A stretch of DNA of 64,000 nt from an uncultured Verrucomicrobiota bacterium (lineage in GTDB: Bacteria; Verrucomicrobiota; Verrucomicrobiia; Limisphaerales; CAIMTB01), in contig CAZSOV010000005.1 in the NCBI GenBank assembly GCA_964608505.1, positions 4,114-68,113 on the forward strand, in the 5' to 3' direction. Positions 1 through 64,000 of this stretch are shown piece after piece. Made by a program: the position numbers and the translations under genes. The notes under the pieces were generated by a model that made no database searches, was not told where the DNA came from, and worked only from the letters and a program-made list of their open reading frames with translations. How positions within the stretch are numbered: the stretch's first letter is position 1; every line of letters begins with the position of its first letter.

Positions 1-693
1 GGCCTCCCAGGGATGGGCACGGGCCCGCAGGAAGACGCGGCGGGGCGCCCGCGGGTCCCCGAGGCGCACGATCTCGAGGTCCCGGCCCTGGACCGTCCGG
101 CCGATGGTCTCGATGGCTACCCGGGCGTCCGTCCGGAGATCGGCGAGCAGCCGGTCGAGGTCTGAAAGCCGATAGGGTTCGACCCGGGCGACGTGGAGGC
201 GCGGGCCGGGCAGGGAGAGGGAAAGCCGGACGCGGTTCGTGGGCAGCCCGGTGGTTTCGACCGAACGCCAGTCGGTTCCGTTTTCGGAGACGACGAGGGC
301 CTGGAGTTCGCGGGCCACCGAGCCGGGGCGGCCGTTCCAGACGTTGTCGAGGTTGCGGAATTCAAGGACGACCGGGGCGCCGGAGCGACCGTGGAGGAGG
401 AAGTGGATGTGGCCGGCGGCACGATTGGGCGAGGCTCGTTCGTGGTCGTAGTTGAGGAAGATCTGGATCGAGCCATCCGCTGCGGTCTCGTACCAGAGCG
501 GCGACGCGTTCTCGATCGAGCTGTCGATGAACTCGACGGCGGATGGCGGAGCGGGGGCGGGAGCGGAGGCGGCGATGGCGCCCGAATCCAAGCAGGACCA
601 GAAGGCGAGGAGCGGGGCGAACAGGAGACGCACGGTCGAACGGCGGCGCGCTCCGGCGCGTGGGTCCGTACGGAAGTGGGGTCCGGGCCTCAT
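1..693 (-). CDS. M14-family zinc carboxypeptidase-like protein, N-terminal part (gene continues beyond the left edge)
   Basis: Absent from the ORF track because it is open at the window edge. My translation of the minus strand from ATG 693-691 gives MRPGPHFRTDPRAGARRRSTVRLLFAPLLAFWSC (signal-like) ... IETIGRTVQGRDLEIVRLGDPRAPRRVFLRARAHPWEA, in frame down to nt 1. The GRxVxGRxLxxxxLG ... H-P-x-E ending resembles the first zinc-ligand region of M14 peptidases. ATGA overlap with the stop of the upstream gene (690-693). Confidence 0.6.
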   Translation of the reverse strand, partial: MRPGPHFRTDPRAGARRRSTVRLLFAPLLAFWSCLDSGAIAASAPAPAPPSAVEFIDSSIENASPLWYETAADGSIQIFLNYDHERASPNRAAGHIHFLLHGRSGAPVVLEFRNLDNVWNGRPGSVARELQALVVSENGTDWRSVETTGLPTNRVRLSLSLPGPRLHVARVEPYRLSDLDRLLADLRTDARVAIETIGRTVQGRDLEIVRLGDPRAPRRVFLRARAHPWEA

Positions 694-1472
694 GGATGCA
701 CGTCGACGTGCCACTCGCGGGCCGCGGCGTGGAGGTCCATCTCGAACTCGATCTCGAGGACCGGCGGACGGGCAACGTGCCAGCAGACGCCGTGACGTGA
801 GGCGGGGCCGAGCCGGCGTTGGAGCAGGGCGCGCCAGGGTTCGTCGAGCACGTGCGCGGTATAGACGTTGGAGGCGGTCACCTTCGACCAGTCCACCCCC
901 AAGCCATGGAGTCGCTCCGCCATGACCTCCAGCACATGGCTCGCCTTGGCAAGGAGCCCCGCGGCGGAGGTGTCGCCCCGGTGCACGATGCGTTCGGATT
1001 CGAGGATCCCCTCCCGCAGTTCGCCGGCGCCGGCCACGACGAAGGTGGGCGCGGGCGATTCGGACGCGGCGCGGGTTGCGGGGATGGGACGGACAAAGGA
1101 GAAGGCGTGCAGCGAGGGAACCGACGGCGGGGCGTCGACGGGTGCGACGTTCGTCCGGGCGAGGGGGTTCAGGCCGTCCACGAGCAGCCCCCAGCCTTCG
1201 AGGACGGCACAGTAGCCGCGATTGAACCCGATGAAACCGGACATCGACCACGGGGCCGGGGAGCGGAGTTCGAGGGCACAGAGGTCGGTGCGGGCACGGC
1301 CTTCGCGGCGAAGAAAAAAATCGATGAACTCGAATCCGTCGCGCCAAGGGAAGGGTTGGCGGGGGACGACGCGAACGATCTCGTGCCCGGCGGCGGCAAT
1401 GACGCCGCAGGAGTAGGGCGCGATGCCGCGGAGGAAGCGGTAATGGCCAAGAGGATGTGGCAGCGGGGGCAA
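690..1472 (-). CDS. Hypothetical protein with a RidA/YjgF-like (L-PSP fold) C-terminal region; start uncertain (TTG 1472 proposed)
   Basis: The 3' part of track ORF 690..1886 has normal protein composition (GHYRFLRGIAPYSCGVIAAAGHEIV ... KVTASNVYTAHVLDEPWRALLQRRLG ... PPVLEIEFEMDLHA). Its 5' part is R/H/P-rich junk that overlaps the AI-2E gene, whose stop is at 1493. The C-terminal pattern resembles RidA-family proteins. The function call is weak. Confidence 0.55.
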   Translation of the reverse strand: MPPLPHPLGHYRFLRGIAPYSCGVIAAAGHEIVRVVPRQPFPWRDGFEFIDFFLRREGRARTDLCALELRSPAPWSMSGFIGFNRGYCAVLEGWGLLVDGLNPLARTNVAPVDAPPSVPSLHAFSFVRPIPATRAASESPAPTFVVAGAGELREGILESERIVHRGDTSAAGLLAKASHVLEVMAERLHGLGVDWSKVTASNVYTAHVLDEPWRALLQRRLGPASRHGVCWHVARPPVLEIEFEMDLHAAAREWHVDVHP

Positions 1473-1492
1473 GGACGGGCCGGGCGCGGGGG

Positions 1493-2824
1493 TTAGCGGG
1501 AATGCCAGACGTAGCGGAACATGAGGGCGCGGAGCACGGCGGTGGCGGGGATGGCGAGGAGGCCGCCGAGGATGCCGCCCATCAGGGTGGTGCCGACGAG
1601 CAGCGCGATGATGATGGAGACGGGGTGGAGGCCCACGCGGTCGCCAATGATGCGGGGTTGGATGACCCATCCCTCGAGGGTCTGCACCACGGCGAACACC
1701 GCGAGGACCATGAGCGGATGCTGGAGGTCGCCGAACTGGACCAGGGCGATGAGGAGCGCGGTGCCGCAGGTCACGATGGCGCCGAGGAAGGGAACGATGG
1801 TCAGGAGGGTGGCGACGAGCCCGAGCAGCAGCGCGTACGGAAGCCCGATGGCGAGAAAGCCGATGGTGTAGAGCACGCCGTCGCACATGGCGACCAACAC
1901 CTGGCCGCGGAAAAATACGATGAGCGCGTCATTGATGTTCTTCAGCAGCCACACCAGCTCGTCCTTGAACCGGGAATCCGCGACCGGGAGATAATCGGTC
2001 CAGCGTCGCTCGATGCTGCTCTTCTCCAGCAGGAAGTAGAACGCGTAGATCGGGATGAGCGCCAGCCCGGCGAGGACGCCAAACCAAGAGGCCACGCGTC
2101 CGAGTTGGCCGACCATCCAACGGCCCACTTCGGGGAGCACGGTGGCAAGCCAGTCGCCTGCGGTGCGCAGGGACCTGGGATCAAGAGCCTTCCACCAGAG
2201 CGGCGCGTCCGCGGGTGCGGGTGGCAGCTCGAAAATCGGAAGGTTCGTGGCGGTGTGGGTTTGGGTGCCCGCCGCGGGGAACCGGTCGGCTGACGCGAGG
2301 GCCGGGCCGTTGGTGGCCGGCACCGCCGCGGGGCCGAGCGTGGTGACCAGTTGGCCGGGAGGCGAATTGGTTTTCCAGCCGGCGAGGCGTTTGCGAAGGG
2401 CTTCCGGCAGCAGGCTGACCAGGGGGGCGGGGGGATGCTCGATCCAGGTGTCGATCCGCTTCCGCGCCCGGGGCACGTAGTCATGAGTGATCCGGGTGGC
2501 GAGGTCGCGGGCCTCCGCGACCGCCCGGGGGACGAGGCTGCCGAAGACTCCGAGCACCAGCAGGGCGGCGGCACCAAACACGAGCAGGATGGCACGCAGG
2601 CGGGGAACACGATGGTGGTCGAGCCATTCAACCACGGGATCGAGCAGGAATGCGATGATGCCGGCCACCGCCAGGGGCCAAAGGACGGGGGACAGGACGA
2701 CCAGAATCTGGCCCATGCCCCAGAACAGCATGCCGATGATGGCCACGGTGAGCGTGACCGCGAGCGTGGTCAGCGCGAACCAGATCACCCTGGCCTGCCG
2801 ATCGCTGGGGGGAGGAAACGACAT
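1493..2824 (-). CDS. AI-2E family transporter (PerM/UPF0118-type membrane protein)
   Basis: 443-aa polytopic membrane protein. Family-typical C-terminal half: LIPIYAFYFLLEK ... IVFFRGQVLVAMCDGVLYTIGFLAIGLPYALLLGLVATLLTIVPFLGAIV ... EGWVIQPRIIGDRVGLHPVSIIIALLVG. Confidence 0.9.
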   Translation of the reverse strand: MSFPPPSDRQARVIWFALTTLAVTLTVAIIGMLFWGMGQILVVLSPVLWPLAVAGIIAFLLDPVVEWLDHHRVPRLRAILLVFGAAALLVLGVFGSLVPRAVAEARDLATRITHDYVPRARKRIDTWIEHPPAPLVSLLPEALRKRLAGWKTNSPPGQLVTTLGPAAVPATNGPALASADRFPAAGTQTHTATNLPIFELPPAPADAPLWWKALDPRSLRTAGDWLATVLPEVGRWMVGQLGRVASWFGVLAGLALIPIYAFYFLLEKSSIERRWTDYLPVADSRFKDELVWLLKNINDALIVFFRGQVLVAMCDGVLYTIGFLAIGLPYALLLGLVATLLTIVPFLGAIVTCGTALLIALVQFGDLQHPLMVLAVFAVVQTLEGWVIQPRIIGDRVGLHPVSIIIALLVGTTLMGGILGGLLAIPATAVLRALMFRYVWHSR

Positions 2825-2831
2825 GACGCCT

Positions 2832-3644
2832 TCAGCCCCCGCCCAACCTTCGCGATTTGTCCGCGGCGGCGCGGACGGCGTTGATAAGACCGGCGCGGAC
2901 GCCGGCCTTCTCCAGTTCGTGGAGTCCGTCGATGGTGGTTCCGCCGGGGCTGGTGACCTGATCCTTGAGGGCGCCCGGATGCTGGCCGGTCTCCAGAACC
3001 ATGCGGGCGGCGCCCAGCAGCGTCTGGGCGGCCAGTCGCGTGGCGATGTCGCGGGGCAAACCCGCGGCCACCCCGCCGTCGCTGAGCGCCTCGATCATCA
3101 GGTAGCCGTAGGCCGGTCCGCTTCCGCTCAGCCCCGTGACGGCATCCAGAAGGGGTTCCTTCACCGCGAAGGCCACGCCCACGGATTCGAATAGTTGCTG
3201 AACCCAGGCGGCGTCCTCCGGCCGACTGTGGGAGCCCAGGGCGAAGGCGGTGGCGGAGCAACCCACGAGGGCCGGGGTGTTAGGCATGACCCGGACAACT
3301 CGGGCGCCCGGGGCCAGAGCCGCCTGAAGTCTGGCGAGCGTGACGCCGGCCGCAATGGAGACCACGAGCGGACGGGTGCCCAAAGCCTCCCGGAGGTCGC
3401 CGATCACGCCGTCGACCTGCTGGGGTTTGACCGCGATGAAGACCGTCGCGGCGGCGGTCACCTCGGAATTGTCTCCGCTCGTGCGGGCGCCGGTGAGGCG
3501 TCCGAATTGTTCGCGCGCGGCCGGCTCGACATCGCTGGCGACGAGGTCGGAGGGGGTGACGAGCCCCGCCCGCAGGAACCCCTGGGCGAGGGCGGTGGCC
3601 ATGCGTCCGGCTCCGAGAAAGCCGATCTTCAATTCCGCGGACAT
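2832..3644 (-). CDS. proC: Pyrroline-5-carboxylate reductase
   Basis: MSAELKIGFLGAGRMATALAQGF (Rossmann GxGxxG) ... VMPNTPALVG ... LSGSGPAYGYLMIEALSDGGVAAGLPRDIATRLAAQTLLGAA ... VTSPGGTTIDGLHELEKAG. I chose the internal ATG at 3644 rather than the track start at 3728. Confidence 0.93.
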   Translation of the reverse strand: MSAELKIGFLGAGRMATALAQGFLRAGLVTPSDLVASDVEPAAREQFGRLTGARTSGDNSEVTAAATVFIAVKPQQVDGVIGDLREALGTRPLVVSIAAGVTLARLQAALAPGARVVRVMPNTPALVGCSATAFALGSHSRPEDAAWVQQLFESVGVAFAVKEPLLDAVTGLSGSGPAYGYLMIEALSDGGVAAGLPRDIATRLAAQTLLGAARMVLETGQHPGALKDQVTSPGGTTIDGLHELEKAGVRAGLINAVRAAADKSRRLGGG

Positions 3645-3720
3645 CGGAAGTGGTCTACCGGGGCCGGGGGGAATAGCCAAGAGCCGATCCCGGCTTGGGC
3701 GGAATCTCGTTCCGGGGCCC

Positions 3721-4755
3721 CTACCCAAACACCTTCTTCTTCAAGGCCCGGAGAACGAACGCCTCCGCCCCCTCCAACCCCCGCACCCGGCGCGCCCCGC
3801 TCCGCCGCTTCGTGCCGAACCGCTCCCGGTACGCCCCGAAGATCCCTTCCACGTACTCCCGGCTCCCGAACGCCGCGCCCGCCGTGAAATACCTCACCCG
3901 GCACCGCAAATACTCCGCCAACGGCAGCTTCCCGTTCCCCTCCAACACCTCCACCACCGCTTCCCGAGACAACGAGCCCCGCAACGCACGACCATCCTCG
4001 CCCACCCCCGCCCGCCGCTCGTCCCCTTCCCGGAACACCCACTCCCGATACACCTCCAAAGATCTGCCCGGCGACTCCTCCCGACCTCGTTGCAGCGCCG
4101 TGACGAGGCAACGAATCCCGTCCTTCGCCCGTTTCCTCCCCGCCACCGCCTCCCCGTACCCGCTCCACCGGTAATCCTTGGGATCCGTCGCCAGCCCCGC
4201 CCGCACCGGGTTCAAATCGATGTACGCCGCCATCGTCGCCAGCGCCCGTCCCTGACCCTCCACCAACACGCTCTTGAACCGTTCTTCCCATAGCGTCCCC
4301 TTCCGATCCGCCCGCAGATTGTACCACAGCGTGAATCGTTGCTTCAGCAGCTTCATGAACTGGCTCAGATCCCACAGCCGGGCGTGGAACGTGGCCAAAT
4401 ACTCGGCCAATCCCTTCTCATCCTTCGCCTGGCGATACATCTCAAAGCGCTGGCGGACCGCCCCGACATTCTGGTGCCCGGAGAGCCTGGCCAACTTGGC
4501 CAGCATGCGTTCCGGCGAGGGGCGCAGATGCGGTTCGGGCGGCTTCGGGACCTCGACCAGGACATGGAAATGATTGGACATGAGGCAGTAGGTCAGGACG
4601 CGAACCTCGCAGAATTCCTCGGCCTCGCGGAGGAGTCGGACGAAGTACTCCTTCTCCGCCCCGTTGAAGATGAAACGACGATCCACGACGCGGGACACGC
4701 AATGATACACCGCCGAAGCGTGTTCGGGCGGGGCAAGCAATCGACCGGTGGACAT
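3721..4755 (-). CDS. IS200/IS605-like Y1 (HUH) transposase family protein, RAYT-like, copy 1
   Basis: HUH motif in LTYCLMSNHFHVLVEVP. Tyr region AAYIDLNPVRAGLATDPKDYRWSGY is typical of REP-associated tyrosine transposases. Long C-terminal extension. About 88% aa identity by eye to the copy at 19164..20198. Start taken at MSTGRLL (ATG 4755). Confidence 0.85.
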   Translation of the reverse strand: MSTGRLLAPPEHASAVYHCVSRVVDRRFIFNGAEKEYFVRLLREAEEFCEVRVLTYCLMSNHFHVLVEVPKPPEPHLRPSPERMLAKLARLSGHQNVGAVRQRFEMYRQAKDEKGLAEYLATFHARLWDLSQFMKLLKQRFTLWYNLRADRKGTLWEERFKSVLVEGQGRALATMAAYIDLNPVRAGLATDPKDYRWSGYGEAVAGRKRAKDGIRCLVTALQRGREESPGRSLEVYREWVFREGDERRAGVGEDGRALRGSLSREAVVEVLEGNGKLPLAEYLRCRVRYFTAGAAFGSREYVEGIFGAYRERFGTKRRSGARRVRGLEGAEAFVLRALKKKVFG

Positions 4756-5120
4756 GCCGCCAACGCTGTCGGACCACCCCTTCGCTTGTAAATAAAAATC
4801 CAGCAAATGAGCGAGTCAGGGCGTTTGGAATGGAATGTCGCGGGGCTGCGGCGACCCCTCATCCACCCGGCGGGCGGGTTCGCCGGACAGGGACAGGACG
4901 GATCTGGAGCAGGGCGGCATCCGGTCCGTGCGCGCCGCCGGAAGCGCGGGAACGCCGCGGACGGGCAATGGTTTGGACGCGCACCCGGCACCGCGGCGTG
5001 CCGTTGGACCGCAATTGGGGGTTGCGTTGGCGGGAGCGGGTTCGGTTAGCTGGGTGGCCCCGCGGGAGTCGCGCGGGGGTTCGGTGCGTTTTTCAACCCT
5101 GGTTCAAACCGCGGATTGTC

Positions 5121-5432
5121 ATGTCGAGCATTGGAAAACTGATGAAGCAGGCGGCCCGCATCCAGCGGCAGCTTGAAACGAAACAGTCGGAGCTGGCGGC
5201 GCGAACGGTCGAAGCCACGAGCGGCGGTGGCGCGGTCAAGGTCCTGGCGCGCTGCGATGGGACCCTGGCCTCGATCAAGATCGATCCGCAGGCGGCGAAC
5301 CCGGCGGATGTGACGCTGCTCGAGGATCTGGTGCTGACGGCGGCGAACAACGCCCTGACCCAGGCGAAGGAGATCCAGAATTCGGAGATGAGCTCGGTGG
5401 CCGGCGGTCTGCAGCTGCCCGGCCTTATGTGA
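5121..5432 (+). CDS. ybaB: Nucleoid-associated protein YbaB/EbfC
   Basis: MSSIGKLMKQAARIQRQLETKQSELAARTVEATSGGGAVKVLARCDGTLASIKIDPQA...LLEDLVLTAANNALTQAKE. It has the typical ~100-aa length and sits directly upstream of recR, which is conserved synteny. The upstream part of track ORF 4830..5432 is junk. Confidence 0.92.
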   Translation: MSSIGKLMKQAARIQRQLETKQSELAARTVEATSGGGAVKVLARCDGTLASIKIDPQAANPADVTLLEDLVLTAANNALTQAKEIQNSEMSSVAGGLQLPGLM

Positions 5433-5553
5433 CCGGTCCGGGGCGGAGGTTCGTGCGGTCGGGTCGTCCCCTTCGGGACGGACGACCGGCGCCGTCCGGC
5501 CCCGTCCGAATCCTTCCGGGCGGCGCCCGGACCGTCCCTGTGAACCGTTCCTC

Positions 5554-6156
5554 GTGACACGCCTGCCCGAACCGTTGTCGGCGTTGGTGGCCGTTCTGGG
5601 CAAGTTGCCCGGGATCGGGCCGCGCTCGGCGGAACGGATCGGCCTGCACCTGGTGCAGACCGACCCGGCGCAGGTGGAACATCTGGCGCACGCGCTGGTG
5701 GAGGCGCGACGGCGGGTCCGGTCGTGCGAGCGCTGCGGGGCATTGACGGAAGCGTCCCCATGCGACCTGTGCACGAGTCCTTCCCGGGACGAGGGGATGG
5801 TCTGCGTCGTGGAGCGCGCGACGGACGTGCTTTCGCTGGAACGGGCGGGCGCATTTCGGGGACGGTATCACGTGCTCGGTGGCCGGCTCTCGCCGGTGAA
5901 CGGGGTTGGACCGGAGGACCTGCGGATCGCGGAACTCGAGGCGCGGGTGAGCGGGGGAATCACGCGGGAGGTGGTGCTGGCGCTGGGGACGGACGTGGAA
6001 GGGGACGCGACGGCGAGTTACCTGGCCCGGCGCCTGGGCGGGAAGGGGGTGCAGGTGACGCGTTTGGCGGCGGGCCTGCCAGCGGGGAGCGGATTGGATT
6101 TTGCGGACGAGGTGACATTGGCGCGGGCCCTGGAAGGGCGGCGTCCGTTGGGTTGA
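5554..6156 (+). CDS. recR: Recombination protein RecR
   Basis: HhH region LGKLPGIGPRSAERIGLHL, zinc finger CERCGALTEASPCDLC, Toprim region MVCVVERATDVLSLERAGAFRGRYHVLGGRLSP ... EVVLALGTDVEGDATASYL. GTG start. Confidence 0.95.
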   Translation: MTRLPEPLSALVAVLGKLPGIGPRSAERIGLHLVQTDPAQVEHLAHALVEARRRVRSCERCGALTEASPCDLCTSPSRDEGMVCVVERATDVLSLERAGAFRGRYHVLGGRLSPVNGVGPEDLRIAELEARVSGGITREVVLALGTDVEGDATASYLARRLGGKGVQVTRLAAGLPAGSGLDFADEVTLARALEGRRPLG

Positions 6157-6164
6157 ACTCGACT

Positions 6165-6779
6165 ATGAAAAACCCCGCGGCGGTGGTCTTTGATCTGGGG
6201 AAGGTGCTGCTGGACTTCGATTACTCCATCGTGGTCCGGCGGGTGGCGGCGATGAGCGACCGCATGGGGGTGCCCGAGATCGGTCAGTTGCTCGTGCACT
6301 CGCCCCTCCTGCCGGCCTACGAGCGCGGCGAGCTCACATCGCGTGAGTTCTTCGAGGTGGTCCGGCGGGAGACGGGATTCACCGGGGGCTACGAGCGGTT
6401 CGTGGATTATTTCTCCGACGTGTTCGCCGAGATTCCGCCCATGGTGGCGGCCCAGGCGGCACTGCGCGGGGCGGGGGTGCCGACCTATATCTTCTCCAAC
6501 ACGAACGACCTGGCCATCGACCACATCCGGGCGCGATTCCCGTTTTTCGCGAACTTCGACGGGTACGTGCTCTCGTACGAGCTGGGCTGCATGAAACCGG
6601 ACGCGCCGATCTACGAGGCGGTGGAGCGGATGACGGGGATGCAGGGACCGGATCTGATCTACTTGGATGACCGGCCCGAGAACGTGGAGGCGGGCGCCGC
6701 GCGGGGATGGCAGGCGGTGCTGCACCACGATCCGGAGGTCTCGTTGGGACGCCTTCGGGCGGCGGGCTTCGTGGTGTAG
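6165..6779 (+). CDS. HAD-superfamily hydrolase (subfamily IA-like)
   Basis: Motif I VVFDLGKVLLDF, later IFSNTN, and MKPDAPIYE ... LIYLDDRPENVEAG (motifs III/IV). Internal ATG at 6165 is in frame with track ORF 5724..6779, whose 5' part overlaps recR. Confidence 0.88.
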   Translation: MKNPAAVVFDLGKVLLDFDYSIVVRRVAAMSDRMGVPEIGQLLVHSPLLPAYERGELTSREFFEVVRRETGFTGGYERFVDYFSDVFAEIPPMVAAQAALRGAGVPTYIFSNTNDLAIDHIRARFPFFANFDGYVLSYELGCMKPDAPIYEAVERMTGMQGPDLIYLDDRPENVEAGAARGWQAVLHHDPEVSLGRLRAAGFVV

Positions 6780-6825
6780 AACCCCGAGGTAGCCGCCGGG
6801 GCGACCGGGGCCGGAGCATTGGTCC

Positions 6826-8286
6826 TCACGCGAGGATGTCGCGGAGGACGTGGCCGTGGACGTCGGTCAGGCGGCGATCGGCACCGTTGTGCCGAAAGGT
6901 CAGGCGTTCGTGGTCGAGGCCGAGCAGGTGAAGGAGGGTGGCGTGGACGTCGTAGGTGGTGGTCTTGTCATGCGCGGCCTTCCAAGACCAGGGATCGCTT
7001 TCCCCGTAGGCGATGCCGGGTCGGATTCCCGCGCCGGCCAGCCAGCCGATGGAGGTGCCGCCGTTGTGATCGCGTCCGGTGGCGCCCTGGGTGAAGGGCA
7101 TGCGCCCGAATTCGGTGCTCCACACGACGAGGGTGTCGGCGAGGAGCCCGCGGGATTCGAGGTCGCGGAGCAGGGCGGCGATGGGACGGTCGGTGGCAGA
7201 GGCGACCTTCGGCAGTTCGGTGATGATGTCGGTGTGGTTGTCCCAGTTGTTTTTGGGGCCACCGGCTCCGCTCCAGACCTGGACGAAGCGGACCCCGCGC
7301 TCGACAAGTCGGCGGGCGAGCAGGCAGCGGCGACCGAAGTCCTCGGTGACGGGATCCTCGAGGCCGTAGAGTTGGCGGGTGGCCGGGGATTCGCGGCGGA
7401 GGTCGAAGGCCTCGGGGGCGGCGAGTTGCATGCGGGCGGCGAGTTCGTAGCTGCGGATGCGGGCATCGAGGCGGGTGTCTTCGGGATGCTCGGCGCGATG
7501 ACGTTCGTTGAGTTGGTGCAGGAGGGCGAGACCCGCGGGCTCGGGGTCAGGACGGGAGGCGGGACCGGCGGGAGGATGGAGGTAGGGGATGGGTTCGGGG
7601 GCGGCGGCGTGGAGGAGGGTTCCGGCGTGGGTGGCGGGCAGGAAGCCGGCGGAGAAGTTGCCGCGCTGGTTGTAGGGAAGTCCGCGCGGATCGGGGAGAA
7701 CCACGAACGTGGGGAGATTGTCGGCGAGATGGCCGAGGGCATGGGAGACCCAGGCGCCGAGGCAGGGGAACCCCGGCAGGAGGAACCCGGTGTTCATGAG
7801 AAAGCTGGCGGGGCCGTGGACGTTGGTGCGGGACTGGATGGCGAGGAGGAACGCGATCCGGTCGACGCAGCCCGCGAGGTGGGGGAACACGGAGGAGACC
7901 CAGCGTCCGCATTGGCCGTGCCGGCGGAAGGCGAACGGGGATTTCATGACCAGGCCGGGTTCGCTGGTGGCGGCCTCGACGCGGGAACCATCGCCGGGAT
8001 CGAATTTCATGCCGTGCCGGCGCTCGAGCTCGGGCTTGTAGTCGAACGTGTCCATCTGGCTCGCGCCGCCGTTCATGAAGAGCTGGATGACGCGCTTCAC
8101 CCGGGGCGGGAAATGCGCGCCGACGGCCTCGTTCGGGGACGGGGCGGAGGCGGGCGTGGCGGCGAGGAGTTCGCCCGGGCGGGAAAGCAGGCTGGCGAGG
8201 GCCACGTGGCCGAAGCTCGCGAGGAATCCGCGGCGGGTTGGGGCTTGGGGCGGAAACCGCGGTGGAATGGGAGGCCTCGGGAGCAT
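6826..8286 (-). CDS. DUF1501 domain protein (sulfatase-fold, twin-arginine-like leader)
   Basis: TRRGFLASFGHVALASLL leader. FMNGGASQMDTFDYKPEL ... VVWSTEFGRMPFTQG ... GRDHNGGT ... TYDVHATLLHLLGLDHERLTF are hallmarks of planctomycete-type DUF1501 proteins. It lies immediately downstream of its usual PSCyt/DUF1549/DUF1553 partner. Confidence 0.9.
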   Translation of the reverse strand: MLPRPPIPPRFPPQAPTRRGFLASFGHVALASLLSRPGELLAATPASAPSPNEAVGAHFPPRVKRVIQLFMNGGASQMDTFDYKPELERRHGMKFDPGDGSRVEAATSEPGLVMKSPFAFRRHGQCGRWVSSVFPHLAGCVDRIAFLLAIQSRTNVHGPASFLMNTGFLLPGFPCLGAWVSHALGHLADNLPTFVVLPDPRGLPYNQRGNFSAGFLPATHAGTLLHAAAPEPIPYLHPPAGPASRPDPEPAGLALLHQLNERHRAEHPEDTRLDARIRSYELAARMQLAAPEAFDLRRESPATRQLYGLEDPVTEDFGRRCLLARRLVERGVRFVQVWSGAGGPKNNWDNHTDIITELPKVASATDRPIAALLRDLESRGLLADTLVVWSTEFGRMPFTQGATGRDHNGGTSIGWLAGAGIRPGIAYGESDPWSWKAAHDKTTTYDVHATLLHLLGLDHERLTFRHNGADRRLTDVHGHVLRDILA

Positions 8287-8316
8287 GGGAGACCGGGGTG
8301 ACCGGGGTGGGGTGGA

Positions 8317-11300
8317 TCAGTCGAGAAAATGGAATTCGTTGCTGTTCCAGAGCATCCGGCAGAGCTCCGGCAGCCCGTGGGTCCGCGCGTATGCGACGGC
8401 GGCGGAACGCTCGGTGGGTTCGGCCCGGCGTTGGAAGGCATCCGCGAAGGCCGCCTGTACTTGCGAATCGAGGTCCGGCCCGGTGGCGGCGAGCCGGGCG
8501 GCCCAGGCTTCGGCCTGATGGAAAACGAAGGGGTGATGGAGCAACGCGAACGCCTGGAGCGCGGTGAACGATTCCGGGCGTTGGGGAGTGGATTGGTCGC
8601 CCGACGGACTGTCCATGGCATCCATGAGCGGGTCGGGCAGCGTGCGGAAGAGAAAGCGATAGATGGACCGCCGGTAGTTGGCGGGAGCGGCGAGGTCGAA
8701 TCGGGCGTAGTCGACGTTCGGGGTGACGTGGATGCCGTCGGTCATGATGAACTGCCGTGCCGAAGGGCCGCCCATCGCGAGGTCCAGCCGTCCGTCGATC
8801 CGGAGCACGGAATCGCGAAACGTCTCGGCGTCGAGTCGTTGGCGCACGGGTTGCAGCGGATGCGCACGGAGGGGATCGGCGGAGGGTTGCTGCCAGGTGC
8901 GACTGGTCAGGACGAGCCGATGGAGGCTTTTCAACGAACCCGCAAAGTCATCGCGAAACGTCGCGGCGAGCCAGTCGAGCAGGGCGGGATGCGACGGTGC
9001 GCTGCCCATCCGTCCGAAGTCGTTCGGGGTCGCGACGAGACCCTGGCCGAAGTGATGGAGCCACACGCGGTTGACGATGACGCGCCAGAAGAACGGGTTG
9101 TCATGGTGCGTCATCCAGATCGCGAAGCGTCCCCGGCGCAGGGCCTCGTCCGCGTCCGCGGCGAACCGGGCGGGCAGCGCGGTCACGCAGCTCAGGGCAC
9201 CGGGGACCGCTTCCTCGAGGGGTTGGGTGATCTCGCCCCTGCGCAGGCGGTGGATCGGTCGGGGGCGACCGAACGGCTTCTGGTTGCCGTTGGGCGGAAA
9301 GAGCGAGGCGCCCGCATAGACGCGCCGGGGCTCGGGCAGGGCATCCAATTCGCGCCGCACCCGGGGACCCAGGAAAGCCGTCGCGACCTCGAGCTTCTGG
9401 GCGGGGGTGCGGTCCGTCGCCGGGGTGCGCAGGGCCTCCACCAGCGTCGGGGCCAGGGGTGACACCCGCACCGGCGGGGGCTGGCGGGTGGTCGAGAGTC
9501 GGAATCGCCCGAGGGTGTGCTGCCGCCCGTGTTCCTGGGCCAGCACGACGTGCAGCACCACTCCGGTCCGGCCCGCCAGCGCGGGCGGCGGGTCGAGCTC
9601 GAACACCGCCTGGTGGGCCGAACCTTCCCGCGGATGAATGCCCCAGGCCGTCTCGGGTCTGCCGTCCACGGCCTGTGCGATGTTCCACGCCTCCTGGTTG
9701 AAATCGGCGGAGGGATTTCGCAGGGGAACGCGAACCTCGCCGGTGCCGGGCGTTGCGGACGGGTCGCGGGCGAAGACCTGGATCTCCGTCAGGTGCAGAT
9801 TGCCGTTCTCCGCGCGTCCCGGGCCCTGGCGGGGCAGGGAGGCGTCGGGCAGAACCTCCAGGCGCAAGGCGGTGAGGCCCGCCAACGCGGTCCGGGTCCG
9901 GGCCTCGATGACCTCGGTCGGCGGCGAGGCGCCGGACGCGAGCCACGAACCATCGGGCAGGGCGGTGAAACGCGTGCCGTGGCGGGTGGTCACCTGGTCG
10001 GGCGTCAGGGTGTCCCAGGCGACCGGACGGTCGATGGCACCGGCTTCCCAGGCGGCTTGCGCGGCGCGCAGTTCGGGGACGAGCGCGGCTTCGAGCAATT
10101 CGAGATCCTGGCGGTCCAGCGCGACCTGCAGGCGCATCCAGTATTGGCGGGAGTGATGGAGGGTCGGGGACTCGTGATAGAGCCGCTCGGCCTTCTCGGT
10201 CCCGGCGAAGACGGCCTGAAGGGCGTAGTAATCCTGCTGGGAGATCGGATCGAACTTGTGGTCATGGCACCGGGCGCAGTGCGCGGTGACGCCGGCGAAC
10301 GTCGACATGACGTTCGCCACGATGTCGTCGCGGTCGAGGTAACGCCCGATCTCGCGGTCCAGCGTGTCCTCGCGGATGTCGCGGAGCGAACTTTCGTCCC
10401 ACGGACCCGCGGCGAGAAATCCCAGCGCCGGCGTGAGCTCGGGCCGCTGTGGGAACAGGGCGTCGGCGGCGATCTGTTCCGCGGCGAAGACGGAATATGG
10501 CCTGTCGGTGTTGAACGCCTCGATGACGTAGTCGCGGTACGGCCACGCGTGGTCGCGGGGACGGTCCTGATCATGGCCATGCGTCTCGGCGAAGTGCACG
10601 ACGTCGAGCCAGTGCCGGGCCCAGCGTTCGCCGTAGCGGGGCGAGGCCAGCCAGCGGTCCACCCGCCGCTCCCACGCGTCGGGCGCGGGGTCGGCCTCGA
10701 AGTCCGCGACCTCCTCCGGCGTGGGCAGGAGCCCGTGCAACGTCACCGACAGCCGCCGCAGCAGGACCCGCCGGGGCGCCGGAGACGGAAGGCTCCCGCT
10801 CCGGCCCTGATCGTGCAGCCAGATGGCGGCGAAGGCATCGATGGGATGGGCAAAGGGGGCGCTCGGAACCGAGGGCGCCAGCACCGCCTGCGCCGCCCAC
10901 CAACCCGGATTCCGTCCCGGGCCGGGCGCGCGCGACAACGTGCGGGGATCCGGGGCGCCCTCCCGGACCCAATTCTCGAGTGTCCGGACTTCATCCGCGG
11001 ACAGGGGCGTCTTCGGGGGCATCGCCGCTTCGGGATCCACGCGGCGCACGGCGCGCACGAGCAGGCTCCCCTCCGGATCGCCGGGAACGACGGCCGGGCC
11101 GTGCTCGCCCCCGGTTTCCCAGCCGCTTCGTGAATCGAGCGTGAGTCCGCCCTTCATCTTGCCGGCGTCGTGGCTGTGGCATTCGTAGCAATGCCGGCGG
11201 AGGACGGGCTCGACCCGGTCCCGAAAAAAGTCCTCCCCCGAATCCGGCGTCACGTCCGCGGCCCGCGCGAACGGAGAAACGAACAGCGCCGCGAGTCCCA

Positions 11301-11355
11301 GCCACGCGACCAGGCGCGGGCGCGCGCGGGCGCGTGGCATGCGGGGCTGGGGCAT
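8317..11355 (-). CDS. PSCyt1/DUF1549/DUF1553 (PSD) domain protein, planctomycete cytochrome-c-type
   Basis: Signal peptide MPQPRMPRARARPRLVAWLGLAALFVSPFARA. Heme motif CYECHS within FFRDRVEPVLRRHCYECHS. DUF1549-like RLSVTLHGLLPTPEEV ... SPRYGERWARHWLDVVHFAETHG. Second CARCHDHKFDP. C-terminal DUF1553-like ending ...MLWNSNEFHFLD. The track ORF extends to 12087, but that 5' part overlaps the next gene. Confidence 0.9.
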   Translation of the reverse strand: MPQPRMPRARARPRLVAWLGLAALFVSPFARAADVTPDSGEDFFRDRVEPVLRRHCYECHSHDAGKMKGGLTLDSRSGWETGGEHGPAVVPGDPEGSLLVRAVRRVDPEAAMPPKTPLSADEVRTLENWVREGAPDPRTLSRAPGPGRNPGWWAAQAVLAPSVPSAPFAHPIDAFAAIWLHDQGRSGSLPSPAPRRVLLRRLSVTLHGLLPTPEEVADFEADPAPDAWERRVDRWLASPRYGERWARHWLDVVHFAETHGHDQDRPRDHAWPYRDYVIEAFNTDRPYSVFAAEQIAADALFPQRPELTPALGFLAAGPWDESSLRDIREDTLDREIGRYLDRDDIVANVMSTFAGVTAHCARCHDHKFDPISQQDYYALQAVFAGTEKAERLYHESPTLHHSRQYWMRLQVALDRQDLELLEAALVPELRAAQAAWEAGAIDRPVAWDTLTPDQVTTRHGTRFTALPDGSWLASGASPPTEVIEARTRTALAGLTALRLEVLPDASLPRQGPGRAENGNLHLTEIQVFARDPSATPGTGEVRVPLRNPSADFNQEAWNIAQAVDGRPETAWGIHPREGSAHQAVFELDPPPALAGRTGVVLHVVLAQEHGRQHTLGRFRLSTTRQPPPVRVSPLAPTLVEALRTPATDRTPAQKLEVATAFLGPRVRRELDALPEPRRVYAGASLFPPNGNQKPFGRPRPIHRLRRGEITQPLEEAVPGALSCVTALPARFAADADEALRRGRFAIWMTHHDNPFFWRVIVNRVWLHHFGQGLVATPNDFGRMGSAPSHPALLDWLAATFRDDFAGSLKSLHRLVLTSRTWQQPSADPLRAHPLQPVRQRLDAETFRDSVLRIDGRLDLAMGGPSARQFIMTDGIHVTPNVDYARFDLAAPANYRRSIYRFLFRTLPDPLMDAMDSPSGDQSTPQRPESFTALQAFALLHHPFVFHQAEAWAARLAATGPDLDSQVQAAFADAFQRRAEPTERSAAVAYARTHGLPELCRMLWNSNEFHFLD

Positions 11356-11426
11356 GCGCGGAGGATGGGCCGACCGCACGCCGGGTCGTCGAGCCCGGAA
11401 TCCAGGTTGAAGAGGCCGGACCGGAT

Positions 11427-12734
11427 TCAGCGGGTGGCGACGGAGGGGGCCCAGGACCAAGCCGAAACGCCGTTCTGCTCGCGGACCACCAGGTCGGAGC
11501 CCGCCACGGCCAGGTGCGCCCAGGATTCGGCGTCGGTGAGCTGGCGTCGTCCGGCGGGGGTGTAGGCGTCCGGGCGGGCCTCGAAGAGCAGCAGTTCGCC
11601 GCGCTGATCCAGGGCGAGCACCCGCGCATCGCGCGCGACGAGGCTCATGTACTTGCCGAACTTCTCGTCGGTTTCCCACTGCCGGCGTCCGGTGGCCATC
11701 TCGATGCCGACCAGTTTCTGGGCCCGCGTGTGCAGGTAGGCGGTGCCTTCGATGACCACGGGCGTGGACATGTAGCCTTCCACTTTGAGGTGCCACGCCT
11801 CCCGCACCTTCCAAGCCTCGCCCTCCCGGGAGACCGTCCAACCCTGGGTTTGCCCGCCGTATGCCGAGGTCAGGATGCGGTCGCCGTCCACGACGGGCGT
11901 CAGGATGTTCATGCCCCGGAAGGCCTTGATGCTCTGGCTCCAGAGCACCCGGCCGTCCGCGGGCCGGAGACCCGCCAGTTGGTCGCGGGTTTGGACGACG
12001 AGTTGTTCCTCGCCCGCGAACCGGGCCAGGACCGGGGAGCTGAAGGCGCTGCCCCACATGCCTCCGCCATCCTGCAACGAGTGCCACACGATCCTACCGG
12101 TCGCGGCCTCGAGTCGTGCCACGCCCGCCCCGGCCTGGACGAAGACCGCGTCGTCAGTCGCGAGCGGGGAACAGACCAGGCCGAAATCGGGCAGGGGCTT
12201 GCCGGTCTGCTTCGGGAAATCGACGCGCCACAATTCCTTCCCCGTGCCCGCCTCGAGAGCCACCACGACGTCGCGCATGCCTCCCACGAACAACCGCCCG
12301 GCGGCGAAGGCCGGGGTGGAACGAATCCAATCGCCGTTGGCCTTCGCGAAGAAGGGAACCTTCAGGTAGCCCTCCCACTCCCGCCGCCACACTTCCGTGC
12401 CGGTCGCCCGGTCCAGGGCGAGAACCGCCTCCGAGGCCTGGTGCCGGGCCTCGGTCACGAAGACGCGGTCTCCCACGATCAGCGGCCCGGAATAGCTCGG
12501 CCCGAGCGGTACGTGCCACCGCCGAACGAGCGAACTCTCCTCCAGCCGGGCCGGCCAGGGTGCCGTGTCCTGAGCCTTGCCGTCGCGGTGCGGACCCCGC
12601 CACTGAGGCCAATCGGCACCGGCAACGGGGAGCGTCCAGGCGGCGAGCAGGCCGCCGAGAACCAGGGAAGGAAAAACGCGCGGTGTGGCGCGGGAACCAA
12701 ACGTCGGGATGGGCATGGGCAAAGCGCGGGACAC
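11427..12734 (-). CDS. PQQ-like beta-propeller repeat protein (BamB/PQQ-enzyme-repeat family)
   Basis: Signal peptide followed by DWPQWRGPHRDGK. Repeated GDRVFV / GRLFVGG / DAVFVQAG / GDRILTSAYGG / GTAYLHT blade motifs. Confidence 0.85.
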   Translation of the reverse strand: MSRALPMPIPTFGSRATPRVFPSLVLGGLLAAWTLPVAGADWPQWRGPHRDGKAQDTAPWPARLEESSLVRRWHVPLGPSYSGPLIVGDRVFVTEARHQASEAVLALDRATGTEVWRREWEGYLKVPFFAKANGDWIRSTPAFAAGRLFVGGMRDVVVALEAGTGKELWRVDFPKQTGKPLPDFGLVCSPLATDDAVFVQAGAGVARLEAATGRIVWHSLQDGGGMWGSAFSSPVLARFAGEEQLVVQTRDQLAGLRPADGRVLWSQSIKAFRGMNILTPVVDGDRILTSAYGGQTQGWTVSREGEAWKVREAWHLKVEGYMSTPVVIEGTAYLHTRAQKLVGIEMATGRRQWETDEKFGKYMSLVARDARVLALDQRGELLLFEARPDAYTPAGRRQLTDAESWAHLAVAGSDLVVREQNGVSAWSWAPSVATR

Positions 12735-12774
12735 CCGCGAAGTGCACCGAGCATGCCCGGGCTCCCGGATTTGT

Positions 12775-14178
12775 CTAATGTTTGTTTAGTATTTGTTTAT
12801 GTGTCTCGGCCCAGGCGCGCAGGTCGAGGATGGCTTGCCCGAGCACGCCGGCTGAGCCCCGGAATTGTCCGGAGCCCCGGGGTTGGTTGTCGCGGGTCCA
12901 CCATTCGAAGAAGCCCTGGTGTTGCAGCACGCGGCGGGTCATGGGCTGGAGTTCGTGGTAGGCCTCCTCGACCAGGCCGTGGCGGATCAACTGTTGGATG
13001 AGGCGTCCGCCGAACCAGCACCAGTCCCCGCCGTTCTGGTAGGACCAGGCGCGCATGCTCTTGTTCTTGAAGAAACCGTCCGGGTACGGCGGGTGGACGG
13101 TCAGGCCGAGGGAGGCGGCGCCGGCGGTTCGCACGTTGGCACGCAGGGCTTCGAGGGAACGGCGGACCTCCCCGGGCGAGAGGAGACCGGCCTCCATCGC
13201 GACCGCCGTCCCGCCGTGATACCAGACGGCGCGTTCGTCGAAGTCGGCGGGGAACGGCGAAGAATCGAGGTAGAGGTGAGGAACGAACTTGGCGCGTTCG
13301 GCGTCCCAGAGGTGTTTGCGGGTGGCCAGACGGAGCTGGCGGGCGCGCTCGGTCCAGCGCTGGCGGGTCGGGGCCGGGGTGTGGGCGGGGGCGAACTCGA
13401 GATAGGCTTGGATGGCGGAGAGATAGAGGGCGTTGTCGTAGACATCGATGGCGCGATGGGAGCTCGCGTCGAGTTCGACGCCCCATTCGTGTTCGGGTTG
13501 CACGTCCCCCCAGTCGACGGTGGTGGCGCCCCAAATCAGGCCGTGCGCGGGGGAGAAGCGGTGCTGCCACGGGTACTCGAGCGCCCTGTCCAGGCGGTCG
13601 AGGACCGACCGTCCGCCGATGGTTTCGTCGAGCAGGGTCGAGTCCCCGGTCCCGCGCAGGTAACGGGCGACGGCGAGCACGAGGGAGGATTCCTGGTCGG
13701 TTTCGACGGTGTTTTTGTGGGCGAGCAGGGCGGGGGCCAGATCCGACTTCCGGTACTTGTATCCGACGCCGGCCTTGGCGGCGGGGATGTAACCATCGAC
13801 GATGTTGCCGTCGGCCTCCTGAAACTTGAAGAAGGTCAGGAGGGCGCCGCGGAGCCGGGCCGGATTGTCGGGGCTGGCGCCGAGGGCGAGGTCGAGGAAC
13901 GTGTTCAGATCCCGGATCCAAACCTCGCCGTACCCATCGCCGGCGTTGAGGCCGGTCGCGAGCAGGGCGCGGGCCCGGGACAGAACCTCGGTCAGGTTCG
14001 TGTCGGCCAGAATCGTCCGGGCGAGGGACGGCGATGCGGGCACCGGTGCCGGTGCCGGTGCGGGTGCGGCGAGGCCGTGGCGACCCGAAAGCGCGAGGTG
14101 CGAAACCGCGAGGCCCAGAACGAGGAGGCACCGGGCACGGAGGCAACGACCGGGCCGGCGGGGCGTGGCGGCAGGCAT
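12775..14178 (-). CDS. Secreted (alpha/alpha)6-barrel glycoside-hydrolase-like protein (family not assigned)
   Basis: Signal peptide. GYGEVWIRDLNTFLDLAL ... HGLIWGATTVDWGD ... YQNGGDWCWFGGRLIQQLIRHGLVEEAYHEL ... GFFEWW. These motifs resemble six-hairpin glycosidases (GH15/GH63/debranching-enzyme-like). The family call is tentative. Confidence 0.7.
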   Translation of the reverse strand: MPAATPRRPGRCLRARCLLVLGLAVSHLALSGRHGLAAPAPAPAPVPASPSLARTILADTNLTEVLSRARALLATGLNAGDGYGEVWIRDLNTFLDLALGASPDNPARLRGALLTFFKFQEADGNIVDGYIPAAKAGVGYKYRKSDLAPALLAHKNTVETDQESSLVLAVARYLRGTGDSTLLDETIGGRSVLDRLDRALEYPWQHRFSPAHGLIWGATTVDWGDVQPEHEWGVELDASSHRAIDVYDNALYLSAIQAYLEFAPAHTPAPTRQRWTERARQLRLATRKHLWDAERAKFVPHLYLDSSPFPADFDERAVWYHGGTAVAMEAGLLSPGEVRRSLEALRANVRTAGAASLGLTVHPPYPDGFFKNKSMRAWSYQNGGDWCWFGGRLIQQLIRHGLVEEAYHELQPMTRRVLQHQGFFEWWTRDNQPRGSGQFRGSAGVLGQAILDLRAWAETHKQILNKH

Positions 14179-14253
14179 GCGGCAGGCTGGGCCGCGGGCA
14201 TTCCCGCCGCCACAGGAATGGGGCGGGCGCGGGGCGGGCGTGCGGCGCGCGGA

Positions 14254-15714
14254 TCAGTGGGCCGCGACGTCGCGTTGGCCGAAGGCGAGCAGCCGGGTCG
14301 GGGTGCGAAGGTAGAGCCGGTTGCCGGCCAGTGCCGGGGTGGCGGCGGTCTTCTCCCGGAAGTCCGCCTGGTGGAGGATTTCGGGGGCCTGGCCCCCGGC
14401 CCGCACGACGGAGAGTTTGCCGTCGAGCGACAGCAGGTACAGCCGGCCATCGGCGGCGACGGGCGACGCATAGTAGCTGCCGCCGGCGTTCTTGAGGCGT
14501 TCCTGGGCGTAGATCGGGGCCCCGGTCCGCGCGTCGAGCGAGGTCAGCATGCCTCCGTCCCGGATGAGGTAGATCCGTCCGTCGTAGTGCAGCGGACAGG
14601 GAACGTAGGGGAGGCCCCGGGTGTATTTCCACGCGGCATGGGAGTCGGTGATGTCGCCGGAACCCCCGGGACGGACGGCGACGAGCACGTTTTCGCCGCG
14701 CTTCATCAGGCCCAGAATCGTCTCCCAATCGTGTTGTTCGAGCTTCCCGTTCCCGTCGAGGTCCTGCGCCTTGAACCAGGCCGGGCCGTCCGTGAACTCA
14801 TCCGGCGTGATCACGCCGTCCCGGTTCCTGTCCTGCCGCTCCGCCGTGCTCGCCCAGGTCGGGAACGGGGAGTCGGCTTTTCCGGGGGACCAGCCCGCGA
14901 AGAAGATCAGGCCATCGCCGAGCACGGGGGTGGTGCAGGTGTAGGAAGGCAGCCCGCGGAACTTCCAGCGCTCGGCGCCGGTGACGGGGTCGTATCCGCG
15001 CATCACCAGCGAGCCCGCCATCACGATCTCCACGGTGCCGTCCTGCTCGCGAACGATGGGCGTGCCGTAGCTGGTCACGACCTCCGCGCGCGGCGTCTCC
15101 CACAGAAGTTTGCCGGTGCGGAGGTCCAGTCCCAAGGTCGAGGAGCTGGGAGCCAGATCGCGGTTCAGAATCACCCGCTCGCCCACGATGAGCGGCGAGG
15201 TCCCGGACCCGAAATTACCGGCGGTCTGCGCCCTGGGCAGCGGATGCCGCCAAAGTTCCCTGCCCTCCGGATCATGGCAGAGCAGCCCGAAGGACCCGAA
15301 ATAGCTCACCACGTGCCGACCGTCCGTCGCCGGCGTGGAGGCCGCCGGGCTGCCTTCTGTCTGGTGGAATTCCTCGAGGCCCGCCGCGGGCGCCACCGCG
15401 GACCAGAGCTGTCGTCCGTCGCGTCCGTCATAGGCCCGGGTCTCGAGTCGACCGTCGGCGAACGTGGTCAGGAAGATGCGATCCCCCCAGACGCAGGGCG
15501 ACGAGGGCGAATTCGGCACGGGCGTGGACCACAGCAGGTTCTCCTCCGGACCCAGCCTGGCGGGCGGACGGGCCTGCGGCGCGATGCCCGACGCGTTGGG
15601 CCCGCGGAACATGGGCCAGGCCGCGGGCGCTTCCGCGCACAGGCCGCCGAACGGCATTCCGGCGGCGAGGAACAGGGTGGCGGCGCGGGCGCGAAGGGAT
15701 GGGGCTGGATTCAT
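14254..15714 (-). CDS. PQQ-like beta-propeller repeat protein with an internal EF-hand pair
   Basis: Signal peptide followed by WPMFRGPNASG. Blade motifs GDRIFLTT, GRHVVSYFG, GERVILN, GLIFFAG, GRIYLIRDGG, GRLYLLS, GNRLYLRT. Inserted Ca-loop-like DRNRDGVITPDEF and DLDGNGKLEQHDW. Confidence 0.85.
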   Translation of the reverse strand: MNPAPSLRARAATLFLAAGMPFGGLCAEAPAAWPMFRGPNASGIAPQARPPARLGPEENLLWSTPVPNSPSSPCVWGDRIFLTTFADGRLETRAYDGRDGRQLWSAVAPAAGLEEFHQTEGSPAASTPATDGRHVVSYFGSFGLLCHDPEGRELWRHPLPRAQTAGNFGSGTSPLIVGERVILNRDLAPSSSTLGLDLRTGKLLWETPRAEVVTSYGTPIVREQDGTVEIVMAGSLVMRGYDPVTGAERWKFRGLPSYTCTTPVLGDGLIFFAGWSPGKADSPFPTWASTAERQDRNRDGVITPDEFTDGPAWFKAQDLDGNGKLEQHDWETILGLMKRGENVLVAVRPGGSGDITDSHAAWKYTRGLPYVPCPLHYDGRIYLIRDGGMLTSLDARTGAPIYAQERLKNAGGSYYASPVAADGRLYLLSLDGKLSVVRAGGQAPEILHQADFREKTAATPALAGNRLYLRTPTRLLAFGQRDVAAH

Positions 15715-15961
15715 GAGCGCCGCAGCATGCCCGGAAACCGACGGCGCTCAAGCTGTCAGGCGCCGGGCCGGGCGTATCACCAGGGCGATTGACCAAGTCG
15801 ATTGGGGCCAGCGACCGGCTCCCCGCCATAGCGTCTGCGCGACGGCGGGCCGGGTCGCGGGGCGATCGAAGCAGGCGAATCGAGAGGCGAAGCCTGCGAC
15901 TCGGCAGTCGCCGGCCCCACATCGCAGCTCCACGCAGGACTTTGTCAACGGCCCTGGCGCA

Positions 15962-17785
15962 TTACCGCGCCGGATCGGTGGCGAAGCGGGCGACGAACTT
16001 ATCGACCGTGAGGCCGCTCTCGTTGAGGTGGGTGACCTTGGTCCAGGGCGCGCCCTCGACGCCGCGGGCGAGGGTGGCGAAGTCGTCGGCGACCTGTTTG
16101 CGGGATTCGGTGAGGGGCCAGACGGCGCCGGCCTTGCCGCATTCCTCACGCAGCGGTTCCCAGCGCGCGAGCCAGACGTACCGCAGCGGGAGGCGCGCGA
16201 CCCGCACCCGCTGGACGCGATCCGGACCTTCGCCCGCGCCGGCGGCCTCTGCCTGCTTCCAGAGCTCCTCGGCGGCGGCGAGCGTGGCGAACTTGTGGAA
16301 CGGAGTGTCCGTCTTGGAGAAGCAGCCGAGTTTGTAACCGGCGGAGGCCTCGTGCAGGAGGTCGAAGTACCGGAGCACGAACGGCGCGGCGGCCTCGCCA
16401 TAGTAGCCGTGCACGAACTCGCGAATCAGCGCGCGATCGTCCTGGAACGGATTCCAGAGCAGCTGCGCGAGGACCCACGCGCGGAGTTCGGCCATCTCGG
16501 AGCCATGGGACTGGTAGGCTCCCTGCTCGAACATCCCGCGCACGCCGTTCTGGTGGAAGAACCGGAGATTGGGGCCGAGCACATACCAGTTGGGATGCGG
16601 CTGGACGTAATGCGCGAAGTCGGTCGTGTAGTCCCAGATGTAAAGCCGTTGGCAGATCTTCGACCAGCCGCGGATGTCGTCGGCGAACGCGGCGTTGGAG
16701 GGGTGGTCGAGCGGTTCACGGAAGTTGCACTCGATGGAGCAGAGGCGGACGACGACGTTGGGCCGGGGCCGGAGGGTCTTGGGCGGCTTCCGGGTGTATT
16801 GGTAGGCCAGGGTGTCGAAGGCGACTTGGGGAAACTCCGCCTCGAGCTTCGCCGCGATGAAGTTGACGGTGTCGAGCATCGTCCCGGCGTGAGTTCCCTC
16901 GGCGTCGTCGAGGGCCTTGCATGTCTCGCATTCGCAGGCGCCATACCAGTCGTTCTGGGAGATCGAAATAATCCGCGCCTCGGGCGACTCCCTGAGCCAC
17001 TCGCGCACGCGCCCCACGAGAAAGTCGCGCAGCCGGGGATTGGTCAGGCAGAGCTGCGCCTTGTCATGGGTGCGTTTGCCCCGGATGAGGCTGTACCACT
17101 CCGGGTGCGTGGCGAAGTGCTGCTCCGGCGGAACCAGCGGATAAAACGTGTGGACGAACCCCTTGTACCGGATGTCGCCGCCCCACTCGCCCGGGATGCG
17201 GGCGCTCTGGCTGTTCGAGAAATTGCGGACGGCCCATGCCCGGTCGAAGGCGGCGAACCAGAAAGGGTCCCGGGATTCGAACGCGGGTTTGGCGTGGACC
17301 TTCAGTCGCGGAATCCGGAGATCCGGATCGGAGGGAATGTCCGTGGCCCAGGGCGTCCACCAGCGGACCCCGCAGTAGTCCTGCAGGAACCGGCTCACGG
17401 CGTACAGCGTGCCGCGCGGACGCCCTCCCGCGATGAGCACATGGTTGCGATCCGTGCGCAGCACGACGTCCTCCTCCCCCAACCGCTCCCAGGGCACATC
17501 CGGAAAAAGCCGGCGCGCCGTCGGCCCGCCCCCGACCAGGATCGCCTTGCGCTGCACCACGGCCCCCGGCGCGAGGATCGGGAACTGGCTGCCGACGATC
17601 GTGTGGAGGTGGGCGGCCAGTTCGCGCGCGGCATGGGCTTCCGGCTCGGGGGCCGTCGTTTCGCGCAGAATCACGAAATCGGTCAGGCCATCCCGGGCCA
17701 GACGAACCGCGGCGGAGGCGCGAGGCATCCCGGCGACGATCACCGAGACCAGAACCAGCGGGAGGAGCAGGGAGGTAGGTTTCAT
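15962..17785 (-). CDS. DUF4838 domain protein (GH20-like N-terminal fold; putative glycan-active enzyme)
   Basis: Signal peptide MKPTSLLLPLVLVSVIVAG. RGTLYAVSRFLQDYCGVRWWTPW and CLTNP ... ISISQNDWYGACECETCKALD match the DUF4838 pattern as I remember it. Confidence 0.8.
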   Translation of the reverse strand: MKPTSLLLPLVLVSVIVAGMPRASAAVRLARDGLTDFVILRETTAPEPEAHAARELAAHLHTIVGSQFPILAPGAVVQRKAILVGGGPTARRLFPDVPWERLGEEDVVLRTDRNHVLIAGGRPRGTLYAVSRFLQDYCGVRWWTPWATDIPSDPDLRIPRLKVHAKPAFESRDPFWFAAFDRAWAVRNFSNSQSARIPGEWGGDIRYKGFVHTFYPLVPPEQHFATHPEWYSLIRGKRTHDKAQLCLTNPRLRDFLVGRVREWLRESPEARIISISQNDWYGACECETCKALDDAEGTHAGTMLDTVNFIAAKLEAEFPQVAFDTLAYQYTRKPPKTLRPRPNVVVRLCSIECNFREPLDHPSNAAFADDIRGWSKICQRLYIWDYTTDFAHYVQPHPNWYVLGPNLRFFHQNGVRGMFEQGAYQSHGSEMAELRAWVLAQLLWNPFQDDRALIREFVHGYYGEAAAPFVLRYFDLLHEASAGYKLGCFSKTDTPFHKFATLAAAEELWKQAEAAGAGEGPDRVQRVRVARLPLRYVWLARWEPLREECGKAGAVWPLTESRKQVADDFATLARGVEGAPWTKVTHLNESGLTVDKFVARFATDPAR

Positions 17786-18249
17786 GGCGTTCGAAACGGG
17801 GAAGGGCAAGGGATGGAAAGTCGGGCCGGTTGTCGCTATGCGCTATGGGTCGGGCGATGGATCGATGCTCCGGAAGTCCGGCAGGATAGGGATGGGATAG
17901 GACGGCAGGATGTCGTCGGGCGTCCGGTCAGTCATGGGCCCCTTGGGCGCGGGGTGCAAGCGTGGGGTGGCCGGCAGTCGGGCCTGTGGGCCTGCTACGC
18001 CCCTCTACTGCGTGGAAAACAGCGCCATGAAAAGGAAGCCGCATCCCAAAGACCCGGAACCGCGTCCCTGCTCCCCCCGGGGAAGCTCCGCGTCGCCATG
18101 CTTCCCGCTCCACCTCACGGCAAGGGGGACCACGGTTGGCCCTGCCCCCGGCGTCCGAATCGGTCTTCTGGACCCCTCCCAAGTTTCCGCCTGCTGCTGT
18201 GCCGCGTCCGTTCCGTTGACTGGCTCGAACGGTTGAACAGAATCGCGCA

Positions 18250-18990
18250 ATGAAACCCGTGGTCTTGGGCCCCGAGGCGTCATTCAGGATGCGAACATGC
18301 CACGCCTCAAAGACACAGCCCGGCTCGGAACTCAGGTCAGGGCGGACCGCAATCGGCCTCGCCATGGGCTTGGCTGCGAGCCCGAGCCTGCCCGTCTCGT
18401 GCCAGACCCTCTTCACCTCCACCGGCCCGATAGTCATCCGGGATTTCGTAGTCTCTCCCGGGCTGGCGGATCCCTATCCCTCCACCATCGAGGTTTTTGG
18501 CATGCCCACCGTGTTCCAGAGCATCGCCGTTACCCTGACCGGGCTGAGCCACACCTACCCGGATGACATCGACATCCTCCTGGTTGGACCGGGAGGTCAG
18601 ACCGTGGTGCTGATGAGCGACGCCGGCGGCAGCGCGGAAGCCGCCTCGATCTCCCTGACCTTCACCGACTCCGCCGCCGATCCGATTACGGATCTCGGAA
18701 CCCTATCCGGCGGAAGCTATCGGCCGATCAACTATGAAGGACCCGACGCCTTCGGCGCCCCCGCGCCCAGCGGACCGTACGGCACCACCTTGTCCGCGTT
18801 TGCCAGCACCGACCCCAACGGCACCTGGCGCCTCTTCATTTCCGACGACACGCGCGCTGATTCGGGCAGCCTCCAGTCATGGACCCTCGGATTCACGGCC
18901 ATTCCCGAACCCGCGTCCGTGGCCATGGCCGTGGCGATGAGTTTGGCGCCCCTCGCCCTGTTCCGAGCCTGCCGGCGCCGGATCCGGTAG
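18250..18990 (+). CDS. Stand-alone proprotein-convertase P-domain protein with PEP-CTERM anchor; start uncertain
   Basis: P-domain motifs LTGLSHTYPDDIDILLVGPGGQTVVLMSDAGG and GTWRLFISDDTRADSGSLQSWTLGF. C-terminus is IPEPASVAMAVAMSLAPLALFRACRRR (PEP + TM + basic tail). Confidence 0.8.
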   Translation: MKPVVLGPEASFRMRTCHASKTQPGSELRSGRTAIGLAMGLAASPSLPVSCQTLFTSTGPIVIRDFVVSPGLADPYPSTIEVFGMPTVFQSIAVTLTGLSHTYPDDIDILLVGPGGQTVVLMSDAGGSAEAASISLTFTDSAADPITDLGTLSGGSYRPINYEGPDAFGAPAPSGPYGTTLSAFASTDPNGTWRLFISDDTRADSGSLQSWTLGFTAIPEPASVAMAVAMSLAPLALFRACRRRIR

Positions 18991-19163
18991 CTCCGCTTCG
19001 ATCCGTTGAGTTCCACATGACACGAGTACTTCATCAACATCGGATCCGGGACTTTTAACAGCACCGAAGTCGTCGATTGGAGCGCGCAATGGTACTTAAA
19101 ACACAGGGATCTCCGGGAAATTTATTGTTGCGAGCCACAGCAGGGCGCCGCATCATCCACGCC

Positions 19164-20198
19164 ATGCCGACCGGTCGTTTGCTCGCGCCGCCTGATCATC
19201 CTGCCGCGTTCTATCACTGCGTTTCCCGCGTGGTGGATCGCCGCTTCATCTTCGGCGCGGACGAGAAGGAGCACTTTGTCCAACTCCTCCGCGAGGCGGA
19301 GGAGTTCTGCGAGGTTCGCGTTCTCACCTACTGCCTCATGTCCAATCACTTCCATGTTCTGGTGGAGGTTCCGAGACCGCCCGAGCCCGCGCTACGTCCC
19401 TCACCGGAGCGAGTTCTGGCAAAGCTGGCCAGGCTCTCCGGGCATCAGAACGTCGGGTTGGTGCGGCAGCGCTTCGAGATGTATCGCCAGGCCAGAGACG
19501 AGAAGGGATTGGCGGAGTATCTGGCGACGTTCCATGCGCGGCTGTGGGACTTGAGCCAGTTCATGAAGCTGGTGAAGCAGCGGTTCACGCTCTGGTACAA
19601 CCTGCGCGTGGGGCGCACGGGCACGCTTTGGGAGGACCGGTTCAAGAGCGTGCTGGTGGAGGGTCAGGGTCAGGCGTTGGTGACGATGGCGGCGTACATC
19701 GATCTGAACCCGGTGCGGGCGGGGTTGGTGACGGATCCGAAGGACTACCGGTGGAGCGGGTACGGGGAGGCGGTGGCGGGGAAGAAGCGGGCGAAGGAAG
19801 GGATTCGTTCGCTCGTCACGGCGCTGCAACGGGGGCGTGAGGAATCGCCGGGCAAGTCGTTGGAGCTGTATCGGGTGTGGGTGTTCCGGGAGGGGGACGA
19901 GCGGCGGGCGGGGATCGGGGAGGATGGGCGAGCGTTACGGGGTTCGTTGTCGCGGGAGGCGGTGGTGGGGGTGCTGGAGGGTAACGGGCAGCTGCCGTTG
20001 GGAGAGTACTTGCGGTGTCGGGTGCGGTACTTCACGGCGGGGGCGGCCTTCGGAAGCAAGGAGTACGTGGAAGGGATCTTCGGGGCGTACCGGGAGCGGT
20101 TCGGAAAGAAGCGCCGAAGCGGAGCGCGGAAAGTACGGGGCCTGGAGGGTACGGAGGCTTATGTGCTGAGGGACTTGAAGAAGGCGGTGTTCGGGTAG
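19164..20198 (+). CDS. IS200/IS605-like Y1 (HUH) transposase family protein, RAYT-like, copy 2
   Basis: Same architecture and motifs as 3721..4755 (LTYCLMSNHFHVLVEVP; AAYIDLNPVRAGLVTDPKDYRWSGY). Opposite orientation. Start taken at MPTGRLL (ATG 19164). Confidence 0.85.
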   Translation: MPTGRLLAPPDHPAAFYHCVSRVVDRRFIFGADEKEHFVQLLREAEEFCEVRVLTYCLMSNHFHVLVEVPRPPEPALRPSPERVLAKLARLSGHQNVGLVRQRFEMYRQARDEKGLAEYLATFHARLWDLSQFMKLVKQRFTLWYNLRVGRTGTLWEDRFKSVLVEGQGQALVTMAAYIDLNPVRAGLVTDPKDYRWSGYGEAVAGKKRAKEGIRSLVTALQRGREESPGKSLELYRVWVFREGDERRAGIGEDGRALRGSLSREAVVGVLEGNGQLPLGEYLRCRVRYFTAGAAFGSKEYVEGIFGAYRERFGKKRRSGARKVRGLEGTEAYVLRDLKKAVFG

Positions 20199-20518
20199 GG
20201 GCCTTGGGGCGGGAGAGAAACCCCTGCGGCATGGCATGGAGGCGCGCCAGGTGATTCGTGTGGACGCCTTGTCCCTCCCGATTCTCCGAGGCTCCGTGGA
20301 ACTCCGTTCCGGCGGTCCGCGCCATGCGGGGAAAGGGGATTCCGCCCGGGGGTTGACGGGCCCGGCACCGACTGCCACGGTCCGCGCGTCGGTTCCAAGA
20401 ACACACGGTGACGGTGTCGGTAGTAGACAGGCTGTCGGTTGAGTTTCCTCGGCCGCAATTGGCGACGCTGCGAGTGCAGCACCCCCTCCACTGGGTTCCT
20501 GGGCAGGACACGCGCAAC

Positions 20519-20887
20519 ATGAACGCTGCACGCCTTTTCGTGGGCAATCTGTCGTACAACACGGCGGAAAACGATCTCGTCGAACACTTCTCCCAAGCCG
20601 GCGTCGTCCGCTCCGCGGACATCGTCATCGACAAGTTCACGGGCAAGTCCCGCGGGTTCGCCTTCGTCGAAATGTCTTCCTCCGAGGAAGCGAACAAGGC
20701 GGTCGAAATGTTCCACAACAAGGAGCTCCAAGGCCGGGCACTCACCGTCAACGTGGCCCGTCCGAAGGAGGAACGCGGCCCCCGCGAAGGCGGCGGCGGC
20801 GGGGGGTACCGTGGCGGTCGCGGCGGCGGCGGTGAACGCAGCGCCGGCGGTGGCGGCGGCGGTGGCGGTGGCGGGGACTGGCAATAA
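20519..20887 (+). CDS. Glycine-rich RNA-binding protein (single RRM)
   Basis: RNP-2 LFVGNL and RNP-1 KSRGFAFVEM. C-terminal RGG/poly-Gly tail. Followed by a strong intrinsic terminator. Confidence 0.92.
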   Translation: MNAARLFVGNLSYNTAENDLVEHFSQAGVVRSADIVIDKFTGKSRGFAFVEMSSSEEANKAVEMFHNKELQGRALTVNVARPKEERGPREGGGGGGYRGGRGGGGERSAGGGGGGGGGGDWQ

Positions 20888-20938
20888 GCTCCGGTCGCCC
20901 CGTTCGCGACCGTCCCCCCCGAAATCCCGTTTGATCCA

Positions 20939-20970
20939 AGACCGGCCACGCCTGCGTGGCCGGTCTTTTG
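20939..20970 (+). terminator. Rho-independent terminator of the RRM gene
   Basis: Perfect 12-bp stem AGACCGGCCACG / CGTGGCCGGTCT with loop CCTG, followed by TTTT, about 50 nt after the stop codon. Confidence 0.75.
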
Positions 20971-21048
20971 TCATGGAAACCCGGCGTTGCATTCGTCCCC
21001 CATTGCGCAAGCCTCCGACCTCGACGCCCCTTCCTTCGCCTTCAACCC

Positions 21049-22959
21049 ATGCCGATTTTACCCTTGATCCCCCGTGGCCGCTCGACCCTGGCGGCTCTGT
21101 TCCTCGGAGTGCTCGCCGCCGCCGGCGCGCCGGTCGGCTCGGCCTCCAGCCCCGGCGGCGCCGTCGTGGTTCTCGATACCCGTGCCACCCTCCCCGCCGA
21201 GACCCTCCCCGCGGATCGCGCCACCTGGACCGTCGTGCCTTCCGACCTCCTCGCCCTCGAGGCGGATCCACCCAAGGCGTCCTCCGATCCTGGGTATTAC
21301 GGACGCGAATACCGCTTCCAGGGCGACGCCGTGGTCGAGAATTCCCGTCTCGCCGCGGTCTTTTCATCCCGACGCGGGCGCGTCCTCCTCTACGCCAAGG
21401 ACCTTCCCGGACCCGTGTCCGATCCCGCGCCCCGCCCAGGCTCCCTCGGCAGACTGGTCGCCGAGTGCCGTCTCCTGGACCCCCCGGAGACGCCGTCCGG
21501 TCCTTCCCCGGCCCTGGCCCGGGTCGAACTGCTCCGCAACGCCGCGGATGAAGTCGTGGTCTCCGTCTCCTCTGCCTCCGGCCCCGGGCGTGCCGCGGCC
21601 CCGGCACCCGTCGTCTTCGCCTTCGGACGCACCGAAATCGTCGAGGTCCATCCGCCGAAGTCGGCGCGTGGCCTGCGTCTCCATGCGCTTCTCGACTACG
21701 GGATCGTCCCGGGGTTCGTTGCCGACGACCTGCTGTTCGCGGCGGATCAGTTCGAGGAAGCGCCGGTGCTCCACCTTCCTGCCGAGGGGATGTTCATGGG
21801 CCTCGGCGGCGCCGGACGGCAGCAACTGGTCGTCACTTGGCCGCCGGGCCCCCGCCGCCAGCTTCGGGTCCAACTCGCCGGCGACGATTCCGGCAAACGG
21901 GTCATCACGTCGGTCGACCTCGAGACCGACGGGCAACCCATCTACCTGGCCCCGCAAGCCGCCGCGGGCCTCTGGCATCGCCGCGCCGTTTCCGCCCGGA
22001 ATCTCGAGACCGATCTGCGGCTCGAGTGGCAGCCGCCCTTCCCCGCCCGATGGAAGACCCTCCTGTCTGAAGGCGACGTGAAGACCATGTTCGCCTTCCG
22101 GGAGGCGCGCGGACAGATCTGGCGCGGCGTTCCCGGTTCCTACTCCTATCCGGCCTGGTTCGAGAACGGCGAGGCCTTCCTCCGCTTCGGCAAGAAGGTC
22201 CCGCCCCGCGACGAGTGCGTCGTCTACGCCCTCGAACCCCAGAACACCCCGTCCCACGTCCTCACCCCGGTCGACATCCTGAAGTCCACCTTGGGACGGG
22301 CCGCCGCCGAGACCATCGTGGATCGCGCCGGGCGCAAGCTCCGCACCCACCACCGCCGGGGCGGCGAGGGGGTCCGACGCGCCTGTACCTGCGGCTGCAC
22401 CGAGGCCATCCAGGCCGTGTTCGAATCCGGCGAGGAAGTCGACCGCCGCGGTTTCGTGAAGGACGCCCTCGACGACATGATCTACTTCGTCGCCCGGCAC
22501 GTGGAACGGATCGGCGAATACCAGGCCTTCGCGGACGAACTGCTGCGCTTTTTGAGACAGGCCGGCCAGGCCTCGCCCGAGCTCGCGCCGTACCTGGATT
22601 CCCTGGCGGAGATCGCCAATCAGATTCCGCAGGAATGCACGGTGCAGAAGGACAACATGAAATCGCCGCAGCACGCCGAGGACCTCGCCCGTCGCACGCT
22701 GGCCCTGACGCAACGCCACGACCCTTCCAACCTGAAGACCTACCTCGAGCTCCTGAAAGCCTGGCGCGACATGGGCGGAGCCCAGGACTATGTCGTCGCG
22801 CAATGCCACACCGTGACCCGCAAACTCGCCCAGGAAGCCGGCTACGCCGCGGCCACGCTGACCCATCCCGAGGCCACCCGGCTCGCCACGGAAATCCGCC
22901 AACGCTGCCGCGGCGTCCTCCGTCATCCGGACGGCTACGAGATCTGGGCTGAATACTGA
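21049..22959 (+). CDS. Secreted hypothetical protein (636 aa), no family recognised
   Basis: Signal peptide MPILPLIPRGRSTLAALFLGVLAAAGAP. Normal amino-acid composition throughout. Cys cluster RRACTCGCTEAIQ. Helical C-terminal third. Its stop overlaps by 1 nt an ATG of the next ORF. Confidence 0.75.
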   Translation: MPILPLIPRGRSTLAALFLGVLAAAGAPVGSASSPGGAVVVLDTRATLPAETLPADRATWTVVPSDLLALEADPPKASSDPGYYGREYRFQGDAVVENSRLAAVFSSRRGRVLLYAKDLPGPVSDPAPRPGSLGRLVAECRLLDPPETPSGPSPALARVELLRNAADEVVVSVSSASGPGRAAAPAPVVFAFGRTEIVEVHPPKSARGLRLHALLDYGIVPGFVADDLLFAADQFEEAPVLHLPAEGMFMGLGGAGRQQLVVTWPPGPRRQLRVQLAGDDSGKRVITSVDLETDGQPIYLAPQAAAGLWHRRAVSARNLETDLRLEWQPPFPARWKTLLSEGDVKTMFAFREARGQIWRGVPGSYSYPAWFENGEAFLRFGKKVPPRDECVVYALEPQNTPSHVLTPVDILKSTLGRAAAETIVDRAGRKLRTHHRRGGEGVRRACTCGCTEAIQAVFESGEEVDRRGFVKDALDDMIYFVARHVERIGEYQAFADELLRFLRQAGQASPELAPYLDSLAEIANQIPQECTVQKDNMKSPQHAEDLARRTLALTQRHDPSNLKTYLELLKAWRDMGGAQDYVVAQCHTVTRKLAQEAGYAAATLTHPEATRLATEIRQRCRGVLRHPDGYEIWAEY

Positions 22960-23021
22960 TGGAGTGCGTCCCGCACCCCGACGATCGTCCACCCGAGTCA
23001 CCCCGAGTCCCCGCCGCTCCC

Positions 23022-23861
23022 ATGAAACGAATCCTCTGGTTCCAGTCCGCTCTTGTCCTGTCCGTCGGTCTTGCCCTCGGCGCGCCGGCACCCACCGCGA
23101 CCTCCGCTCCCACCCCTGCCCCGTCCGATGCGATGGTGGCAATTCCCGCCGGAAAGTTCGTCATGGGTGACAAGGACGAGGCCGACGCGCCGCCCCATGA
23201 AGTGACGGTCAGCGCGTTCCTCATGGACCGGACGTTGGTCACCCAGGAGCACTTCCAGCGGGTGATGGGCGACAATCCCTCCCGCTGGAAGGGCCCCAGG
23301 AATCCCGTCGAGCAGATCCGCTGGTCCGATGCCGTCCGATTCTGCAACCGCCGCTCCGAGCTCGAAGGCCTGAAGCCCTGCTACGACCTGAAGACCTGGA
23401 CCTGCGATTTCTCGTCCGACGGTTACCGCCTCCCCACCGAGGCCGAGTGGGAGTATGCCTGCCGCGCCGGCACCACCACCCCATATTACTTCGGCGCCGC
23501 CCCCGGAAAGATCCTCGGCAACCACGCCTGGTACGACAAGAACTCCGGCGGTCGACCCCGTCCCGTCGGGCAGAAGCAGCCGAATCCGTGGGGACTCCTC
23601 GACATGTGCGGCAACGTCTGGCAGTGGTGCCACGACTTCTACCAGGTCGATTACTACGCCCAATCCCCGAAACAGGATCCGCGGGGGCCCGCCAAGGGCG
23701 AGAACAAGGTCGTGCGCGGCGGCGCCTGGCGGTTTGGAGCCGAGTCCTGCCGCTCCGGCTACCGCTACAACGAAAGCCCCGGCTACGCGGACGTCTGCTT
23801 CGGCTACGACATCTATGGTTTCCGCTGCGTCCGATCCGCCCCGGGCGGCGCCCGTCCGTGA
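23022..23861 (+). CDS. FGE-sulfatase (SUMF1/EgtB/PvdO) family protein
   Basis: Signal peptide MKRILWFQSALVLSVGLALGAPA. MVAIPAGKFVMGD ... HEVTVSAFLMDRTLVTQEHF ... YRLPTEAEWEYACRAGT ... NPWGLLDMCGNVWQWCHD ... VVRGGAW ... GFRCVR. The alternative start at 22959 (TGATG overlap) is less likely. Confidence 0.9.
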   Translation: MKRILWFQSALVLSVGLALGAPAPTATSAPTPAPSDAMVAIPAGKFVMGDKDEADAPPHEVTVSAFLMDRTLVTQEHFQRVMGDNPSRWKGPRNPVEQIRWSDAVRFCNRRSELEGLKPCYDLKTWTCDFSSDGYRLPTEAEWEYACRAGTTTPYYFGAAPGKILGNHAWYDKNSGGRPRPVGQKQPNPWGLLDMCGNVWQWCHDFYQVDYYAQSPKQDPRGPAKGENKVVRGGAWRFGAESCRSGYRYNESPGYADVCFGYDIYGFRCVRSAPGGARP

Positions 23862-23864
23862 GCC

Positions 23865-24656
23865 TCACGGTCGCGGCACGTCGTTCAGGGTCCAGTCGTA
23901 CTCCGTGAATCGGACCTTCGGTTCCCCCCATTCCTCGAGCCGGCGCCGGTCCGCCTCTCCCAGATACCGACTCACGAACGCCGCCACGCTCCTCCCCCCC
24001 CGCCGGAAATCCTCCGCGAACCAGTCGAAGATCGGCGACACCCACAACGTCCGCGTCGCGATCTCGAGCCGGTTCCTGGCCGGGTCCGCCAGGAACCGCC
24101 GGCCCTGATCCTCCAGTTGCTCCTCCAGCCGCGCCGCCGTGTAGGGTTCGTCCCGGAGCGGGGGACATCCCCTGGCCGCGCAGACCAACGCGAAATGCAC
24201 CCGCGGTTCGTCGTACTCCTTCCGCAGGATCCCGTGCTCCAGATCGTCGAGGGAGAACACCCGCCCGCCGAACCGCACGATCTTCCGCTTCCACGCCGCG
24301 CCCGGGATCAGCCCGATGTCGCGGATGCTGCCGACCGGATAATTCTCGGCGATCAGGCGGAGCGTCCGGGCATTGTACAGGTTGATCAGCAGCGCCAACC
24401 GGTCCGCGCGCGGCCATTCCGCGAACTCCGCCTCCGGCACCGTCGCGATGCGCTCCAGGTACGCGTCCAGCTCGCCGGGGGCCGCCTTGAGCCGGGCATA
24501 GTCCACGCGGGCATCCCGCACCACCTGGCGGAGCACCTTCCCGTACGGCGCGTGATCGAAGCGCGGGGAGACTCCGGCGGGGCGGGTCGCGGCGGGCAGC
24601 GCCATCCACGCCCAGCCGAGAGCGACGCCAAGAAGAACGGCCCGGATCGGATACAT
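23865..24656 (-). CDS. DUF547 domain protein
   Basis: Signal/anchor MYPIRAVLLGVALGWAWMAL. DYARLKAAPGELDAYL ... LALLINLYNARTLRLI ... HFALVCAARGCPPLRDEPY ... VSPIFDWFAEDF are DUF547 signatures. The track ORF extends to 25751, but that part is junk overlapping the cytochrome gene. Confidence 0.88.
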   Translation of the reverse strand: MYPIRAVLLGVALGWAWMALPAATRPAGVSPRFDHAPYGKVLRQVVRDARVDYARLKAAPGELDAYLERIATVPEAEFAEWPRADRLALLINLYNARTLRLIAENYPVGSIRDIGLIPGAAWKRKIVRFGGRVFSLDDLEHGILRKEYDEPRVHFALVCAARGCPPLRDEPYTAARLEEQLEDQGRRFLADPARNRLEIATRTLWVSPIFDWFAEDFRRGGRSVAAFVSRYLGEADRRRLEEWGEPKVRFTEYDWTLNDVPRP

Positions 24657-24856
24657 CGCACGCCACCCCGCCACGAAACCGCAGCGATGGCCAGCCGGGA
24701 TTGATCTTCCGGGAATCCTCCGGTGCGCCTCGCCAGCGCCAGCCCCCCTGCCCTCGGCATGCTGAAGGGCTGACTTGGCCCCTCCTGGTGGAAGTTGAAA
24801 CCAAGGCCAGGGAAGTGGCCCTCCGATCAACGGAACGGAAGGCGCATCGGGGGCCC

Positions 24857-27289
24857 TCACTCGACCCGGCGCAGGCGGAAGTACTGCTGCTTGCCGAGGG
24901 TGGCCACGTCCGCGCTGAAGGTCGTCGGGGTGGCATGGACGGCGTTGGTCGCCGTCTGCCAGCCCGCCGCCTCCAGCGTGGTGGAGGTTTCCAGCACGGC
25001 GTCCGCGGGGGTTCGAGACCACCGGACCCGGGTGACCGTTCCCGCGAGGATGCTCAGGCCCGGCTCGCCGCCGATGGTGATCGACCCGCGGGTGCTGGCC
25101 ATTGCCGTTCCGGCACGAACGTTCAGCGACCACGCATAGTTGCCGGGTGTGGCATACGCATGCGTGGCGTGGCGCTGGGTGTCGAGCGCCGAGCCATCGC
25201 CGAAGTTCCACTCGTACCCGACCGTCGCCAGGGTGTTGCTCACCGTCGTCACGGCGCCGAAGGGCGCCGACCAGCCCACCGGATACTCCAGCGGCACCAG
25301 CGCCTTGACCGCGATGGAGTACGGCCCTTCCGCGACCACCACCGTCGCGATGGCGAGCGATGAATTCTTGGATCCATCCCAGGCAGCAAAGGAGAAGGTG
25401 TCGATGCCCACGAAGCCCGGGTCGGGGTGATAGGTCGCGCGCGATGCGCTCAGAGCCACGGAACCGTGCACGGGTTGCGCGATGATGCGAGCCGCGGCAT
25501 TGATCCCACTCACCGGCAGCTCCAACGGGACGGCGAGGCCGCTCACGGTCTGGGCGGCAACGTCGCGCACCACCGGCGCGACCCGGGTGTTGAGGCCCTC
25601 GCTGCTGGGCCCGTTGTGGCAGTTGTAGCAGCCGACCATGGCACCCCGGAAGAGGTTCAGGACCACCGTGCCCCCTTCCAGCCTCGCGGTGAGGGTGCGT
25701 GGGCCGAAGGCCTGGGAGAGGACGCTCCCGCGGTAGTCCGCCCCGTGGCACGTCGCGCAGGCGGGGAGACCGGGGGACCGTTCCGCGATATCGGGATGGT
25801 TATCGACCCAGGCCTGCCCCAGCGGGTGCATGCCGTGCGGACCGCCGACCGCCGTCGAGGCGTTGTTCGGCATTGAGACGTGGCACGCGGTGCACTCGGC
25901 AGTCACGCCCGCGTGGCCTTGGACACCCACGTTCCGCAGATTGTCATTGCCGTGGGTCGCCGGGAACTCGGCGTGCGTGGAACCATGGCAGGCCGAGCAT
26001 TGGAGCCCGCCGTGCCCGACCGAGAAGCGATAGAGTGAAAGGCCCGCGGCGGGGGTGTTGGACTGCGTGGCGAAGATCCGGTTCCCCGGAACGCGCACGC
26101 TCCCGTCGCTGTTGAAGACCGAGGTGAAACGAATCTGCCCGCCATGACTCGTGGCATGGCCGGAGTGGCAGCTCTGGCAGTTGGGTTCCATGAACCAGCC
26201 CACCCGATTCAGCGAGCCCACCTGGCTCATGCTTCCGTGGCAGCCCTGGCACTGCATCAACTTCGATCCGTCGGCCGCCACCGCGCTGCCCATGGCGCCA
26301 CGCAGGCACTTCGTGGCTGAACCGGGATGGCAGCGGTAGCAGGCGTCGCGGTGTGACGAGTCGTCCAGCCGAACCCCCAGGTCCGGATCCAGAACCGTCG
26401 CATGGGTGGCGTGCACCGACGCGGTGAGCGGCGGGATGCCATCGAAACTGCCGGTGCCCAGAGCCTCGGAGGCATGGCACGCGGCGCACAACACCGGCTT
26501 GGCCCCGGCGACGACCCCGCGGTAGAGCCCCCCGGAGTCGAACCCGCGAGCCGCAAGCGCCGCCGCGTACACCTCGGAGTGGTTGGCGAACTGGTGCTCG
26601 TCGTGCATCCGAAGAATGTTCAGCCGGAAATCGCGCTCGGGCTTCCCGCTCCACACCCAGCCTGCCGCCGGTCGGGCCACCTCGTGCGTGCCCGAGGCGT
26701 GGCACGCCCGACAATCCATCTCATCCGACACCGGGAGCACGATGTCGTTCGTGGCGAGCGGGGTGCCGCTGCCGTCGCGGGCGATGAGGCGCATCAATGG
26801 ATAGGGGTTCTTTCGCCCTGCATCATCGTACGGTGAGATCGGGATTCCCTCGGCTCGAAACCAGTTCACCTTCAGCGCCGCACCTGGCGCCGGGTGGTTC
26901 GTCGATTCAAAGACCATGAGCTGGGGCACGTTCCCCGGGCCGGGCATCCCCCAGCCGGCAAGCCCCGCTTCCGGCGCGAGAGCGGTGCCGAACAGCCCCG
27001 CGGCGAAGGTGTAGAAGTTCCCCTTGCCCATCGCCGTGGAGTTGAGCGAGCCGTCCGGGTCGGCCACGGCCTGGTAGGAGACCGTGTAGCCGACCCCGTT
27101 GGTGACCAGCTTCCCGGACACGATCAACTGCCCCTCGATGGTGTTGTACGGGGGCAGCACGCTGAACACCGAGTAGTCGCTGTCCATGCAGTGCATGCCC
27201 AGGTTGTTCCAGCTGAGCAGCTGGCTGCCCGCCGCTGGCGAGGCGGGTGCCACGGCCATCAGGAATAGCCCGAGGAGGGTTGTCTTCAC
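24857..27289 (-). CDS. Secreted multiheme c-type cytochrome (9 CxxCH) with PKD-like domain and C-terminal YFRL module
   Basis: Signal peptide MKTTLLGLFLMAVAPASPAAG. Heme motifs CRACH, CAACH, CYRCH, CQGCH, CQSCH, CSACH, CTACH, CATCH, CYNCH. PKD-like YEWNFGDGSALDTQRHATHAYATPGNYAWSLNV. Ends ...LETSTTLEAAGWQTA...GKQQYFRLRRVE. Confidence 0.9.
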   Translation of the reverse strand: MKTTLLGLFLMAVAPASPAAGSQLLSWNNLGMHCMDSDYSVFSVLPPYNTIEGQLIVSGKLVTNGVGYTVSYQAVADPDGSLNSTAMGKGNFYTFAAGLFGTALAPEAGLAGWGMPGPGNVPQLMVFESTNHPAPGAALKVNWFRAEGIPISPYDDAGRKNPYPLMRLIARDGSGTPLATNDIVLPVSDEMDCRACHASGTHEVARPAAGWVWSGKPERDFRLNILRMHDEHQFANHSEVYAAALAARGFDSGGLYRGVVAGAKPVLCAACHASEALGTGSFDGIPPLTASVHATHATVLDPDLGVRLDDSSHRDACYRCHPGSATKCLRGAMGSAVAADGSKLMQCQGCHGSMSQVGSLNRVGWFMEPNCQSCHSGHATSHGGQIRFTSVFNSDGSVRVPGNRIFATQSNTPAAGLSLYRFSVGHGGLQCSACHGSTHAEFPATHGNDNLRNVGVQGHAGVTAECTACHVSMPNNASTAVGGPHGMHPLGQAWVDNHPDIAERSPGLPACATCHGADYRGSVLSQAFGPRTLTARLEGGTVVLNLFRGAMVGCYNCHNGPSSEGLNTRVAPVVRDVAAQTVSGLAVPLELPVSGINAAARIIAQPVHGSVALSASRATYHPDPGFVGIDTFSFAAWDGSKNSSLAIATVVVAEGPYSIAVKALVPLEYPVGWSAPFGAVTTVSNTLATVGYEWNFGDGSALDTQRHATHAYATPGNYAWSLNVRAGTAMASTRGSITIGGEPGLSILAGTVTRVRWSRTPADAVLETSTTLEAAGWQTATNAVHATPTTFSADVATLGKQQYFRLRRVE

Positions 27290-27510
27290 GTTGACCTCAA
27301 CCTAGCACCGCGATGGAAGGTCCACGGAGCCGTCGCGCGGAAATTCCTCGTCAATTCTTGCACTCGCCTGCTGGAAATCAGGTCGTGTCCGCGGGATGGG
27401 TTCACTCGGATGCCCGCAAACCAGCGCCTTTGCTCGTTCCCAGCGGCCACCGCTGCCGACAAACCCGCCCCCGAAACCCGCAGTCCCACCCGCCCTATCC
27501 GGATCCGGGG

Positions 27511-27537
27511 GAGCGTGAGCGTGAGCGTGTGACGCTC
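27511..27537. repeat. (GAGCGT)x3 tandem hexamer followed by its inverted copy (ACGCTC)
   Basis: GAGCGTGAGCGTGAGCGT-GTG-ACGCTC read directly from the sequence. It lies in the ~0.7-kb gene-free region between the cytochrome gene and the sulfur cluster. Confidence 0.6.
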
Positions 27538-28056
27538 CAGGAGAGTCCGGGAGCCACGGTAGGGTTAAACCCCATGGAAGCGGAACAACCGTCATACCCA
27601 GAATTCCCGGCAAGGAACGCCACCCGACGCACGGGGAACTCGGACGCCTGGAAAGAACGATATGGCCCTGTTATTCGCTCCGCCTCGAAGCGACGGCATC
27701 GCCGCCCTCTCCGACCTGGTCGGCGTCGTTTCCGAAGGCGTGGCTGCCGGGTTTGATCCACGCCCCGACGTGGAATGCTACCCACGGCTCGCCCGCCGGA
27801 AGCAGGCTTCCATCACGCACACCTTACTGCGGTTTCAGGATGTGCAGAGCGTCGCCGACTACGCGCTCTCCACCGCGCCTCCCGTCCTGGCCTACCCTCC
27901 GCGGATGAAGAAACTCAACGCGCAAGGCCCGAAGGTGCTCGGCCACCTGCCCCGGGTGACCGGTCCTCCTCCCCGGTGCTACAAGGAGGCCACACGCGAA
28001 AGCTTCACATTCTCATCGGCCAGCTGCTCCTCCAGGACTGGACGGTCGCGAGGCTC

Positions 28057-28458
28057 ATGCTCACCGCGATCATCGTGGGCATGCGCGGCCCGTTTGCGCT
28101 GCACCACTTCGCCAAGGTGAACCTGCACGTGAAGCCCACCAGGATCGCTTCGATCATCATCGGCGGACTCCTCTGCGGTGCAGGCTTCGCCCTGATCGGT
28201 TATTGCCCCGGCAACCCAACGGCGGCGCTCGGCCCGGGAAGCAGGGATGCACTCTTCGCCATGGTTGGACTGGTTGCAGGCTCCTGGATCCTCGCCGAGT
28301 TCTCCGCGACCCTGGGAGGCACCGTCGACCAGTGGGGCGACCTGGGGAAAGGGCTGCTGCCGGAGTTGCTGCGCGTCCGGCGAGGAGTTTTCGTGGTCCT
28401 CTTCGCACTGCCGCTTGCCGTGGGTTTGGTCATCCCTGAAGGGGCCTTTCCACGATGA
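28057..28458 (+). CDS. YeeE/YedE-family (DUF395-like) sulfur-compound transporter component, 4-TM half-size form; true start may lie upstream (27985-28057)
   Basis: LLLQDWTVARLMLTAIIVGM ... IIIGGLLCGAGFALIGYCPGNPTAALG ... LFAMVGLVAGSWILAEF ... VFVVLFALPLAVGLVI. The GxCPG motif and glycine-rich TM helices are family-typical. No ATG/GTG lies close to the AAGGAGG at 27983-27989, so the start is unresolved. ATGA overlap with the next gene. Confidence 0.6.
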   Translation: MLTAIIVGMRGPFALHHFAKVNLHVKPTRIASIIIGGLLCGAGFALIGYCPGNPTAALGPGSRDALFAMVGLVAGSWILAEFSATLGGTVDQWGDLGKGLLPELLRVRRGVFVVLFALPLAVGLVIPEGAFPR

Positions 28459-29564
28459 CGGTCCGCGGAACATCGGGGCCGGACGTCCGGGGCTCTTCGC
28501 CCGAAGGGATGATCGTGCGCGAAAGGGATCCGCTGAATCTCGAAATGCCCTTCGGCTCTTCGGACGAGTTCATTACGCCGGTCGACCGCTTCTTCGTTCG
28601 CTGCCACTTCCCGATTCCCGGGATCGACGTTCAGTCGTGGCGACTGAGGATCGAGGGCGAGGTCGAGAGGCCGCTGGAGCTGCGCTATGCTGAACTGGCC
28701 GCCATGCAGTCCCGCACCGTCGCCGTAACGATGGAATGCGCGGGCAATGGGCGCGCCTACCTGACGCCCCAGGCCAGCGGTGCTCAATGGGAGCGCGGCG
28801 CGGTGGGCAATGCCGAATGGACGGGCGTCCTGCTGAGCGACCTCCTGAACCGAGCGGGCCTGAAGCCGTCGGCGCGGGAGGTCGTCTTCGAGGGCGCGGA
28901 CAGAGGGGAGATTCGCGAACCAGGAGGACCGGTGGGTACCACCTCATACGCACGCGGCATGCCGCTGCGGAAGGCGAACCAGGATGTGCTGCTGGCACTC
29001 GGAATGAACGGGCAGCCGCTCACGCCCGCCCATGGCTCACCGCTCCGCGTCATCGTACCCGGCTGGTATGGCATGGCTTCGGTGAAGTGGCTCACCCGGA
29101 TCATCGCCTGCGCGCTGCCCTTCCACGGCTACTTCCAAACCATCGACTACGCCTACTGGGAGCCCGGTCCGGCCGCGCCGACGCTTGTCCCTGTCACCGG
29201 GATGCAACTCAAGGCCCAGATCGCCCGGCCCGGCTTCGCCGAGGCCGTGCGCGGCGGTACGATCTATCACGTGCGAGGTGCCGCGTGGACGGGCGAGGCG
29301 GAGGTTGCACGCGTGGAGATCAGCACCGACGCCGGGGACACGTGGCATGAGGCGCATCTGGAGGCAGACCCCATCCGCGGCACCTGGCGACGTTGGAGCT
29401 ATGAGTGGCGGGTGCCGACGCGCCCCGGAAGGGCCACGCTCATGGCTCGCGGCACGGACTCGCAAGGCCGCACGCAACCGACGCGTCGCGATGAGAACCG
29501 CCGCGGTTACATCGTCAACCACCTCGTCCCGATCGAGGTCGACGTGCAGACACCCGCTTCCTGA
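28455..29564 (+). CDS. Sulfite-oxidase-family molybdopterin oxidoreductase (SUOX/SorA-like, no heme domain, no obvious signal peptide)
   Basis: PLNLEMPF ... ITPVDRFFVRCHFPIP ... WRLRIEGEVERPLELRYAEL ... TMECAGNGR (Mo-ligand Cys context) ... GAVGNAEWTGVLLSDLL ... LLALGMNGQPLTPAHGSPLRVIVPGWYGMASVKWLTRI. A dimerisation-domain-like C-terminus follows. Confidence 0.9.
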   Translation: MTVRGTSGPDVRGSSPEGMIVRERDPLNLEMPFGSSDEFITPVDRFFVRCHFPIPGIDVQSWRLRIEGEVERPLELRYAELAAMQSRTVAVTMECAGNGRAYLTPQASGAQWERGAVGNAEWTGVLLSDLLNRAGLKPSAREVVFEGADRGEIREPGGPVGTTSYARGMPLRKANQDVLLALGMNGQPLTPAHGSPLRVIVPGWYGMASVKWLTRIIACALPFHGYFQTIDYAYWEPGPAAPTLVPVTGMQLKAQIARPGFAEAVRGGTIYHVRGAAWTGEAEVARVEISTDAGDTWHEAHLEADPIRGTWRRWSYEWRVPTRPGRATLMARGTDSQGRTQPTRRDENRRGYIVNHLVPIEVDVQTPAS

Positions 29565-29602
29565 CGGCATCTCCACACCGAGCAAACGCAAACCAACCCA
29601 TC

Positions 29603-30061
29603 ATGCATGCCATTCTGCGCGCACTCGCCATCGCGGCACTCCTCGCCCTGGCCCTCCCCGGTTCGACTGCCGAGCCCAGCAAGCTGCCCATCAGCCGGGT
29701 ACACAAAGTCGTCTTCGAACTCGCCGCCGACGGTGCGGAGAAGTGGATGGCGACCCTGCGCAATCTGGAGAACGTCCAGGAATCCCTCGGAACCAAAGCG
29801 ACGACGATCGAGTTGGTCGCGCATGGGAAGGGGATCGGACTCCTTCTGGTCCGGACAGCCGCGGCGAATCCGGAAATGAAGACGGCGCTCCAGAAACTCC
29901 ACGAGAGCGGGGTGGTGTTCGCCGTTTGCGAGAACACCATGAAAAAGCAGGGGATAACGAGGAAGGAACTCCTCCCACTCGCAACCACCGTGGACTCAGG
30001 CGTCGGGGAAGTCATTCGCAAACAGGAACTTGGGTACGTGTACATCAAGAGCGGTGGCTGA
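29603..30061 (+). CDS. DsrE/DsrF-like family protein (COG1416-type), with signal peptide
   Basis: MHAILRALAIAALLALALPGSTA. KVVFELAADGAEKWMATLRNLENVQESLG ... IELVAHGKGIGLLL ... GVVFAVCENTMKKQGI ... VDSGVGEVIRKQELGYVYIK matches the COG1416 pattern as I remember it. Confidence 0.8.
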   Translation: MHAILRALAIAALLALALPGSTAEPSKLPISRVHKVVFELAADGAEKWMATLRNLENVQESLGTKATTIELVAHGKGIGLLLVRTAAANPEMKTALQKLHESGVVFAVCENTMKKQGITRKELLPLATTVDSGVGEVIRKQELGYVYIKSGG

Positions 30062-30263
30062 CGGGAGATGCCGCGTTCATGCCATTCGAACGCCGTGGTC
30101 CAGCGTTCGTTGCACATCGGTGCGAATCCCGTGCTTCCCTCCACACGGGAATCCTCTCAAAGGCTCGCATCTCCATGCCCCAGGCCGATGCCCGACTCCG
30201 TCGGTCCGGGATTCGATTTCGCGCCGCTGACAAACCGAGGAATCCACTCCACCCCGAGAAGTG

Positions 30264-31709
30264 ATGAACCGCACGCCACTTACATTGCTTCAGATCAACG
30301 ATACTCACGGATATCTGGAGCCTCATCCCGAGCTGTTCTGGCGTGGTGACGAGCCTGAATACCGATCCATGGGCGGCTATGCCCGGCTGCTCACGATCTT
30401 CGACCGCGTGCGCGTGGAGTGCAATCGGTCGGTCGTGGCGCTGGATAACGGCGACACCCTCCATGGAACGTTTCACGCGGTTCAATCGAAAGGCGAGGCG
30501 CTGATCGAACCGCTGAACCTGCTCGGGCTGGATGCCTGGACGGTGCACTGGGATTTTGCCTATGGCCCCGACCGCCTGCGCGAACTCGCCGCCAGACTGA
30601 ACCATCCTCTTCTCGCCTGTAATTGCTATGTCGCGGAAACCGGAGAGCTCGCCCATCCCGCCTTCACAGTCATCGAACGCGGGGGCGTGCGCGTCGGCGT
30701 CATCGGCGTCGCCGCGACCATCCTGGACAAGACGATGCCGCCCATGTTCAGCAAGGGGCTGCGCTTCACGACCGGGAACGAGGAACTCCCGGGCCACATC
30801 CACACGCTCCGCGATGGGCAGGGCGTGGATCTCGTGGTGGTGCTTTCGCACCTGGGCTTCCCGCAGGATGTGAAGCTCGCGTCGGAGGTTGCGGGAATCG
30901 ACATACTCCTGAGCGGTCACACGCATAATCGGATGCACAGGCCTCTCGTGGTGAACGGTGCAGTGATCATCCAGTCGGGCTGTCATGGATCATTCGTCGG
31001 GCGGCTGGATCTGGAACTCCACCAGGGCAGGGTCGAGCTTCTACGCCACCGGTTGATCCCCGTGGACGACTCGGTTCCCGGGGATGCCGCGATGCAGCGG
31101 GTCGTGGAAGGAATCGTCGCGCCGCACCGGGAGGCGCTGTCCCGCATCGTGGGCCGGACCGAGACCGCGCTGAACCGAAACACGATGTTCGAGGCCACCA
31201 TGGACAATCTGCTGCTGCAGGCCGTGGCCGAGGCCGCCGGCACGCGGATCGCGTTCTCGAATGGCTGGCGCTATGGCGCACCGGTCCCCATCGGGCCGGT
31301 CACCGTCAACGACCTCTGGAACATGATCCCTCCGAATCCACCGATCTCGACGGTGGAACTCACCGGGCGCGAGATGTGGGACATGCTGGAGGAAGGCCTC
31401 GAGCGAGCCGTGTCGTCGGATCCCTATCAGCAGATGGGTGGCTACTTCAAACGCTGCATCGGCATCAGGATCCTCGTGAAACTCGAGAATCCCCATGGTT
31501 CACGCATTCAACAACTGTTCGTCGGCTCGCAGGAGCTGGAACCCGACGCGGTGCACACGGTCGCCTTCGTAACCGACCAGGGCGTGCCCCGGAGGTTCGG
31601 GGTCAACCGACGGGACCTGACGACCCATGCCATCGACGCCCTCCGGCAGTACCTGTCGAGGCACCGCAGCGTGAATGCCGGCCTTCGGGGAGCGGTGGTC
31701 GCGGTGTGA
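30264..31709 (+). CDS. Calcineurin-like metallophosphoesterase of the 5'-nucleotidase/UshA/SoxB superfamily (atypical motif III)
   Basis: LLQINDTHGYL (DxH), LDNGDTLHG (GD), VVVLSHLG, ILLSGHTHNRM (GH). The canonical GNHEF position reads VHWDFAYG. A 5'-nucleotidase C-terminal-like region follows. No signal peptide seen. Confidence 0.8.
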   Translation: MNRTPLTLLQINDTHGYLEPHPELFWRGDEPEYRSMGGYARLLTIFDRVRVECNRSVVALDNGDTLHGTFHAVQSKGEALIEPLNLLGLDAWTVHWDFAYGPDRLRELAARLNHPLLACNCYVAETGELAHPAFTVIERGGVRVGVIGVAATILDKTMPPMFSKGLRFTTGNEELPGHIHTLRDGQGVDLVVVLSHLGFPQDVKLASEVAGIDILLSGHTHNRMHRPLVVNGAVIIQSGCHGSFVGRLDLELHQGRVELLRHRLIPVDDSVPGDAAMQRVVEGIVAPHREALSRIVGRTETALNRNTMFEATMDNLLLQAVAEAAGTRIAFSNGWRYGAPVPIGPVTVNDLWNMIPPNPPISTVELTGREMWDMLEEGLERAVSSDPYQQMGGYFKRCIGIRILVKLENPHGSRIQQLFVGSQELEPDAVHTVAFVTDQGVPRRFGVNRRDLTTHAIDALRQYLSRHRSVNAGLRGAVVAV

Positions 31710-31727
31710 AGGAGAGGCCTCCAGCCA

Positions 31728-32120
31728 ATGAACCCACCCCTGCCCGCCCACCACAAGTGCACCGAGCATCTCGCCGTCGAGCGCACGTTTCTGGCATGGG
31801 TGCGAACCAGCATTGCCATCATCAGTCTCGGATTCGTCGTGGCCAAGTTTGGCGTCTGGCTGCGGAGCATGCTGTCCCGCCTCGACATTCAACCACAGGT
31901 CCATGAAGCGGACATGTCACTGCCGATGGGGATCGGACTGATGGCCTTCGGAGGAATCCTGACGGTTCTGGCAGCCTGGCACTGTCATGCCGTCCATCGG
32001 GCAATTGAACGCGGGGAGTCGAGATCGAGTGGGGCGCTGATTGCCGCGGTGACCATCGCGATATTCCTGCTGGCGGCACTGTTGATTGCTCATATGCTAT
32101 GGACGTCAAGGAGTCTGTGA
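31728..32120 (+). CDS. DUF202 (YidH-like) membrane protein
   Basis: EHLAVERTFLAWVRTSIAIISLGFVVAKF followed by two further TM helices. Typical ~130-aa size. Confidence 0.85.
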   Translation: MNPPLPAHHKCTEHLAVERTFLAWVRTSIAIISLGFVVAKFGVWLRSMLSRLDIQPQVHEADMSLPMGIGLMAFGGILTVLAAWHCHAVHRAIERGESRSSGALIAAVTIAIFLLAALLIAHMLWTSRSL

Positions 32121-32316
32121 GCGCTGCGATTTACCATGGCGTTCCCGCCTCCCATCGTTCGGAGGAGCCGGGATTGTCCCTGCATGCCCACGCTCCGTCC
32201 GTTGCCGCACGCGCGGTCCGGGGATACGAAGTGCAGAGAGCCTTGATGGAGTGACGGTCCGACGCCGGCGTGCCCGTGGTCATGTCCGGCCTCCGTCGCG
32301 GGAAGGTTCGTGGATT

Positions 32317-32844
32317 ATGCTATCAATGATGGTCAGTGTTCTGGTTGGAGGCGGTCTCGGAGCGATCCTTGGCTATTTCGGGAAATGCTCCTCCGGTGCC
32401 TGCCTCCTGACGGCGAACCCCTGGCGCGGCGCGATGGTCGGCGCGGCACTCGGGCTGGTCATGCACCTTGCCTCGGGCCGCGGGGGTTCGGCTGCCGTCA
32501 ACGTTTCCACGCTGCATGTAAGCCGCATCCAGGAAGGGCAGTTCCAAGCGGAGGTCCTGGAAGCCACCATGCCCGTGGTGGCGGACTTCTACGCTTCATG
32601 GTGTGGCCCGTGCAGGGTTCTTTCGCCGATGCTGGACGAGCTGGCGGGCCCGCTCACCAATCGCATCAAGTTCGTCAAGATCAACGTGGACGAAGCGGCC
32701 GCGCTCTCACGGCGAATGGACGTTCAAGCGCTTCCGACGCTGGTCTTTTTCAGCAACGGCAAGGTCGTGGACCGGCTGGTAGGATTACCCTCACGTGACG
32801 CGCTACAGCAGCGTCTGGAGTCGCTCGCCACAGCCCACCGCTGA
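32317..32844 (+). CDS. Thioredoxin fused to an N-terminal glycine-rich CxxxxC membrane hairpin (DUF6132-like)
   Basis: N-terminus MLSMMVSVLVGGGLGAILGYFGKCSSGACLLTANPWRGAMVGAALGLVMHL. Thioredoxin domain VVADFYASWCGPCRVLSPMLDEL ... VKINVDE ... VQALPTLVFFSNGKVVDRLVG. Confidence 0.88.
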   Translation: MLSMMVSVLVGGGLGAILGYFGKCSSGACLLTANPWRGAMVGAALGLVMHLASGRGGSAAVNVSTLHVSRIQEGQFQAEVLEATMPVVADFYASWCGPCRVLSPMLDELAGPLTNRIKFVKINVDEAAALSRRMDVQALPTLVFFSNGKVVDRLVGLPSRDALQQRLESLATAHR

Positions 32845-32915
32845 TGATGGTGGCGTGCTCACCGATTTCCCGAGGGGAGAAGGTAGACGCGACCGCCTCT
32901 CTTTCCGTTGCCGCC

Positions 32916-34400
32916 TTACGCCGGTCCCTGGACCGAGCCGAGCGTCTGCCTTCGCTCGTCGCCTCGCGACGTCGGGGTCGGGTCGGGGCCGCCGCGCGGC
33001 AGTTCGACGACGAAGGTGCTGCCAGCGCCGAGTTCGCTGCGGACCTCGACGCGTCCGCCGTGGGCCTCCACGAGGGCCTTGACCATCGCCAGCCCGAGAC
33101 CGGCACCGCCGGCGGCCCGGTTACGGGCCGAATCGACGCGGTAAAACCGGTCGAACAGGCGGGGGAGATGTTCGGGGGCGATGCCGGGGCCCTGATCCTC
33201 GACCTCGACGACGACGGGGCCGGTCCCGCCGTCGGATCGGACGCGGAGGATGACGGCGTCCCCGTCGGTGGAATGGCGGATGGCGTTCTCGGCGAGGTTG
33301 ACGAGGACGCGTTCGAGGGCGACGGGATCGCCGACGAGCGCGGCGTGGGAAGGGGCCTCGCAACGGAGGAGGACCCCGGACTTCTCCGCGACGGGCTGCA
33401 GTTTGCGGGCGAGGTCGCGGCAGAGGGCGGCAAGACAGCAAGGCTGAAGGGAGGCGAGCACCTCGCCGGCATCGGCCCGGGCGAGGGCGAGAAGACCGTC
33501 GGTGAGCCGGGCCAGGCGCAGCACTTCCTCGAGGTTGCTGCGAAGGATCGCGCGGTAGCGGTCGGGTTCTCGATCCTTGCGCAGGGCGACCTGGATTTCG
33601 CCTCGGAGGATGGTGAGGGGCGTTCGCAGTTCGTGCGCGGCATCGGCGAGGAACCGCTGCTGGGAGGCGTGGAGACGGTGCAAACGGTCCAGGAGGGCAT
33701 TGAAGGCGGCCACCAACCGGCGGAGTTCGCCGTCGCCGCGGGGCATGGCGAGCTGGGTGAAGCCGAGGTCGCCCCGGCCCAGCTGCTCCGCGGCCTCCGC
33801 GGCCAGGGTGAGGGAGCGGGTCCAGACTCCCACCAGGAGATAGGTGACGAGGATCGCGGCTCCGGTCAGGGAGAGGAGCCGGATGCGCATGGCGGACTTG
33901 AGTTCCAAGGCGCGTTGCTGGAGGTCGGCGAGTCGTACGGCGGCGACGGTCCAACCCGCGGGGGGGCGGGCGATGTGGGCGCCATGGCCGAGGGGATACC
34001 AGGCGGCGGCAAAGCTCTCCTGGTTGGGACCGGTGACGAGAGCGGCATGCGGCTCGCGCCAGGGGTCAGCATTCGTGAGGTAGGCCGCGGGAACCGAGAA
34101 GTCGCCCTCCGGGAAATAGCGGGAGGCCTGGCGGCGGTCGAATCGCCCGTCGGCCGCGAGCACCGCGCCGTGAAAGCCCTGCACCTCCTCGCGGAAGGTG
34201 GCGCGCAGGGGTTCGTCGAACTCGGCGCGGTCCACCGGCACCCAGCGACCGAGGCGGATGGTCTTGTCCTTGGCCATCTCGAGGGCGTTCTGGCGGGTCC
34301 AGTCGAGGGTGACGGAGTAGTAGCGGACGGCGAAGGCCAGAAGGCAGCCGAAGACCAGGAGCCCAACGCCCAGCGCGACCTGTGCCCGGACGCTGGTCAT
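32916..34400 (-). CDS. Sensor histidine kinase (2 TM, periplasmic domain, HAMP, HisKA, HATPase_c)
   Basis: H-box FLADAAHELRTPLTILRGEIQVAL. N/G boxes VLVNLAENAIRHS ... VEVEDQGPGIAPEHLPRLFDRFYRVD ... GGAGLGLAMVKALVEAHGGRVEV. Confidence 0.92.
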   Translation of the reverse strand: MTSVRAQVALGVGLLVFGCLLAFAVRYYSVTLDWTRQNALEMAKDKTIRLGRWVPVDRAEFDEPLRATFREEVQGFHGAVLAADGRFDRRQASRYFPEGDFSVPAAYLTNADPWREPHAALVTGPNQESFAAAWYPLGHGAHIARPPAGWTVAAVRLADLQQRALELKSAMRIRLLSLTGAAILVTYLLVGVWTRSLTLAAEAAEQLGRGDLGFTQLAMPRGDGELRRLVAAFNALLDRLHRLHASQQRFLADAAHELRTPLTILRGEIQVALRKDREPDRYRAILRSNLEEVLRLARLTDGLLALARADAGEVLASLQPCCLAALCRDLARKLQPVAEKSGVLLRCEAPSHAALVGDPVALERVLVNLAENAIRHSTDGDAVILRVRSDGGTGPVVVEVEDQGPGIAPEHLPRLFDRFYRVDSARNRAAGGAGLGLAMVKALVEAHGGRVEVRSELGAGSTFVVELPRGGPDPTPTSRGDERRQTLGSVQGPA

Positions 34401-34533
34401 GGGAGGAGACCTCTCCGCTCGAACCGTGCGTGGGGACCACCCACGGCGGACCGCACGTCGCCGCGTGAGGGCACGCGGCCTACAGCGACCTGGCCCGGTG
34501 CCCTCGCCGGGCGGTGCGGTGGTCGTGGGCGGT

Positions 34534-35229
34534 TCATGGCGAGCCCGGGGTTCCGTCGTTGCCTTCGCGGAGCAGGTAACCCACGCCGCGGACGGTGTGG
34601 AGCAGGCGCGTCGGGTGGCCCTTGTCGATCCGCGCGCGGAGGTGATGGACGGTCACGTCGATGACATTGCTCAGGGGGTCCAGATCCTCGTCCCAGGCGT
34701 GCTCGGCGAGTTCGGCACGTCCGACCACCTGGTTTTTGCGGAGGAGCAGGTATTCGAGGACGGCGAATTGCTTTCCGGAGACCTCGATGCGCCGTCCCGC
34801 GCGCTCCACGACGCGCGTTCGCCGATGCACGACGAGGTCGCCGCAGCACAACTCGTCGCTGACCATCGCCTGCGGACGACGCAGCAGGGCGGCGATGCGG
34901 GCCAGCAATTCGTCGAAGTCGAAGGGTTTGGCCAGGTAATCGTCCGCCCCGCCGTTCAAGCCCGTCAGGCGATCCGCGACGGCGTCGCGCGCGGTCAGCA
35001 TCAGCACGCGGGCGGTGCAGCCGCGGGCGCGAAGGGCACGAAGCACGGCAAACCCGTCGCGCTTGGGCAGCATCACGTCGAGCAGGATCACGTCGTAGGC
35101 GGTGTTCAACGCGCGGTACTCCCCTTCCTCGCCGTCGCGCGCGATGTCGACGGCGAACGACTGTTCGCGCAGGCCTTCCGCGAGAAAGGCCGCCACCTTG
35201 TCCTCGTCCTCGACCACCAGAATACGCAC
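34534..35229 (-). CDS. OmpR/PhoB-family response regulator
   Basis: GTG start giving VRILVVEDEDKV ... VILLDVMLPKRDG ... VLMLTARD ... GADDYLAKPF. Winged-helix part LSGKQFAVLEYLLLR ... TVRGVGYLL. The track ORF extends to 35511, but the giant gene stop is at 35348. Confidence 0.9.
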   Translation of the reverse strand: MRILVVEDEDKVAAFLAEGLREQSFAVDIARDGEEGEYRALNTAYDVILLDVMLPKRDGFAVLRALRARGCTARVLMLTARDAVADRLTGLNGGADDYLAKPFDFDELLARIAALLRRPQAMVSDELCCGDLVVHRRTRVVERAGRRIEVSGKQFAVLEYLLLRKNQVVGRAELAEHAWDEDLDPLSNVIDVTVHHLRARIDKGHPTRLLHTVRGVGYLLREGNDGTPGSP

Positions 35230-35347
35230 CGCGTCCCGAGCATCCCCCGCGCAGGCGCGGGGATCAACCGCGGCAAGCCGGGGCGTTTCGGAGCCCGAAC
35301 GCGCCGGCGTGGGAAAGGCCTCGCACACGTGGAAAGCGTTCCTTGCA

Positions 35348-38300
35348 TCACCAATCGGTTTCGCGGAACCGGAAGAACGCCGCGCCGCCGGATGGCCACC
35401 GGATCCGCAATCGATGCACCCGGGTGCGGCCCTCGCCATCCCCGGCGACCGCGGTCTCGGAGGCGTCCGCCTCCACGGGCTGCCAATCCCGCAGGTCGGT
35501 GCTCGCTTCAATTCGGAACCGGACGCCGGCGGCGCTGGACCATTCCAGCTCGAACTCGGGGAAGTCGACAGAACCGGCCTCCGGCCCGGGCATGGCCGCC
35601 GGTTTCAGGGCGCGGACGCCGGAGCCCGGGCCGGGCCGGACACCGAGGGGCGTCGAGGGCGGGATCACGTCGGGCGGCGGGCCGGTGACGGTGCCGCCGA
35701 GCACCGGGAAGGCGCGGACGCGGATGTTGCTTCGGCTCTGGCCGTCGAGGCGCCCGCGGTTGACGAGCGTCGCGCCGGCCTCGAGGAAGAGCGTGTCGTC
35801 GACGCGCAGCACGGTGTTCGGGCCGACCTCCAGGCGACCGCGGACACGGACGGAACCTTCGACGTCCTGCCGGAACCCGGACCATTCAAGACTCCCCCCG
35901 GGGCCGGACACGATGGGGAACTCGCCGCGGATGCCGAGGGAGGAGGCGGCAAAGAGGACGTCGAGATCGCCGAAGTCGACGGGCCCGAGCAGGAGGATTT
36001 CGTCGCCGCGATACCAGTGCAGCGTGCCCTCACCGAGGAAGCGCGCGTCGGCGGCGATGGTGTTCGTGGCGCCCTCGAAGCGAGCCTCGGCCCCGTCGGC
36101 CACCGTCCAGGCCCCGGCCAGGGTCACGGGTCCACCGAGGTCGAGACGCCCGCCGAGGATGTCCCAGTTCCCGCTGCCGGAGGATTCGAGATCGAAATCG
36201 GCGACCTCGGCGCCTTCCTTGCGCAGGGTGCCGTCGTTGCGCAGGCGCCCGTAGCCGCCGGACGTCCAGGCGTAGGTGGTATCGTCGAGCGCGAGGAGAC
36301 CGCCGGAGAGGATGCGAAGCGTCCCGTCATCGAAGGTGAGGCGGGCCGAGTTGGTCATGGCGAACGTGCCAGCGATGTCGAGCGTGCCGGCGAGTCGCAT
36401 GCCGTTGAAACCGGAGGCCCTCGCGGTGGCGGTCGCGTCCACGGTCACCGGCCCGGCGCCGGCGACATCGCCCCCGGCCCAGACGAAGGATCGACCGATC
36501 CCGACGCGATCCCCGGCGTTCAGGGTGCCGAAGGTCATCCGCAGATCGCGGAGCCGCGAGGGGCGGAGCAATTCGAGCGTGCCGGCACGGATTTCGGTGA
36601 GACCGAGGTTGGTGAGGCTCTGACCGACGCGCACGTTGCCGCCGGACACGACCAGTGTCCCCTCCGGGGTGAACGCGCCGTCGACGACATGTTCCCCGGA
36701 GTGGAACTCGATGGCGCCCTCGCCGCCGAGGAGGCTGCCGGGAAGGTGGCGGAAGGAATTCTGGAAGTACGCGGTGCCGCCGGACGGCACCCGCAGCTGG
36801 GTCGCGTTGGTCCCGCCGTCGAACCAGATGTCGGTCGCCCCGAGTTCCTGGCGTCCGTGGGCGGCGAACGCGACGCCGCCGAACCGGACGTAGTTGGTCC
36901 CGGCCACAAAGGTGCCCTCGTTGAGGAACAGGTTTGTCGTGGAGTTCCCGGACAGCGTCGTATAGCCGCTGAACCGCACCTCGCCACGGTTGATCCAGCG
37001 CGCCGCGTCGAACGTCACGAACACGAAGGGATCGACCTCGATCCGTCCCTCGTTGGTCAGGTCCACGCCCAACTGAAGACCGCCGCCCCCGATGTGCCCG
37101 ACGAGGTTGGTGCCGAGGAGGAGTCTTCCGCCGCCGGAGAAGGTGCTGCTGCCGAGTTCGAGGGTGCGGTTGACCCGAAGGTCGGCCCGGAGCACCCACT
37201 CCGTGGACTGCACGTCCAGCGCGTCGAGGACATGGGGCACGTCGAGGATGACCTGTCCACCCTGCGACTGGACGGTGCCACCGGGCGGCAGAGGTCGCCG
37301 GACGCGGACCATGGCGCCGCGATTGGCCCAGGCGCCGAGCGGCTCGAAGGCCCCGAGCAGGTCATGCGTGCCCGCGTCAAAGCGGATCTCGCCCGGCCCG
37401 CCGAGGAAGGAACCGGGGGCATAAAGGATGGTCGAAGCCAGTTCGAGCGCGGCGCCGTCCGCCACGCGGAGCTCACCGTCATGGGTGGACTCGGACTGGA
37501 TCTGAAGGGTGCCCTCGCGGACGTCGACCACGCCGCGGTTGTGGAGCACGAGCCACCAGAGGAAGGCGCGGTCCTCGCCGAGTTTGACGAGTGTGCCGGT
37601 ATTTTCGATGACGGCACCGTCGACGGGGAGGGCTCCCGTGAGCGTGACGGCGCCATGCAGCTCGGTGCGTCCGGAAAGAAGCAGCGTCGCGCGCTGGAGA
37701 CGCAGGGTGGCGTTGGTGTCGAAGATCGCGTTGCCCGCCACGCGCGTCGGGCGCTCGAGCACGAGCTGCCGGAAGGGCGGGATCCGCAGTTCGGCCCCCG
37801 CCGGGATGTCGAGCGAGCCCTGCCCGGAGAGGGTGCCGTACTCGGATTCGAGCAGCTTCGTCACGGTGACGGGACCGGGACCGTCGAGTTCGCCGGAGGC
37901 CAGCCGGAGTTGGTTCCAGGTCTGGGCGACGGCATTGGTGACCGAGGTGGAGGCGAGGAGGATGCCGGAGGCAAACTCGAGCGGGGCATCGATCCGTCCG
38001 ACGACACTTTCGAGGGCGAGTTCGCCGACCCCGCGGTTGGTGGAGCCGGGGGCGAATTCGACGGTGCCCGACTGCAGGGTGAGAGGTCCCTGCTCGGCCC
38101 GCAGCAGTCCGGCCTGGCGGAATCGGAACCCGACGATCGGATGCTCGTTGGTGCCGCGCTTCACCCATTCGCCGCGGTTTTCGAGGACGGGCCGACCGAA
38201 CTGGGACCGGATCTGGGCGCGATCCTGAACGACGCGTCCGCCGGCCTCGTTCGTGAATCCCGGCCCGCCGAACAACCAGGTCATGTTGGTGGAGATCAAA

Positions 38301-41300
38301 ACGGACCCGAGGTTGATCAGGGGCGCCTCGAAACGCGCGGTGCCGCCGAGCGCGGAACCGACAACCTCGAGACGTCCGGTCGGCTGCACGTGGACCGATC
38401 CGGGGCCGGAGACGTTGGCGGTGGAGAGGCGCAGGGTGCCCGCGACGTCGAGGCGGCCCTGGCCCTGGAGCGTGGCTCCGCCTTCCAGGAGGAGCAGGCC
38501 CGTGGCGGGCACGGTGCTGGGTCCGTTGATGCCCAGCGAACCGCCCGAAAGCCGGAGGGTCTGGATGCCGCTCCCGGCACCGCCGACGGTCAGCGACTCG
38601 ACGAAGACATTGCCGCTCAACCGCACCGCGTAGGTGCCCGGCAGATCGATGACCGCGTTGGTGCCGATGCCCGGCACGCCCGCGGTCCAGTTGGTGCGAT
38701 TGGCCCAATCGCCGTCGACGGGACGGGCCCAGCGGGTGAACCGCGAGTTGGCGCGGTCCTCGACCACGACGGGGATGGCGATGTTGGAGGTGATGAGCGA
38801 GAACGCGCGCCGGGCCGTGACCTGGAAGGTGACGACATGCGTGCCGGCGTCCTGGAACGACGGCCGGAGCAACACCCGACGCACGATGGGATTCGTCCCC
38901 GTGTGCCAGAAGTCCGCGAACCCGACGAAGGCCGGTCGCGGCAGGTCCGGCGCGAAATCGAGCGATACCAGGGTGAGGCCCGTTGCCGTCGCTGTCACCG
39001 CATTCGTCACGGACTCGCCCTCGCCCACCGTCATGGACGCGGGCGCGAGCACGAGCGCCTCGCCGGCGGCGCAGGGGGCGAGATCGTCGCCGTCCGGAAT
39101 CCCGTCGTCATCGGAGTCCGGATCGAGCGGACTCGGGCAGCCGCCGGTTCCTGGTTCGTCGCCATCGACGACGCGGTCGCCGTCGGTGTCGCTGTCGAAG
39201 GGATCGGTGCCGGCGAGGAACTCGGCGCGGTTGGGAAGCCGGTCGAAATCGAAATCCTCCGAGGCGTCCGCGGCAAGGAAGGGATCGAAGCGCCGGAGGC
39301 CGTGGACGAAGGAACGATCCGCCTCCCAGGCGTTGGGCAGGCCGTCGCCGTCGTCGTCGCCGTCGCGGCTCCGCAGGTCCAGCGCGACCTCGGGCAGGAC
39401 GAACTCCGTTCGCCCGGAGCGCACGGAGCGCGCGAGGAGACGGACGGACGGAGCGTTCGTCGGCACGACGACGCGGAACCGGGTACCGTCGGCGGGGAAG
39501 GTGTACACGTTGGCAGCCACTCCGTTCACGGCGAGTTGCCAGCCGCCGAACACGGAGTGATGCCGGACATCGATCTCGAGCGTCTGCCCCGGCACGGCGG
39601 GGACGCCGTTCGCCACGGACAGGCCCTGGACGTCCGCGACCCGGAACGTCTCGGAGCGGCCTTCGGCGGGCCAGGCCGCCCCGTCGGCGAGGTTGACGGC
39701 GTTGCCGTCGAGCCCGACCCAGCCGGGGAGCAGCCGCAACCGGACCTCCGTGCCCGGCGGCAAGGCGGGTCCGGTGGGCTGCACCGCCACCGAGGTTCCC
39801 GAAATGGTGACCCGGCGGGGGAGCGAACGGCCGTCCGCGGACAGGATCTCGAGCAGGTTGGTGTCGCAACGCCGGGCATCGAGGCTGGCATCGAAGTCCA
39901 CGTAGAGCGTGGACCACGGCGAGATGGGCTCGTCGTGGGGCGCGACCCAGACGTAGCCGAGATCCGCGGCGGCGATGCGGGCCAGGCGGGGTCCGACCAC
40001 GGAGCGCAGTCGGTAGGAGCGGGAAGTCCGCACCTCGTTGCCGGCGTCGTCGCTGGCGGTCAGATTGAGGACCACATTGCCGCCGCGCAGTCCGTCCGCG
40101 AGGGAGATCGGGAGTTCCTCGCGCCGGGGCACGTTGGGTTCCACGTCGAAGTCGAACCGGCGTTCGAAGATCACCGTCCCGGTCGCCGCGACGTTCCAAC
40201 GCAAGCGCCGCGAATTGTCGGACAATGTCGCGACGACCCGCAGCGGTTCGCGCGGGTCCAGCTCCGCGCGGTCCAGGGGCAACTCCGGCGTCATCCGGGG
40301 CGGCGTCGCGTCGCGGGTCGCGTACGTCAGCCGCGCGAGGTCCGACGCGGCGCCCGAATCGTCGTAGGCGGTCGCCTGCACCTCCACGGTGCCGCCGGCC
40401 AACGCCGCGGAGGGGAAGTCGAACACGAGATTCGTCGCGACGCCGTTCGGCGGCAGGAACAACTCGCGCGTCGCCGTGACCGCGCCGCGCAGTTCCACGC
40501 GCACCGCCGCCACCGTGGCATCGTCACGGGCGAGGACGGCGAAGCCGAAGCGGCGCCCGGTCTCGAGCGGACCGGACGGCGGCTCGACGCGCATCAGCTC
40601 CACGACCGGACGTTCGTTCGGTCCGACGCGGAGTTCGAGGACGGCGGCTTCGCCCGGATTGCCGGCGCGATCCACGCCGGTGGCCAGGAGGCGCACCGAA
40701 CCTTCCGCCGGCAGACGCACGGCGAACGAGTAGACCGGCCCGTCGGTGGCGACCCCCAGCTCCGTACCGTTGCGTGACCAACGCACCACGGCATCCGTCT
40801 CGGACGACTCGAGCAGCGCCTCGACCATGACGGTGGCGTTCGCGACGGGTCGCTGCCCTTCCCGCAACCGCAGGACGGCCACCCGCGGCCCCCGCGTGTC
40901 GAGCGTCGAGAAGCGGTTCGTCGTCGGCAACGCCACGTTCCCCGACAGGTCCTCGACGCCCCGCAGCTCGACGCGATAGGCGGTATCCGGAAGCAACGGG
41001 CGCGCCGGCACCCAGGCCAGAACCCGACCGTTCGGATTCAGTCCGGCGGCGCCGTCGACGCGCACCGTCCCGGCCCAGAGCGCCACGTCGATGCGGTTCG
41101 TGCGGATCGGTTCATCGAATTCCCAGCGCAATCCGGCCATGGGCTCCACCTCGGCGGCCTCGGGACCGGGGAAGGCGAGCAAGGTCACCGGCGGCAGGTA
41201 GTCGCGCACGGTGAAGGAAAGGAGTTCCGTGCGGGCCAACGGGCGTCGCTCGAGATCCTCCGGCCCGCGGGACACCGGGCGGCCCGAGGCATCGACGTCA

Positions 41301-44300
41301 TCGGCGCCGGAGATCACCAGCGTGTAGCTCGTCGCGCTGGCGAGGTTGGTGCGCGGCAGAGCGGCCAGCACGGTCGCCGGACCCTCGGGGCCATCCTCGA
41401 GAGCCAGATCCAATGCCTCTTCCCGCCCCGCGCCGCGCAGCACGATGCCCGCGGCCCGGATGCTCTCGGGTCGGAGTGCCTCGGAAAACCCGAGGATGAT
41501 CCGGGGGCGGGGTTCGACGCCCGCCGCGCCCGCCGCGGGCGTCGTCGAGCGGATCCGCGGCGCCTGCTGATCCAGCCGGAGCCGCCCGAGATCGACGACC
41601 TCGCCGTTCGCCGCGATGCGCGCGACGACGGTGCGCCGCCCGTCGAGGGCCGGCACCGCGATCCGGACCTCGATGGGCGTGGCGACGGGCAATCCCTGCG
41701 CTTCGAACGCGCCGAGCCCGTCGGCCAGCGCGCGGACGAATCCGGCCTGCCCGTTCTGCGCCGTGAAGAAGAAGCCCACCTCGACGGCGCGCAGTTCATT
41801 GCCGTCCTCGTCCTCGATCCGTCCCCGCACCGAGCCGCTGCCGCCCAACCGGAGATCGACGAGTGCCGTGGCATTCGGTGCCGCGAGGGTTCCGCCGCCG
41901 AAGGCCGCGAGGGCTCCCGACACCGCCCGGACCGTCAACGCCCCCAGCCGCACTGCGTCGAGCACGAAGGTCCCGTCCGCCTCGGTCAACGTCCGACGCG
42001 TCGTCTCGCCGAATCCGGGGTCGAGGGATTCCACGACCACCAGCGCGTTCCCTACGAGGGCGCCGCCGGCGCTCCGGACCGTGCCCGTGACGCGGCCCGA
42101 CCCCGGCAGGCGCACGGTCGTCCGCACCACCTCGCCGGCGACCCGCAAGGTGACGTTCGTCGCCGCCACGTTGACGCCCTGGCCGACCCCTCGCGGCAGG
42201 GTTTCGATCAGGATGCTTCCCAGGTCGAGCCTCTCGAAGGTGGCCAGGCCCGCCGCGTCGGTGTCCGTCACCATGCCTTCACGCCCGCCGCGGGCCCGCA
42301 CCGGCACCCCGGCGGCCGGAGTCGTGCCGTCGGGTTCCAGAACGCGCACCTCGACGGTACCCCACCCGGGCAACGCGAGGTCCACCCGCACCCGGCTCTC
42401 GCCCGCCACGAAGGTGCCCCGCGCCGACGCGTAGCCCCCGGCGACCGGGTCCGTTGCGGTCAGGGCAAATTCACCGCGGGGCACGCCCTGGAACCGGAAG
42501 TCGCCCGCGGGTCCCGTGGTCACCGTTCTCGGAGGAGTCAGACCGCGCCCGTCCGCGTAATTCACCTCGACCCCCGACACGCCCGGTCCGTCGGCGGCGG
42601 TCACGAAGCCCTCGACATCGCCGAGGGGTTCCTCGACCAGAGTCACGCGGACCCGCTCGTTCGCGGTTGCGAGGCGGGCGGTTTGCACGGCCACGCGTCC
42701 GTCCGTGGGATTGCGGGCCGTCAGATGGTAGGACCCCAGGGGCACGCCCGGGATGGCGAAGTTCCCATCCGCACCGGTCGGAGCCGTGGCGATCAACACC
42801 CCGTTGCCCGAGCCGGACCGGGCAAAGACCTGGGCACCCGGGATCGGCCTGCCGGTGCCTTCCTCGAGGAACACGCCGGAAATCGTTCCCGAAGCACCCA
42901 GCGTCACCGTCCGTTCCACGACGTCCCGGGGAGCGACCCGCACGCCGTCGAGGGCGGTGGCCCGCGTCGCGCCCTCGAGGGCCTCGGCACGCAGCATCCA
43001 CTCGCCCTGCCACAAGCCTTCCACCGTGGCCCGGCCTTCGTCATCCGTGACCGCCTGTTCCCCGGTGGATTCCGGGAAGGACGAGCGCGTCAGCGTGACC
43101 ACCGCGTTCGTCGCGGGACGTCCGTCCGCCCGGAGCACGCGGACGCGGACGGCGCCGCGGTCGAGGAGCCGGACGGTGGTGAAGTTGGTGATGCCGCCGA
43201 CGATCCTCACCGAACTGGCGCCGACGAGGCCGGTGACGAGATTCGTCGCGAGCACCGAATAGTCCAACGCCGGCAGCCGGATCTGGGTGTCGAAACGGCC
43301 CTGGTCGTCGACCCCGATCACGTAGTCCGACGTGAAGGAAATGTGGACGGCGCCGTTGGTGACCGGTGAACCATCCGGGTTGAGGACCAGGCCGGTCAGG
43401 CGACCCGTGACGTCGGTCTGCGAGGGGAAGCGCAGGACCACGTTGGTTCGCGTCGGCGCATCGGCGCGCAGCACCCCCTCCACCTGCGCCTGGCCGACGA
43501 GCAGGGGCGACTTCGCCGTGACCGTGAAGGGGCCGACGATGAAGCCGCTCGCCGACCACTCGCCGGTCGAGGGATCGCTGAGGAACGGACCGAGCTCGAC
43601 CACGCCGGCACCGCCGGACTTGCTGGGGCCGACGGCCGACACGCTGACCTGGGCTCCGACGGGCACGCCCTGCGGGTTCACCACCGTGCCCGAGAGGCGC
43701 CCCGAAGGCAGGTAACGGATGTCATGGACGACGGTCTGGCCGTCGAAATCCAGGGTCGCCGAGGTGAACCCCCAATTCGCCGGCACGAACGGCGTGGTGG
43801 TGAGCCGGCCCATGCTGCCCTGCGCGTAGAGGTTGGCGAGTTCGCCCACGAGCGCCGCCGCCGCATCGGCGTCCCCACCGCCCGCCGCCGACCCGATGGC
43901 CTCCAGCGCCTCCGCCGCCAGTTCATCCGCCTTCTTCTTCACCGGAGGCGCGGGCGCGCTGATCGTGTACCCGCCCAGGCCCAGCCCGTTGAACTCGTAT
44001 TCGCCGTTGGCATTGGCATCCACCCAGAGGAACCCGGCCGTCACCGGGATCGCCACCCGCACCCGCGGCACCCGGGTCACGCCCGTCCCGTCGTACACCA
44101 CCCCCCGGATCCGTCCCCGCGCCGGCAGACGCAATTCGACCAGATCGTTCAGCCCGGGTTTCACGACGATCTGAACGGTCGCGGTGCGGGTCACGCCGTC
44201 CGATGTGTCGGGGCCGTCGAGTCCCGCGAGAATGTTCCCCACGCCCACCGGGACCCCGGTGAGTTCGAACCGGCCCTGGGCGTCCGTCGTCACCACGCGG

Positions 44301-47300
44301 TCGCCGCCCCCGACCCGGGCCCCGGCCGCGGGGGTGCCGTCCCAGCGTCGCACGATTCCCCGCACCACCGCCCGGGGCGGGAAGGCCAGCCCGAGGGATA
44401 CCGTCGTTCCGTCCACGACCAGGAGATTCCGCACCTCGGTCTTCCGCGTGCCATCCGCGGAGACGGCGACGATCTGCCAGTTCCCCACGGGGATGCGCGT
44501 CAACCGGAAGGCGCCGTCGGCATCCGCCTCCGCCGACCCCGCGACCCCCGCGGCCGATTCGCCGGCGATGTGTTCCGCCAGGTACACGCGCGCCCCGGGA
44601 TGCGGTGCCCCTCCTTCCTCCGCGACCCAACCGGTGACCGTGCCCGTCCGTTCCCGCACGTCCGGCACCCGTACTTCCATCGTGGCGGTCGAGCCGGGTT
44701 CCGCCAAGCGCCCGGACACGCGTCGCGCGCGACCGTCCGACGTGGTGGCCTCGAGGCCGAATTCGCCCAGCGGCACGCCCGTGAACCGGAACCCGCCTTC
44801 GTCGTCCGCGAACACGCCGCGTCCGAGCTCCCGCGAATCCAGGGCCGGGAACAGGTTCACCGCCGCGCCCGGCAAAGGCGCGCCGTTCGCCCCGAGCACG
44901 CGACCCTCCACCGTGCCGCGCCCCCGAAACCGCAACACGACGGCCAGTTCGCTGCCCATCCGTCCATCCCCGACCCCGATGTAGTCCGAATAGGTCGCCC
45001 GATCCACGCCTTCCGCCGCCGCGATGGCCGCCCCGATCTCGCCGGCCCTGAACGCGCGCAGCATCGCCTCCCGCACCTGGGCGCCAGCCAGCAACCCGGC
45101 AATGCGCTCCCGGGACTCGGGATCGCCCCCCACCACTTCCTCCAGCACGCCTAGAATCGTCCGCGCGTCCTCGTCGGTCATCCGGGAGGTGTCGATGGCC
45201 GCAATCGTGAAGCCCACGTCGGCGAGGACGAAATCCAGCGCGAAATAGCCCGCGGCATCCGTGAACACTTGACCCGCCCGGTATTCCGCCGGCAGGCAGC
45301 GGTCCCCCACCCGGTCCGACATCGTCAACGTCACCGGCGCGCCCGCGACCGGGTTTCCGTCCAACCCCAGCACCCGCCCCCGCACCGAGGTCCCCTGGCC
45401 GTCCGCCATCAGGACGTCCAGGTCCTGCGGGGACGACAAATGCCCCCGGGGATCCGGGAGCGAAGCCACTTCGAGCCGGTAGGAACGGGGCCGCACCGCG
45501 AAGGAACCCACGCCCCGGTGTAGTTGCAGCAGACACACCCGCCCGCCCTCCTGCAGCTTCACGGTGCGGGCCCCGTTGTCCCCCCCGACCAATCGATAAG
45601 CGCCCGGCGTCTCGACGTCCCCCGGCGCCATGGGCTTGTTGAACAACACCGCCAACACCGTCCCCCAGTTGGCGTACTCCCGGATCGGACAGCGCAGGTA
45701 GGCGCGATCCGACAGGATGGAAATGTCCTGCCGCGCGCTCAGCACCCGCGGCGCTTCCTCCTCGAAGACGGACCTGCGTGGCTCGAAGGGTCCCGCGGGC
45801 GTGCCCTGCACCCTCCGCAACCCGGCGTCCACGCCCGGCCGGAATGCGAACACGTCCCCGACCGACACCGGGCCCGTCGTCCATTGCCAGCGTTCCACCG
45901 TCCCGTTCGTCCGCACCGCGAGGAAGCCGATCTCGCCCCCGCCGCCCGCCGCGGTGGCGGTCCAGCGCAATTCCCGATCCGCGACCGCCGGGCCCGCGTA
46001 CCAGGCCCCGCGGCGGCCCTCGTACACGAGGCCGCGGTCGAGGACGGCTCCGGCAATCCCGGTCGCGTCGTTCGTCGCGTTTGCGGTCGGGACGGAATCA
46101 GGCACGGGCTGAACCGACAGCGCGAATCCGGACTGCGGCGCCGTCGCGAGGTGCCAGGCCTGGCCCAACCCCGCCAGGCTCGGGCCCAGGCCCGCGATCC
46201 GCGCCGCCGCGTCCTCGGTGTCGAGCCCCTCCAGCGCCGCGACGATGGCCTCGCGCCATTCCCGCCCGGCATCCGACTCGCGCAGAATCTGGTCGAACCC
46301 GGGATCGACCCGGCGTCCGCCCTGCCAGTCGAGCAGCAGATCGAAAAGCACGCGGCGCGGGTCGTCGCCGTAGCGCAGGCGCTGGCCGGCCTCGGCCAAC
46401 TCGACGCCGCGGGCCGTGACGACATCGCGGGTCAACGGCCGGATGCGGGCGGGCAGGCGCCCCGCGGTGGCCACGCCCAGGGCCTGGCCCATCACCCGGT
46501 TCGCGGCATCGAACACCTCCTTGGGCAGGGCCTGGACCCAGTCCGGGTACACGAGGGTGTCCGGGCTGAGCGGCACGCCGCGCGAATCGACGCCCAGCGT
46601 CAGGTTCAACCGGCCCGCCACGGCGTCGTCCCCCGTGGTCAGGTTCGAGAAGATCACGCTGCCGGTGCGCTGGGACCGCAGCCGGAACGTCGCGGTCGCG
46701 GATTCGCCGGGGGCGAGGTTGCCCAGTTCCACCGTCTCCTCGCTCAACAGGACGGCGCCGCTGATCGACAGCCGGTTGAGCGTGACGCGTGTCAGGTTCG
46801 CCTCGACCTCGCCCGTGTTGAGGAGCGTGACGCTCGCCTCGTAGGGCTCGCCGACGCGCACGGTGCGCGGATGGGAGAACGTCATCGAGAAGTTCGCGTT
46901 CCGCACCAGGACCGAGCCCACGGCCCGGCCGCGCACCCGCGTCACGCCCGCGGCAAGCCCGTGCAGTTCCGCCTCCAGATCCATCTCGAGCACGTGCAAT
47001 CCCTCGCGCAGGCCCTCGACCAGGAACTCCGCCGCCCCGGTCTCGCCGGGCCGCAGCCGGCTGACGTCGTCCTCCGTGCCCGTCCGGCCATCCGCGCCGG
47101 CCAGCATCACCGGCAGGTTGGTCTGGATGAGGCGGTCGGGCCCGAGCCGCGCCATGCGCAGCGGGTCGTCCCCGGGCTGGTCGTAGGCCCGCGCCGGCAC
47201 GCCGTCCTTGCCCACCGGCAGCCGGATCGTCGCGCGCACCTGGTCGACCGCGAGGTTCGAGCCGGACGGAGCCGCGTTCTCGGTGAACAGCTGCACGCTG

Positions 47301-48217
47301 AAGAACTGGTTGAGGAACCCGATGTTGCCCGGGATCGCCAGGAGCCCCGTGATCGGAATCCCGCCCTTCGGTTCCCCCTCGCCCTCCAGCACCTCCTCGA
47401 AGTGGATCGGGCGCAGGGTGAACTCCGGCATCGCGGCCTGGATCTCGGGAGGCAGCACGACGGAGCGCGCCAGTTCGTCGTTGATCCGCTCCGCCTCCAC
47501 CGTCCGGTCCTCGAGCTCCGCGACCGGGATGATCTCCGTGGCCAGCCGCGCCCGGGGCGCGACCACCGGCATCCGTACCGCGAACGACTTCCCCTGCAAC
47601 ACCAGCGTCACGTCGAACTCGACGACCCGGAAGTTCGTGGCGTCGATGACGATCCCCTTGTCGCGGATCTCCTCGAGCGACAACGGACGACTGGTCACAC
47701 GGGAGACGAGGACCTCGTCGAACACCTTCACCGGAACGCTGGCCGGCGTCGCACGGACCACCGTGCCCCCGGACTGCACCCATTTCACGTCGTCGAGCTG
47801 GTACTCCCCCGCCACCCGCAGCGCGGGCAGCATCAGCGGTCGCCCGGGCTCGCCCACCAGCCGTTGGGCCGGGAACGACGGCCCGCGCAGCGTGGCCTCC
47901 AGCCGGCCTCCCTGGAAACCCGCCGCCGCCGACTCCGCCACCGCCCCGTCCCCGCGCACCACTTCCACCAGCACCGATCCCGGCACGTTGCGCGGCACCG
48001 TGACGACTTCCGGCTGCACCCGCAGCCGGCTCCCGAGCACCCGGTACTCCAGCGTCGTCAGCGGCCCGGGCGCGCCCGGCGCCGCCGGATTCCCGCACAG
48101 CCCCAGCAGCAGCCACAACCAGGCCCGAAGCGGGCCGGGGCCCGCGTTCCGGAACGCGGCGTTCGCGCAACTTCCGCCCGACACCGTGCCGCGGTGGATC
48201 TTCGCTTCTTTCCTCAT
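35348..48217 (-). CDS. Giant secreted repeat protein (4289 aa): unrecognised ~700-aa N-terminal region, carboxypeptidase-regulatory-like and Ig-like (SbsA/Big-type) beta-sandwich arrays, thrombospondin-type-3-like Ca repeats, long parallel beta-helix region, C-terminal FFRF module
   Basis: Signal peptide LRAWLWLLLGLCGNPAAPGAPG. About 20 units of the type GRVLGANGAPLPGAAVNL...DDEGGFRFTGVPLGEF (roughly 41.7-45.4 kb). SbsA-like PRIRSTTPAAGAAGVEPRPRIILGFSEAL. Asp-rich DGDDDGDGLPNAWE...DSDTDGDRVVDG...DPDSDDDGIPDGDD (about 39065-39375). G/T/L-rich beta-helix repeats (about 35.7-38.7 kb). Ends STDLRDWQPV...AAFFRFRETDW. Normal coding composition over 12.9 kb. Confidence 0.9.
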   Translation of the reverse strand: MRKEAKIHRGTVSGGSCANAAFRNAGPGPLRAWLWLLLGLCGNPAAPGAPGPLTTLEYRVLGSRLRVQPEVVTVPRNVPGSVLVEVVRGDGAVAESAAAGFQGGRLEATLRGPSFPAQRLVGEPGRPLMLPALRVAGEYQLDDVKWVQSGGTVVRATPASVPVKVFDEVLVSRVTSRPLSLEEIRDKGIVIDATNFRVVEFDVTLVLQGKSFAVRMPVVAPRARLATEIIPVAELEDRTVEAERINDELARSVVLPPEIQAAMPEFTLRPIHFEEVLEGEGEPKGGIPITGLLAIPGNIGFLNQFFSVQLFTENAAPSGSNLAVDQVRATIRLPVGKDGVPARAYDQPGDDPLRMARLGPDRLIQTNLPVMLAGADGRTGTEDDVSRLRPGETGAAEFLVEGLREGLHVLEMDLEAELHGLAAGVTRVRGRAVGSVLVRNANFSMTFSHPRTVRVGEPYEASVTLLNTGEVEANLTRVTLNRLSISGAVLLSEETVELGNLAPGESATATFRLRSQRTGSVIFSNLTTGDDAVAGRLNLTLGVDSRGVPLSPDTLVYPDWVQALPKEVFDAANRVMGQALGVATAGRLPARIRPLTRDVVTARGVELAEAGQRLRYGDDPRRVLFDLLLDWQGGRRVDPGFDQILRESDAGREWREAIVAALEGLDTEDAAARIAGLGPSLAGLGQAWHLATAPQSGFALSVQPVPDSVPTANATNDATGIAGAVLDRGLVYEGRRGAWYAGPAVADRELRWTATAAGGGGEIGFLAVRTNGTVERWQWTTGPVSVGDVFAFRPGVDAGLRRVQGTPAGPFEPRRSVFEEEAPRVLSARQDISILSDRAYLRCPIREYANWGTVLAVLFNKPMAPGDVETPGAYRLVGGDNGARTVKLQEGGRVCLLQLHRGVGSFAVRPRSYRLEVASLPDPRGHLSSPQDLDVLMADGQGTSVRGRVLGLDGNPVAGAPVTLTMSDRVGDRCLPAEYRAGQVFTDAAGYFALDFVLADVGFTIAAIDTSRMTDEDARTILGVLEEVVGGDPESRERIAGLLAGAQVREAMLRAFRAGEIGAAIAAAEGVDRATYSDYIGVGDGRMGSELAVVLRFRGRGTVEGRVLGANGAPLPGAAVNLFPALDSRELGRGVFADDEGGFRFTGVPLGEFGLEATTSDGRARRVSGRLAEPGSTATMEVRVPDVRERTGTVTGWVAEEGGAPHPGARVYLAEHIAGESAAGVAGSAEADADGAFRLTRIPVGNWQIVAVSADGTRKTEVRNLLVVDGTTVSLGLAFPPRAVVRGIVRRWDGTPAAGARVGGGDRVVTTDAQGRFELTGVPVGVGNILAGLDGPDTSDGVTRTATVQIVVKPGLNDLVELRLPARGRIRGVVYDGTGVTRVPRVRVAIPVTAGFLWVDANANGEYEFNGLGLGGYTISAPAPPVKKKADELAAEALEAIGSAAGGGDADAAAALVGELANLYAQGSMGRLTTTPFVPANWGFTSATLDFDGQTVVHDIRYLPSGRLSGTVVNPQGVPVGAQVSVSAVGPSKSGGAGVVELGPFLSDPSTGEWSASGFIVGPFTVTAKSPLLVGQAQVEGVLRADAPTRTNVVLRFPSQTDVTGRLTGLVLNPDGSPVTNGAVHISFTSDYVIGVDDQGRFDTQIRLPALDYSVLATNLVTGLVGASSVRIVGGITNFTTVRLLDRGAVRVRVLRADGRPATNAVVTLTRSSFPESTGEQAVTDDEGRATVEGLWQGEWMLRAEALEGATRATALDGVRVAPRDVVERTVTLGASGTISGVFLEEGTGRPIPGAQVFARSGSGNGVLIATAPTGADGNFAIPGVPLGSYHLTARNPTDGRVAVQTARLATANERVRVTLVEEPLGDVEGFVTAADGPGVSGVEVNYADGRGLTPPRTVTTGPAGDFRFQGVPRGEFALTATDPVAGGYASARGTFVAGESRVRVDLALPGWGTVEVRVLEPDGTTPAAGVPVRARGGREGMVTDTDAAGLATFERLDLGSILIETLPRGVGQGVNVAATNVTLRVAGEVVRTTVRLPGSGRVTGTVRSAGGALVGNALVVVESLDPGFGETTRRTLTEADGTFVLDAVRLGALTVRAVSGALAAFGGGTLAAPNATALVDLRLGGSGSVRGRIEDEDGNELRAVEVGFFFTAQNGQAGFVRALADGLGAFEAQGLPVATPIEVRIAVPALDGRRTVVARIAANGEVVDLGRLRLDQQAPRIRSTTPAAGAAGVEPRPRIILGFSEALRPESIRAAGIVLRGAGREEALDLALEDGPEGPATVLAALPRTNLASATSYTLVISGADDVDASGRPVSRGPEDLERRPLARTELLSFTVRDYLPPVTLLAFPGPEAAEVEPMAGLRWEFDEPIRTNRIDVALWAGTVRVDGAAGLNPNGRVLAWVPARPLLPDTAYRVELRGVEDLSGNVALPTTNRFSTLDTRGPRVAVLRLREGQRPVANATVMVEALLESSETDAVVRWSRNGTELGVATDGPVYSFAVRLPAEGSVRLLATGVDRAGNPGEAAVLELRVGPNERPVVELMRVEPPSGPLETGRRFGFAVLARDDATVAAVRVELRGAVTATRELFLPPNGVATNLVFDFPSAALAGGTVEVQATAYDDSGAASDLARLTYATRDATPPRMTPELPLDRAELDPREPLRVVATLSDNSRRLRWNVAATGTVIFERRFDFDVEPNVPRREELPISLADGLRGGNVVLNLTASDDAGNEVRTSRSYRLRSVVGPRLARIAAADLGYVWVAPHDEPISPWSTLYVDFDASLDARRCDTNLLEILSADGRSLPRRVTISGTSVAVQPTGPALPPGTEVRLRLLPGWVGLDGNAVNLADGAAWPAEGRSETFRVADVQGLSVANGVPAVPGQTLEIDVRHHSVFGGWQLAVNGVAANVYTFPADGTRFRVVVPTNAPSVRLLARSVRSGRTEFVLPEVALDLRSRDGDDDGDGLPNAWEADRSFVHGLRRFDPFLAADASEDFDFDRLPNRAEFLAGTDPFDSDTDGDRVVDGDEPGTGGCPSPLDPDSDDDGIPDGDDLAPCAAGEALVLAPASMTVGEGESVTNAVTATATGLTLVSLDFAPDLPRPAFVGFADFWHTGTNPIVRRVLLRPSFQDAGTHVVTFQVTARRAFSLITSNIAIPVVVEDRANSRFTRWARPVDGDWANRTNWTAGVPGIGTNAVIDLPGTYAVRLSGNVFVESLTVGGAGSGIQTLRLSGGSLGINGPSTVPATGLLLLEGGATLQGQGRLDVAGTLRLSTANVSGPGSVHVQPTGRLEVVGSALGGTARFEAPLINLGSVLISTNMTWLFGGPGFTNEAGGRVVQDRAQIRSQFGRPVLENRGEWVKRGTNEHPIVGFRFRQAGLLRAEQGPLTLQSGTVEFAPGSTNRGVGELALESVVGRIDAPLEFASGILLASTSVTNAVAQTWNQLRLASGELDGPGPVTVTKLLESEYGTLSGQGSLDIPAGAELRIPPFRQLVLERPTRVAGNAIFDTNATLRLQRATLLLSGRTELHGAVTLTGALPVDGAVIENTGTLVKLGEDRAFLWWLVLHNRGVVDVREGTLQIQSESTHDGELRVADGAALELASTILYAPGSFLGGPGEIRFDAGTHDLLGAFEPLGAWANRGAMVRVRRPLPPGGTVQSQGGQVILDVPHVLDALDVQSTEWVLRADLRVNRTLELGSSTFSGGGRLLLGTNLVGHIGGGGLQLGVDLTNEGRIEVDPFVFVTFDAARWINRGEVRFSGYTTLSGNSTTNLFLNEGTFVAGTNYVRFGGVAFAAHGRQELGATDIWFDGGTNATQLRVPSGGTAYFQNSFRHLPGSLLGGEGAIEFHSGEHVVDGAFTPEGTLVVSGGNVRVGQSLTNLGLTEIRAGTLELLRPSRLRDLRMTFGTLNAGDRVGIGRSFVWAGGDVAGAGPVTVDATATARASGFNGMRLAGTLDIAGTFAMTNSARLTFDDGTLRILSGGLLALDDTTYAWTSGGYGRLRNDGTLRKEGAEVADFDLESSGSGNWDILGGRLDLGGPVTLAGAWTVADGAEARFEGATNTIAADARFLGEGTLHWYRGDEILLLGPVDFGDLDVLFAASSLGIRGEFPIVSGPGGSLEWSGFRQDVEGSVRVRGRLEVGPNTVLRVDDTLFLEAGATLVNRGRLDGQSRSNIRVRAFPVLGGTVTGPPPDVIPPSTPLGVRPGPGSGVRALKPAAMPGPEAGSVDFPEFELEWSSAAGVRFRIEASTDLRDWQPVEADASETAVAGDGEGRTRVHRLRIRWPSGGAAFFRFRETDW

Positions 48218-51200
48218 CGGAACAGGTCCTTTCCGGTGCCAATCAGTTCACCCAGCCGGCGGGCCAGGTCCGGATTCTCGGTCGCGATCCGGCGCAACAG
48301 CACGTCCTCGACCTCGAGATTCAGAAACATGGGACGCGACATGCCCGCCTTCTCGAACGACCGGATGGCCCGGTCGGCGACCTCGTGGATCAACTCCCGC
48401 CGCAGCACGTCCGTGGCCCGGAACGTGCCCTCGGCCTTGCTCCCGGTGGCGGCGATGTCCGCCCCGTTCTGGGCCGCCGCCACCAGGTCGTCGTGCACCA
48501 GGATGATCTTGTCGTAGAGGATCCGGGCCGGATTCGCCGCCGACAGCGGCTTGCCCAGCCGCAGCGACTCGGCGTGCCCGATCACGCCCACACCGATGTC
48601 CTGCAACCGGTGCATGGCCGAGCCCATGAGGCGCTCGGGGAGGTCGAGGATCTTCGCCACGTCGGGAAGGGCCTTGGCCGCCACCAGCTCCGCCTGGCTC
48701 ATGACCTTCGTCACGGGATCGAAGAGATGGGTCAGGATCGGACCGTCGAACCGCACCCGGGGCACGACCTCGGTCAACACCTCGTCCGACCGCAGCGTGC
48801 GCCCGATCCAGGTGTCCGCGATCCCGGTCACCGCCCCCAGCCGGCTCGCGTCGTCCACGAGCCCCGCCGGCGACAGCAACGCCCGCGCCGCCTCGGCCCG
48901 GTCCGCGGAACCGCTCACCACCGACTGAATGGCCGTGCGCGCCTCCCGGACGCGCGAGGCACGGGCGACGTTCGCGAGCGCGCCGCCGACGGTCCCGCCG
49001 ATCTGCATCACGTCCGCGCCGGCGGCGAGATAGTCCCAGCCGGAGGGTGCCACGCCGGTGGTGTCCTCGACGGCGAGTTTGCCGCTGAGGGTGCCGAGGC
49101 CGGAGCCGACGTTGAGGGCGCCGCCGACGTACTGGCCCACGGCCTTGACGACGCCCGCGGCCACGGCCTGGGCCCAGCCGGGGTCGTCGCCCGCCGTCGC
49201 CACCATGTCCGCCAGTTGATCCGTGAAGTACTGCAGTTTGTCGCCCGAACCGCCCGTCGCCACGAGGGCTTCGAGCTGCTTGACCTTCGCCATGCTCGCC
49301 CGCGCCTCGGCCTGGCCACGCTCGACGCTCCATTCCAGGTAGGCCTCGTTGTATTTGTCCGCCCGATCCAGGCTCTGTTCGAGCTCCCGAATCGCCTGGG
49401 CCGCTGCTTCCTTCGCCTCCTTGCGCGCCTCGGCGATGACCTTCCGGTCCGACCACCAGGGCACGTAATGCTCGCCCGTCTCCGAATCGATGACGGTGTT
49501 GCGCAGCGACGGATCGACGTCCTTGTCGCTCCTGCCCTTCTTCGTCCCCGTATCCTCCCGGATCGAGTCGTCCCCGCCCCCGCCCCCACCCTTGCCGCCG
49601 CCCGCGTCGGCCTTCTCGTTCGCGTACCCGGTCGGGTCCACCCACGCCAGGGGATTGCCGAACGCGTACAGGTACCGATGCAGGCTCGCCGGGGTCCCGG
49701 CCTCGCCCGGGAACGCGTCCTGGCCGAGGAACCGCCCCTGCTCGTCGTCGTAATATCGTGCCCCGAAATAGTGCAGTCCGGTTTCCGCGTCCCGATAGTG
49801 CCCCGTGAACTGGCGTTCGTTGGCGACCGTCGACGCGCTGGCGGTCAGTCGTCCCCAGGCATCGTACCGGTACTCCGCCTCGCGCGCTCCCGACGCGGCG
49901 GTGAGGTGCACCGTGCTGCCCAGCGCGTCGGTCAGGTAGAAATGCCGGTCCAGGCCCGCGGCTCCTGCCGCCCGCGGCGTGCCCATCGCCAGCAGGCTGC
50001 CCCCCTGGTCGTACGTGCGCAGCGTCACGTGTCCCGCCGCCGCCGGACCGTACTCCAGCGCCACCGCCGCCTGATCGTAGAGATACCGCGTCTCCCCGGC
50101 GGCGGAGATCTTCTTCACCCGCATCCGGTCGGCCCCGTAGTCGAAGCGCGTCCAGGCTTCGGCCTCGCCGGTTTCGATCATCCGGTCCCGGATGTCGTGC
50201 CGGAACCGGCGCGCGATCCCGTCCTGTTCCCGAGAGACCTGGTTCAGGTTGGAGTCGTACCGGTACGTGATGGTTCGCGCCGCCGACAAGAGATCCTCGA
50301 TGCGCGTCAGGGCGTTCATGCCGTCGAAGGTTCCCGTCACGCCCGGCAACGCGCCGTACCGGAACACCCGATCCATCGGTTGGCCGGTCACGAAGTCGGT
50401 GCCGCGTTCCGTCAGGCGATTGCCGTTCGGCGCGTAGGTGTATCGCACACTGGCTCCGGCCCCGTTCGTCACCGCCGTCAACCGGTTCAGACCGTCGTAC
50501 CCGTACCGCGTGGTCTCCGGCACCGGGCCCAGGCCCGGGTTGAACTCCACCTGTTCCAGGCGGTTTCCGTTCGCGTCGTAGCGGTACCCGAACGAGGACA
50601 ACACCGTGCCACCTCCGGCCGCGGCGTTGGTGATCGAGAGGAGGCGGTCCGCCGCGTCGTAGGCCCGGGACGCGGACACGCCGCCCGGATAGTCCACGCG
50701 CCGCAACAGGCCGTCGGTTTCCCACCCGTATCCCACGGTCAGGGCGCCCGCACCCGTGCCTGCATCGAGGGTCACGGTCTCCAGCCGGTTGCGGTCGTCG
50801 TAGGCATACCGCGTCACCCGGCCGTCGGCGTCCGTCGATTCCGTCCGGTTGCCCGCGACGTCGTACCGGAAGCCCAACCGGCGGCCCGCCACGTCGTCGT
50901 GGTCGTGCCGCGTCCGTTCCATCAACCGGTCCAGCGCGTCGAACGCCTGGACGGTCCGTTCGGTGACCGCCGCCGCCCCCAGTTGCTTGGTTTCGCGAAT
51001 CTCGAGTTCGTTCCCGTTCCCGTCCCGCACCCACTCGATCCGCAGGGGCTGGAACTCCGCCGGATTCCCCGCCGTCCGCTCGGCGTGGCCCGTGTAGATC
51101 CGTTGCACCACGCGGTTCAGGTGGTCGTGGGAGGTTTCGATCCGCTGGCCGCGGGGGTCGACCAGCAGCGCGGGGTTGCCGTTGCCGTCGTACCCGTAGG

Positions 51201-54200
51201 TCCAGCGGAAGGCCGTCGCCGCGTTCCCCCCGGGTCCGGCACCCCGGTTTGCCGTCGCGCCGAGCGTGCCCGGCGCCGCGTGCTGGAGCACGGCCGTCAT
51301 CCGGTTCAAGCCGTCGAACTCCCGCGTCACGAGGTTGCCGTCGGGATCCTGCTGCGCCACCCGGTTGCGGGTCGCGTCGTACCGGAACCGGGTCACGCCG
51401 GCGTCCGCCGCGGTGCCGCGTGCCGACTCGTCCACCGCCAGCAGGGCGTTCAACTCGTCGTACTCGTAGCGGGTTCGGCCACCGCGCGGATCGATCCGTT
51501 CCACCACGTTGTTCGCGGCGTCGTAATGCTGGCGCGTCGTTTCCCCGAGCGCGTTGGAGGTCGCGATGCGCCGGTTCCGCGCGTCGTACTCGTGGCGCAC
51601 GTCGTGTGCCGCCCCGTGCGCGCGCGGGTCCTTGGCCGAGACGACGTTCCCCACGGCGTCGAACTCGAACCGCGTCGTGGCCGCCACCGCCGTTCCCGCG
51701 CCCTCGGTCGACGCCGTCCGCCGGTCCGCGGCGTCGTACTCGTGCGTCACCACCCGCCCGTCGCCGTCCTCCGTGCGCACCAGGTTCGAGTTCCCGTCGT
51801 ACTCGGTCCGCGACAGACGCAACGGATCCGCCCCGTACCGCGCCGCGAGGTTGCCCCCGCTCCGCCACACGCCGGTCTCCCGCCCCAGCGCGTCGACCTC
51901 CACCACGGTGGTCCGGCCATTGCGATCCGTCATCTCCCGCCGCCGGGCGGAGTCCCGGTAGACGTTGGTGATCGAGCTCCGCTCCACCCCCGCCGCGTCG
52001 AACTCCCGCACCACGAGCGGACGATTCAACCCGTCGTACACCGTCGTCGTCCGCTGCCCCCGTCCGTCCACGCGCACCGTCGGGTTCACCCCGTCGTAGG
52101 TCGTCGACAACGTCCGGCCCACGGGATCCCGCACCGACCGGGGCCGCCCGAGGCCATCGAACTCGATCCGCGCCCGGTTTCGGGCGGCGTCGTACGTGTC
52201 CTGCGCGTTCGCGGCGTCGTCGTACACGGTTTCCGCCAGCACCAGCCATGCCCCGTTCCCGCTCACGGACTCCCGCAGTTCCTGGGTTCGGGGCCGGCCG
52301 AGATTGTCGAAGGTGGCCCGGTGCTCGAAGCCGCGGCGATCCCGGCGCCACACGGCCTGGCCCGCGCCATCGTACGCCAGTTCCTCCGTCACCGGGCGGC
52401 CCTGGTCGTCGGGGGTCGCGACCCAGCGCGTCGACAACCGCCGCCCCAACTCGTCGTAGGCATGGACGAGGTCCACGTCGCCGTTCCGGGCGTCCACGAC
52501 TTCCAGCACGTTGCCCGCGGCGTCGTGCGTCATCCGGTTGGTGAGGTCGAGCACGCCCTCCGCCACGACCTGTTCCACCAGCCGGTCCAGGCCATCCTTC
52601 CGCACGCGCGAGGCGAAGCCGCGGGCGTTGGTGACCCGGATCTCGTTGCGCGCGTCGTCGTACCGCGTCCGCGTCACGTAACCCGGCACGCCGGGCCCGT
52701 TCAACACCGCCAGCGTCGGGCGCCCGATGCGGTCGAACGCGTTCGTGGTGACCAGACCCGAGGCATGATCGTGCTGGAGCGTCCGGTTGCCCGCCGCGTC
52801 GTACCCGAACTCGGTGGCGTTGCCCTCGGGATCGGTCCGCCGCACGAGCCGATGCAGGCGATCGTACTGGAACCCGGTGGCCCGTCCGTTGGCATCGGTC
52901 GACCGGAGGACGTTCCCGATCCGGTCGCGGCGGGTCTCGAGCCTCGCACCCGCGACGGGCAGATGGTGGGCCGACTGCCGGTGGAAACCGTCGTACTCGT
53001 AGCGGTTCGTCAGCCCGTGCCGGTTGATCTCGGACAGGGTGTTGTTCACGCGGTCGAACGTGACCGCGGAAACCAGTCCCCCCCCTGCGCCCGGCCCGCC
53101 ATGCGGTCCCGACACGACCGTCCGCTCGCGGCGGCTCAGGGCGTCGTAGGCGTGGGTGCGCGTCACGCCCCGTGCGTCCGTTTCGCGAAGGACGTTCCCG
53201 ACCACGTCGTGCTGCCACGAATTCGTGTAGCTGACCCGAGAACCGTCGACCTGGCGGACGTCCCGCTGCACCGAGCGCACGCGCCGGCCCAGGGCGTCGT
53301 ACTCGTGGGCCGTGACCAGACCAAGGGCGTTGGTCTGGAACCGCACCAACCCGCCCGCCAGATAGCTCGTCCCCGTCCGGGCGTCGGGCCCGCCGCCCAG
53401 CCCGCTGAGGTCGTTCAACCGGACTTCCGAGATGACCCGATCCAGGCCGTCGTACTCGATGCGGCGGTGATGGGTGAACGTGTCCCGGGACTCGCGCAGG
53501 CGGCTTCGTTCGTCGTACGTCTGCTCGACCTGGTTGCCCTCGGGATCCACCACCACCTCGGCATTCCCGTACGCATCGTAACGGGTGAACCGTGTCTCGT
53601 GCCCGCGCGGGTCCCGGCGCACCCGGACGTCCCCGCCCGGTTGGTACTCGAACGTCGTGACGTTCCCCGCCGCGTCCTCGCTCCGCACGAGGTTCCCCGT
53701 CGCGTCGTCCACCGCGAACGTCGTGGTGCTGCCTTCCGCGTCGACGACCGACAGCGGGACGTTGAACACGGGATGATAAACCTGGACCAGTTCCGACGTC
53801 GTCGTCGCCGCCCCGGTTCTGTCGAACACCGGCGTCTTTCCGGGTGCCACGCGCGTCGTCTCCCGCGTCACGTTGCCCCGACCGTCGTGATACTCGAACC
53901 GGGTCTCCAACCCCTCCGCGTCGACCTTCCGCGTCAACAGGACGTCCCGGACCGGTTGACCGGCCTCGTCCCGCACCGAGCCGTCCAGGTGATCCGTCGC
54001 CCACTCCATCGTCGTCGTCTGACCGAGCGGCGCCTCGATGCGCAGGGTCGCGCCATAGGCATTGAGGACATAGACCGTGTCCGGGACGCCCGCCGCGGCC
54101 CGCGGGTCCGACACCCGCCGCGTGCCGCCCGCGAAATCGTAGGTGAACCGCGTCACGGCATCGGCGGCGGCCTCGAACCCGGGCCGCGCCGCGCCCACGC

Positions 54201-57200
54201 GCGTCACCGTACGCACCATCTCGTGCGGCGGCACGCCGTCCAGCACGCCGGCCAGCGCATAGTACCCCGCGGCGCCCGTCGGAAAATACTCGTACCGGGT
54301 GACCATGCCGTTCGGATCGGTCCACTCGACCAGGTTGTGCGCGTTCGGTCCGCCTTGCTCGGGGGTGTACACGTATCGGTCGGTGCGGGTCTCTGCCGCC
54401 GACGCCCCGACCCGCGTGACGTTCGTGAGATGACCGACGTCGTCGTAGGCGTACCGGATTTCGAGACCCAACAGATCGGGACTGCCCTGCCGGTTGAACC
54501 CGCGCAGGGCCACCATCCGGTCCGCGCCCGCGATCCTCCGGTACTCGAACCGGAACCCGCGCTTGGGCAGGCCCGTCGGGTCGAACTCGGTCACCGTGTC
54601 GAGCGTCTCGCGGTTGGCATCCCCGTCCTCGTACGCCAGGCGCAGCTCGTTCCCGTTGGGTTCGCGGACGGACTGCAACGGGAAGACGCGTCCGGACGAG
54701 GTGCCGCGGGAGCCGTCGACGAGGAAGTGGTAACGCACGGCGGATTTCGTGAAGTACCACGCCTCCGCCGGGCGTCCGGTGTCCCGCGCCAGCACGGAGT
54801 GGTAACCGACCTGGGCGCGGAAGAACTCCCAGCGCCCGCTGGCCGCGGGCAGGAAGCGCGCGTAACGCGCCTCGCGGACGGGGTCGGGGACGGGATCGAC
54901 GAACGCGTGTCCGGTTCCCTCGCCGCCGACCACGGTGAACACGCCGCAACGTTCCTCGAGACGTATGTGATGGTTGTGGGTCCAACCCGCGCCGAGCGGT
55001 CCCGCCGAACCGTTGCCACTGCTCGAGTACGTGCGCGAGAAGTCGAGGGCCAGCTTCCGGCCCGGCACCGCCACGTCCTGGCGCGCGTGGGTCAGGTGCC
55101 CGTCCCACAGGTCCACGCCCTGGATCACCGCGTGGCCGATGGGGAAGGAGTGGTTCATCTCCACCTCGTGCTCGATCATCCCGGACACCGTCAGCGTCCG
55201 GTCCGGAGCCAATCCCGCGAACCGCGTGCCGACCGCTTCCACCGGGAACTCGCCGGCGCGCGGCAGATGCGCCGCGTCCACCAGCACCCGGTGCGAACCC
55301 GCCGTGAACGCGACGTTGGTGAAGACCGGAATGGAACGTCCCAGTTCGTCCAGCCCGCCGGTCAACGGACGCCCGTCCAGGAGGATCGTGATCTCGGCGT
55401 CCGGGTTCACCTCGAACTCGAGCCACGCGCTTCCCGGGCACGCGCGCTGGTTGACCCGGTCCACCGTGGTCCGCACCACGACCGGCGTTTCCAGGTTCAA
55501 CGACGGCGACAGGACGGACACGGGGCGGGCGACGCTCGCGCCCAGTCGCACCGGGGCCGCGTTGGGCGGCGGGTTCGCGACCAGGGTGCCCAGGCCCGAA
55601 AAGGGCCCGAGCACCGGGTTCGGGGCCATGCTCTCCGGGATGCCCACGCGCACCCGGCTGCCCGCCCGCAGAACCACCTGGACCCCGCGCGCGGGTTGCA
55701 GGTCCGCCGCTCCGGACGCGTCGTCCGCCAGCGACAACGGTCCCGACACGTAGGCGTTGAACGCCGGGGACAGGGCGTCGTGGCTCAACCGGTGCAGCAC
55801 CACCGCATCGTCGAACGACGCGAGCAGCGAGTTCGTCCCGGCCGCCAGCGTGCCGTCCGGTCCCAGGCTCATGACCGCCAGCCGGATCGTGCTCCCGGCA
55901 CCGCCGGGCGCCTCCACCATCACGTGCCAGCGGAATGCCGGGTCCGTCGCGGGCAACGCCGCGTTCGTGCCCTGCCCGATGACCGGAAGTTGCGGCGGCT
56001 CGACCAGGGCCCGCAGCGCGGCGAAGCGCTCCTCGGGATCGATCACGGCCATCGCCTCCGCCGTCGCGCGGCCCGCGGGCAGCAGCCGCACCCAGGGCGC
56101 GCTCTGGCTCACGACGTTCAGGTTGCGCAGGCTGGCCGCGGTCACGCCGCTGCCCAGCACCGCGAACGGCGTCACCCCCGCGCCCGCCCCCGAGATGCGG
56201 CCCAGGATCGCCGGGTGCACCCCGGACGCCCCGACGGGCGCGAGCAGTTTCGCGACGTCCAGGAACACCAGGTCCATGCCCGACGGGCGCGCGAGGGAAA
56301 GCGCGACGCGACCGCGGTCATCCAGCTCGGCGCCCTGCAACAGACCGTACTCCGAGACGGGCAACGGAATCTCGCCCGCTTCCACGAGGAAGTCCGGGCG
56401 CGACGCGTCGATGATGCGCAGCGAATTGGTCGCGTTGTCCGCGCTGATGAGGTTCACGAGGACCAACCGCCGCAACGCCGAGGGCACCGGGAGCAGGCGC
56501 TTCGGGTACCATCCGGGGAACTCAAGCACGTAGCCGTTCGGGATGGCTGGTGGCAGCGCGGTGTCGGGCGATGCCCCTCCGATCACGTAGGCCCGCAGCG
56601 CCGCCGGACGGTTCCAGGTGTTCGTCCGCACCGGGCGCCAGTCCACTTCCATCACCTGATCGATCCCGGAGGTGGTCAGCAGCAGGGCCAGGGAGCCCGC
56701 CCCGTCCGCCACGGCGTCGGTGATGTACCGCCCCGAGCGCACGAGATGATACGCCCCCGCGTCGGTGGTCCGGTTCGGCGCCAGCGACAACACGGCCTCC
56801 TCGCCCACCACGAGTTCCAGCGTGTCCTGTCCCTGCACCGGCAATGCCTCGCCCGCGTCGACGAAGTCGCCGTCGAGGTTCAGGTCCCGTCCCGGCTGGT
56901 ACCGCGGTGGCAGGGTGTCGAGCACGTCCCGGGGCACCTCCCGATAGGCGTCACCGAGCAGGAGGGATTGGAGGTTGAGCACGTGGACCTGCGGCGCGAA
57001 CGCCGAGTTCTCGGTGAGCAGCAGGTAGGGAGCCGACCACGAGAGCCGCGTGAGCAGCGCCGTCTCGTCCATGCTGATCGGGCCCCCGGCCACGTGAGGC
57101 GCGACCGCGAAGTTCTCGCCGAGTTCGTAGACCCGGATGTAGCCCCAGGCCGCCCCCTGGGTCTGGCCCGCGACGACGATCAGGTCCCCGCGCTTCACGG

Positions 57201-60200
57201 CGCCCGGTCTCGAACCCGGCACCCCGGGTTGCTCGAAGGCGAGGGTGTATTGGTAATCGGGCACCAGCACCATCGCCCGTGCCGGACCCGGCAGCGCTCG
57301 GGCATCGAGCCGCACCGGGCGCGCCGGAATCGAGACGTCGTACCGGTTCAACGTCTGTTCCCTCCGATCCAGAACGTACGCGTACGCCCCCCGCACCGCC
57401 ACGCCGCCGCCCTCGGTCACGCCGGACAAGGCCCCCAGCACCGCCGGCGCCGTCCGGAACCGCAGCACGAACGGCTCGTTCGTCGGTGCCGACGTCGTCG
57501 GGTCCTGATCCAGATATTGTCCCGTCAAATCCTGCACCCCCGCCACGTTCAACACGTACTCGCGGCCGTTCTCGAGCGCGGGAAATCGCAAGGTGACCTC
57601 CCTCGGGTCCGCGAGCATCGACGCCTGCACCGGACCGCCCGCCGGACTCAGCGTCACGTATTGCGACGGGTTGCGCGCCAGGTCCGGACTCACCCATTCG
57701 CTGAACCGCAGCCGGAATTCCGCCAGCGGATCCACGCCCATCGCGCCTTCGTCCGGCTGGGAGTACAGCACGCGCGGCCCGAGCGGATCGTTGACCGGGG
57801 CCAGCGGCGCCGGCGGGTCCCCCACCCGCACCACGTGCAGCGTCTCCCCGGAATTGCCGAACGCATCCGTCGCCCGCGCCCGCAGCACGACCTTGGCCTT
57901 CGCGTTCGCGGTCACCTCCCACGCCCCCGGCAATCCCGCCACCAACGTCACCAACGCCGTCGCCGGTTCCACCGATTCCACCGTCAACGTCGAGCTCGCC
58001 GGCCCGCTCTCGTCCACCGCCTCCACCCGCACCCCGACCCGGTCGCCCGGCGCCGGTTGCACCGGACGATGCAGCACCGTGATCGACGGCGGCGTCGTGT
58101 CCGGGGTCGCCTCCCGGTTGAACCGGATCTTGCCGCCGCCGAACGGGTGGATGGGATCGAACCGCGTGCCCGCCGAGCTCGTCGCGAATTGCCGGGGAAA
58201 CGACGGATGCGTCGCCGTCAGGACGTGCCCCTGCCCCGGGCTTCCCTGCCCCGTCTGCTCCGGCACGAGAAACGCGAATCTTCCGTCCCCGCCGCTGGTC
58301 ACCACCAGTTCCCCGCCCTGCAGGCTGAACGGTCGCGAGTTCAACGCCGACAACGCCCGCGCCCGCACCACCGCTCCGCCCAGCGGCACGTCGGTGTCCG
58401 GATCAGCGTCCAGGCCGCCGCGGAACAACGCCGACGTGGTCTGCCCGATCAGCTCCGTGTTCGAGTAGTACACGTTGCCCACGAGCATCACCCGCGCCGC
58501 CGCCGGATCGACGAAGGCGTAGAAGCCCGCAAACAACGCCGCCGGCTCCCGCCGCCCCGCCAACGCCAACGACAGGGCCCGCGCCGCCCCACCCGCACCC
58601 GCACCCGCCGGTGTCAGCACCGACAAATACTCGTACACCGGCACCGTCCGCTCTGCCCCGTCCGCGAATTCCGTGATCTCGCGGAACGCCGTCGCCATGA
58701 GCGTCAGGTCGTCCAGCGTCCGCCCCGGCGGCGGCACCCACCGGCCCGGCTCCGGACGTACCTCAATCCGGACCTTCCCCTGCACCGCATCCCCCTCCAC
58801 CGCCAGATCGAACCCGCCGAACAACGTCGCGTCCTCCGGTGCCGTGCCCTGCGTCGCCGCACCCAGCTCCTCCGCGCGCAGCGGCGTCAGCCGGAAGCGC
58901 GTCCGCCCCAACACCGCCCCCGCCGGCACGTCCAACACGATCTGGAGATCGTCGTTCCGGTTGGTCACCCGCCCGCCCTCGCTGAACAACGCCACGCTCC
59001 CGTCCGGGAACAACTGGCGCCCCACCGGATACGTCGACCGCGTGCCGTCCGGATGCACGAGGACCACGCTCAACCGATCCCCCTCGTCCGCCGCCAGGCG
59101 CTGCGCGAAACTCCCGTCCGGCTCCGTGAAACCCGACGAGGTCCGACCGGTCGTCCCGTTCACGAACAGGATCGGCTGGCGCGGCAGGCCCATGCCCGGA
59201 CTTCCCCGCACCCACGCCTCCCCGTTCGCATCCGGCGCCTCGCTGACCAGTTGCGCCCCCGCCGCCCGCTCGAACTTCCGCGCCACCGTCGTGAACCCGA
59301 ACTCCCGCGCGCCGATCAACCGGTTCCCGCGCGCGTCCTCCACCGTCGCCCCCACCCGCACGACGTGCGCCGTCGCCTCGGCCAGTTCGTTCGACGCGAT
59401 CAACCGCGCGACCCGGCCCTCGTCCTCCCACTCCAACCGCGCCGGCACCGCGTTGGAACGCGCGTCCAGCAGTTCCACCCCGGGTCCGCCGCCCCCCACC
59501 CGCACCGCCTTGCTGAACCGGACCACGACCGGCGTCAGCAAGCCCACGTCCACCGCCCCCGCCGCCGGAACGACCTCCGCCACGAACGGAGCCGCCGCCG
59601 CCGTCGTCATTGCCACCGCCTCCGCCACCCGCGTGGCCGGCATCGTGAACGCGCGGCTCGCCGCCTCGCCCGTCACCGGATCCCGCGTCACCAGCATCCC
59701 GTCCCCCACCCCAGCGACCAATCGAAAGCCTCCCGCCGCGTCCGTCCGCGCGCCCCACGGCGTCCCCGCCACCCGCACCTCCGCGCCGCGCACCGCCGCC
59801 CCTGCCGCGTCCCGCAACGTCCCGGCCACGATCCCCACCCCCGAGGTCACCCGCACCAGCACGTACTGCCCGGAACGATCCACGCCCGACAACGCCGCCG
59901 CACCGTCCGTCGTCGACTCCGACACCGTGCCCCCGCCGACGGTCCACGCCGCGACCGGTTCCAGTCCGGTCTCCGCGCCCTCGTACCAGCGCCGGGCCAG
60001 CACGTAGTTCCCGTCCTGCGGCGCCGGATCGAAGCGCACGCGCCACCGGTCGCCCGGACCGCCCATGCCCGCCGCCAGCGCGAACGCCGCGACCCCGTCG
60101 CCCAAGGACGCCGCATTGGTTTCGAACCCCACCTCCACCGCGCGGCCCGGCTGATTCGCCGGCCCCTCCGTCGACACCACCAGGCCCGACACCTTCAGAT

Positions 60201-62010
60201 CGCCGCGCACCCCGCCCACCACCCCGCCCGCGAAGGCGGCCTCCGGCAGAATCTCCGCCGTGATCCGCGCCTCCTCCAACCGCGCCGCCCCCATCAACAG
60301 CCCCGGACGAAGGGGGAACTCCGCGAATGCGCTCGACGCGCCGTCCCGCCCGACCCGCCGACGCAACGTCAACGACGCCTCGTAGCCCATCGGCGCACGC
60401 ACGCTGCCGTCCGCCAGCCGGTACTCCTCCCGGACCCAGGCCCGCAACGCCGTCCCGCTCGGGATCGACCCCAGCCGGTTCGTCACCTCCAACTCCGCCA
60501 TGCCCCGGACCTCCACCACGTTGGTCGAGGCCACCACCGCGCCCGGCCGGACCCGACCCCAGGCCAGCCAACCGGAGACATCGACCACCCGCGCCGCGCG
60601 CTCCGGCAGCACCACCCCCGGCACGGGTATGGGCACGGCCACGGGGACCGCCCCCTGCGTCGCCGCGCCCTCCGCGTCCGCCGACACCACCGCATACGCG
60701 GCGGGTTCCGGCAGCGCGAACTCGATCCAGTCACTTTCCCGCGCCGAACCGTTTTCCACGACGCGCCACGCGAGGTTCGCGGCGTCGAACCGCGCCAGCA
60801 CCACCGGCGCGGGCGTCGCGGGAAACACGTCCTCCGTCCGCACCCCCACCCGTGTCCCCGCCGGCCATGCACCCGGCGCCTCGGCCCACCACGCGCGTTG
60901 CAGCGACCAACCCAGCGGCAGAGGGAACGGCAACGCCTGCGACTCCAGCACCGTCACCTCGACCCCCGACCCCGCCGCCGCGCCGCCCGCGAACGTGCCC
61001 GCGTCGACCCGCAACCGGTTCGTGATCTCGCGCCATCCCCCGCCCGTCGTCGGTCGTATCACCCATCCCGACCGTCGTGTCAGCCGGGGCGTGGACAACT
61101 TCACGACCTCCAACGCCTCGAGCCGCGCCGTCCGCCAGACCGGCAGGTACCCCTCTGCCTCGAATCGCCATCGGTATTCCCCGGGCTTCCCGCCCAGCGA
61201 CACCGCCCCCGCCTCCGGGTCGCTGGTCAGCGTCGCCGCGCCCGCCGGCAACAACGGCGTCACCCGCGCCCCGCCCATCGGACGACCCTCCCCGTCCAGC
61301 ACCCGCGTGAACGCCAGCGGCTCCTCCACCGGCCTCGTCCGCGCCGCCACGTAGACCCGCGTCGACAACACCGGCGCCTCGTTTCCGAGCCTGCCGAGCG
61401 TGATCGACCGCGCCCTCGTGGTTTCCCCCGGGGCCAGCACCCCGTCGCCCGTCCCGCCCGACAGATCCCAGAAGCGCGGTTCCTCCGCCGGACTCCCGGC
61501 CACGTTGTCCGCGTCCCCCGGACCGCTCGTGCCCCGTGACTCCGCCACCGCCAGCAGCAGCGCACCCGTCAACTCGCCCGCTCCGACGTTGGCCACCGTC
61601 ACCTCCGCCTGCCAGGCGCCCACGAACCGGCTCCACCGCATTCCCGCAAACCGCACCCTCACCTGGCCCGTCACGTCGTCGAACTCCGCCGTCCCGCCCG
61701 CCAACCGGAACGTCCGCGACCCCTCCGCCGCCCCCACCCCCAACCCCAACCCCAGCCACATCCACATCCACACCCACACCCCAACCCAAGCCCACCCTCG
61801 GACCAGCGACCCCCACGTTTGGAACTTTGAACTTGGATCTTGGAGCTTCCCCCACCCGTCATGGCACTCCGCCCCCCACCCTCGGTCAGCGCAACCCACC
61901 CCTTGGAACTTTGAGCTTTGATCTTGGAGCTTCCCCACCTCTCCCCACCCCGGACCCCACCCCCGACCTTCCACCCCTTGGAACTTTGAGCTTTGACCTT
62001 GGAGCTTCAT
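48214..62010 (-). CDS. Giant RHS/YD-repeat protein with teneurin-like layout and novel C-terminal payload (4598 aa from ATG 62010, or 4517 aa from ATG 61767)
   Basis: Dozens of YD repeats (YEYDGLDRV, HEYDALGRRV, HAYDALSRRE, FQYDRLHRLV ...) between about 49.6 and 55.1 kb. Shell start GVDLWDGHLTHARQDVAVPGRKLALDFSRTYSS...GAGWTHN. RHS core end FTGHYRDAETGLHYFGARYYDDEQGRFLGQD...YLYAFGNPLAWVDPTGY, then a 469-aa tail. N-terminal ~2200 aa of Ig-like, CarboxypepD_reg-like and beta-propeller-like units. The track ORF runs to 63219, but that 5' part is an R/G/A-rich shadow of the upstream gene. Confidence 0.9.
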   Translation of the reverse strand: MKLQGQSSKFQGVEGRGWGPGWGEVGKLQDQSSKFQGVGCADRGWGAECHDGWGKLQDPSSKFQTWGSLVRGWAWVGVWVWMWMWLGLGLGVGAAEGSRTFRLAGGTAEFDDVTGQVRVRFAGMRWSRFVGAWQAEVTVANVGAGELTGALLLAVAESRGTSGPGDADNVAGSPAEEPRFWDLSGGTGDGVLAPGETTRARSITLGRLGNEAPVLSTRVYVAARTRPVEEPLAFTRVLDGEGRPMGGARVTPLLPAGAATLTSDPEAGAVSLGGKPGEYRWRFEAEGYLPVWRTARLEALEVVKLSTPRLTRRSGWVIRPTTGGGWREITNRLRVDAGTFAGGAAAGSGVEVTVLESQALPFPLPLGWSLQRAWWAEAPGAWPAGTRVGVRTEDVFPATPAPVVLARFDAANLAWRVVENGSARESDWIEFALPEPAAYAVVSADAEGAATQGAVPVAVPIPVPGVVLPERAARVVDVSGWLAWGRVRPGAVVASTNVVEVRGMAELEVTNRLGSIPSGTALRAWVREEYRLADGSVRAPMGYEASLTLRRRVGRDGASSAFAEFPLRPGLLMGAARLEEARITAEILPEAAFAGGVVGGVRGDLKVSGLVVSTEGPANQPGRAVEVGFETNAASLGDGVAAFALAAGMGGPGDRWRVRFDPAPQDGNYVLARRWYEGAETGLEPVAAWTVGGGTVSESTTDGAAALSGVDRSGQYVLVRVTSGVGIVAGTLRDAAGAAVRGAEVRVAGTPWGARTDAAGGFRLVAGVGDGMLVTRDPVTGEAASRAFTMPATRVAEAVAMTTAAAAPFVAEVVPAAGAVDVGLLTPVVVRFSKAVRVGGGGPGVELLDARSNAVPARLEWEDEGRVARLIASNELAEATAHVVRVGATVEDARGNRLIGAREFGFTTVARKFERAAGAQLVSEAPDANGEAWVRGSPGMGLPRQPILFVNGTTGRTSSGFTEPDGSFAQRLAADEGDRLSVVLVHPDGTRSTYPVGRQLFPDGSVALFSEGGRVTNRNDDLQIVLDVPAGAVLGRTRFRLTPLRAEELGAATQGTAPEDATLFGGFDLAVEGDAVQGKVRIEVRPEPGRWVPPPGRTLDDLTLMATAFREITEFADGAERTVPVYEYLSVLTPAGAGAGGAARALSLALAGRREPAALFAGFYAFVDPAAARVMLVGNVYYSNTELIGQTTSALFRGGLDADPDTDVPLGGAVVRARALSALNSRPFSLQGGELVVTSGGDGRFAFLVPEQTGQGSPGQGHVLTATHPSFPRQFATSSAGTRFDPIHPFGGGKIRFNREATPDTTPPSITVLHRPVQPAPGDRVGVRVEAVDESGPASSTLTVESVEPATALVTLVAGLPGAWEVTANAKAKVVLRARATDAFGNSGETLHVVRVGDPPAPLAPVNDPLGPRVLYSQPDEGAMGVDPLAEFRLRFSEWVSPDLARNPSQYVTLSPAGGPVQASMLADPREVTLRFPALENGREYVLNVAGVQDLTGQYLDQDPTTSAPTNEPFVLRFRTAPAVLGALSGVTEGGGVAVRGAYAYVLDRREQTLNRYDVSIPARPVRLDARALPGPARAMVLVPDYQYTLAFEQPGVPGSRPGAVKRGDLIVVAGQTQGAAWGYIRVYELGENFAVAPHVAGGPISMDETALLTRLSWSAPYLLLTENSAFAPQVHVLNLQSLLLGDAYREVPRDVLDTLPPRYQPGRDLNLDGDFVDAGEALPVQGQDTLELVVGEEAVLSLAPNRTTDAGAYHLVRSGRYITDAVADGAGSLALLLTTSGIDQVMEVDWRPVRTNTWNRPAALRAYVIGGASPDTALPPAIPNGYVLEFPGWYPKRLLPVPSALRRLVLVNLISADNATNSLRIIDASRPDFLVEAGEIPLPVSEYGLLQGAELDDRGRVALSLARPSGMDLVFLDVAKLLAPVGASGVHPAILGRISGAGAGVTPFAVLGSGVTAASLRNLNVVSQSAPWVRLLPAGRATAEAMAVIDPEERFAALRALVEPPQLPVIGQGTNAALPATDPAFRWHVMVEAPGGAGSTIRLAVMSLGPDGTLAAGTNSLLASFDDAVVLHRLSHDALSPAFNAYVSGPLSLADDASGAADLQPARGVQVVLRAGSRVRVGIPESMAPNPVLGPFSGLGTLVANPPPNAAPVRLGASVARPVSVLSPSLNLETPVVVRTTVDRVNQRACPGSAWLEFEVNPDAEITILLDGRPLTGGLDELGRSIPVFTNVAFTAGSHRVLVDAAHLPRAGEFPVEAVGTRFAGLAPDRTLTVSGMIEHEVEMNHSFPIGHAVIQGVDLWDGHLTHARQDVAVPGRKLALDFSRTYSSSGNGSAGPLGAGWTHNHHIRLEERCGVFTVVGGEGTGHAFVDPVPDPVREARYARFLPAASGRWEFFRAQVGYHSVLARDTGRPAEAWYFTKSAVRYHFLVDGSRGTSSGRVFPLQSVREPNGNELRLAYEDGDANRETLDTVTEFDPTGLPKRGFRFEYRRIAGADRMVALRGFNRQGSPDLLGLEIRYAYDDVGHLTNVTRVGASAAETRTDRYVYTPEQGGPNAHNLVEWTDPNGMVTRYEYFPTGAAGYYALAGVLDGVPPHEMVRTVTRVGAARPGFEAAADAVTRFTYDFAGGTRRVSDPRAAAGVPDTVYVLNAYGATLRIEAPLGQTTTMEWATDHLDGSVRDEAGQPVRDVLLTRKVDAEGLETRFEYHDGRGNVTRETTRVAPGKTPVFDRTGAATTTSELVQVYHPVFNVPLSVVDAEGSTTTFAVDDATGNLVRSEDAAGNVTTFEYQPGGDVRVRRDPRGHETRFTRYDAYGNAEVVVDPEGNQVEQTYDERSRLRESRDTFTHHRRIEYDGLDRVISEVRLNDLSGLGGGPDARTGTSYLAGGLVRFQTNALGLVTAHEYDALGRRVRSVQRDVRQVDGSRVSYTNSWQHDVVGNVLRETDARGVTRTHAYDALSRRERTVVSGPHGGPGAGGGLVSAVTFDRVNNTLSEINRHGLTNRYEYDGFHRQSAHHLPVAGARLETRRDRIGNVLRSTDANGRATGFQYDRLHRLVRRTDPEGNATEFGYDAAGNRTLQHDHASGLVTTNAFDRIGRPTLAVLNGPGVPGYVTRTRYDDARNEIRVTNARGFASRVRKDGLDRLVEQVVAEGVLDLTNRMTHDAAGNVLEVVDARNGDVDLVHAYDELGRRLSTRWVATPDDQGRPVTEELAYDGAGQAVWRRDRRGFEHRATFDNLGRPRTQELRESVSGNGAWLVLAETVYDDAANAQDTYDAARNRARIEFDGLGRPRSVRDPVGRTLSTTYDGVNPTVRVDGRGQRTTTVYDGLNRPLVVREFDAAGVERSSITNVYRDSARRREMTDRNGRTTVVEVDALGRETGVWRSGGNLAARYGADPLRLSRTEYDGNSNLVRTEDGDGRVVTHEYDAADRRTASTEGAGTAVAATTRFEFDAVGNVVSAKDPRAHGAAHDVRHEYDARNRRIATSNALGETTRQHYDAANNVVERIDPRGGRTRYEYDELNALLAVDESARGTAADAGVTRFRYDATRNRVAQQDPDGNLVTREFDGLNRMTAVLQHAAPGTLGATANRGAGPGGNAATAFRWTYGYDGNGNPALLVDPRGQRIETSHDHLNRVVQRIYTGHAERTAGNPAEFQPLRIEWVRDGNGNELEIRETKQLGAAAVTERTVQAFDALDRLMERTRHDHDDVAGRRLGFRYDVAGNRTESTDADGRVTRYAYDDRNRLETVTLDAGTGAGALTVGYGWETDGLLRRVDYPGGVSASRAYDAADRLLSITNAAAGGGTVLSSFGYRYDANGNRLEQVEFNPGLGPVPETTRYGYDGLNRLTAVTNGAGASVRYTYAPNGNRLTERGTDFVTGQPMDRVFRYGALPGVTGTFDGMNALTRIEDLLSAARTITYRYDSNLNQVSREQDGIARRFRHDIRDRMIETGEAEAWTRFDYGADRMRVKKISAAGETRYLYDQAAVALEYGPAAAGHVTLRTYDQGGSLLAMGTPRAAGAAGLDRHFYLTDALGSTVHLTAASGAREAEYRYDAWGRLTASASTVANERQFTGHYRDAETGLHYFGARYYDDEQGRFLGQDAFPGEAGTPASLHRYLYAFGNPLAWVDPTGYANEKADAGGGKGGGGGGDDSIREDTGTKKGRSDKDVDPSLRNTVIDSETGEHYVPWWSDRKVIAEARKEAKEAAAQAIRELEQSLDRADKYNEAYLEWSVERGQAEARASMAKVKQLEALVATGGSGDKLQYFTDQLADMVATAGDDPGWAQAVAAGVVKAVGQYVGGALNVGSGLGTLSGKLAVEDTTGVAPSGWDYLAAGADVMQIGGTVGGALANVARASRVREARTAIQSVVSGSADRAEAARALLSPAGLVDDASRLGAVTGIADTWIGRTLRSDEVLTEVVPRVRFDGPILTHLFDPVTKVMSQAELVAAKALPDVAKILDLPERLMGSAMHRLQDIGVGVIGHAESLRLGKPLSAANPARILYDKIILVHDDLVAAAQNGADIAATGSKAEGTFRATDVLRRELIHEVADRAIRSFEKAGMSRPMFLNLEVEDVLLRRIATENPDLARRLGELIGTGKDLFR
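61818..62010 (-). repeat. Three copies of a ~33-nt A/T-richer motif (coding-strand consensus GAAGCTCCAAGRTCAAAGCTCAAAGTTCCAAGG) embedded in G-runs
   Basis: Copies at 61818-61850, 61901-61934 and 61976-62010 (plus-strand TTGGAACTTTGAGCTTTGATCTTGGAGCTTCC). Copy-to-copy spacing is 84 and 75 nt. The array lies between the stop of gene 62010..63194 and the hydrophobic N-terminus of the RHS protein. Confidence 0.85.
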
Positions 62011-63194
62011 CACCTCACCCCTCCCTCGTAGTCGATCCACCACTCCTCGCGTTCCCGGCGCACCCCCTTCATCCGCGTTGCGCCGCGCTCCTCCGACTGC
62101 GCGATCCGGAAGAACCGCACCACGTCGCGCCGTGACACCTGGATCGTCTGCCGCGCCGTGTCGAACCGGGCCAACGGCTCGTCCGCGTAGGGCCCGCACG
62201 GTTGGGCGCTCGATTGCAGACTGAACACCCGCGGGCGGTACTCGAACCCCACCCGCCATTCCCCGGGCCCCGCCACGAACGTCGTGATCGCCATCCGCAC
62301 CTCGCCGCCCACCCGCAGGAAACCCGCCCCCGCTCCCGCCGTCGGGTTCGGCGTCCCGTCCGCCCGCGGCACCCGGAACTCGCGCCGCGCCAGGTCCAGC
62401 ACCGCGTTCGTCACCCGCGCGTACGGTCCCTCCGGACGCGACGCCCGTTCCAGGAACGGACGCGGCTGCGGAAACTCGTAATGGAACTGCCAGTCCTCCG
62501 CCGTCGGGCCCGTCATCCGCAGCGTCACCTCCGAATCCGCACGCAACCGGAAGAACCGTGCCACCCCGCCCGCGAGCAGCCGCATCCGTCTCGACTCCTC
62601 CTCGTACCCCACCCCCATCTCCACCGCGTAGGGGCCCGACGGCGACGACGACGTCTCGAGCAGGAAATACCGAGTCCGCGCCGTCACCTGCACCTCCCGC
62701 ACCCAGGCCACCGACCGTTCCCCGTCTCGATTGTCGAACAGATCCACGAACAACGACGTGCAACACCCCTGCCATGCCAGCGGCACCGTCAACGTCACCG
62801 CGAACGACATCTGCATCGGCCACGTCCCGAACTCCGCCGTCGGCCAGGCCGACGACTCGTGCCGCAACCCCGTCAGGCCCGCGTCCCAGCCCTCCGGCGA
62901 TCCCGCCGGAAGCCACGCGGCCCCGTGCACGTCCGTCACCCCCAGCAGCGCCCCGCCATGTTCCCCGTTCGTTTGCAGCGTCAGGCTCAGCGCGTCCCGG
63001 AACCCCTCCGCCTCCGTCCCTTCCCGCGAACCGAACCCCACCAGAAACGACACCCGATCCAGCCCCACGCCGAACGGCAGCTTCAACGCCACCTCCTCCG
63101 AATGCAGCGCGGTCCCCCCATCCGCCTCCAACCGCGTGCTCCCCGCCCCCCACGCCGGGACCCCCACGCCCAGCACCATCCCGAGACACACCAC
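62010..63194 (-). CDS. Secreted hypothetical protein (~394 aa): beta-sandwich-like N-domain plus three tandem 'GPY...FFR[LI]' modules; start uncertain (GTG 63194/63191 or ATG 63179)
   Basis: Frame of track ORF 62010..63749. Protein-like composition starts at VSWVVVCLGMVLGVGVPAWGAGS (signal peptide). Three modules: LLETSSSPSGPYAVE...VARFFRLRAD, LERASRPEGPYARV...AGFLRVGGE, LQSSAQPCGPYADE...VVRFFRIAQS. The upstream part of the ORF is G/R/P-rich and contains a REP-like hairpin. Confidence 0.75.
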   Translation of the reverse strand: MVCLGMVLGVGVPAWGAGSTRLEADGGTALHSEEVALKLPFGVGLDRVSFLVGFGSREGTEAEGFRDALSLTLQTNGEHGGALLGVTDVHGAAWLPAGSPEGWDAGLTGLRHESSAWPTAEFGTWPMQMSFAVTLTVPLAWQGCCTSLFVDLFDNRDGERSVAWVREVQVTARTRYFLLETSSSPSGPYAVEMGVGYEEESRRMRLLAGGVARFFRLRADSEVTLRMTGPTAEDWQFHYEFPQPRPFLERASRPEGPYARVTNAVLDLARREFRVPRADGTPNPTAGAGAGFLRVGGEVRMAITTFVAGPGEWRVGFEYRPRVFSLQSSAQPCGPYADEPLARFDTARQTIQVSRRDVVRFFRIAQSEERGATRMKGVRREREEWWIDYEGGVR

Positions 63195-63245
63195 GACCCA
63201 CGAAACGCCCCTTGCCCAACCGCCGACACCGGCGTCAGGTCGTCC

Positions 63246-63270
63246 CCCTCTCCCGTCCGACGGGAGAGGG
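63246..63270. repeat. REP-like perfect hairpin CCCTCTCCCG-TCCGA-CGGGAGAGGG
   Basis: 10-bp perfect GC-rich stem with a 5-nt loop, read directly. It lies about 50 nt upstream of the proposed start of gene 62010..63194. It has the same style as the GGGAGAGG-type palindromic elements common in GC-rich genomes. Confidence 0.5.
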
Positions 63271-63439
63271 CCGGGGTGAGGGTGACCCGCCCGGCCGTGG
63301 TGCGTCGCCCCAGCCCGGGCCTCGCCCTTCCTGAGCACGCCCTCCGCCCACCACGATCGCCCTGCACCGCGCAACGGCACGCGGCAACCGGGCCAGATTC
63401 GTTCCCCCCACGACATGCCCGCACCGTACCCGGCCAACC

Positions 63440-63454
63440 TTAATCCACCATTAA
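63440..63454. promoter_or_regulatory. Isolated AT-rich palindrome TTAAT-N5-ATTAA upstream of the giant-gene operon (candidate operator)
   Basis: TTAATCCACCATTAA is a perfect 5-N5-5 inverted repeat. It is the only AT-rich patch in the ~250 nt upstream of the first gene of the minus-strand operon. Function is inferred only. Confidence 0.2.
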
Positions 63455-63877
63455 CGCCGCCGCGTGGGGGCACGCGGCCTACCGCCCGATGGGTGCACCG
63501 ACCTGTAAGCCGGGGCCACCGACCCCCTCCCCCGCCCTTCTTTGCGTTCGTCGCGCCGGGGCGGGATCCACTCCCTCCGCGGTCCACCATGGCCGTTCGC
63601 ACGCAACGCCGCCACGACCGCAACGAGGCGCAGCCCAGTTCCCGCGCCCCTGCCGGGGCGCCTCTGCGAGGGGCTGGGGGAACCGGCGGCTGCGCCCACG
63701 CCGCGTGGGCTTGCCGCCGGCTACCTTCCGATGTCCCTCCGGGACCCAATCGATCCAGCGCTCATCACCGAGGCTCGGCCGCGGGACAACTTCCTTCGAA
63801 CTCAGCCTCGGCCGCCTTCCGCGGAATTAGGCCGTCTGAGACCGTCCTCCAAGTCGCGGAGCGACGACCGAAGGTTG

Positions 63878-63904
63878 CCGGGGCCTTCAGGCCCCGGTTT
63901 CGTT
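63878..63904 (+). terminator. Intrinsic-terminator-like hairpin (orphan)
   Basis: CCGGGGCC-TTCA-GGCCCCGG perfect 8-bp stem followed by TTTCGTT. No convincing plus-strand CDS lies upstream. It is flanked by two copies of GTCGCGGAGCGAC (63853-63865, 63922-63934). Confidence 0.35.
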
Positions 63905-64000
63905 CTCCCTCTCTTCCATGCGTCGCGGAGCGACGCTCGACCAGGTCCCCCGGAGCCGAATCCAAAAGACCGGAGCCCAGCCCCGGCATGATCCCCCTGT

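Follow-up and report, generated by a model that had tools for sequence, protein, structure and literature searches.

Cyanobacterial STRR heptamers belong to the dispersed heptameric repeats of bacteria. Repeats of this kind have also been described as GGGNATC in Xanthomonas and Nostoc (Rehm et al. 2015, PMC4692102) and as TAACTGA in marine Beggiatoaceae (MacGregor 2015, PMC4679880), and heptanucleotides are over-represented in the class of long SSRs (Mrazek 2007, cited in PMC4679880). Heptanucleotide repeats upstream of HMW1A of H. influenzae (PMC8262952, PMC12721329) are an example of SSR phase variation, which affects leaders or signal-peptide regions in genes for secreted or surface proteins. 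Intervening sequences (IVS) of 23S rRNA, e.g. that of Coxiella burnetii, carry an S23p ORF (Warrier et al. 2016, PMC4990558).

Here we analyse three copies of a heptad-built repeat at the start of a giant RHS gene, in a window (the whole stretch of DNA that was analysed) of 64,000 nt from an 8.2 Mb, 68% GC genome of the Limisphaerales/Pedosphaera-like Verrucomicrobia. The three repeats are members of a dispersed, selfish-looking element with ~100 copies, which is mostly intergenic and not specific to this RHS gene.

The repeats ahead of the giant RHS gene

The RHS gene lies on the minus strand (48214-62010; 4598 aa counted from the ATG at 62010), and exhibits Pfam matches to RHS repeats, DUF6531, Big_5 and CarboxypepD_reg; homology of its product to proteins of relatives begins at residue ~98 (SRTFRLAGG). 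The upstream gene on the same strand (62010-63203), with a GC3 coding signal over ~63203-62013, encodes a product with a signal peptide and, in its C-terminal part, three L.SS..P.GPY...FFR modules; the gene is conserved in relatives, where it also adjoins the giant gene. The two genes meet in an ATGA junction (62008-62012, minus strand), in which the RHS ATG (62010-62008) overlaps the TGA of the upstream gene (62012-62010).

Ahead of the body of the RHS gene, the minus strand carries three direct copies of GAAG+(YTCMAAG)x4. Copy 1 (61977-62008, minus strand; GAAG followed by CTCCAAG GTCAAAG CTCAAAG TTCCAAG) begins 2 nt past the A of the ATG and encodes KLQGQSSKFQ (residues 2-11). Copy 2 (61902-61933, minus strand; GAAG, then CTCCAAG ATCAAAG CTCAAAG TTCCAAG) encodes KLQDQSSKFQ (residues 27-36). 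Copy 3 (61818-61849, minus strand; GAAG at 61846-61849 and the heptads CTCCAAG ATCCAAG TTCAAAG TTCCAAA at 61818-61845) is more diverged and encodes KLQDPSSKFQ (residues 55-64). A 33-mer recurs, exactly or with one mismatch, at 61901-61933 and 61976-62008 (0 expected, 100 shuffles), a repeat search returned one three-copy family whose members start 84 and 75 nt apart, and TRF detected period 7 at 61819-61848, 61909-61932 and 61984-62007. Each array has only four heptad units, which are imperfect (82% matches). The initial reading, made from the sequence only, had noticed the three repeats with their heptad structure, the two spacings, the ATG that shares one nucleotide with the upstream stop and a microsatellite nearby; all of these were confirmed, with the repeat coordinates off by only 1-2 nt.

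The three units can be aligned end to end over their full length and have the structure of tandem duplicates, in which the arrays are 88-97% identical compared with 58-67% for the co-duplicated spacers (Fisher p = 7e-8). The spacer of unit 1 (61934-61976, minus strand) is rich in G-runs, and spacer 2 and the DNA that follows copy 3 are both homologous to it. Canonical G4 motifs are present in the spacers, that in unit 1 being GGGGG-T-GGGG-TCC-GGGG-T-GGGG. The spacer of unit 2 (61850-61901, minus strand) shares homology with the segment that follows copy 3 (CGCTG(A/GT)CCGAGGGTGGG), and so represents a copy of part of the DNA that originally coded for the signal peptide. The repeat region is lower in GC than its surroundings (0.59-0.65 vs ~0.74), its gene strand has a strong G skew, and the leader RNA is less structured than 100/100 shuffles (z = +2.46).

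Past the repeats lies the hydrophobic core of the signal peptide (61729-61797, minus strand; residues 72-94, GWAWVGVWVWMWMWLGLGLGVGA), which is rich in Trp, Gly, Val and Leu. It is encoded by a G-rich microsatellite of TGGGTG and TTGGGG units, detected by TRF as a C-rich repeat of period 6/12/18 at 61720-61797. Its counterpart in the closest homologue is VLGFLLGFGVLGLALGFG, and it is followed by a likely signal-peptide cleavage site between VGA and AEG.

A dispersed family of heptamer arrays

The genome-wide search for the 33-mer proposed in the initial reading was decisive; nhmmer returned about 100 family matches on 41 contigs and a pattern search gave 49 matches vs 0 for the reversed control. 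There are 77 arrays of at least three units at 38 loci; the commonest length is four units (34/77), and GAAG with a G-run precedes 40/77. The canonical form reads G-run + GAAG + YTCCAAG NTCAAAG CTCAAAG/CTCAAAA TTCCAAG/TCCCAAG. All 38 loci lie outside the coding segments, which were defined by GC3 and cover 75% of the genome (chance ~7e-24). Membership in an otherwise strictly intergenic DNA family explains the atypical codons and the low GC3 of the junction repeats. The copies occur in both orientations between tandem, convergent and divergent gene pairs, with no sense/antisense bias; they frequently follow directly on a stop codon and frequently form inverted pairs. Only the arrays are common to different loci, the spacers being locus-specific local tandem duplicates. 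Where other sense arrays lie upstream of genes, an in-frame stop precedes the likely start, or the start is downstream of the array. Conservation of the heptamer word extends throughout the order, and in PSCyt2 genes elsewhere in the order arrays are translated in frame; the arrays are absent from 12 of 13 congeners. Heptad slippage is a real process, as a comparison of two species within another genus showed orthologous arms to differ by exactly 7 and 21 nt.

One copy in this genome bears a gene. The sole PF05635 match above the cut-off (C451:2908-3351) encodes a protein that scores 61 bits against TIGR02436 and matches PDB 2RLD, and is the genome's only clear member of the four-helix-bundle, "23S rRNA IVS protein" family (PF05635/TIGR02436). 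It sits inside the largest array cluster, between two arrays in inverted orientation: the reverse one stops 25 nt short of its ATG and the forward one begins 47 nt past its stop. In relatives, period-7 arrays are present on both sides of 13/26 PF05635 loci, with reverse-complementary words in nine of these, and the density of arrays is 15-fold higher near the PF05635 gene than farther off; in a further set, 15/20 PF05635 loci are flanked by arrays. Within this genome the link to a cassette is made by that one gene-bearing copy, most copies being without a gene and many unpaired. PF05635 genes occur also in congeners without this heptamer word, hence their presence or absence does not discriminate.

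Probable insertion and translation at the RHS start

The arrays are absent from all six same-genus homologous junctions, five of which keep the ATGA overlap. Homologues with ATGA have an ordinary signal peptide of 34-53 codons, with the ATG 102-159 nt before the homologous region. Here the same ATGA stands 279 nt (93 codons) before it, and the excess of 159 nt equals 84 + 75, i.e. two extra repeat units.

We think it fairly probable that a noncoding-type element was inserted at codon 2, triplicated in frame and is translated within the n-region of the signal peptide. The complete element would be an IVS-like cassette, with inverted arrays as arms around a small four-helix-bundle gene (PF05635/TIGR02436), and the three repeats would be its 'solo arms'. 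Its typical site is just 3' of a stop codon, and because the upstream stop overlaps the RHS start (ATGA), 'just after the stop' would fall at codon 2-3 of the signal peptide of RHS. Next, the array would have been tandemly duplicated twice along with ~45 nt of adjacent n-region DNA, as also happened at other family loci, here in units of 84 and 75 nt that preserve the frame. Translation most likely still starts from the conserved, coupled ATG 62010, and the arrays would be read as a hydrophilic, Lys-containing extension of the n-region (71 aa vs 12-27 in homologues) that is then cleaved off; as they would be confined to the cleaved signal peptide, we infer that the insertion was nearly neutral for the mature toxin. 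Against this reading, the genome's coding GC3 signature is absent in every frame between 62000 and 61830, an n-region 3-6 times as long as in homologues may impair export, and the family is noncoding at every other locus of the genome (37/37). Recent foreign DNA would give the same pattern of missing GC3.

The missing GC3 signature and the noncoding nature of the other family loci would also fit a later start of RHS, at GTG 61779, GTG 61773, ATG 61770 or ATG 61764, in-frame codons inside the hydrophobic core (61764-61779, minus strand), which would leave ~230 nt with the arrays as an intergenic spacer or leader; we regard this, the main rival, as possible but doubtful. The RHS-frame GC3 signal begins only at ~61782, near these codons, and the other sense-upstream cases have the gene start downstream of the array. 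The frame from ATG 62010 is open through all three repeats, but this is weak evidence, since two of three frames are open across the whole repeat region, as expected by chance, and forward arrays carry no stop in any frame; besides, whichever of the three frames is read, a 7-nt tandem repeat yields one and the same cyclic 7-residue peptide. On the other hand, the conserved ATG, coupled through ATGA, survives intact in the right frame, so ribosomes initiating there would produce the extended protein in any case. Initiation inside the core would leave 13-17 hydrophobic residues and no positively charged n-region, as the Lys/Arg residues able to serve the core lie solely upstream of it, within the third repeat or past it. 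At this locus both unit lengths are divisible by 3 (chance roughly 1/9), compared with 6/25 same-orientation spacings elsewhere. The genome is poor in SD sequences, and ATG accounts for 79% of unambiguous starts. Of the coding interpretation put forward in the initial reading, translation thus appears probable, given the retained ATG, the unit lengths and the placement of Lys/Arg, but there is no sign of selection on the peptide repeat, because the differences between copies are mostly non-synonymous (G/D, Q/P).

The other half of that interpretation, an element controlling the giant gene, holds insofar as the repeats are a DNA-level element by origin. That they constitute a dedicated cis-regulatory module, in which protein-binding sites and G-quadruplex spacers would tune how the RHS operon is transcribed or translated, is unlikely: the family occurs in all gene contexts and both orientations, its arrays are missing from the homologous junctions and nearly all congeners, and no promoter-like or terminator-like site was found at the RHS junction. 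A G4 motif does lie within 80 nt on the same strand of 14/76 arrays vs 3.4% of random windows, the word is conserved across the order, and heptad repeats serve as promoter or leader elements in other bacteria (PMC8262952; PMC4679880). The higher conservation of arrays than of spacers between the units would fit such a role too, but homogenisation with ~100 genomic copies could equally well conserve them.

We also find it improbable that the locus is a contingency (phase-variation) locus, where gain or loss of one 7-nt heptad within the translated 5' end would toggle the RHS toxin off and on, much as pentamer repeats switch some surface-protein genes from within their signal-peptide regions. 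The 7- and 21-nt differences between orthologous arms and the position of the arrays early in the coding sequence of a giant secreted protein agree with it; however, arrays of four imperfect units slip rarely, and in a family so overwhelmingly intergenic switching would be a by-product. Finally, although KLQ[DG][QP]SSKFQ recurs three times in frame and contains Lys, it is very improbable that it is a selected N-terminal motif, e.g. for targeting or secretion, as any frame of the genome-wide DNA element simply yields this peptide, its copies differ as described above, it is absent from all homologues, and Pfam gives neither a match in the repeat region nor an extended-signal-peptide domain.

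Relation to known systems

The gene-bearing copy resembles 23S rRNA IVS in having a small four-helix-bundle gene between inverted repeats, in a selfish-looking insert, but it lies between protein genes instead of in rRNA, and its arms are heptamer arrays. The three junction copies lack a gene and are unpaired and direct, hence they cannot form a hairpin that RNase III would cut. With REP/BIME/REPIN elements, which are associated with RAYT transposases, the family shares short intergenic repeats, often in inverted pairs and at gene 3' ends, and local tandem amplification. However, a single array is not palindromic, spacers between paired arms differ from locus to locus, and the nearest of the ~98 RAYT-like genes in this genome is 1.4 kb from arrays. 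Like the repeats of HMW1A, the junction copies are heptanucleotides located 5' in a gene whose secreted product is very large, and unit number changes between related species as in SSR phase variation, but here the units are imperfect and few, and the family spans the whole genome, for the most part with no relation to surface genes.

With the dispersed bacterial heptamers the family shares the 7-nt unit, many scattered copies with strong over-representation in non-coding DNA, a frequent position within ~50 nt of a stop between co-directional genes, and a patchy, lineage-restricted distribution. It differs from them in its A-rich word (YTCMAAG) within a genome of 68% GC, where G-runs flank the unit and are not part of it, in its inverted pairs around locus-specific DNA, and in the three copies in frame inside a gene. 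Its four units also stand in a fixed order with a GAAG boundary, hence it behaves as a ~33-nt element and not as a pure microsatellite.

The RHS gene at the junction with the three-module gene

Directly 3' of the TGA of the three-module gene (62010-63203, minus strand), which precedes the RHS gene (48214-62010, minus strand), the minus-strand sequence reads GTGATGAAGCTCCAAGGTCAAAGCTCAAAGTTCCAAGGGGTGG... and contains three direct copies of an array composed of GAAG followed by four heptads, (YTCMAAG)x4, at 61977-62008, 61902-61933 and 61818-61849 of the minus strand. Their start-to-start spacing is 75 and 84 nt, and none would be expected by chance. TRF reports period 7 in each of the three copies, as well as a period-6/12/18 microsatellite at 61720-61797 that is C-rich, i.e. 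G-rich on the gene strand. The ATG at 62010-62008 shares bases with the upstream TGA, and the frame that it opens continues through the 4598-aa RHS protein, with the arrays translated as KLQ[GD][QP]SSKFQ at residues 2-11, 27-36 and 55-64. The coordinates, the TRF output and the open frame confirm the sequence-only reading of three 33-nt, heptad-built copies in front of the RHS gene, together with an overlapping ATG.

The three units align over their full length. The DNA that follows array 3 encodes ...SLVRGWAW..., where the n-region of the signal peptide ends and its hydrophobic core starts, and spacers 1 and 2 represent copies of this DNA that have diverged. Among the units the arrays are 88-97% identical, while the co-duplicated spacers retain only 58-67% identity (p = 7e-8), and the arrays must therefore have been constrained or homogenised at the nucleotide level; because the differences between copies are G/D and Q/P, there is no constraint at the protein level. 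No inverted partner of the three copies is present anywhere in the 64-kb window. Since all of them are direct and none has an inverted arm with which to form a hairpin, they are solo arms (unpaired arrays without a gene), that is, fragments rather than a complete cassette, in which inverted arrays enclose a gene for a four-helix-bundle protein. The Trp-rich core itself (WAWVGVWVWMWMW; 61729-61797, minus strand) is encoded by the G-rich microsatellite, including three TTGGGG units; it was apparently reshaped as the microsatellite expanded, because the closest homologue has a Gly/Leu/Phe-rich core in the same position.

The three-module gene and the RHS gene (ATGA overlap, 62008-62012) form a tightly packed three-gene operon with the next gene, of 4289 aa, whose ATG (48217) is immediately adjoined by the RHS stop codon (48214-48216). 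Upstream of the operon, about 650 nt from where its first gene probably starts, Rfam reports a match to the Acido-Lenti-1 RNA (63852-63897, minus strand; 38.5 bits against a gathering score of 37, E = 1.6e-6), which probably explains the palindromic motif and the hairpin at 63853-63934.

The start of translation and the role of the repeats

Homologues of the RHS N-terminal domain are found in 8 of the 14 genomes of the genus, and the junctions of six same-genus homologues were compared. The three-module gene adjoins the giant gene at all six, with an ATGA overlap at five and the upstream gene ending 7 nt before the giant gene at the sixth. The ATG of the homologues lies 102-159 nt (34-53 codons) ahead of the point where homology starts, and their 5' region encodes an ordinary signal peptide, e.g. 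MNRARSSFVPRWAHSIVPRVLGFLLGFGVLGLALGFG; heptamer arrays occur at none of the six. The genome studied here, G000, keeps the ATGA (as ATG AAG, shared with three relatives), but homology begins only 279 nt (93 codons) downstream of it. Relative to a signal peptide of 40 codons this distance is 159 nt longer, i.e. 84 + 75, which corresponds to the two extra repeat units.

On balance we favour translation from the ATG at 62010, with an array inserted at codon 2, triplicated in frame and translated as part of the signal-peptide n-region. The principal alternative is a start further downstream, for which there are several arguments: from about 62000 to 61830 no frame carries a coding GC3 signature, the RHS frame acquires this signal only near 61782, where GTG and ATG codons lie in frame, and the heptamer family is non-coding at all other loci of G000. 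Besides, the openness of the frame at the repeats is a weak argument, as two of the three frames are open and forward arrays are free of stop codons in all frames. The shared reading frame was also dropped as evidence for coding, since a heptamer array gives the same cyclic peptide in each of its three frames. However, the low GC3 fits recently acquired repeat DNA whether it is coding or not, and other observations speak for the upstream ATG, which is conserved, translationally coupled, intact and in frame. Both units have lengths divisible by 3, as do only 6 of 25 spacings between same-orientation arrays of other loci, and heptamer arrays are translated elsewhere in the order, in the PSCyt2 genes discussed below. 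From a start within the hydrophobic core, 13-17 hydrophobic residues would remain with no charged n-region, whereas the n-region obtained from the upstream start contains nine K/R and seven D/E residues. The genome is poor in Shine-Dalgarno (SD) sequences, with a GGAG/GAGG/AGGA core at -20 to -4 of 15% of the unambiguous starts (n = 734) as compared to 18% in random DNA, and ATG accounts for 79% of these starts; because SD sequences are barely used, their analysis says nothing on the choice of start beyond this preference for ATG. Finally, the RNA near the ATG at 62010 is unusually unstructured. If translation does begin there, the extension would be removed together with the signal peptide, since it lies upstream of a plausible cleavage site between VGA and AEG. 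The N-terminal motif of the extended signal peptide region (ESPR) of giant secreted proteins is absent from a whole-protein Pfam scan, which shows just RHS_repeat, Big_5, DUF6531 and CarboxypepD_reg.

The sequence-only reading had also considered the repeats as a dedicated control element of the RHS gene. This view is not supported, because related arrays occur in varied gene contexts, the homologous junctions are array-free and no promoter-like or terminator-like site is found, a scan of 61400-63600 having returned neither a sigma-70 promoter nor an intrinsic terminator; the three repeats also have no match in Rfam. A structured RNA leader is ruled out, as the leader around the arrays and the ATG is less structured than shuffled sequences, its predicted structure being less stable than theirs.

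The heptamer family in the genome and in the order

The genome-wide search for the 33-mer, a check put forward from the sequence alone, revealed a dispersed family. In the fragmented assembly of G000 (8.2 Mb, 68% GC, 529 contigs, 88% complete), where the window belongs to contig C5, the array pattern with at most two mismatches gives 49 matches (49-72 across scans), as opposed to none for the reversed control; a regular-expression scan finds 77 arrays of at least three units at 38 loci, and an nhmmer profile about 100 copies over 41 contigs. The canonical element consists of a G-run, GAAG and the heptads YTCCAAG-NTCAAAG-CTCAAAG/CTCAAAA-TTCCAAG/TCCCAAG. Four units are the most frequent array length (34 of 77), followed by three (27), five (11) and more than five (5). 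The array strand is rich in G at the flanks (G 0.40, C 0.25), with a G4 motif at most 80 nt away on the same strand of 14 of 76 arrays but on the opposite strand of just one (random windows, 3.4%). YTCMAAG is the sole clear AT-containing period-7 word of the genome.

All 38 loci fall outside the coding segments (chance about 7e-24) delimited by our own crude GC3-based caller, which recognizes 4541 segments covering 75% of the genome. The arrays lie in tandem (24), convergent (6) and divergent (5) gene contexts with no sense/antisense bias, a stop codon is often located 3-30 nt before the array, and the upstream stop is nearer than the downstream coding onset in 17 of the 24 tandem contexts (p = 0.03, with crude gene calls). 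Where other sense-oriented arrays precede a gene, a stop codon or an obvious start stands between the array and the gene. Given a usual site just after a stop codon, an operon in which stop and start overlap would place the array at codon 2 of the next gene, and this stop-site preference explains the exceptional location within the RHS gene without any special function.

Inverted array pairs and tandem units of 116-245 nt occur at the multi-copy loci on contigs C129, C95, C150, C235 and C451, so that arrays go together with local tandem duplication of the neighbouring DNA. Between loci only the arrays are common, the intervening DNA being locus-specific and duplicated just locally; the dispersed unit is therefore the array of about 33 nt. 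The strand asymmetry of the paired arms (G-U versus A-C pairs, and the MFE of the two strands), used to infer the transcribed strand, gave mixed results, and an Rfam search of the paired loci returned no family, just sub-threshold microRNA-hairpin noise.

Within the order, four-unit YTCMAAG arrays are present in 66 of 251 genomes, representing 39 of 132 genera, while none of 200 genomes belonging to other orders of the phylum has any. Twelve of the 13 congeners lack them; G000 has the highest array count and has therefore had a recent burst. In two species of another genus an orthologous paired element has been kept (G217, locus L175:1330-1680; G132, locus L195:2380-2740), 6 nt after a TAG stop and about 95 nt before the next ATG. 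Its left arms differ by exactly 7 nt (one heptad) and its right arms by 21 nt (three), and a second syntenic pair also differs in size; arrays therefore outlive speciation and change by heptad slippage. Phase variation of the RHS gene by such slippage would be possible in principle; the protein collection holds no conspecific sequences, its best match being 55-56% identical.

A 30-nt in-frame array was also observed at one fixed site of 17 PSCyt1-PSCyt2 (DUF1549) genes from 14 genomes and 11 genera of the order. It reads GTT CAA AGY TCA AAG YTC AAA GTT CAA ARY, lies just 5' of a conserved NPID motif and encodes P(E/K)VQSSK(F/L)KVQ(N/S)P(I/V)D. The genes (loci L152-L168; e.g. L149/L154, contig C6 of genome G038, about 28883-28918; L150/L158, contig C78 of G032, 8711-8746; L151/L156, contig C43 of G016, 6287-6322) belong to at least five paralogue groups, and three array-bearing proteins are just 38-43% identical overall. 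The array codons are rare in the flanks (CAA 31/32 versus 27%, GTT 24/27 versus 6%), in counts that are partly circular because the loci were found by a DNA pattern. From flank codon frequencies we estimate the chance of such codons in a gene encoding the array peptide at about 7e-7; with this value for each of 17 genes, selection at the protein level alone cannot explain them. The alternatives are conservation of the nucleotide sequence and repeated acquisition of the array at this site. The PSCyt2 paralogues of G000, at least 40 in number, are without the array.

The four-helix-bundle cassette and known repeat systems

The single PF05635 match above the cut-off in G000 is a 147-aa protein (C451:2908-3351) with a TIGR02436 ('four helix bundle protein') score of 61 bits and a resemblance to PDB 2RLD. 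Its gene sits inside the largest YTCMAAG array cluster; 25 nt lie between the end of a canonical reverse array and its ATG, and 47 nt between its stop and the start of a canonical forward array. The locus (L201, C451:2440-3940) is a 1.5-kb block with 12 heptamer arrays between two ordinary genes, and the array-plus-spacer block 5' of the gene is duplicated 3' of it with 94% identity.

In a first set of 26 PF05635 loci from 21 genomes of the order, period-7 arrays are found within 200 nt on both sides of 13 loci, nine of them with reverse-complementary words, and on one side of four; array density is 3.15 per kb near the PF05635 gene and 0.21 per kb farther off. Arrays also flank 15 of the 20 loci of a second set. 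Each gene examined (loci L203-L252, from 21 genomes) is bracketed by a heptamer word of its own, among them TCAGTTG, AGAATCC, GGTTGAA, GAGCGGC, GGAGGTC, CAGGAGG and ATCATAA, and at least five words go with the seven genes of G217, which suggests that protein and repeat pair in a word-specific way. PF05635 occurs almost throughout the order, even in congeners without YTCMAAG arrays, so the link between cassette and array must be word-specific rather than a matter of presence or absence; for the same reason, and because each gene has its own word, co-occurrence of PF05635 with the YTCMAAG word was discarded as a non-discriminating test. In the array-rich relatives G217, G062, G181 and G170 the PF05635 genes retrieved carry related, non-identical words (CTCCAAA, CTCAAAC, TTCAAAT), and an exact match between the words of cassette and dispersed arrays is seen in G000 only.

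Taken together, these patterns allow a joint reading that we regard as doubtful, in which the arrays would be cis-sites of the four-helix-bundle (IVS-protein/Avd-like) protein of the cassette, spread throughout the order, and those of the RHS gene would still be live. Each variant of the protein would have its own 7-nt word, and the partnership would spread or maintain the arrays order-wide and act also on arrays inside coding sequences, such as the RHS signal peptide and the VQSSKFKVQ segment of PSCyt2. Were this true, the three in-frame arrays would not be inert debris but would still offer control over RHS expression, be it by processing, by translation or by switching through heptad slippage, and a protein-repeat partnership of this kind would be previously undescribed. 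G000 combines one dominant 7-nt word, present in about 100 copies, with a single four-helix-bundle gene that the same word brackets, and this one-word, one-order system makes the proposed link directly testable. For annotation, the odd N-terminus of the giant RHS toxin stems from captured repeat DNA and is no novel protein motif, and the finding fixes the ancestral RHS start codon; it also provides a natural experiment on the amount of foreign sequence that the n-region of a Sec signal peptide can absorb.

Among known systems, the arrays of G000 resemble the STRR, GGGNATC and TAACTGA families of heptameric simple sequence repeats (SSRs) in their 7-nt unit, their many dispersed copies, their bias towards non-coding DNA and gene ends, and their preference for about four units. 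The GGGNATC repeats of Xanthomonas and Nostoc are non-coding, prefer four units and lie at most 50 bp from stop codons (PMC4692102), and the TAACTGA repeats are known from Beggiatoaceae, in a study that also reviews the excess of heptanucleotides among long SSRs (PMC4679880). To these bacterial heptamer repeats, a class so far without explanation, the present family adds a well-delimited case. It differs from the REP/REPIN-RAYT system, in which a palindromic repeat flanks a RAYT gene, in that the array is non-palindromic and adjoined by no such gene. A link to RAYT was rejected, as all of the roughly 98 RAYT-like genes lie at least 1.4 kb from any array. These genes, an unusually large expansion, encode Y1_Tnp (half domain) matches of about 360 aa, in which the NCBIfam REP-associated tyrosine transposase model stays below its cut-off; the paralogues are divergent (61-87% identity), many are located at contig ends, and two lie in the window (3721-4806, minus strand; 19077-20198, plus strand). 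Unlike MITEs, in which terminal inverted repeats and target-site duplications accompany an interior conserved between copies, the interiors between paired heptamer arrays are locus-specific. The closest published analogue of the cassette is the S23p-carrying intervening sequence of 23S rRNA, which has been described as a selfish element (PMC4990558).
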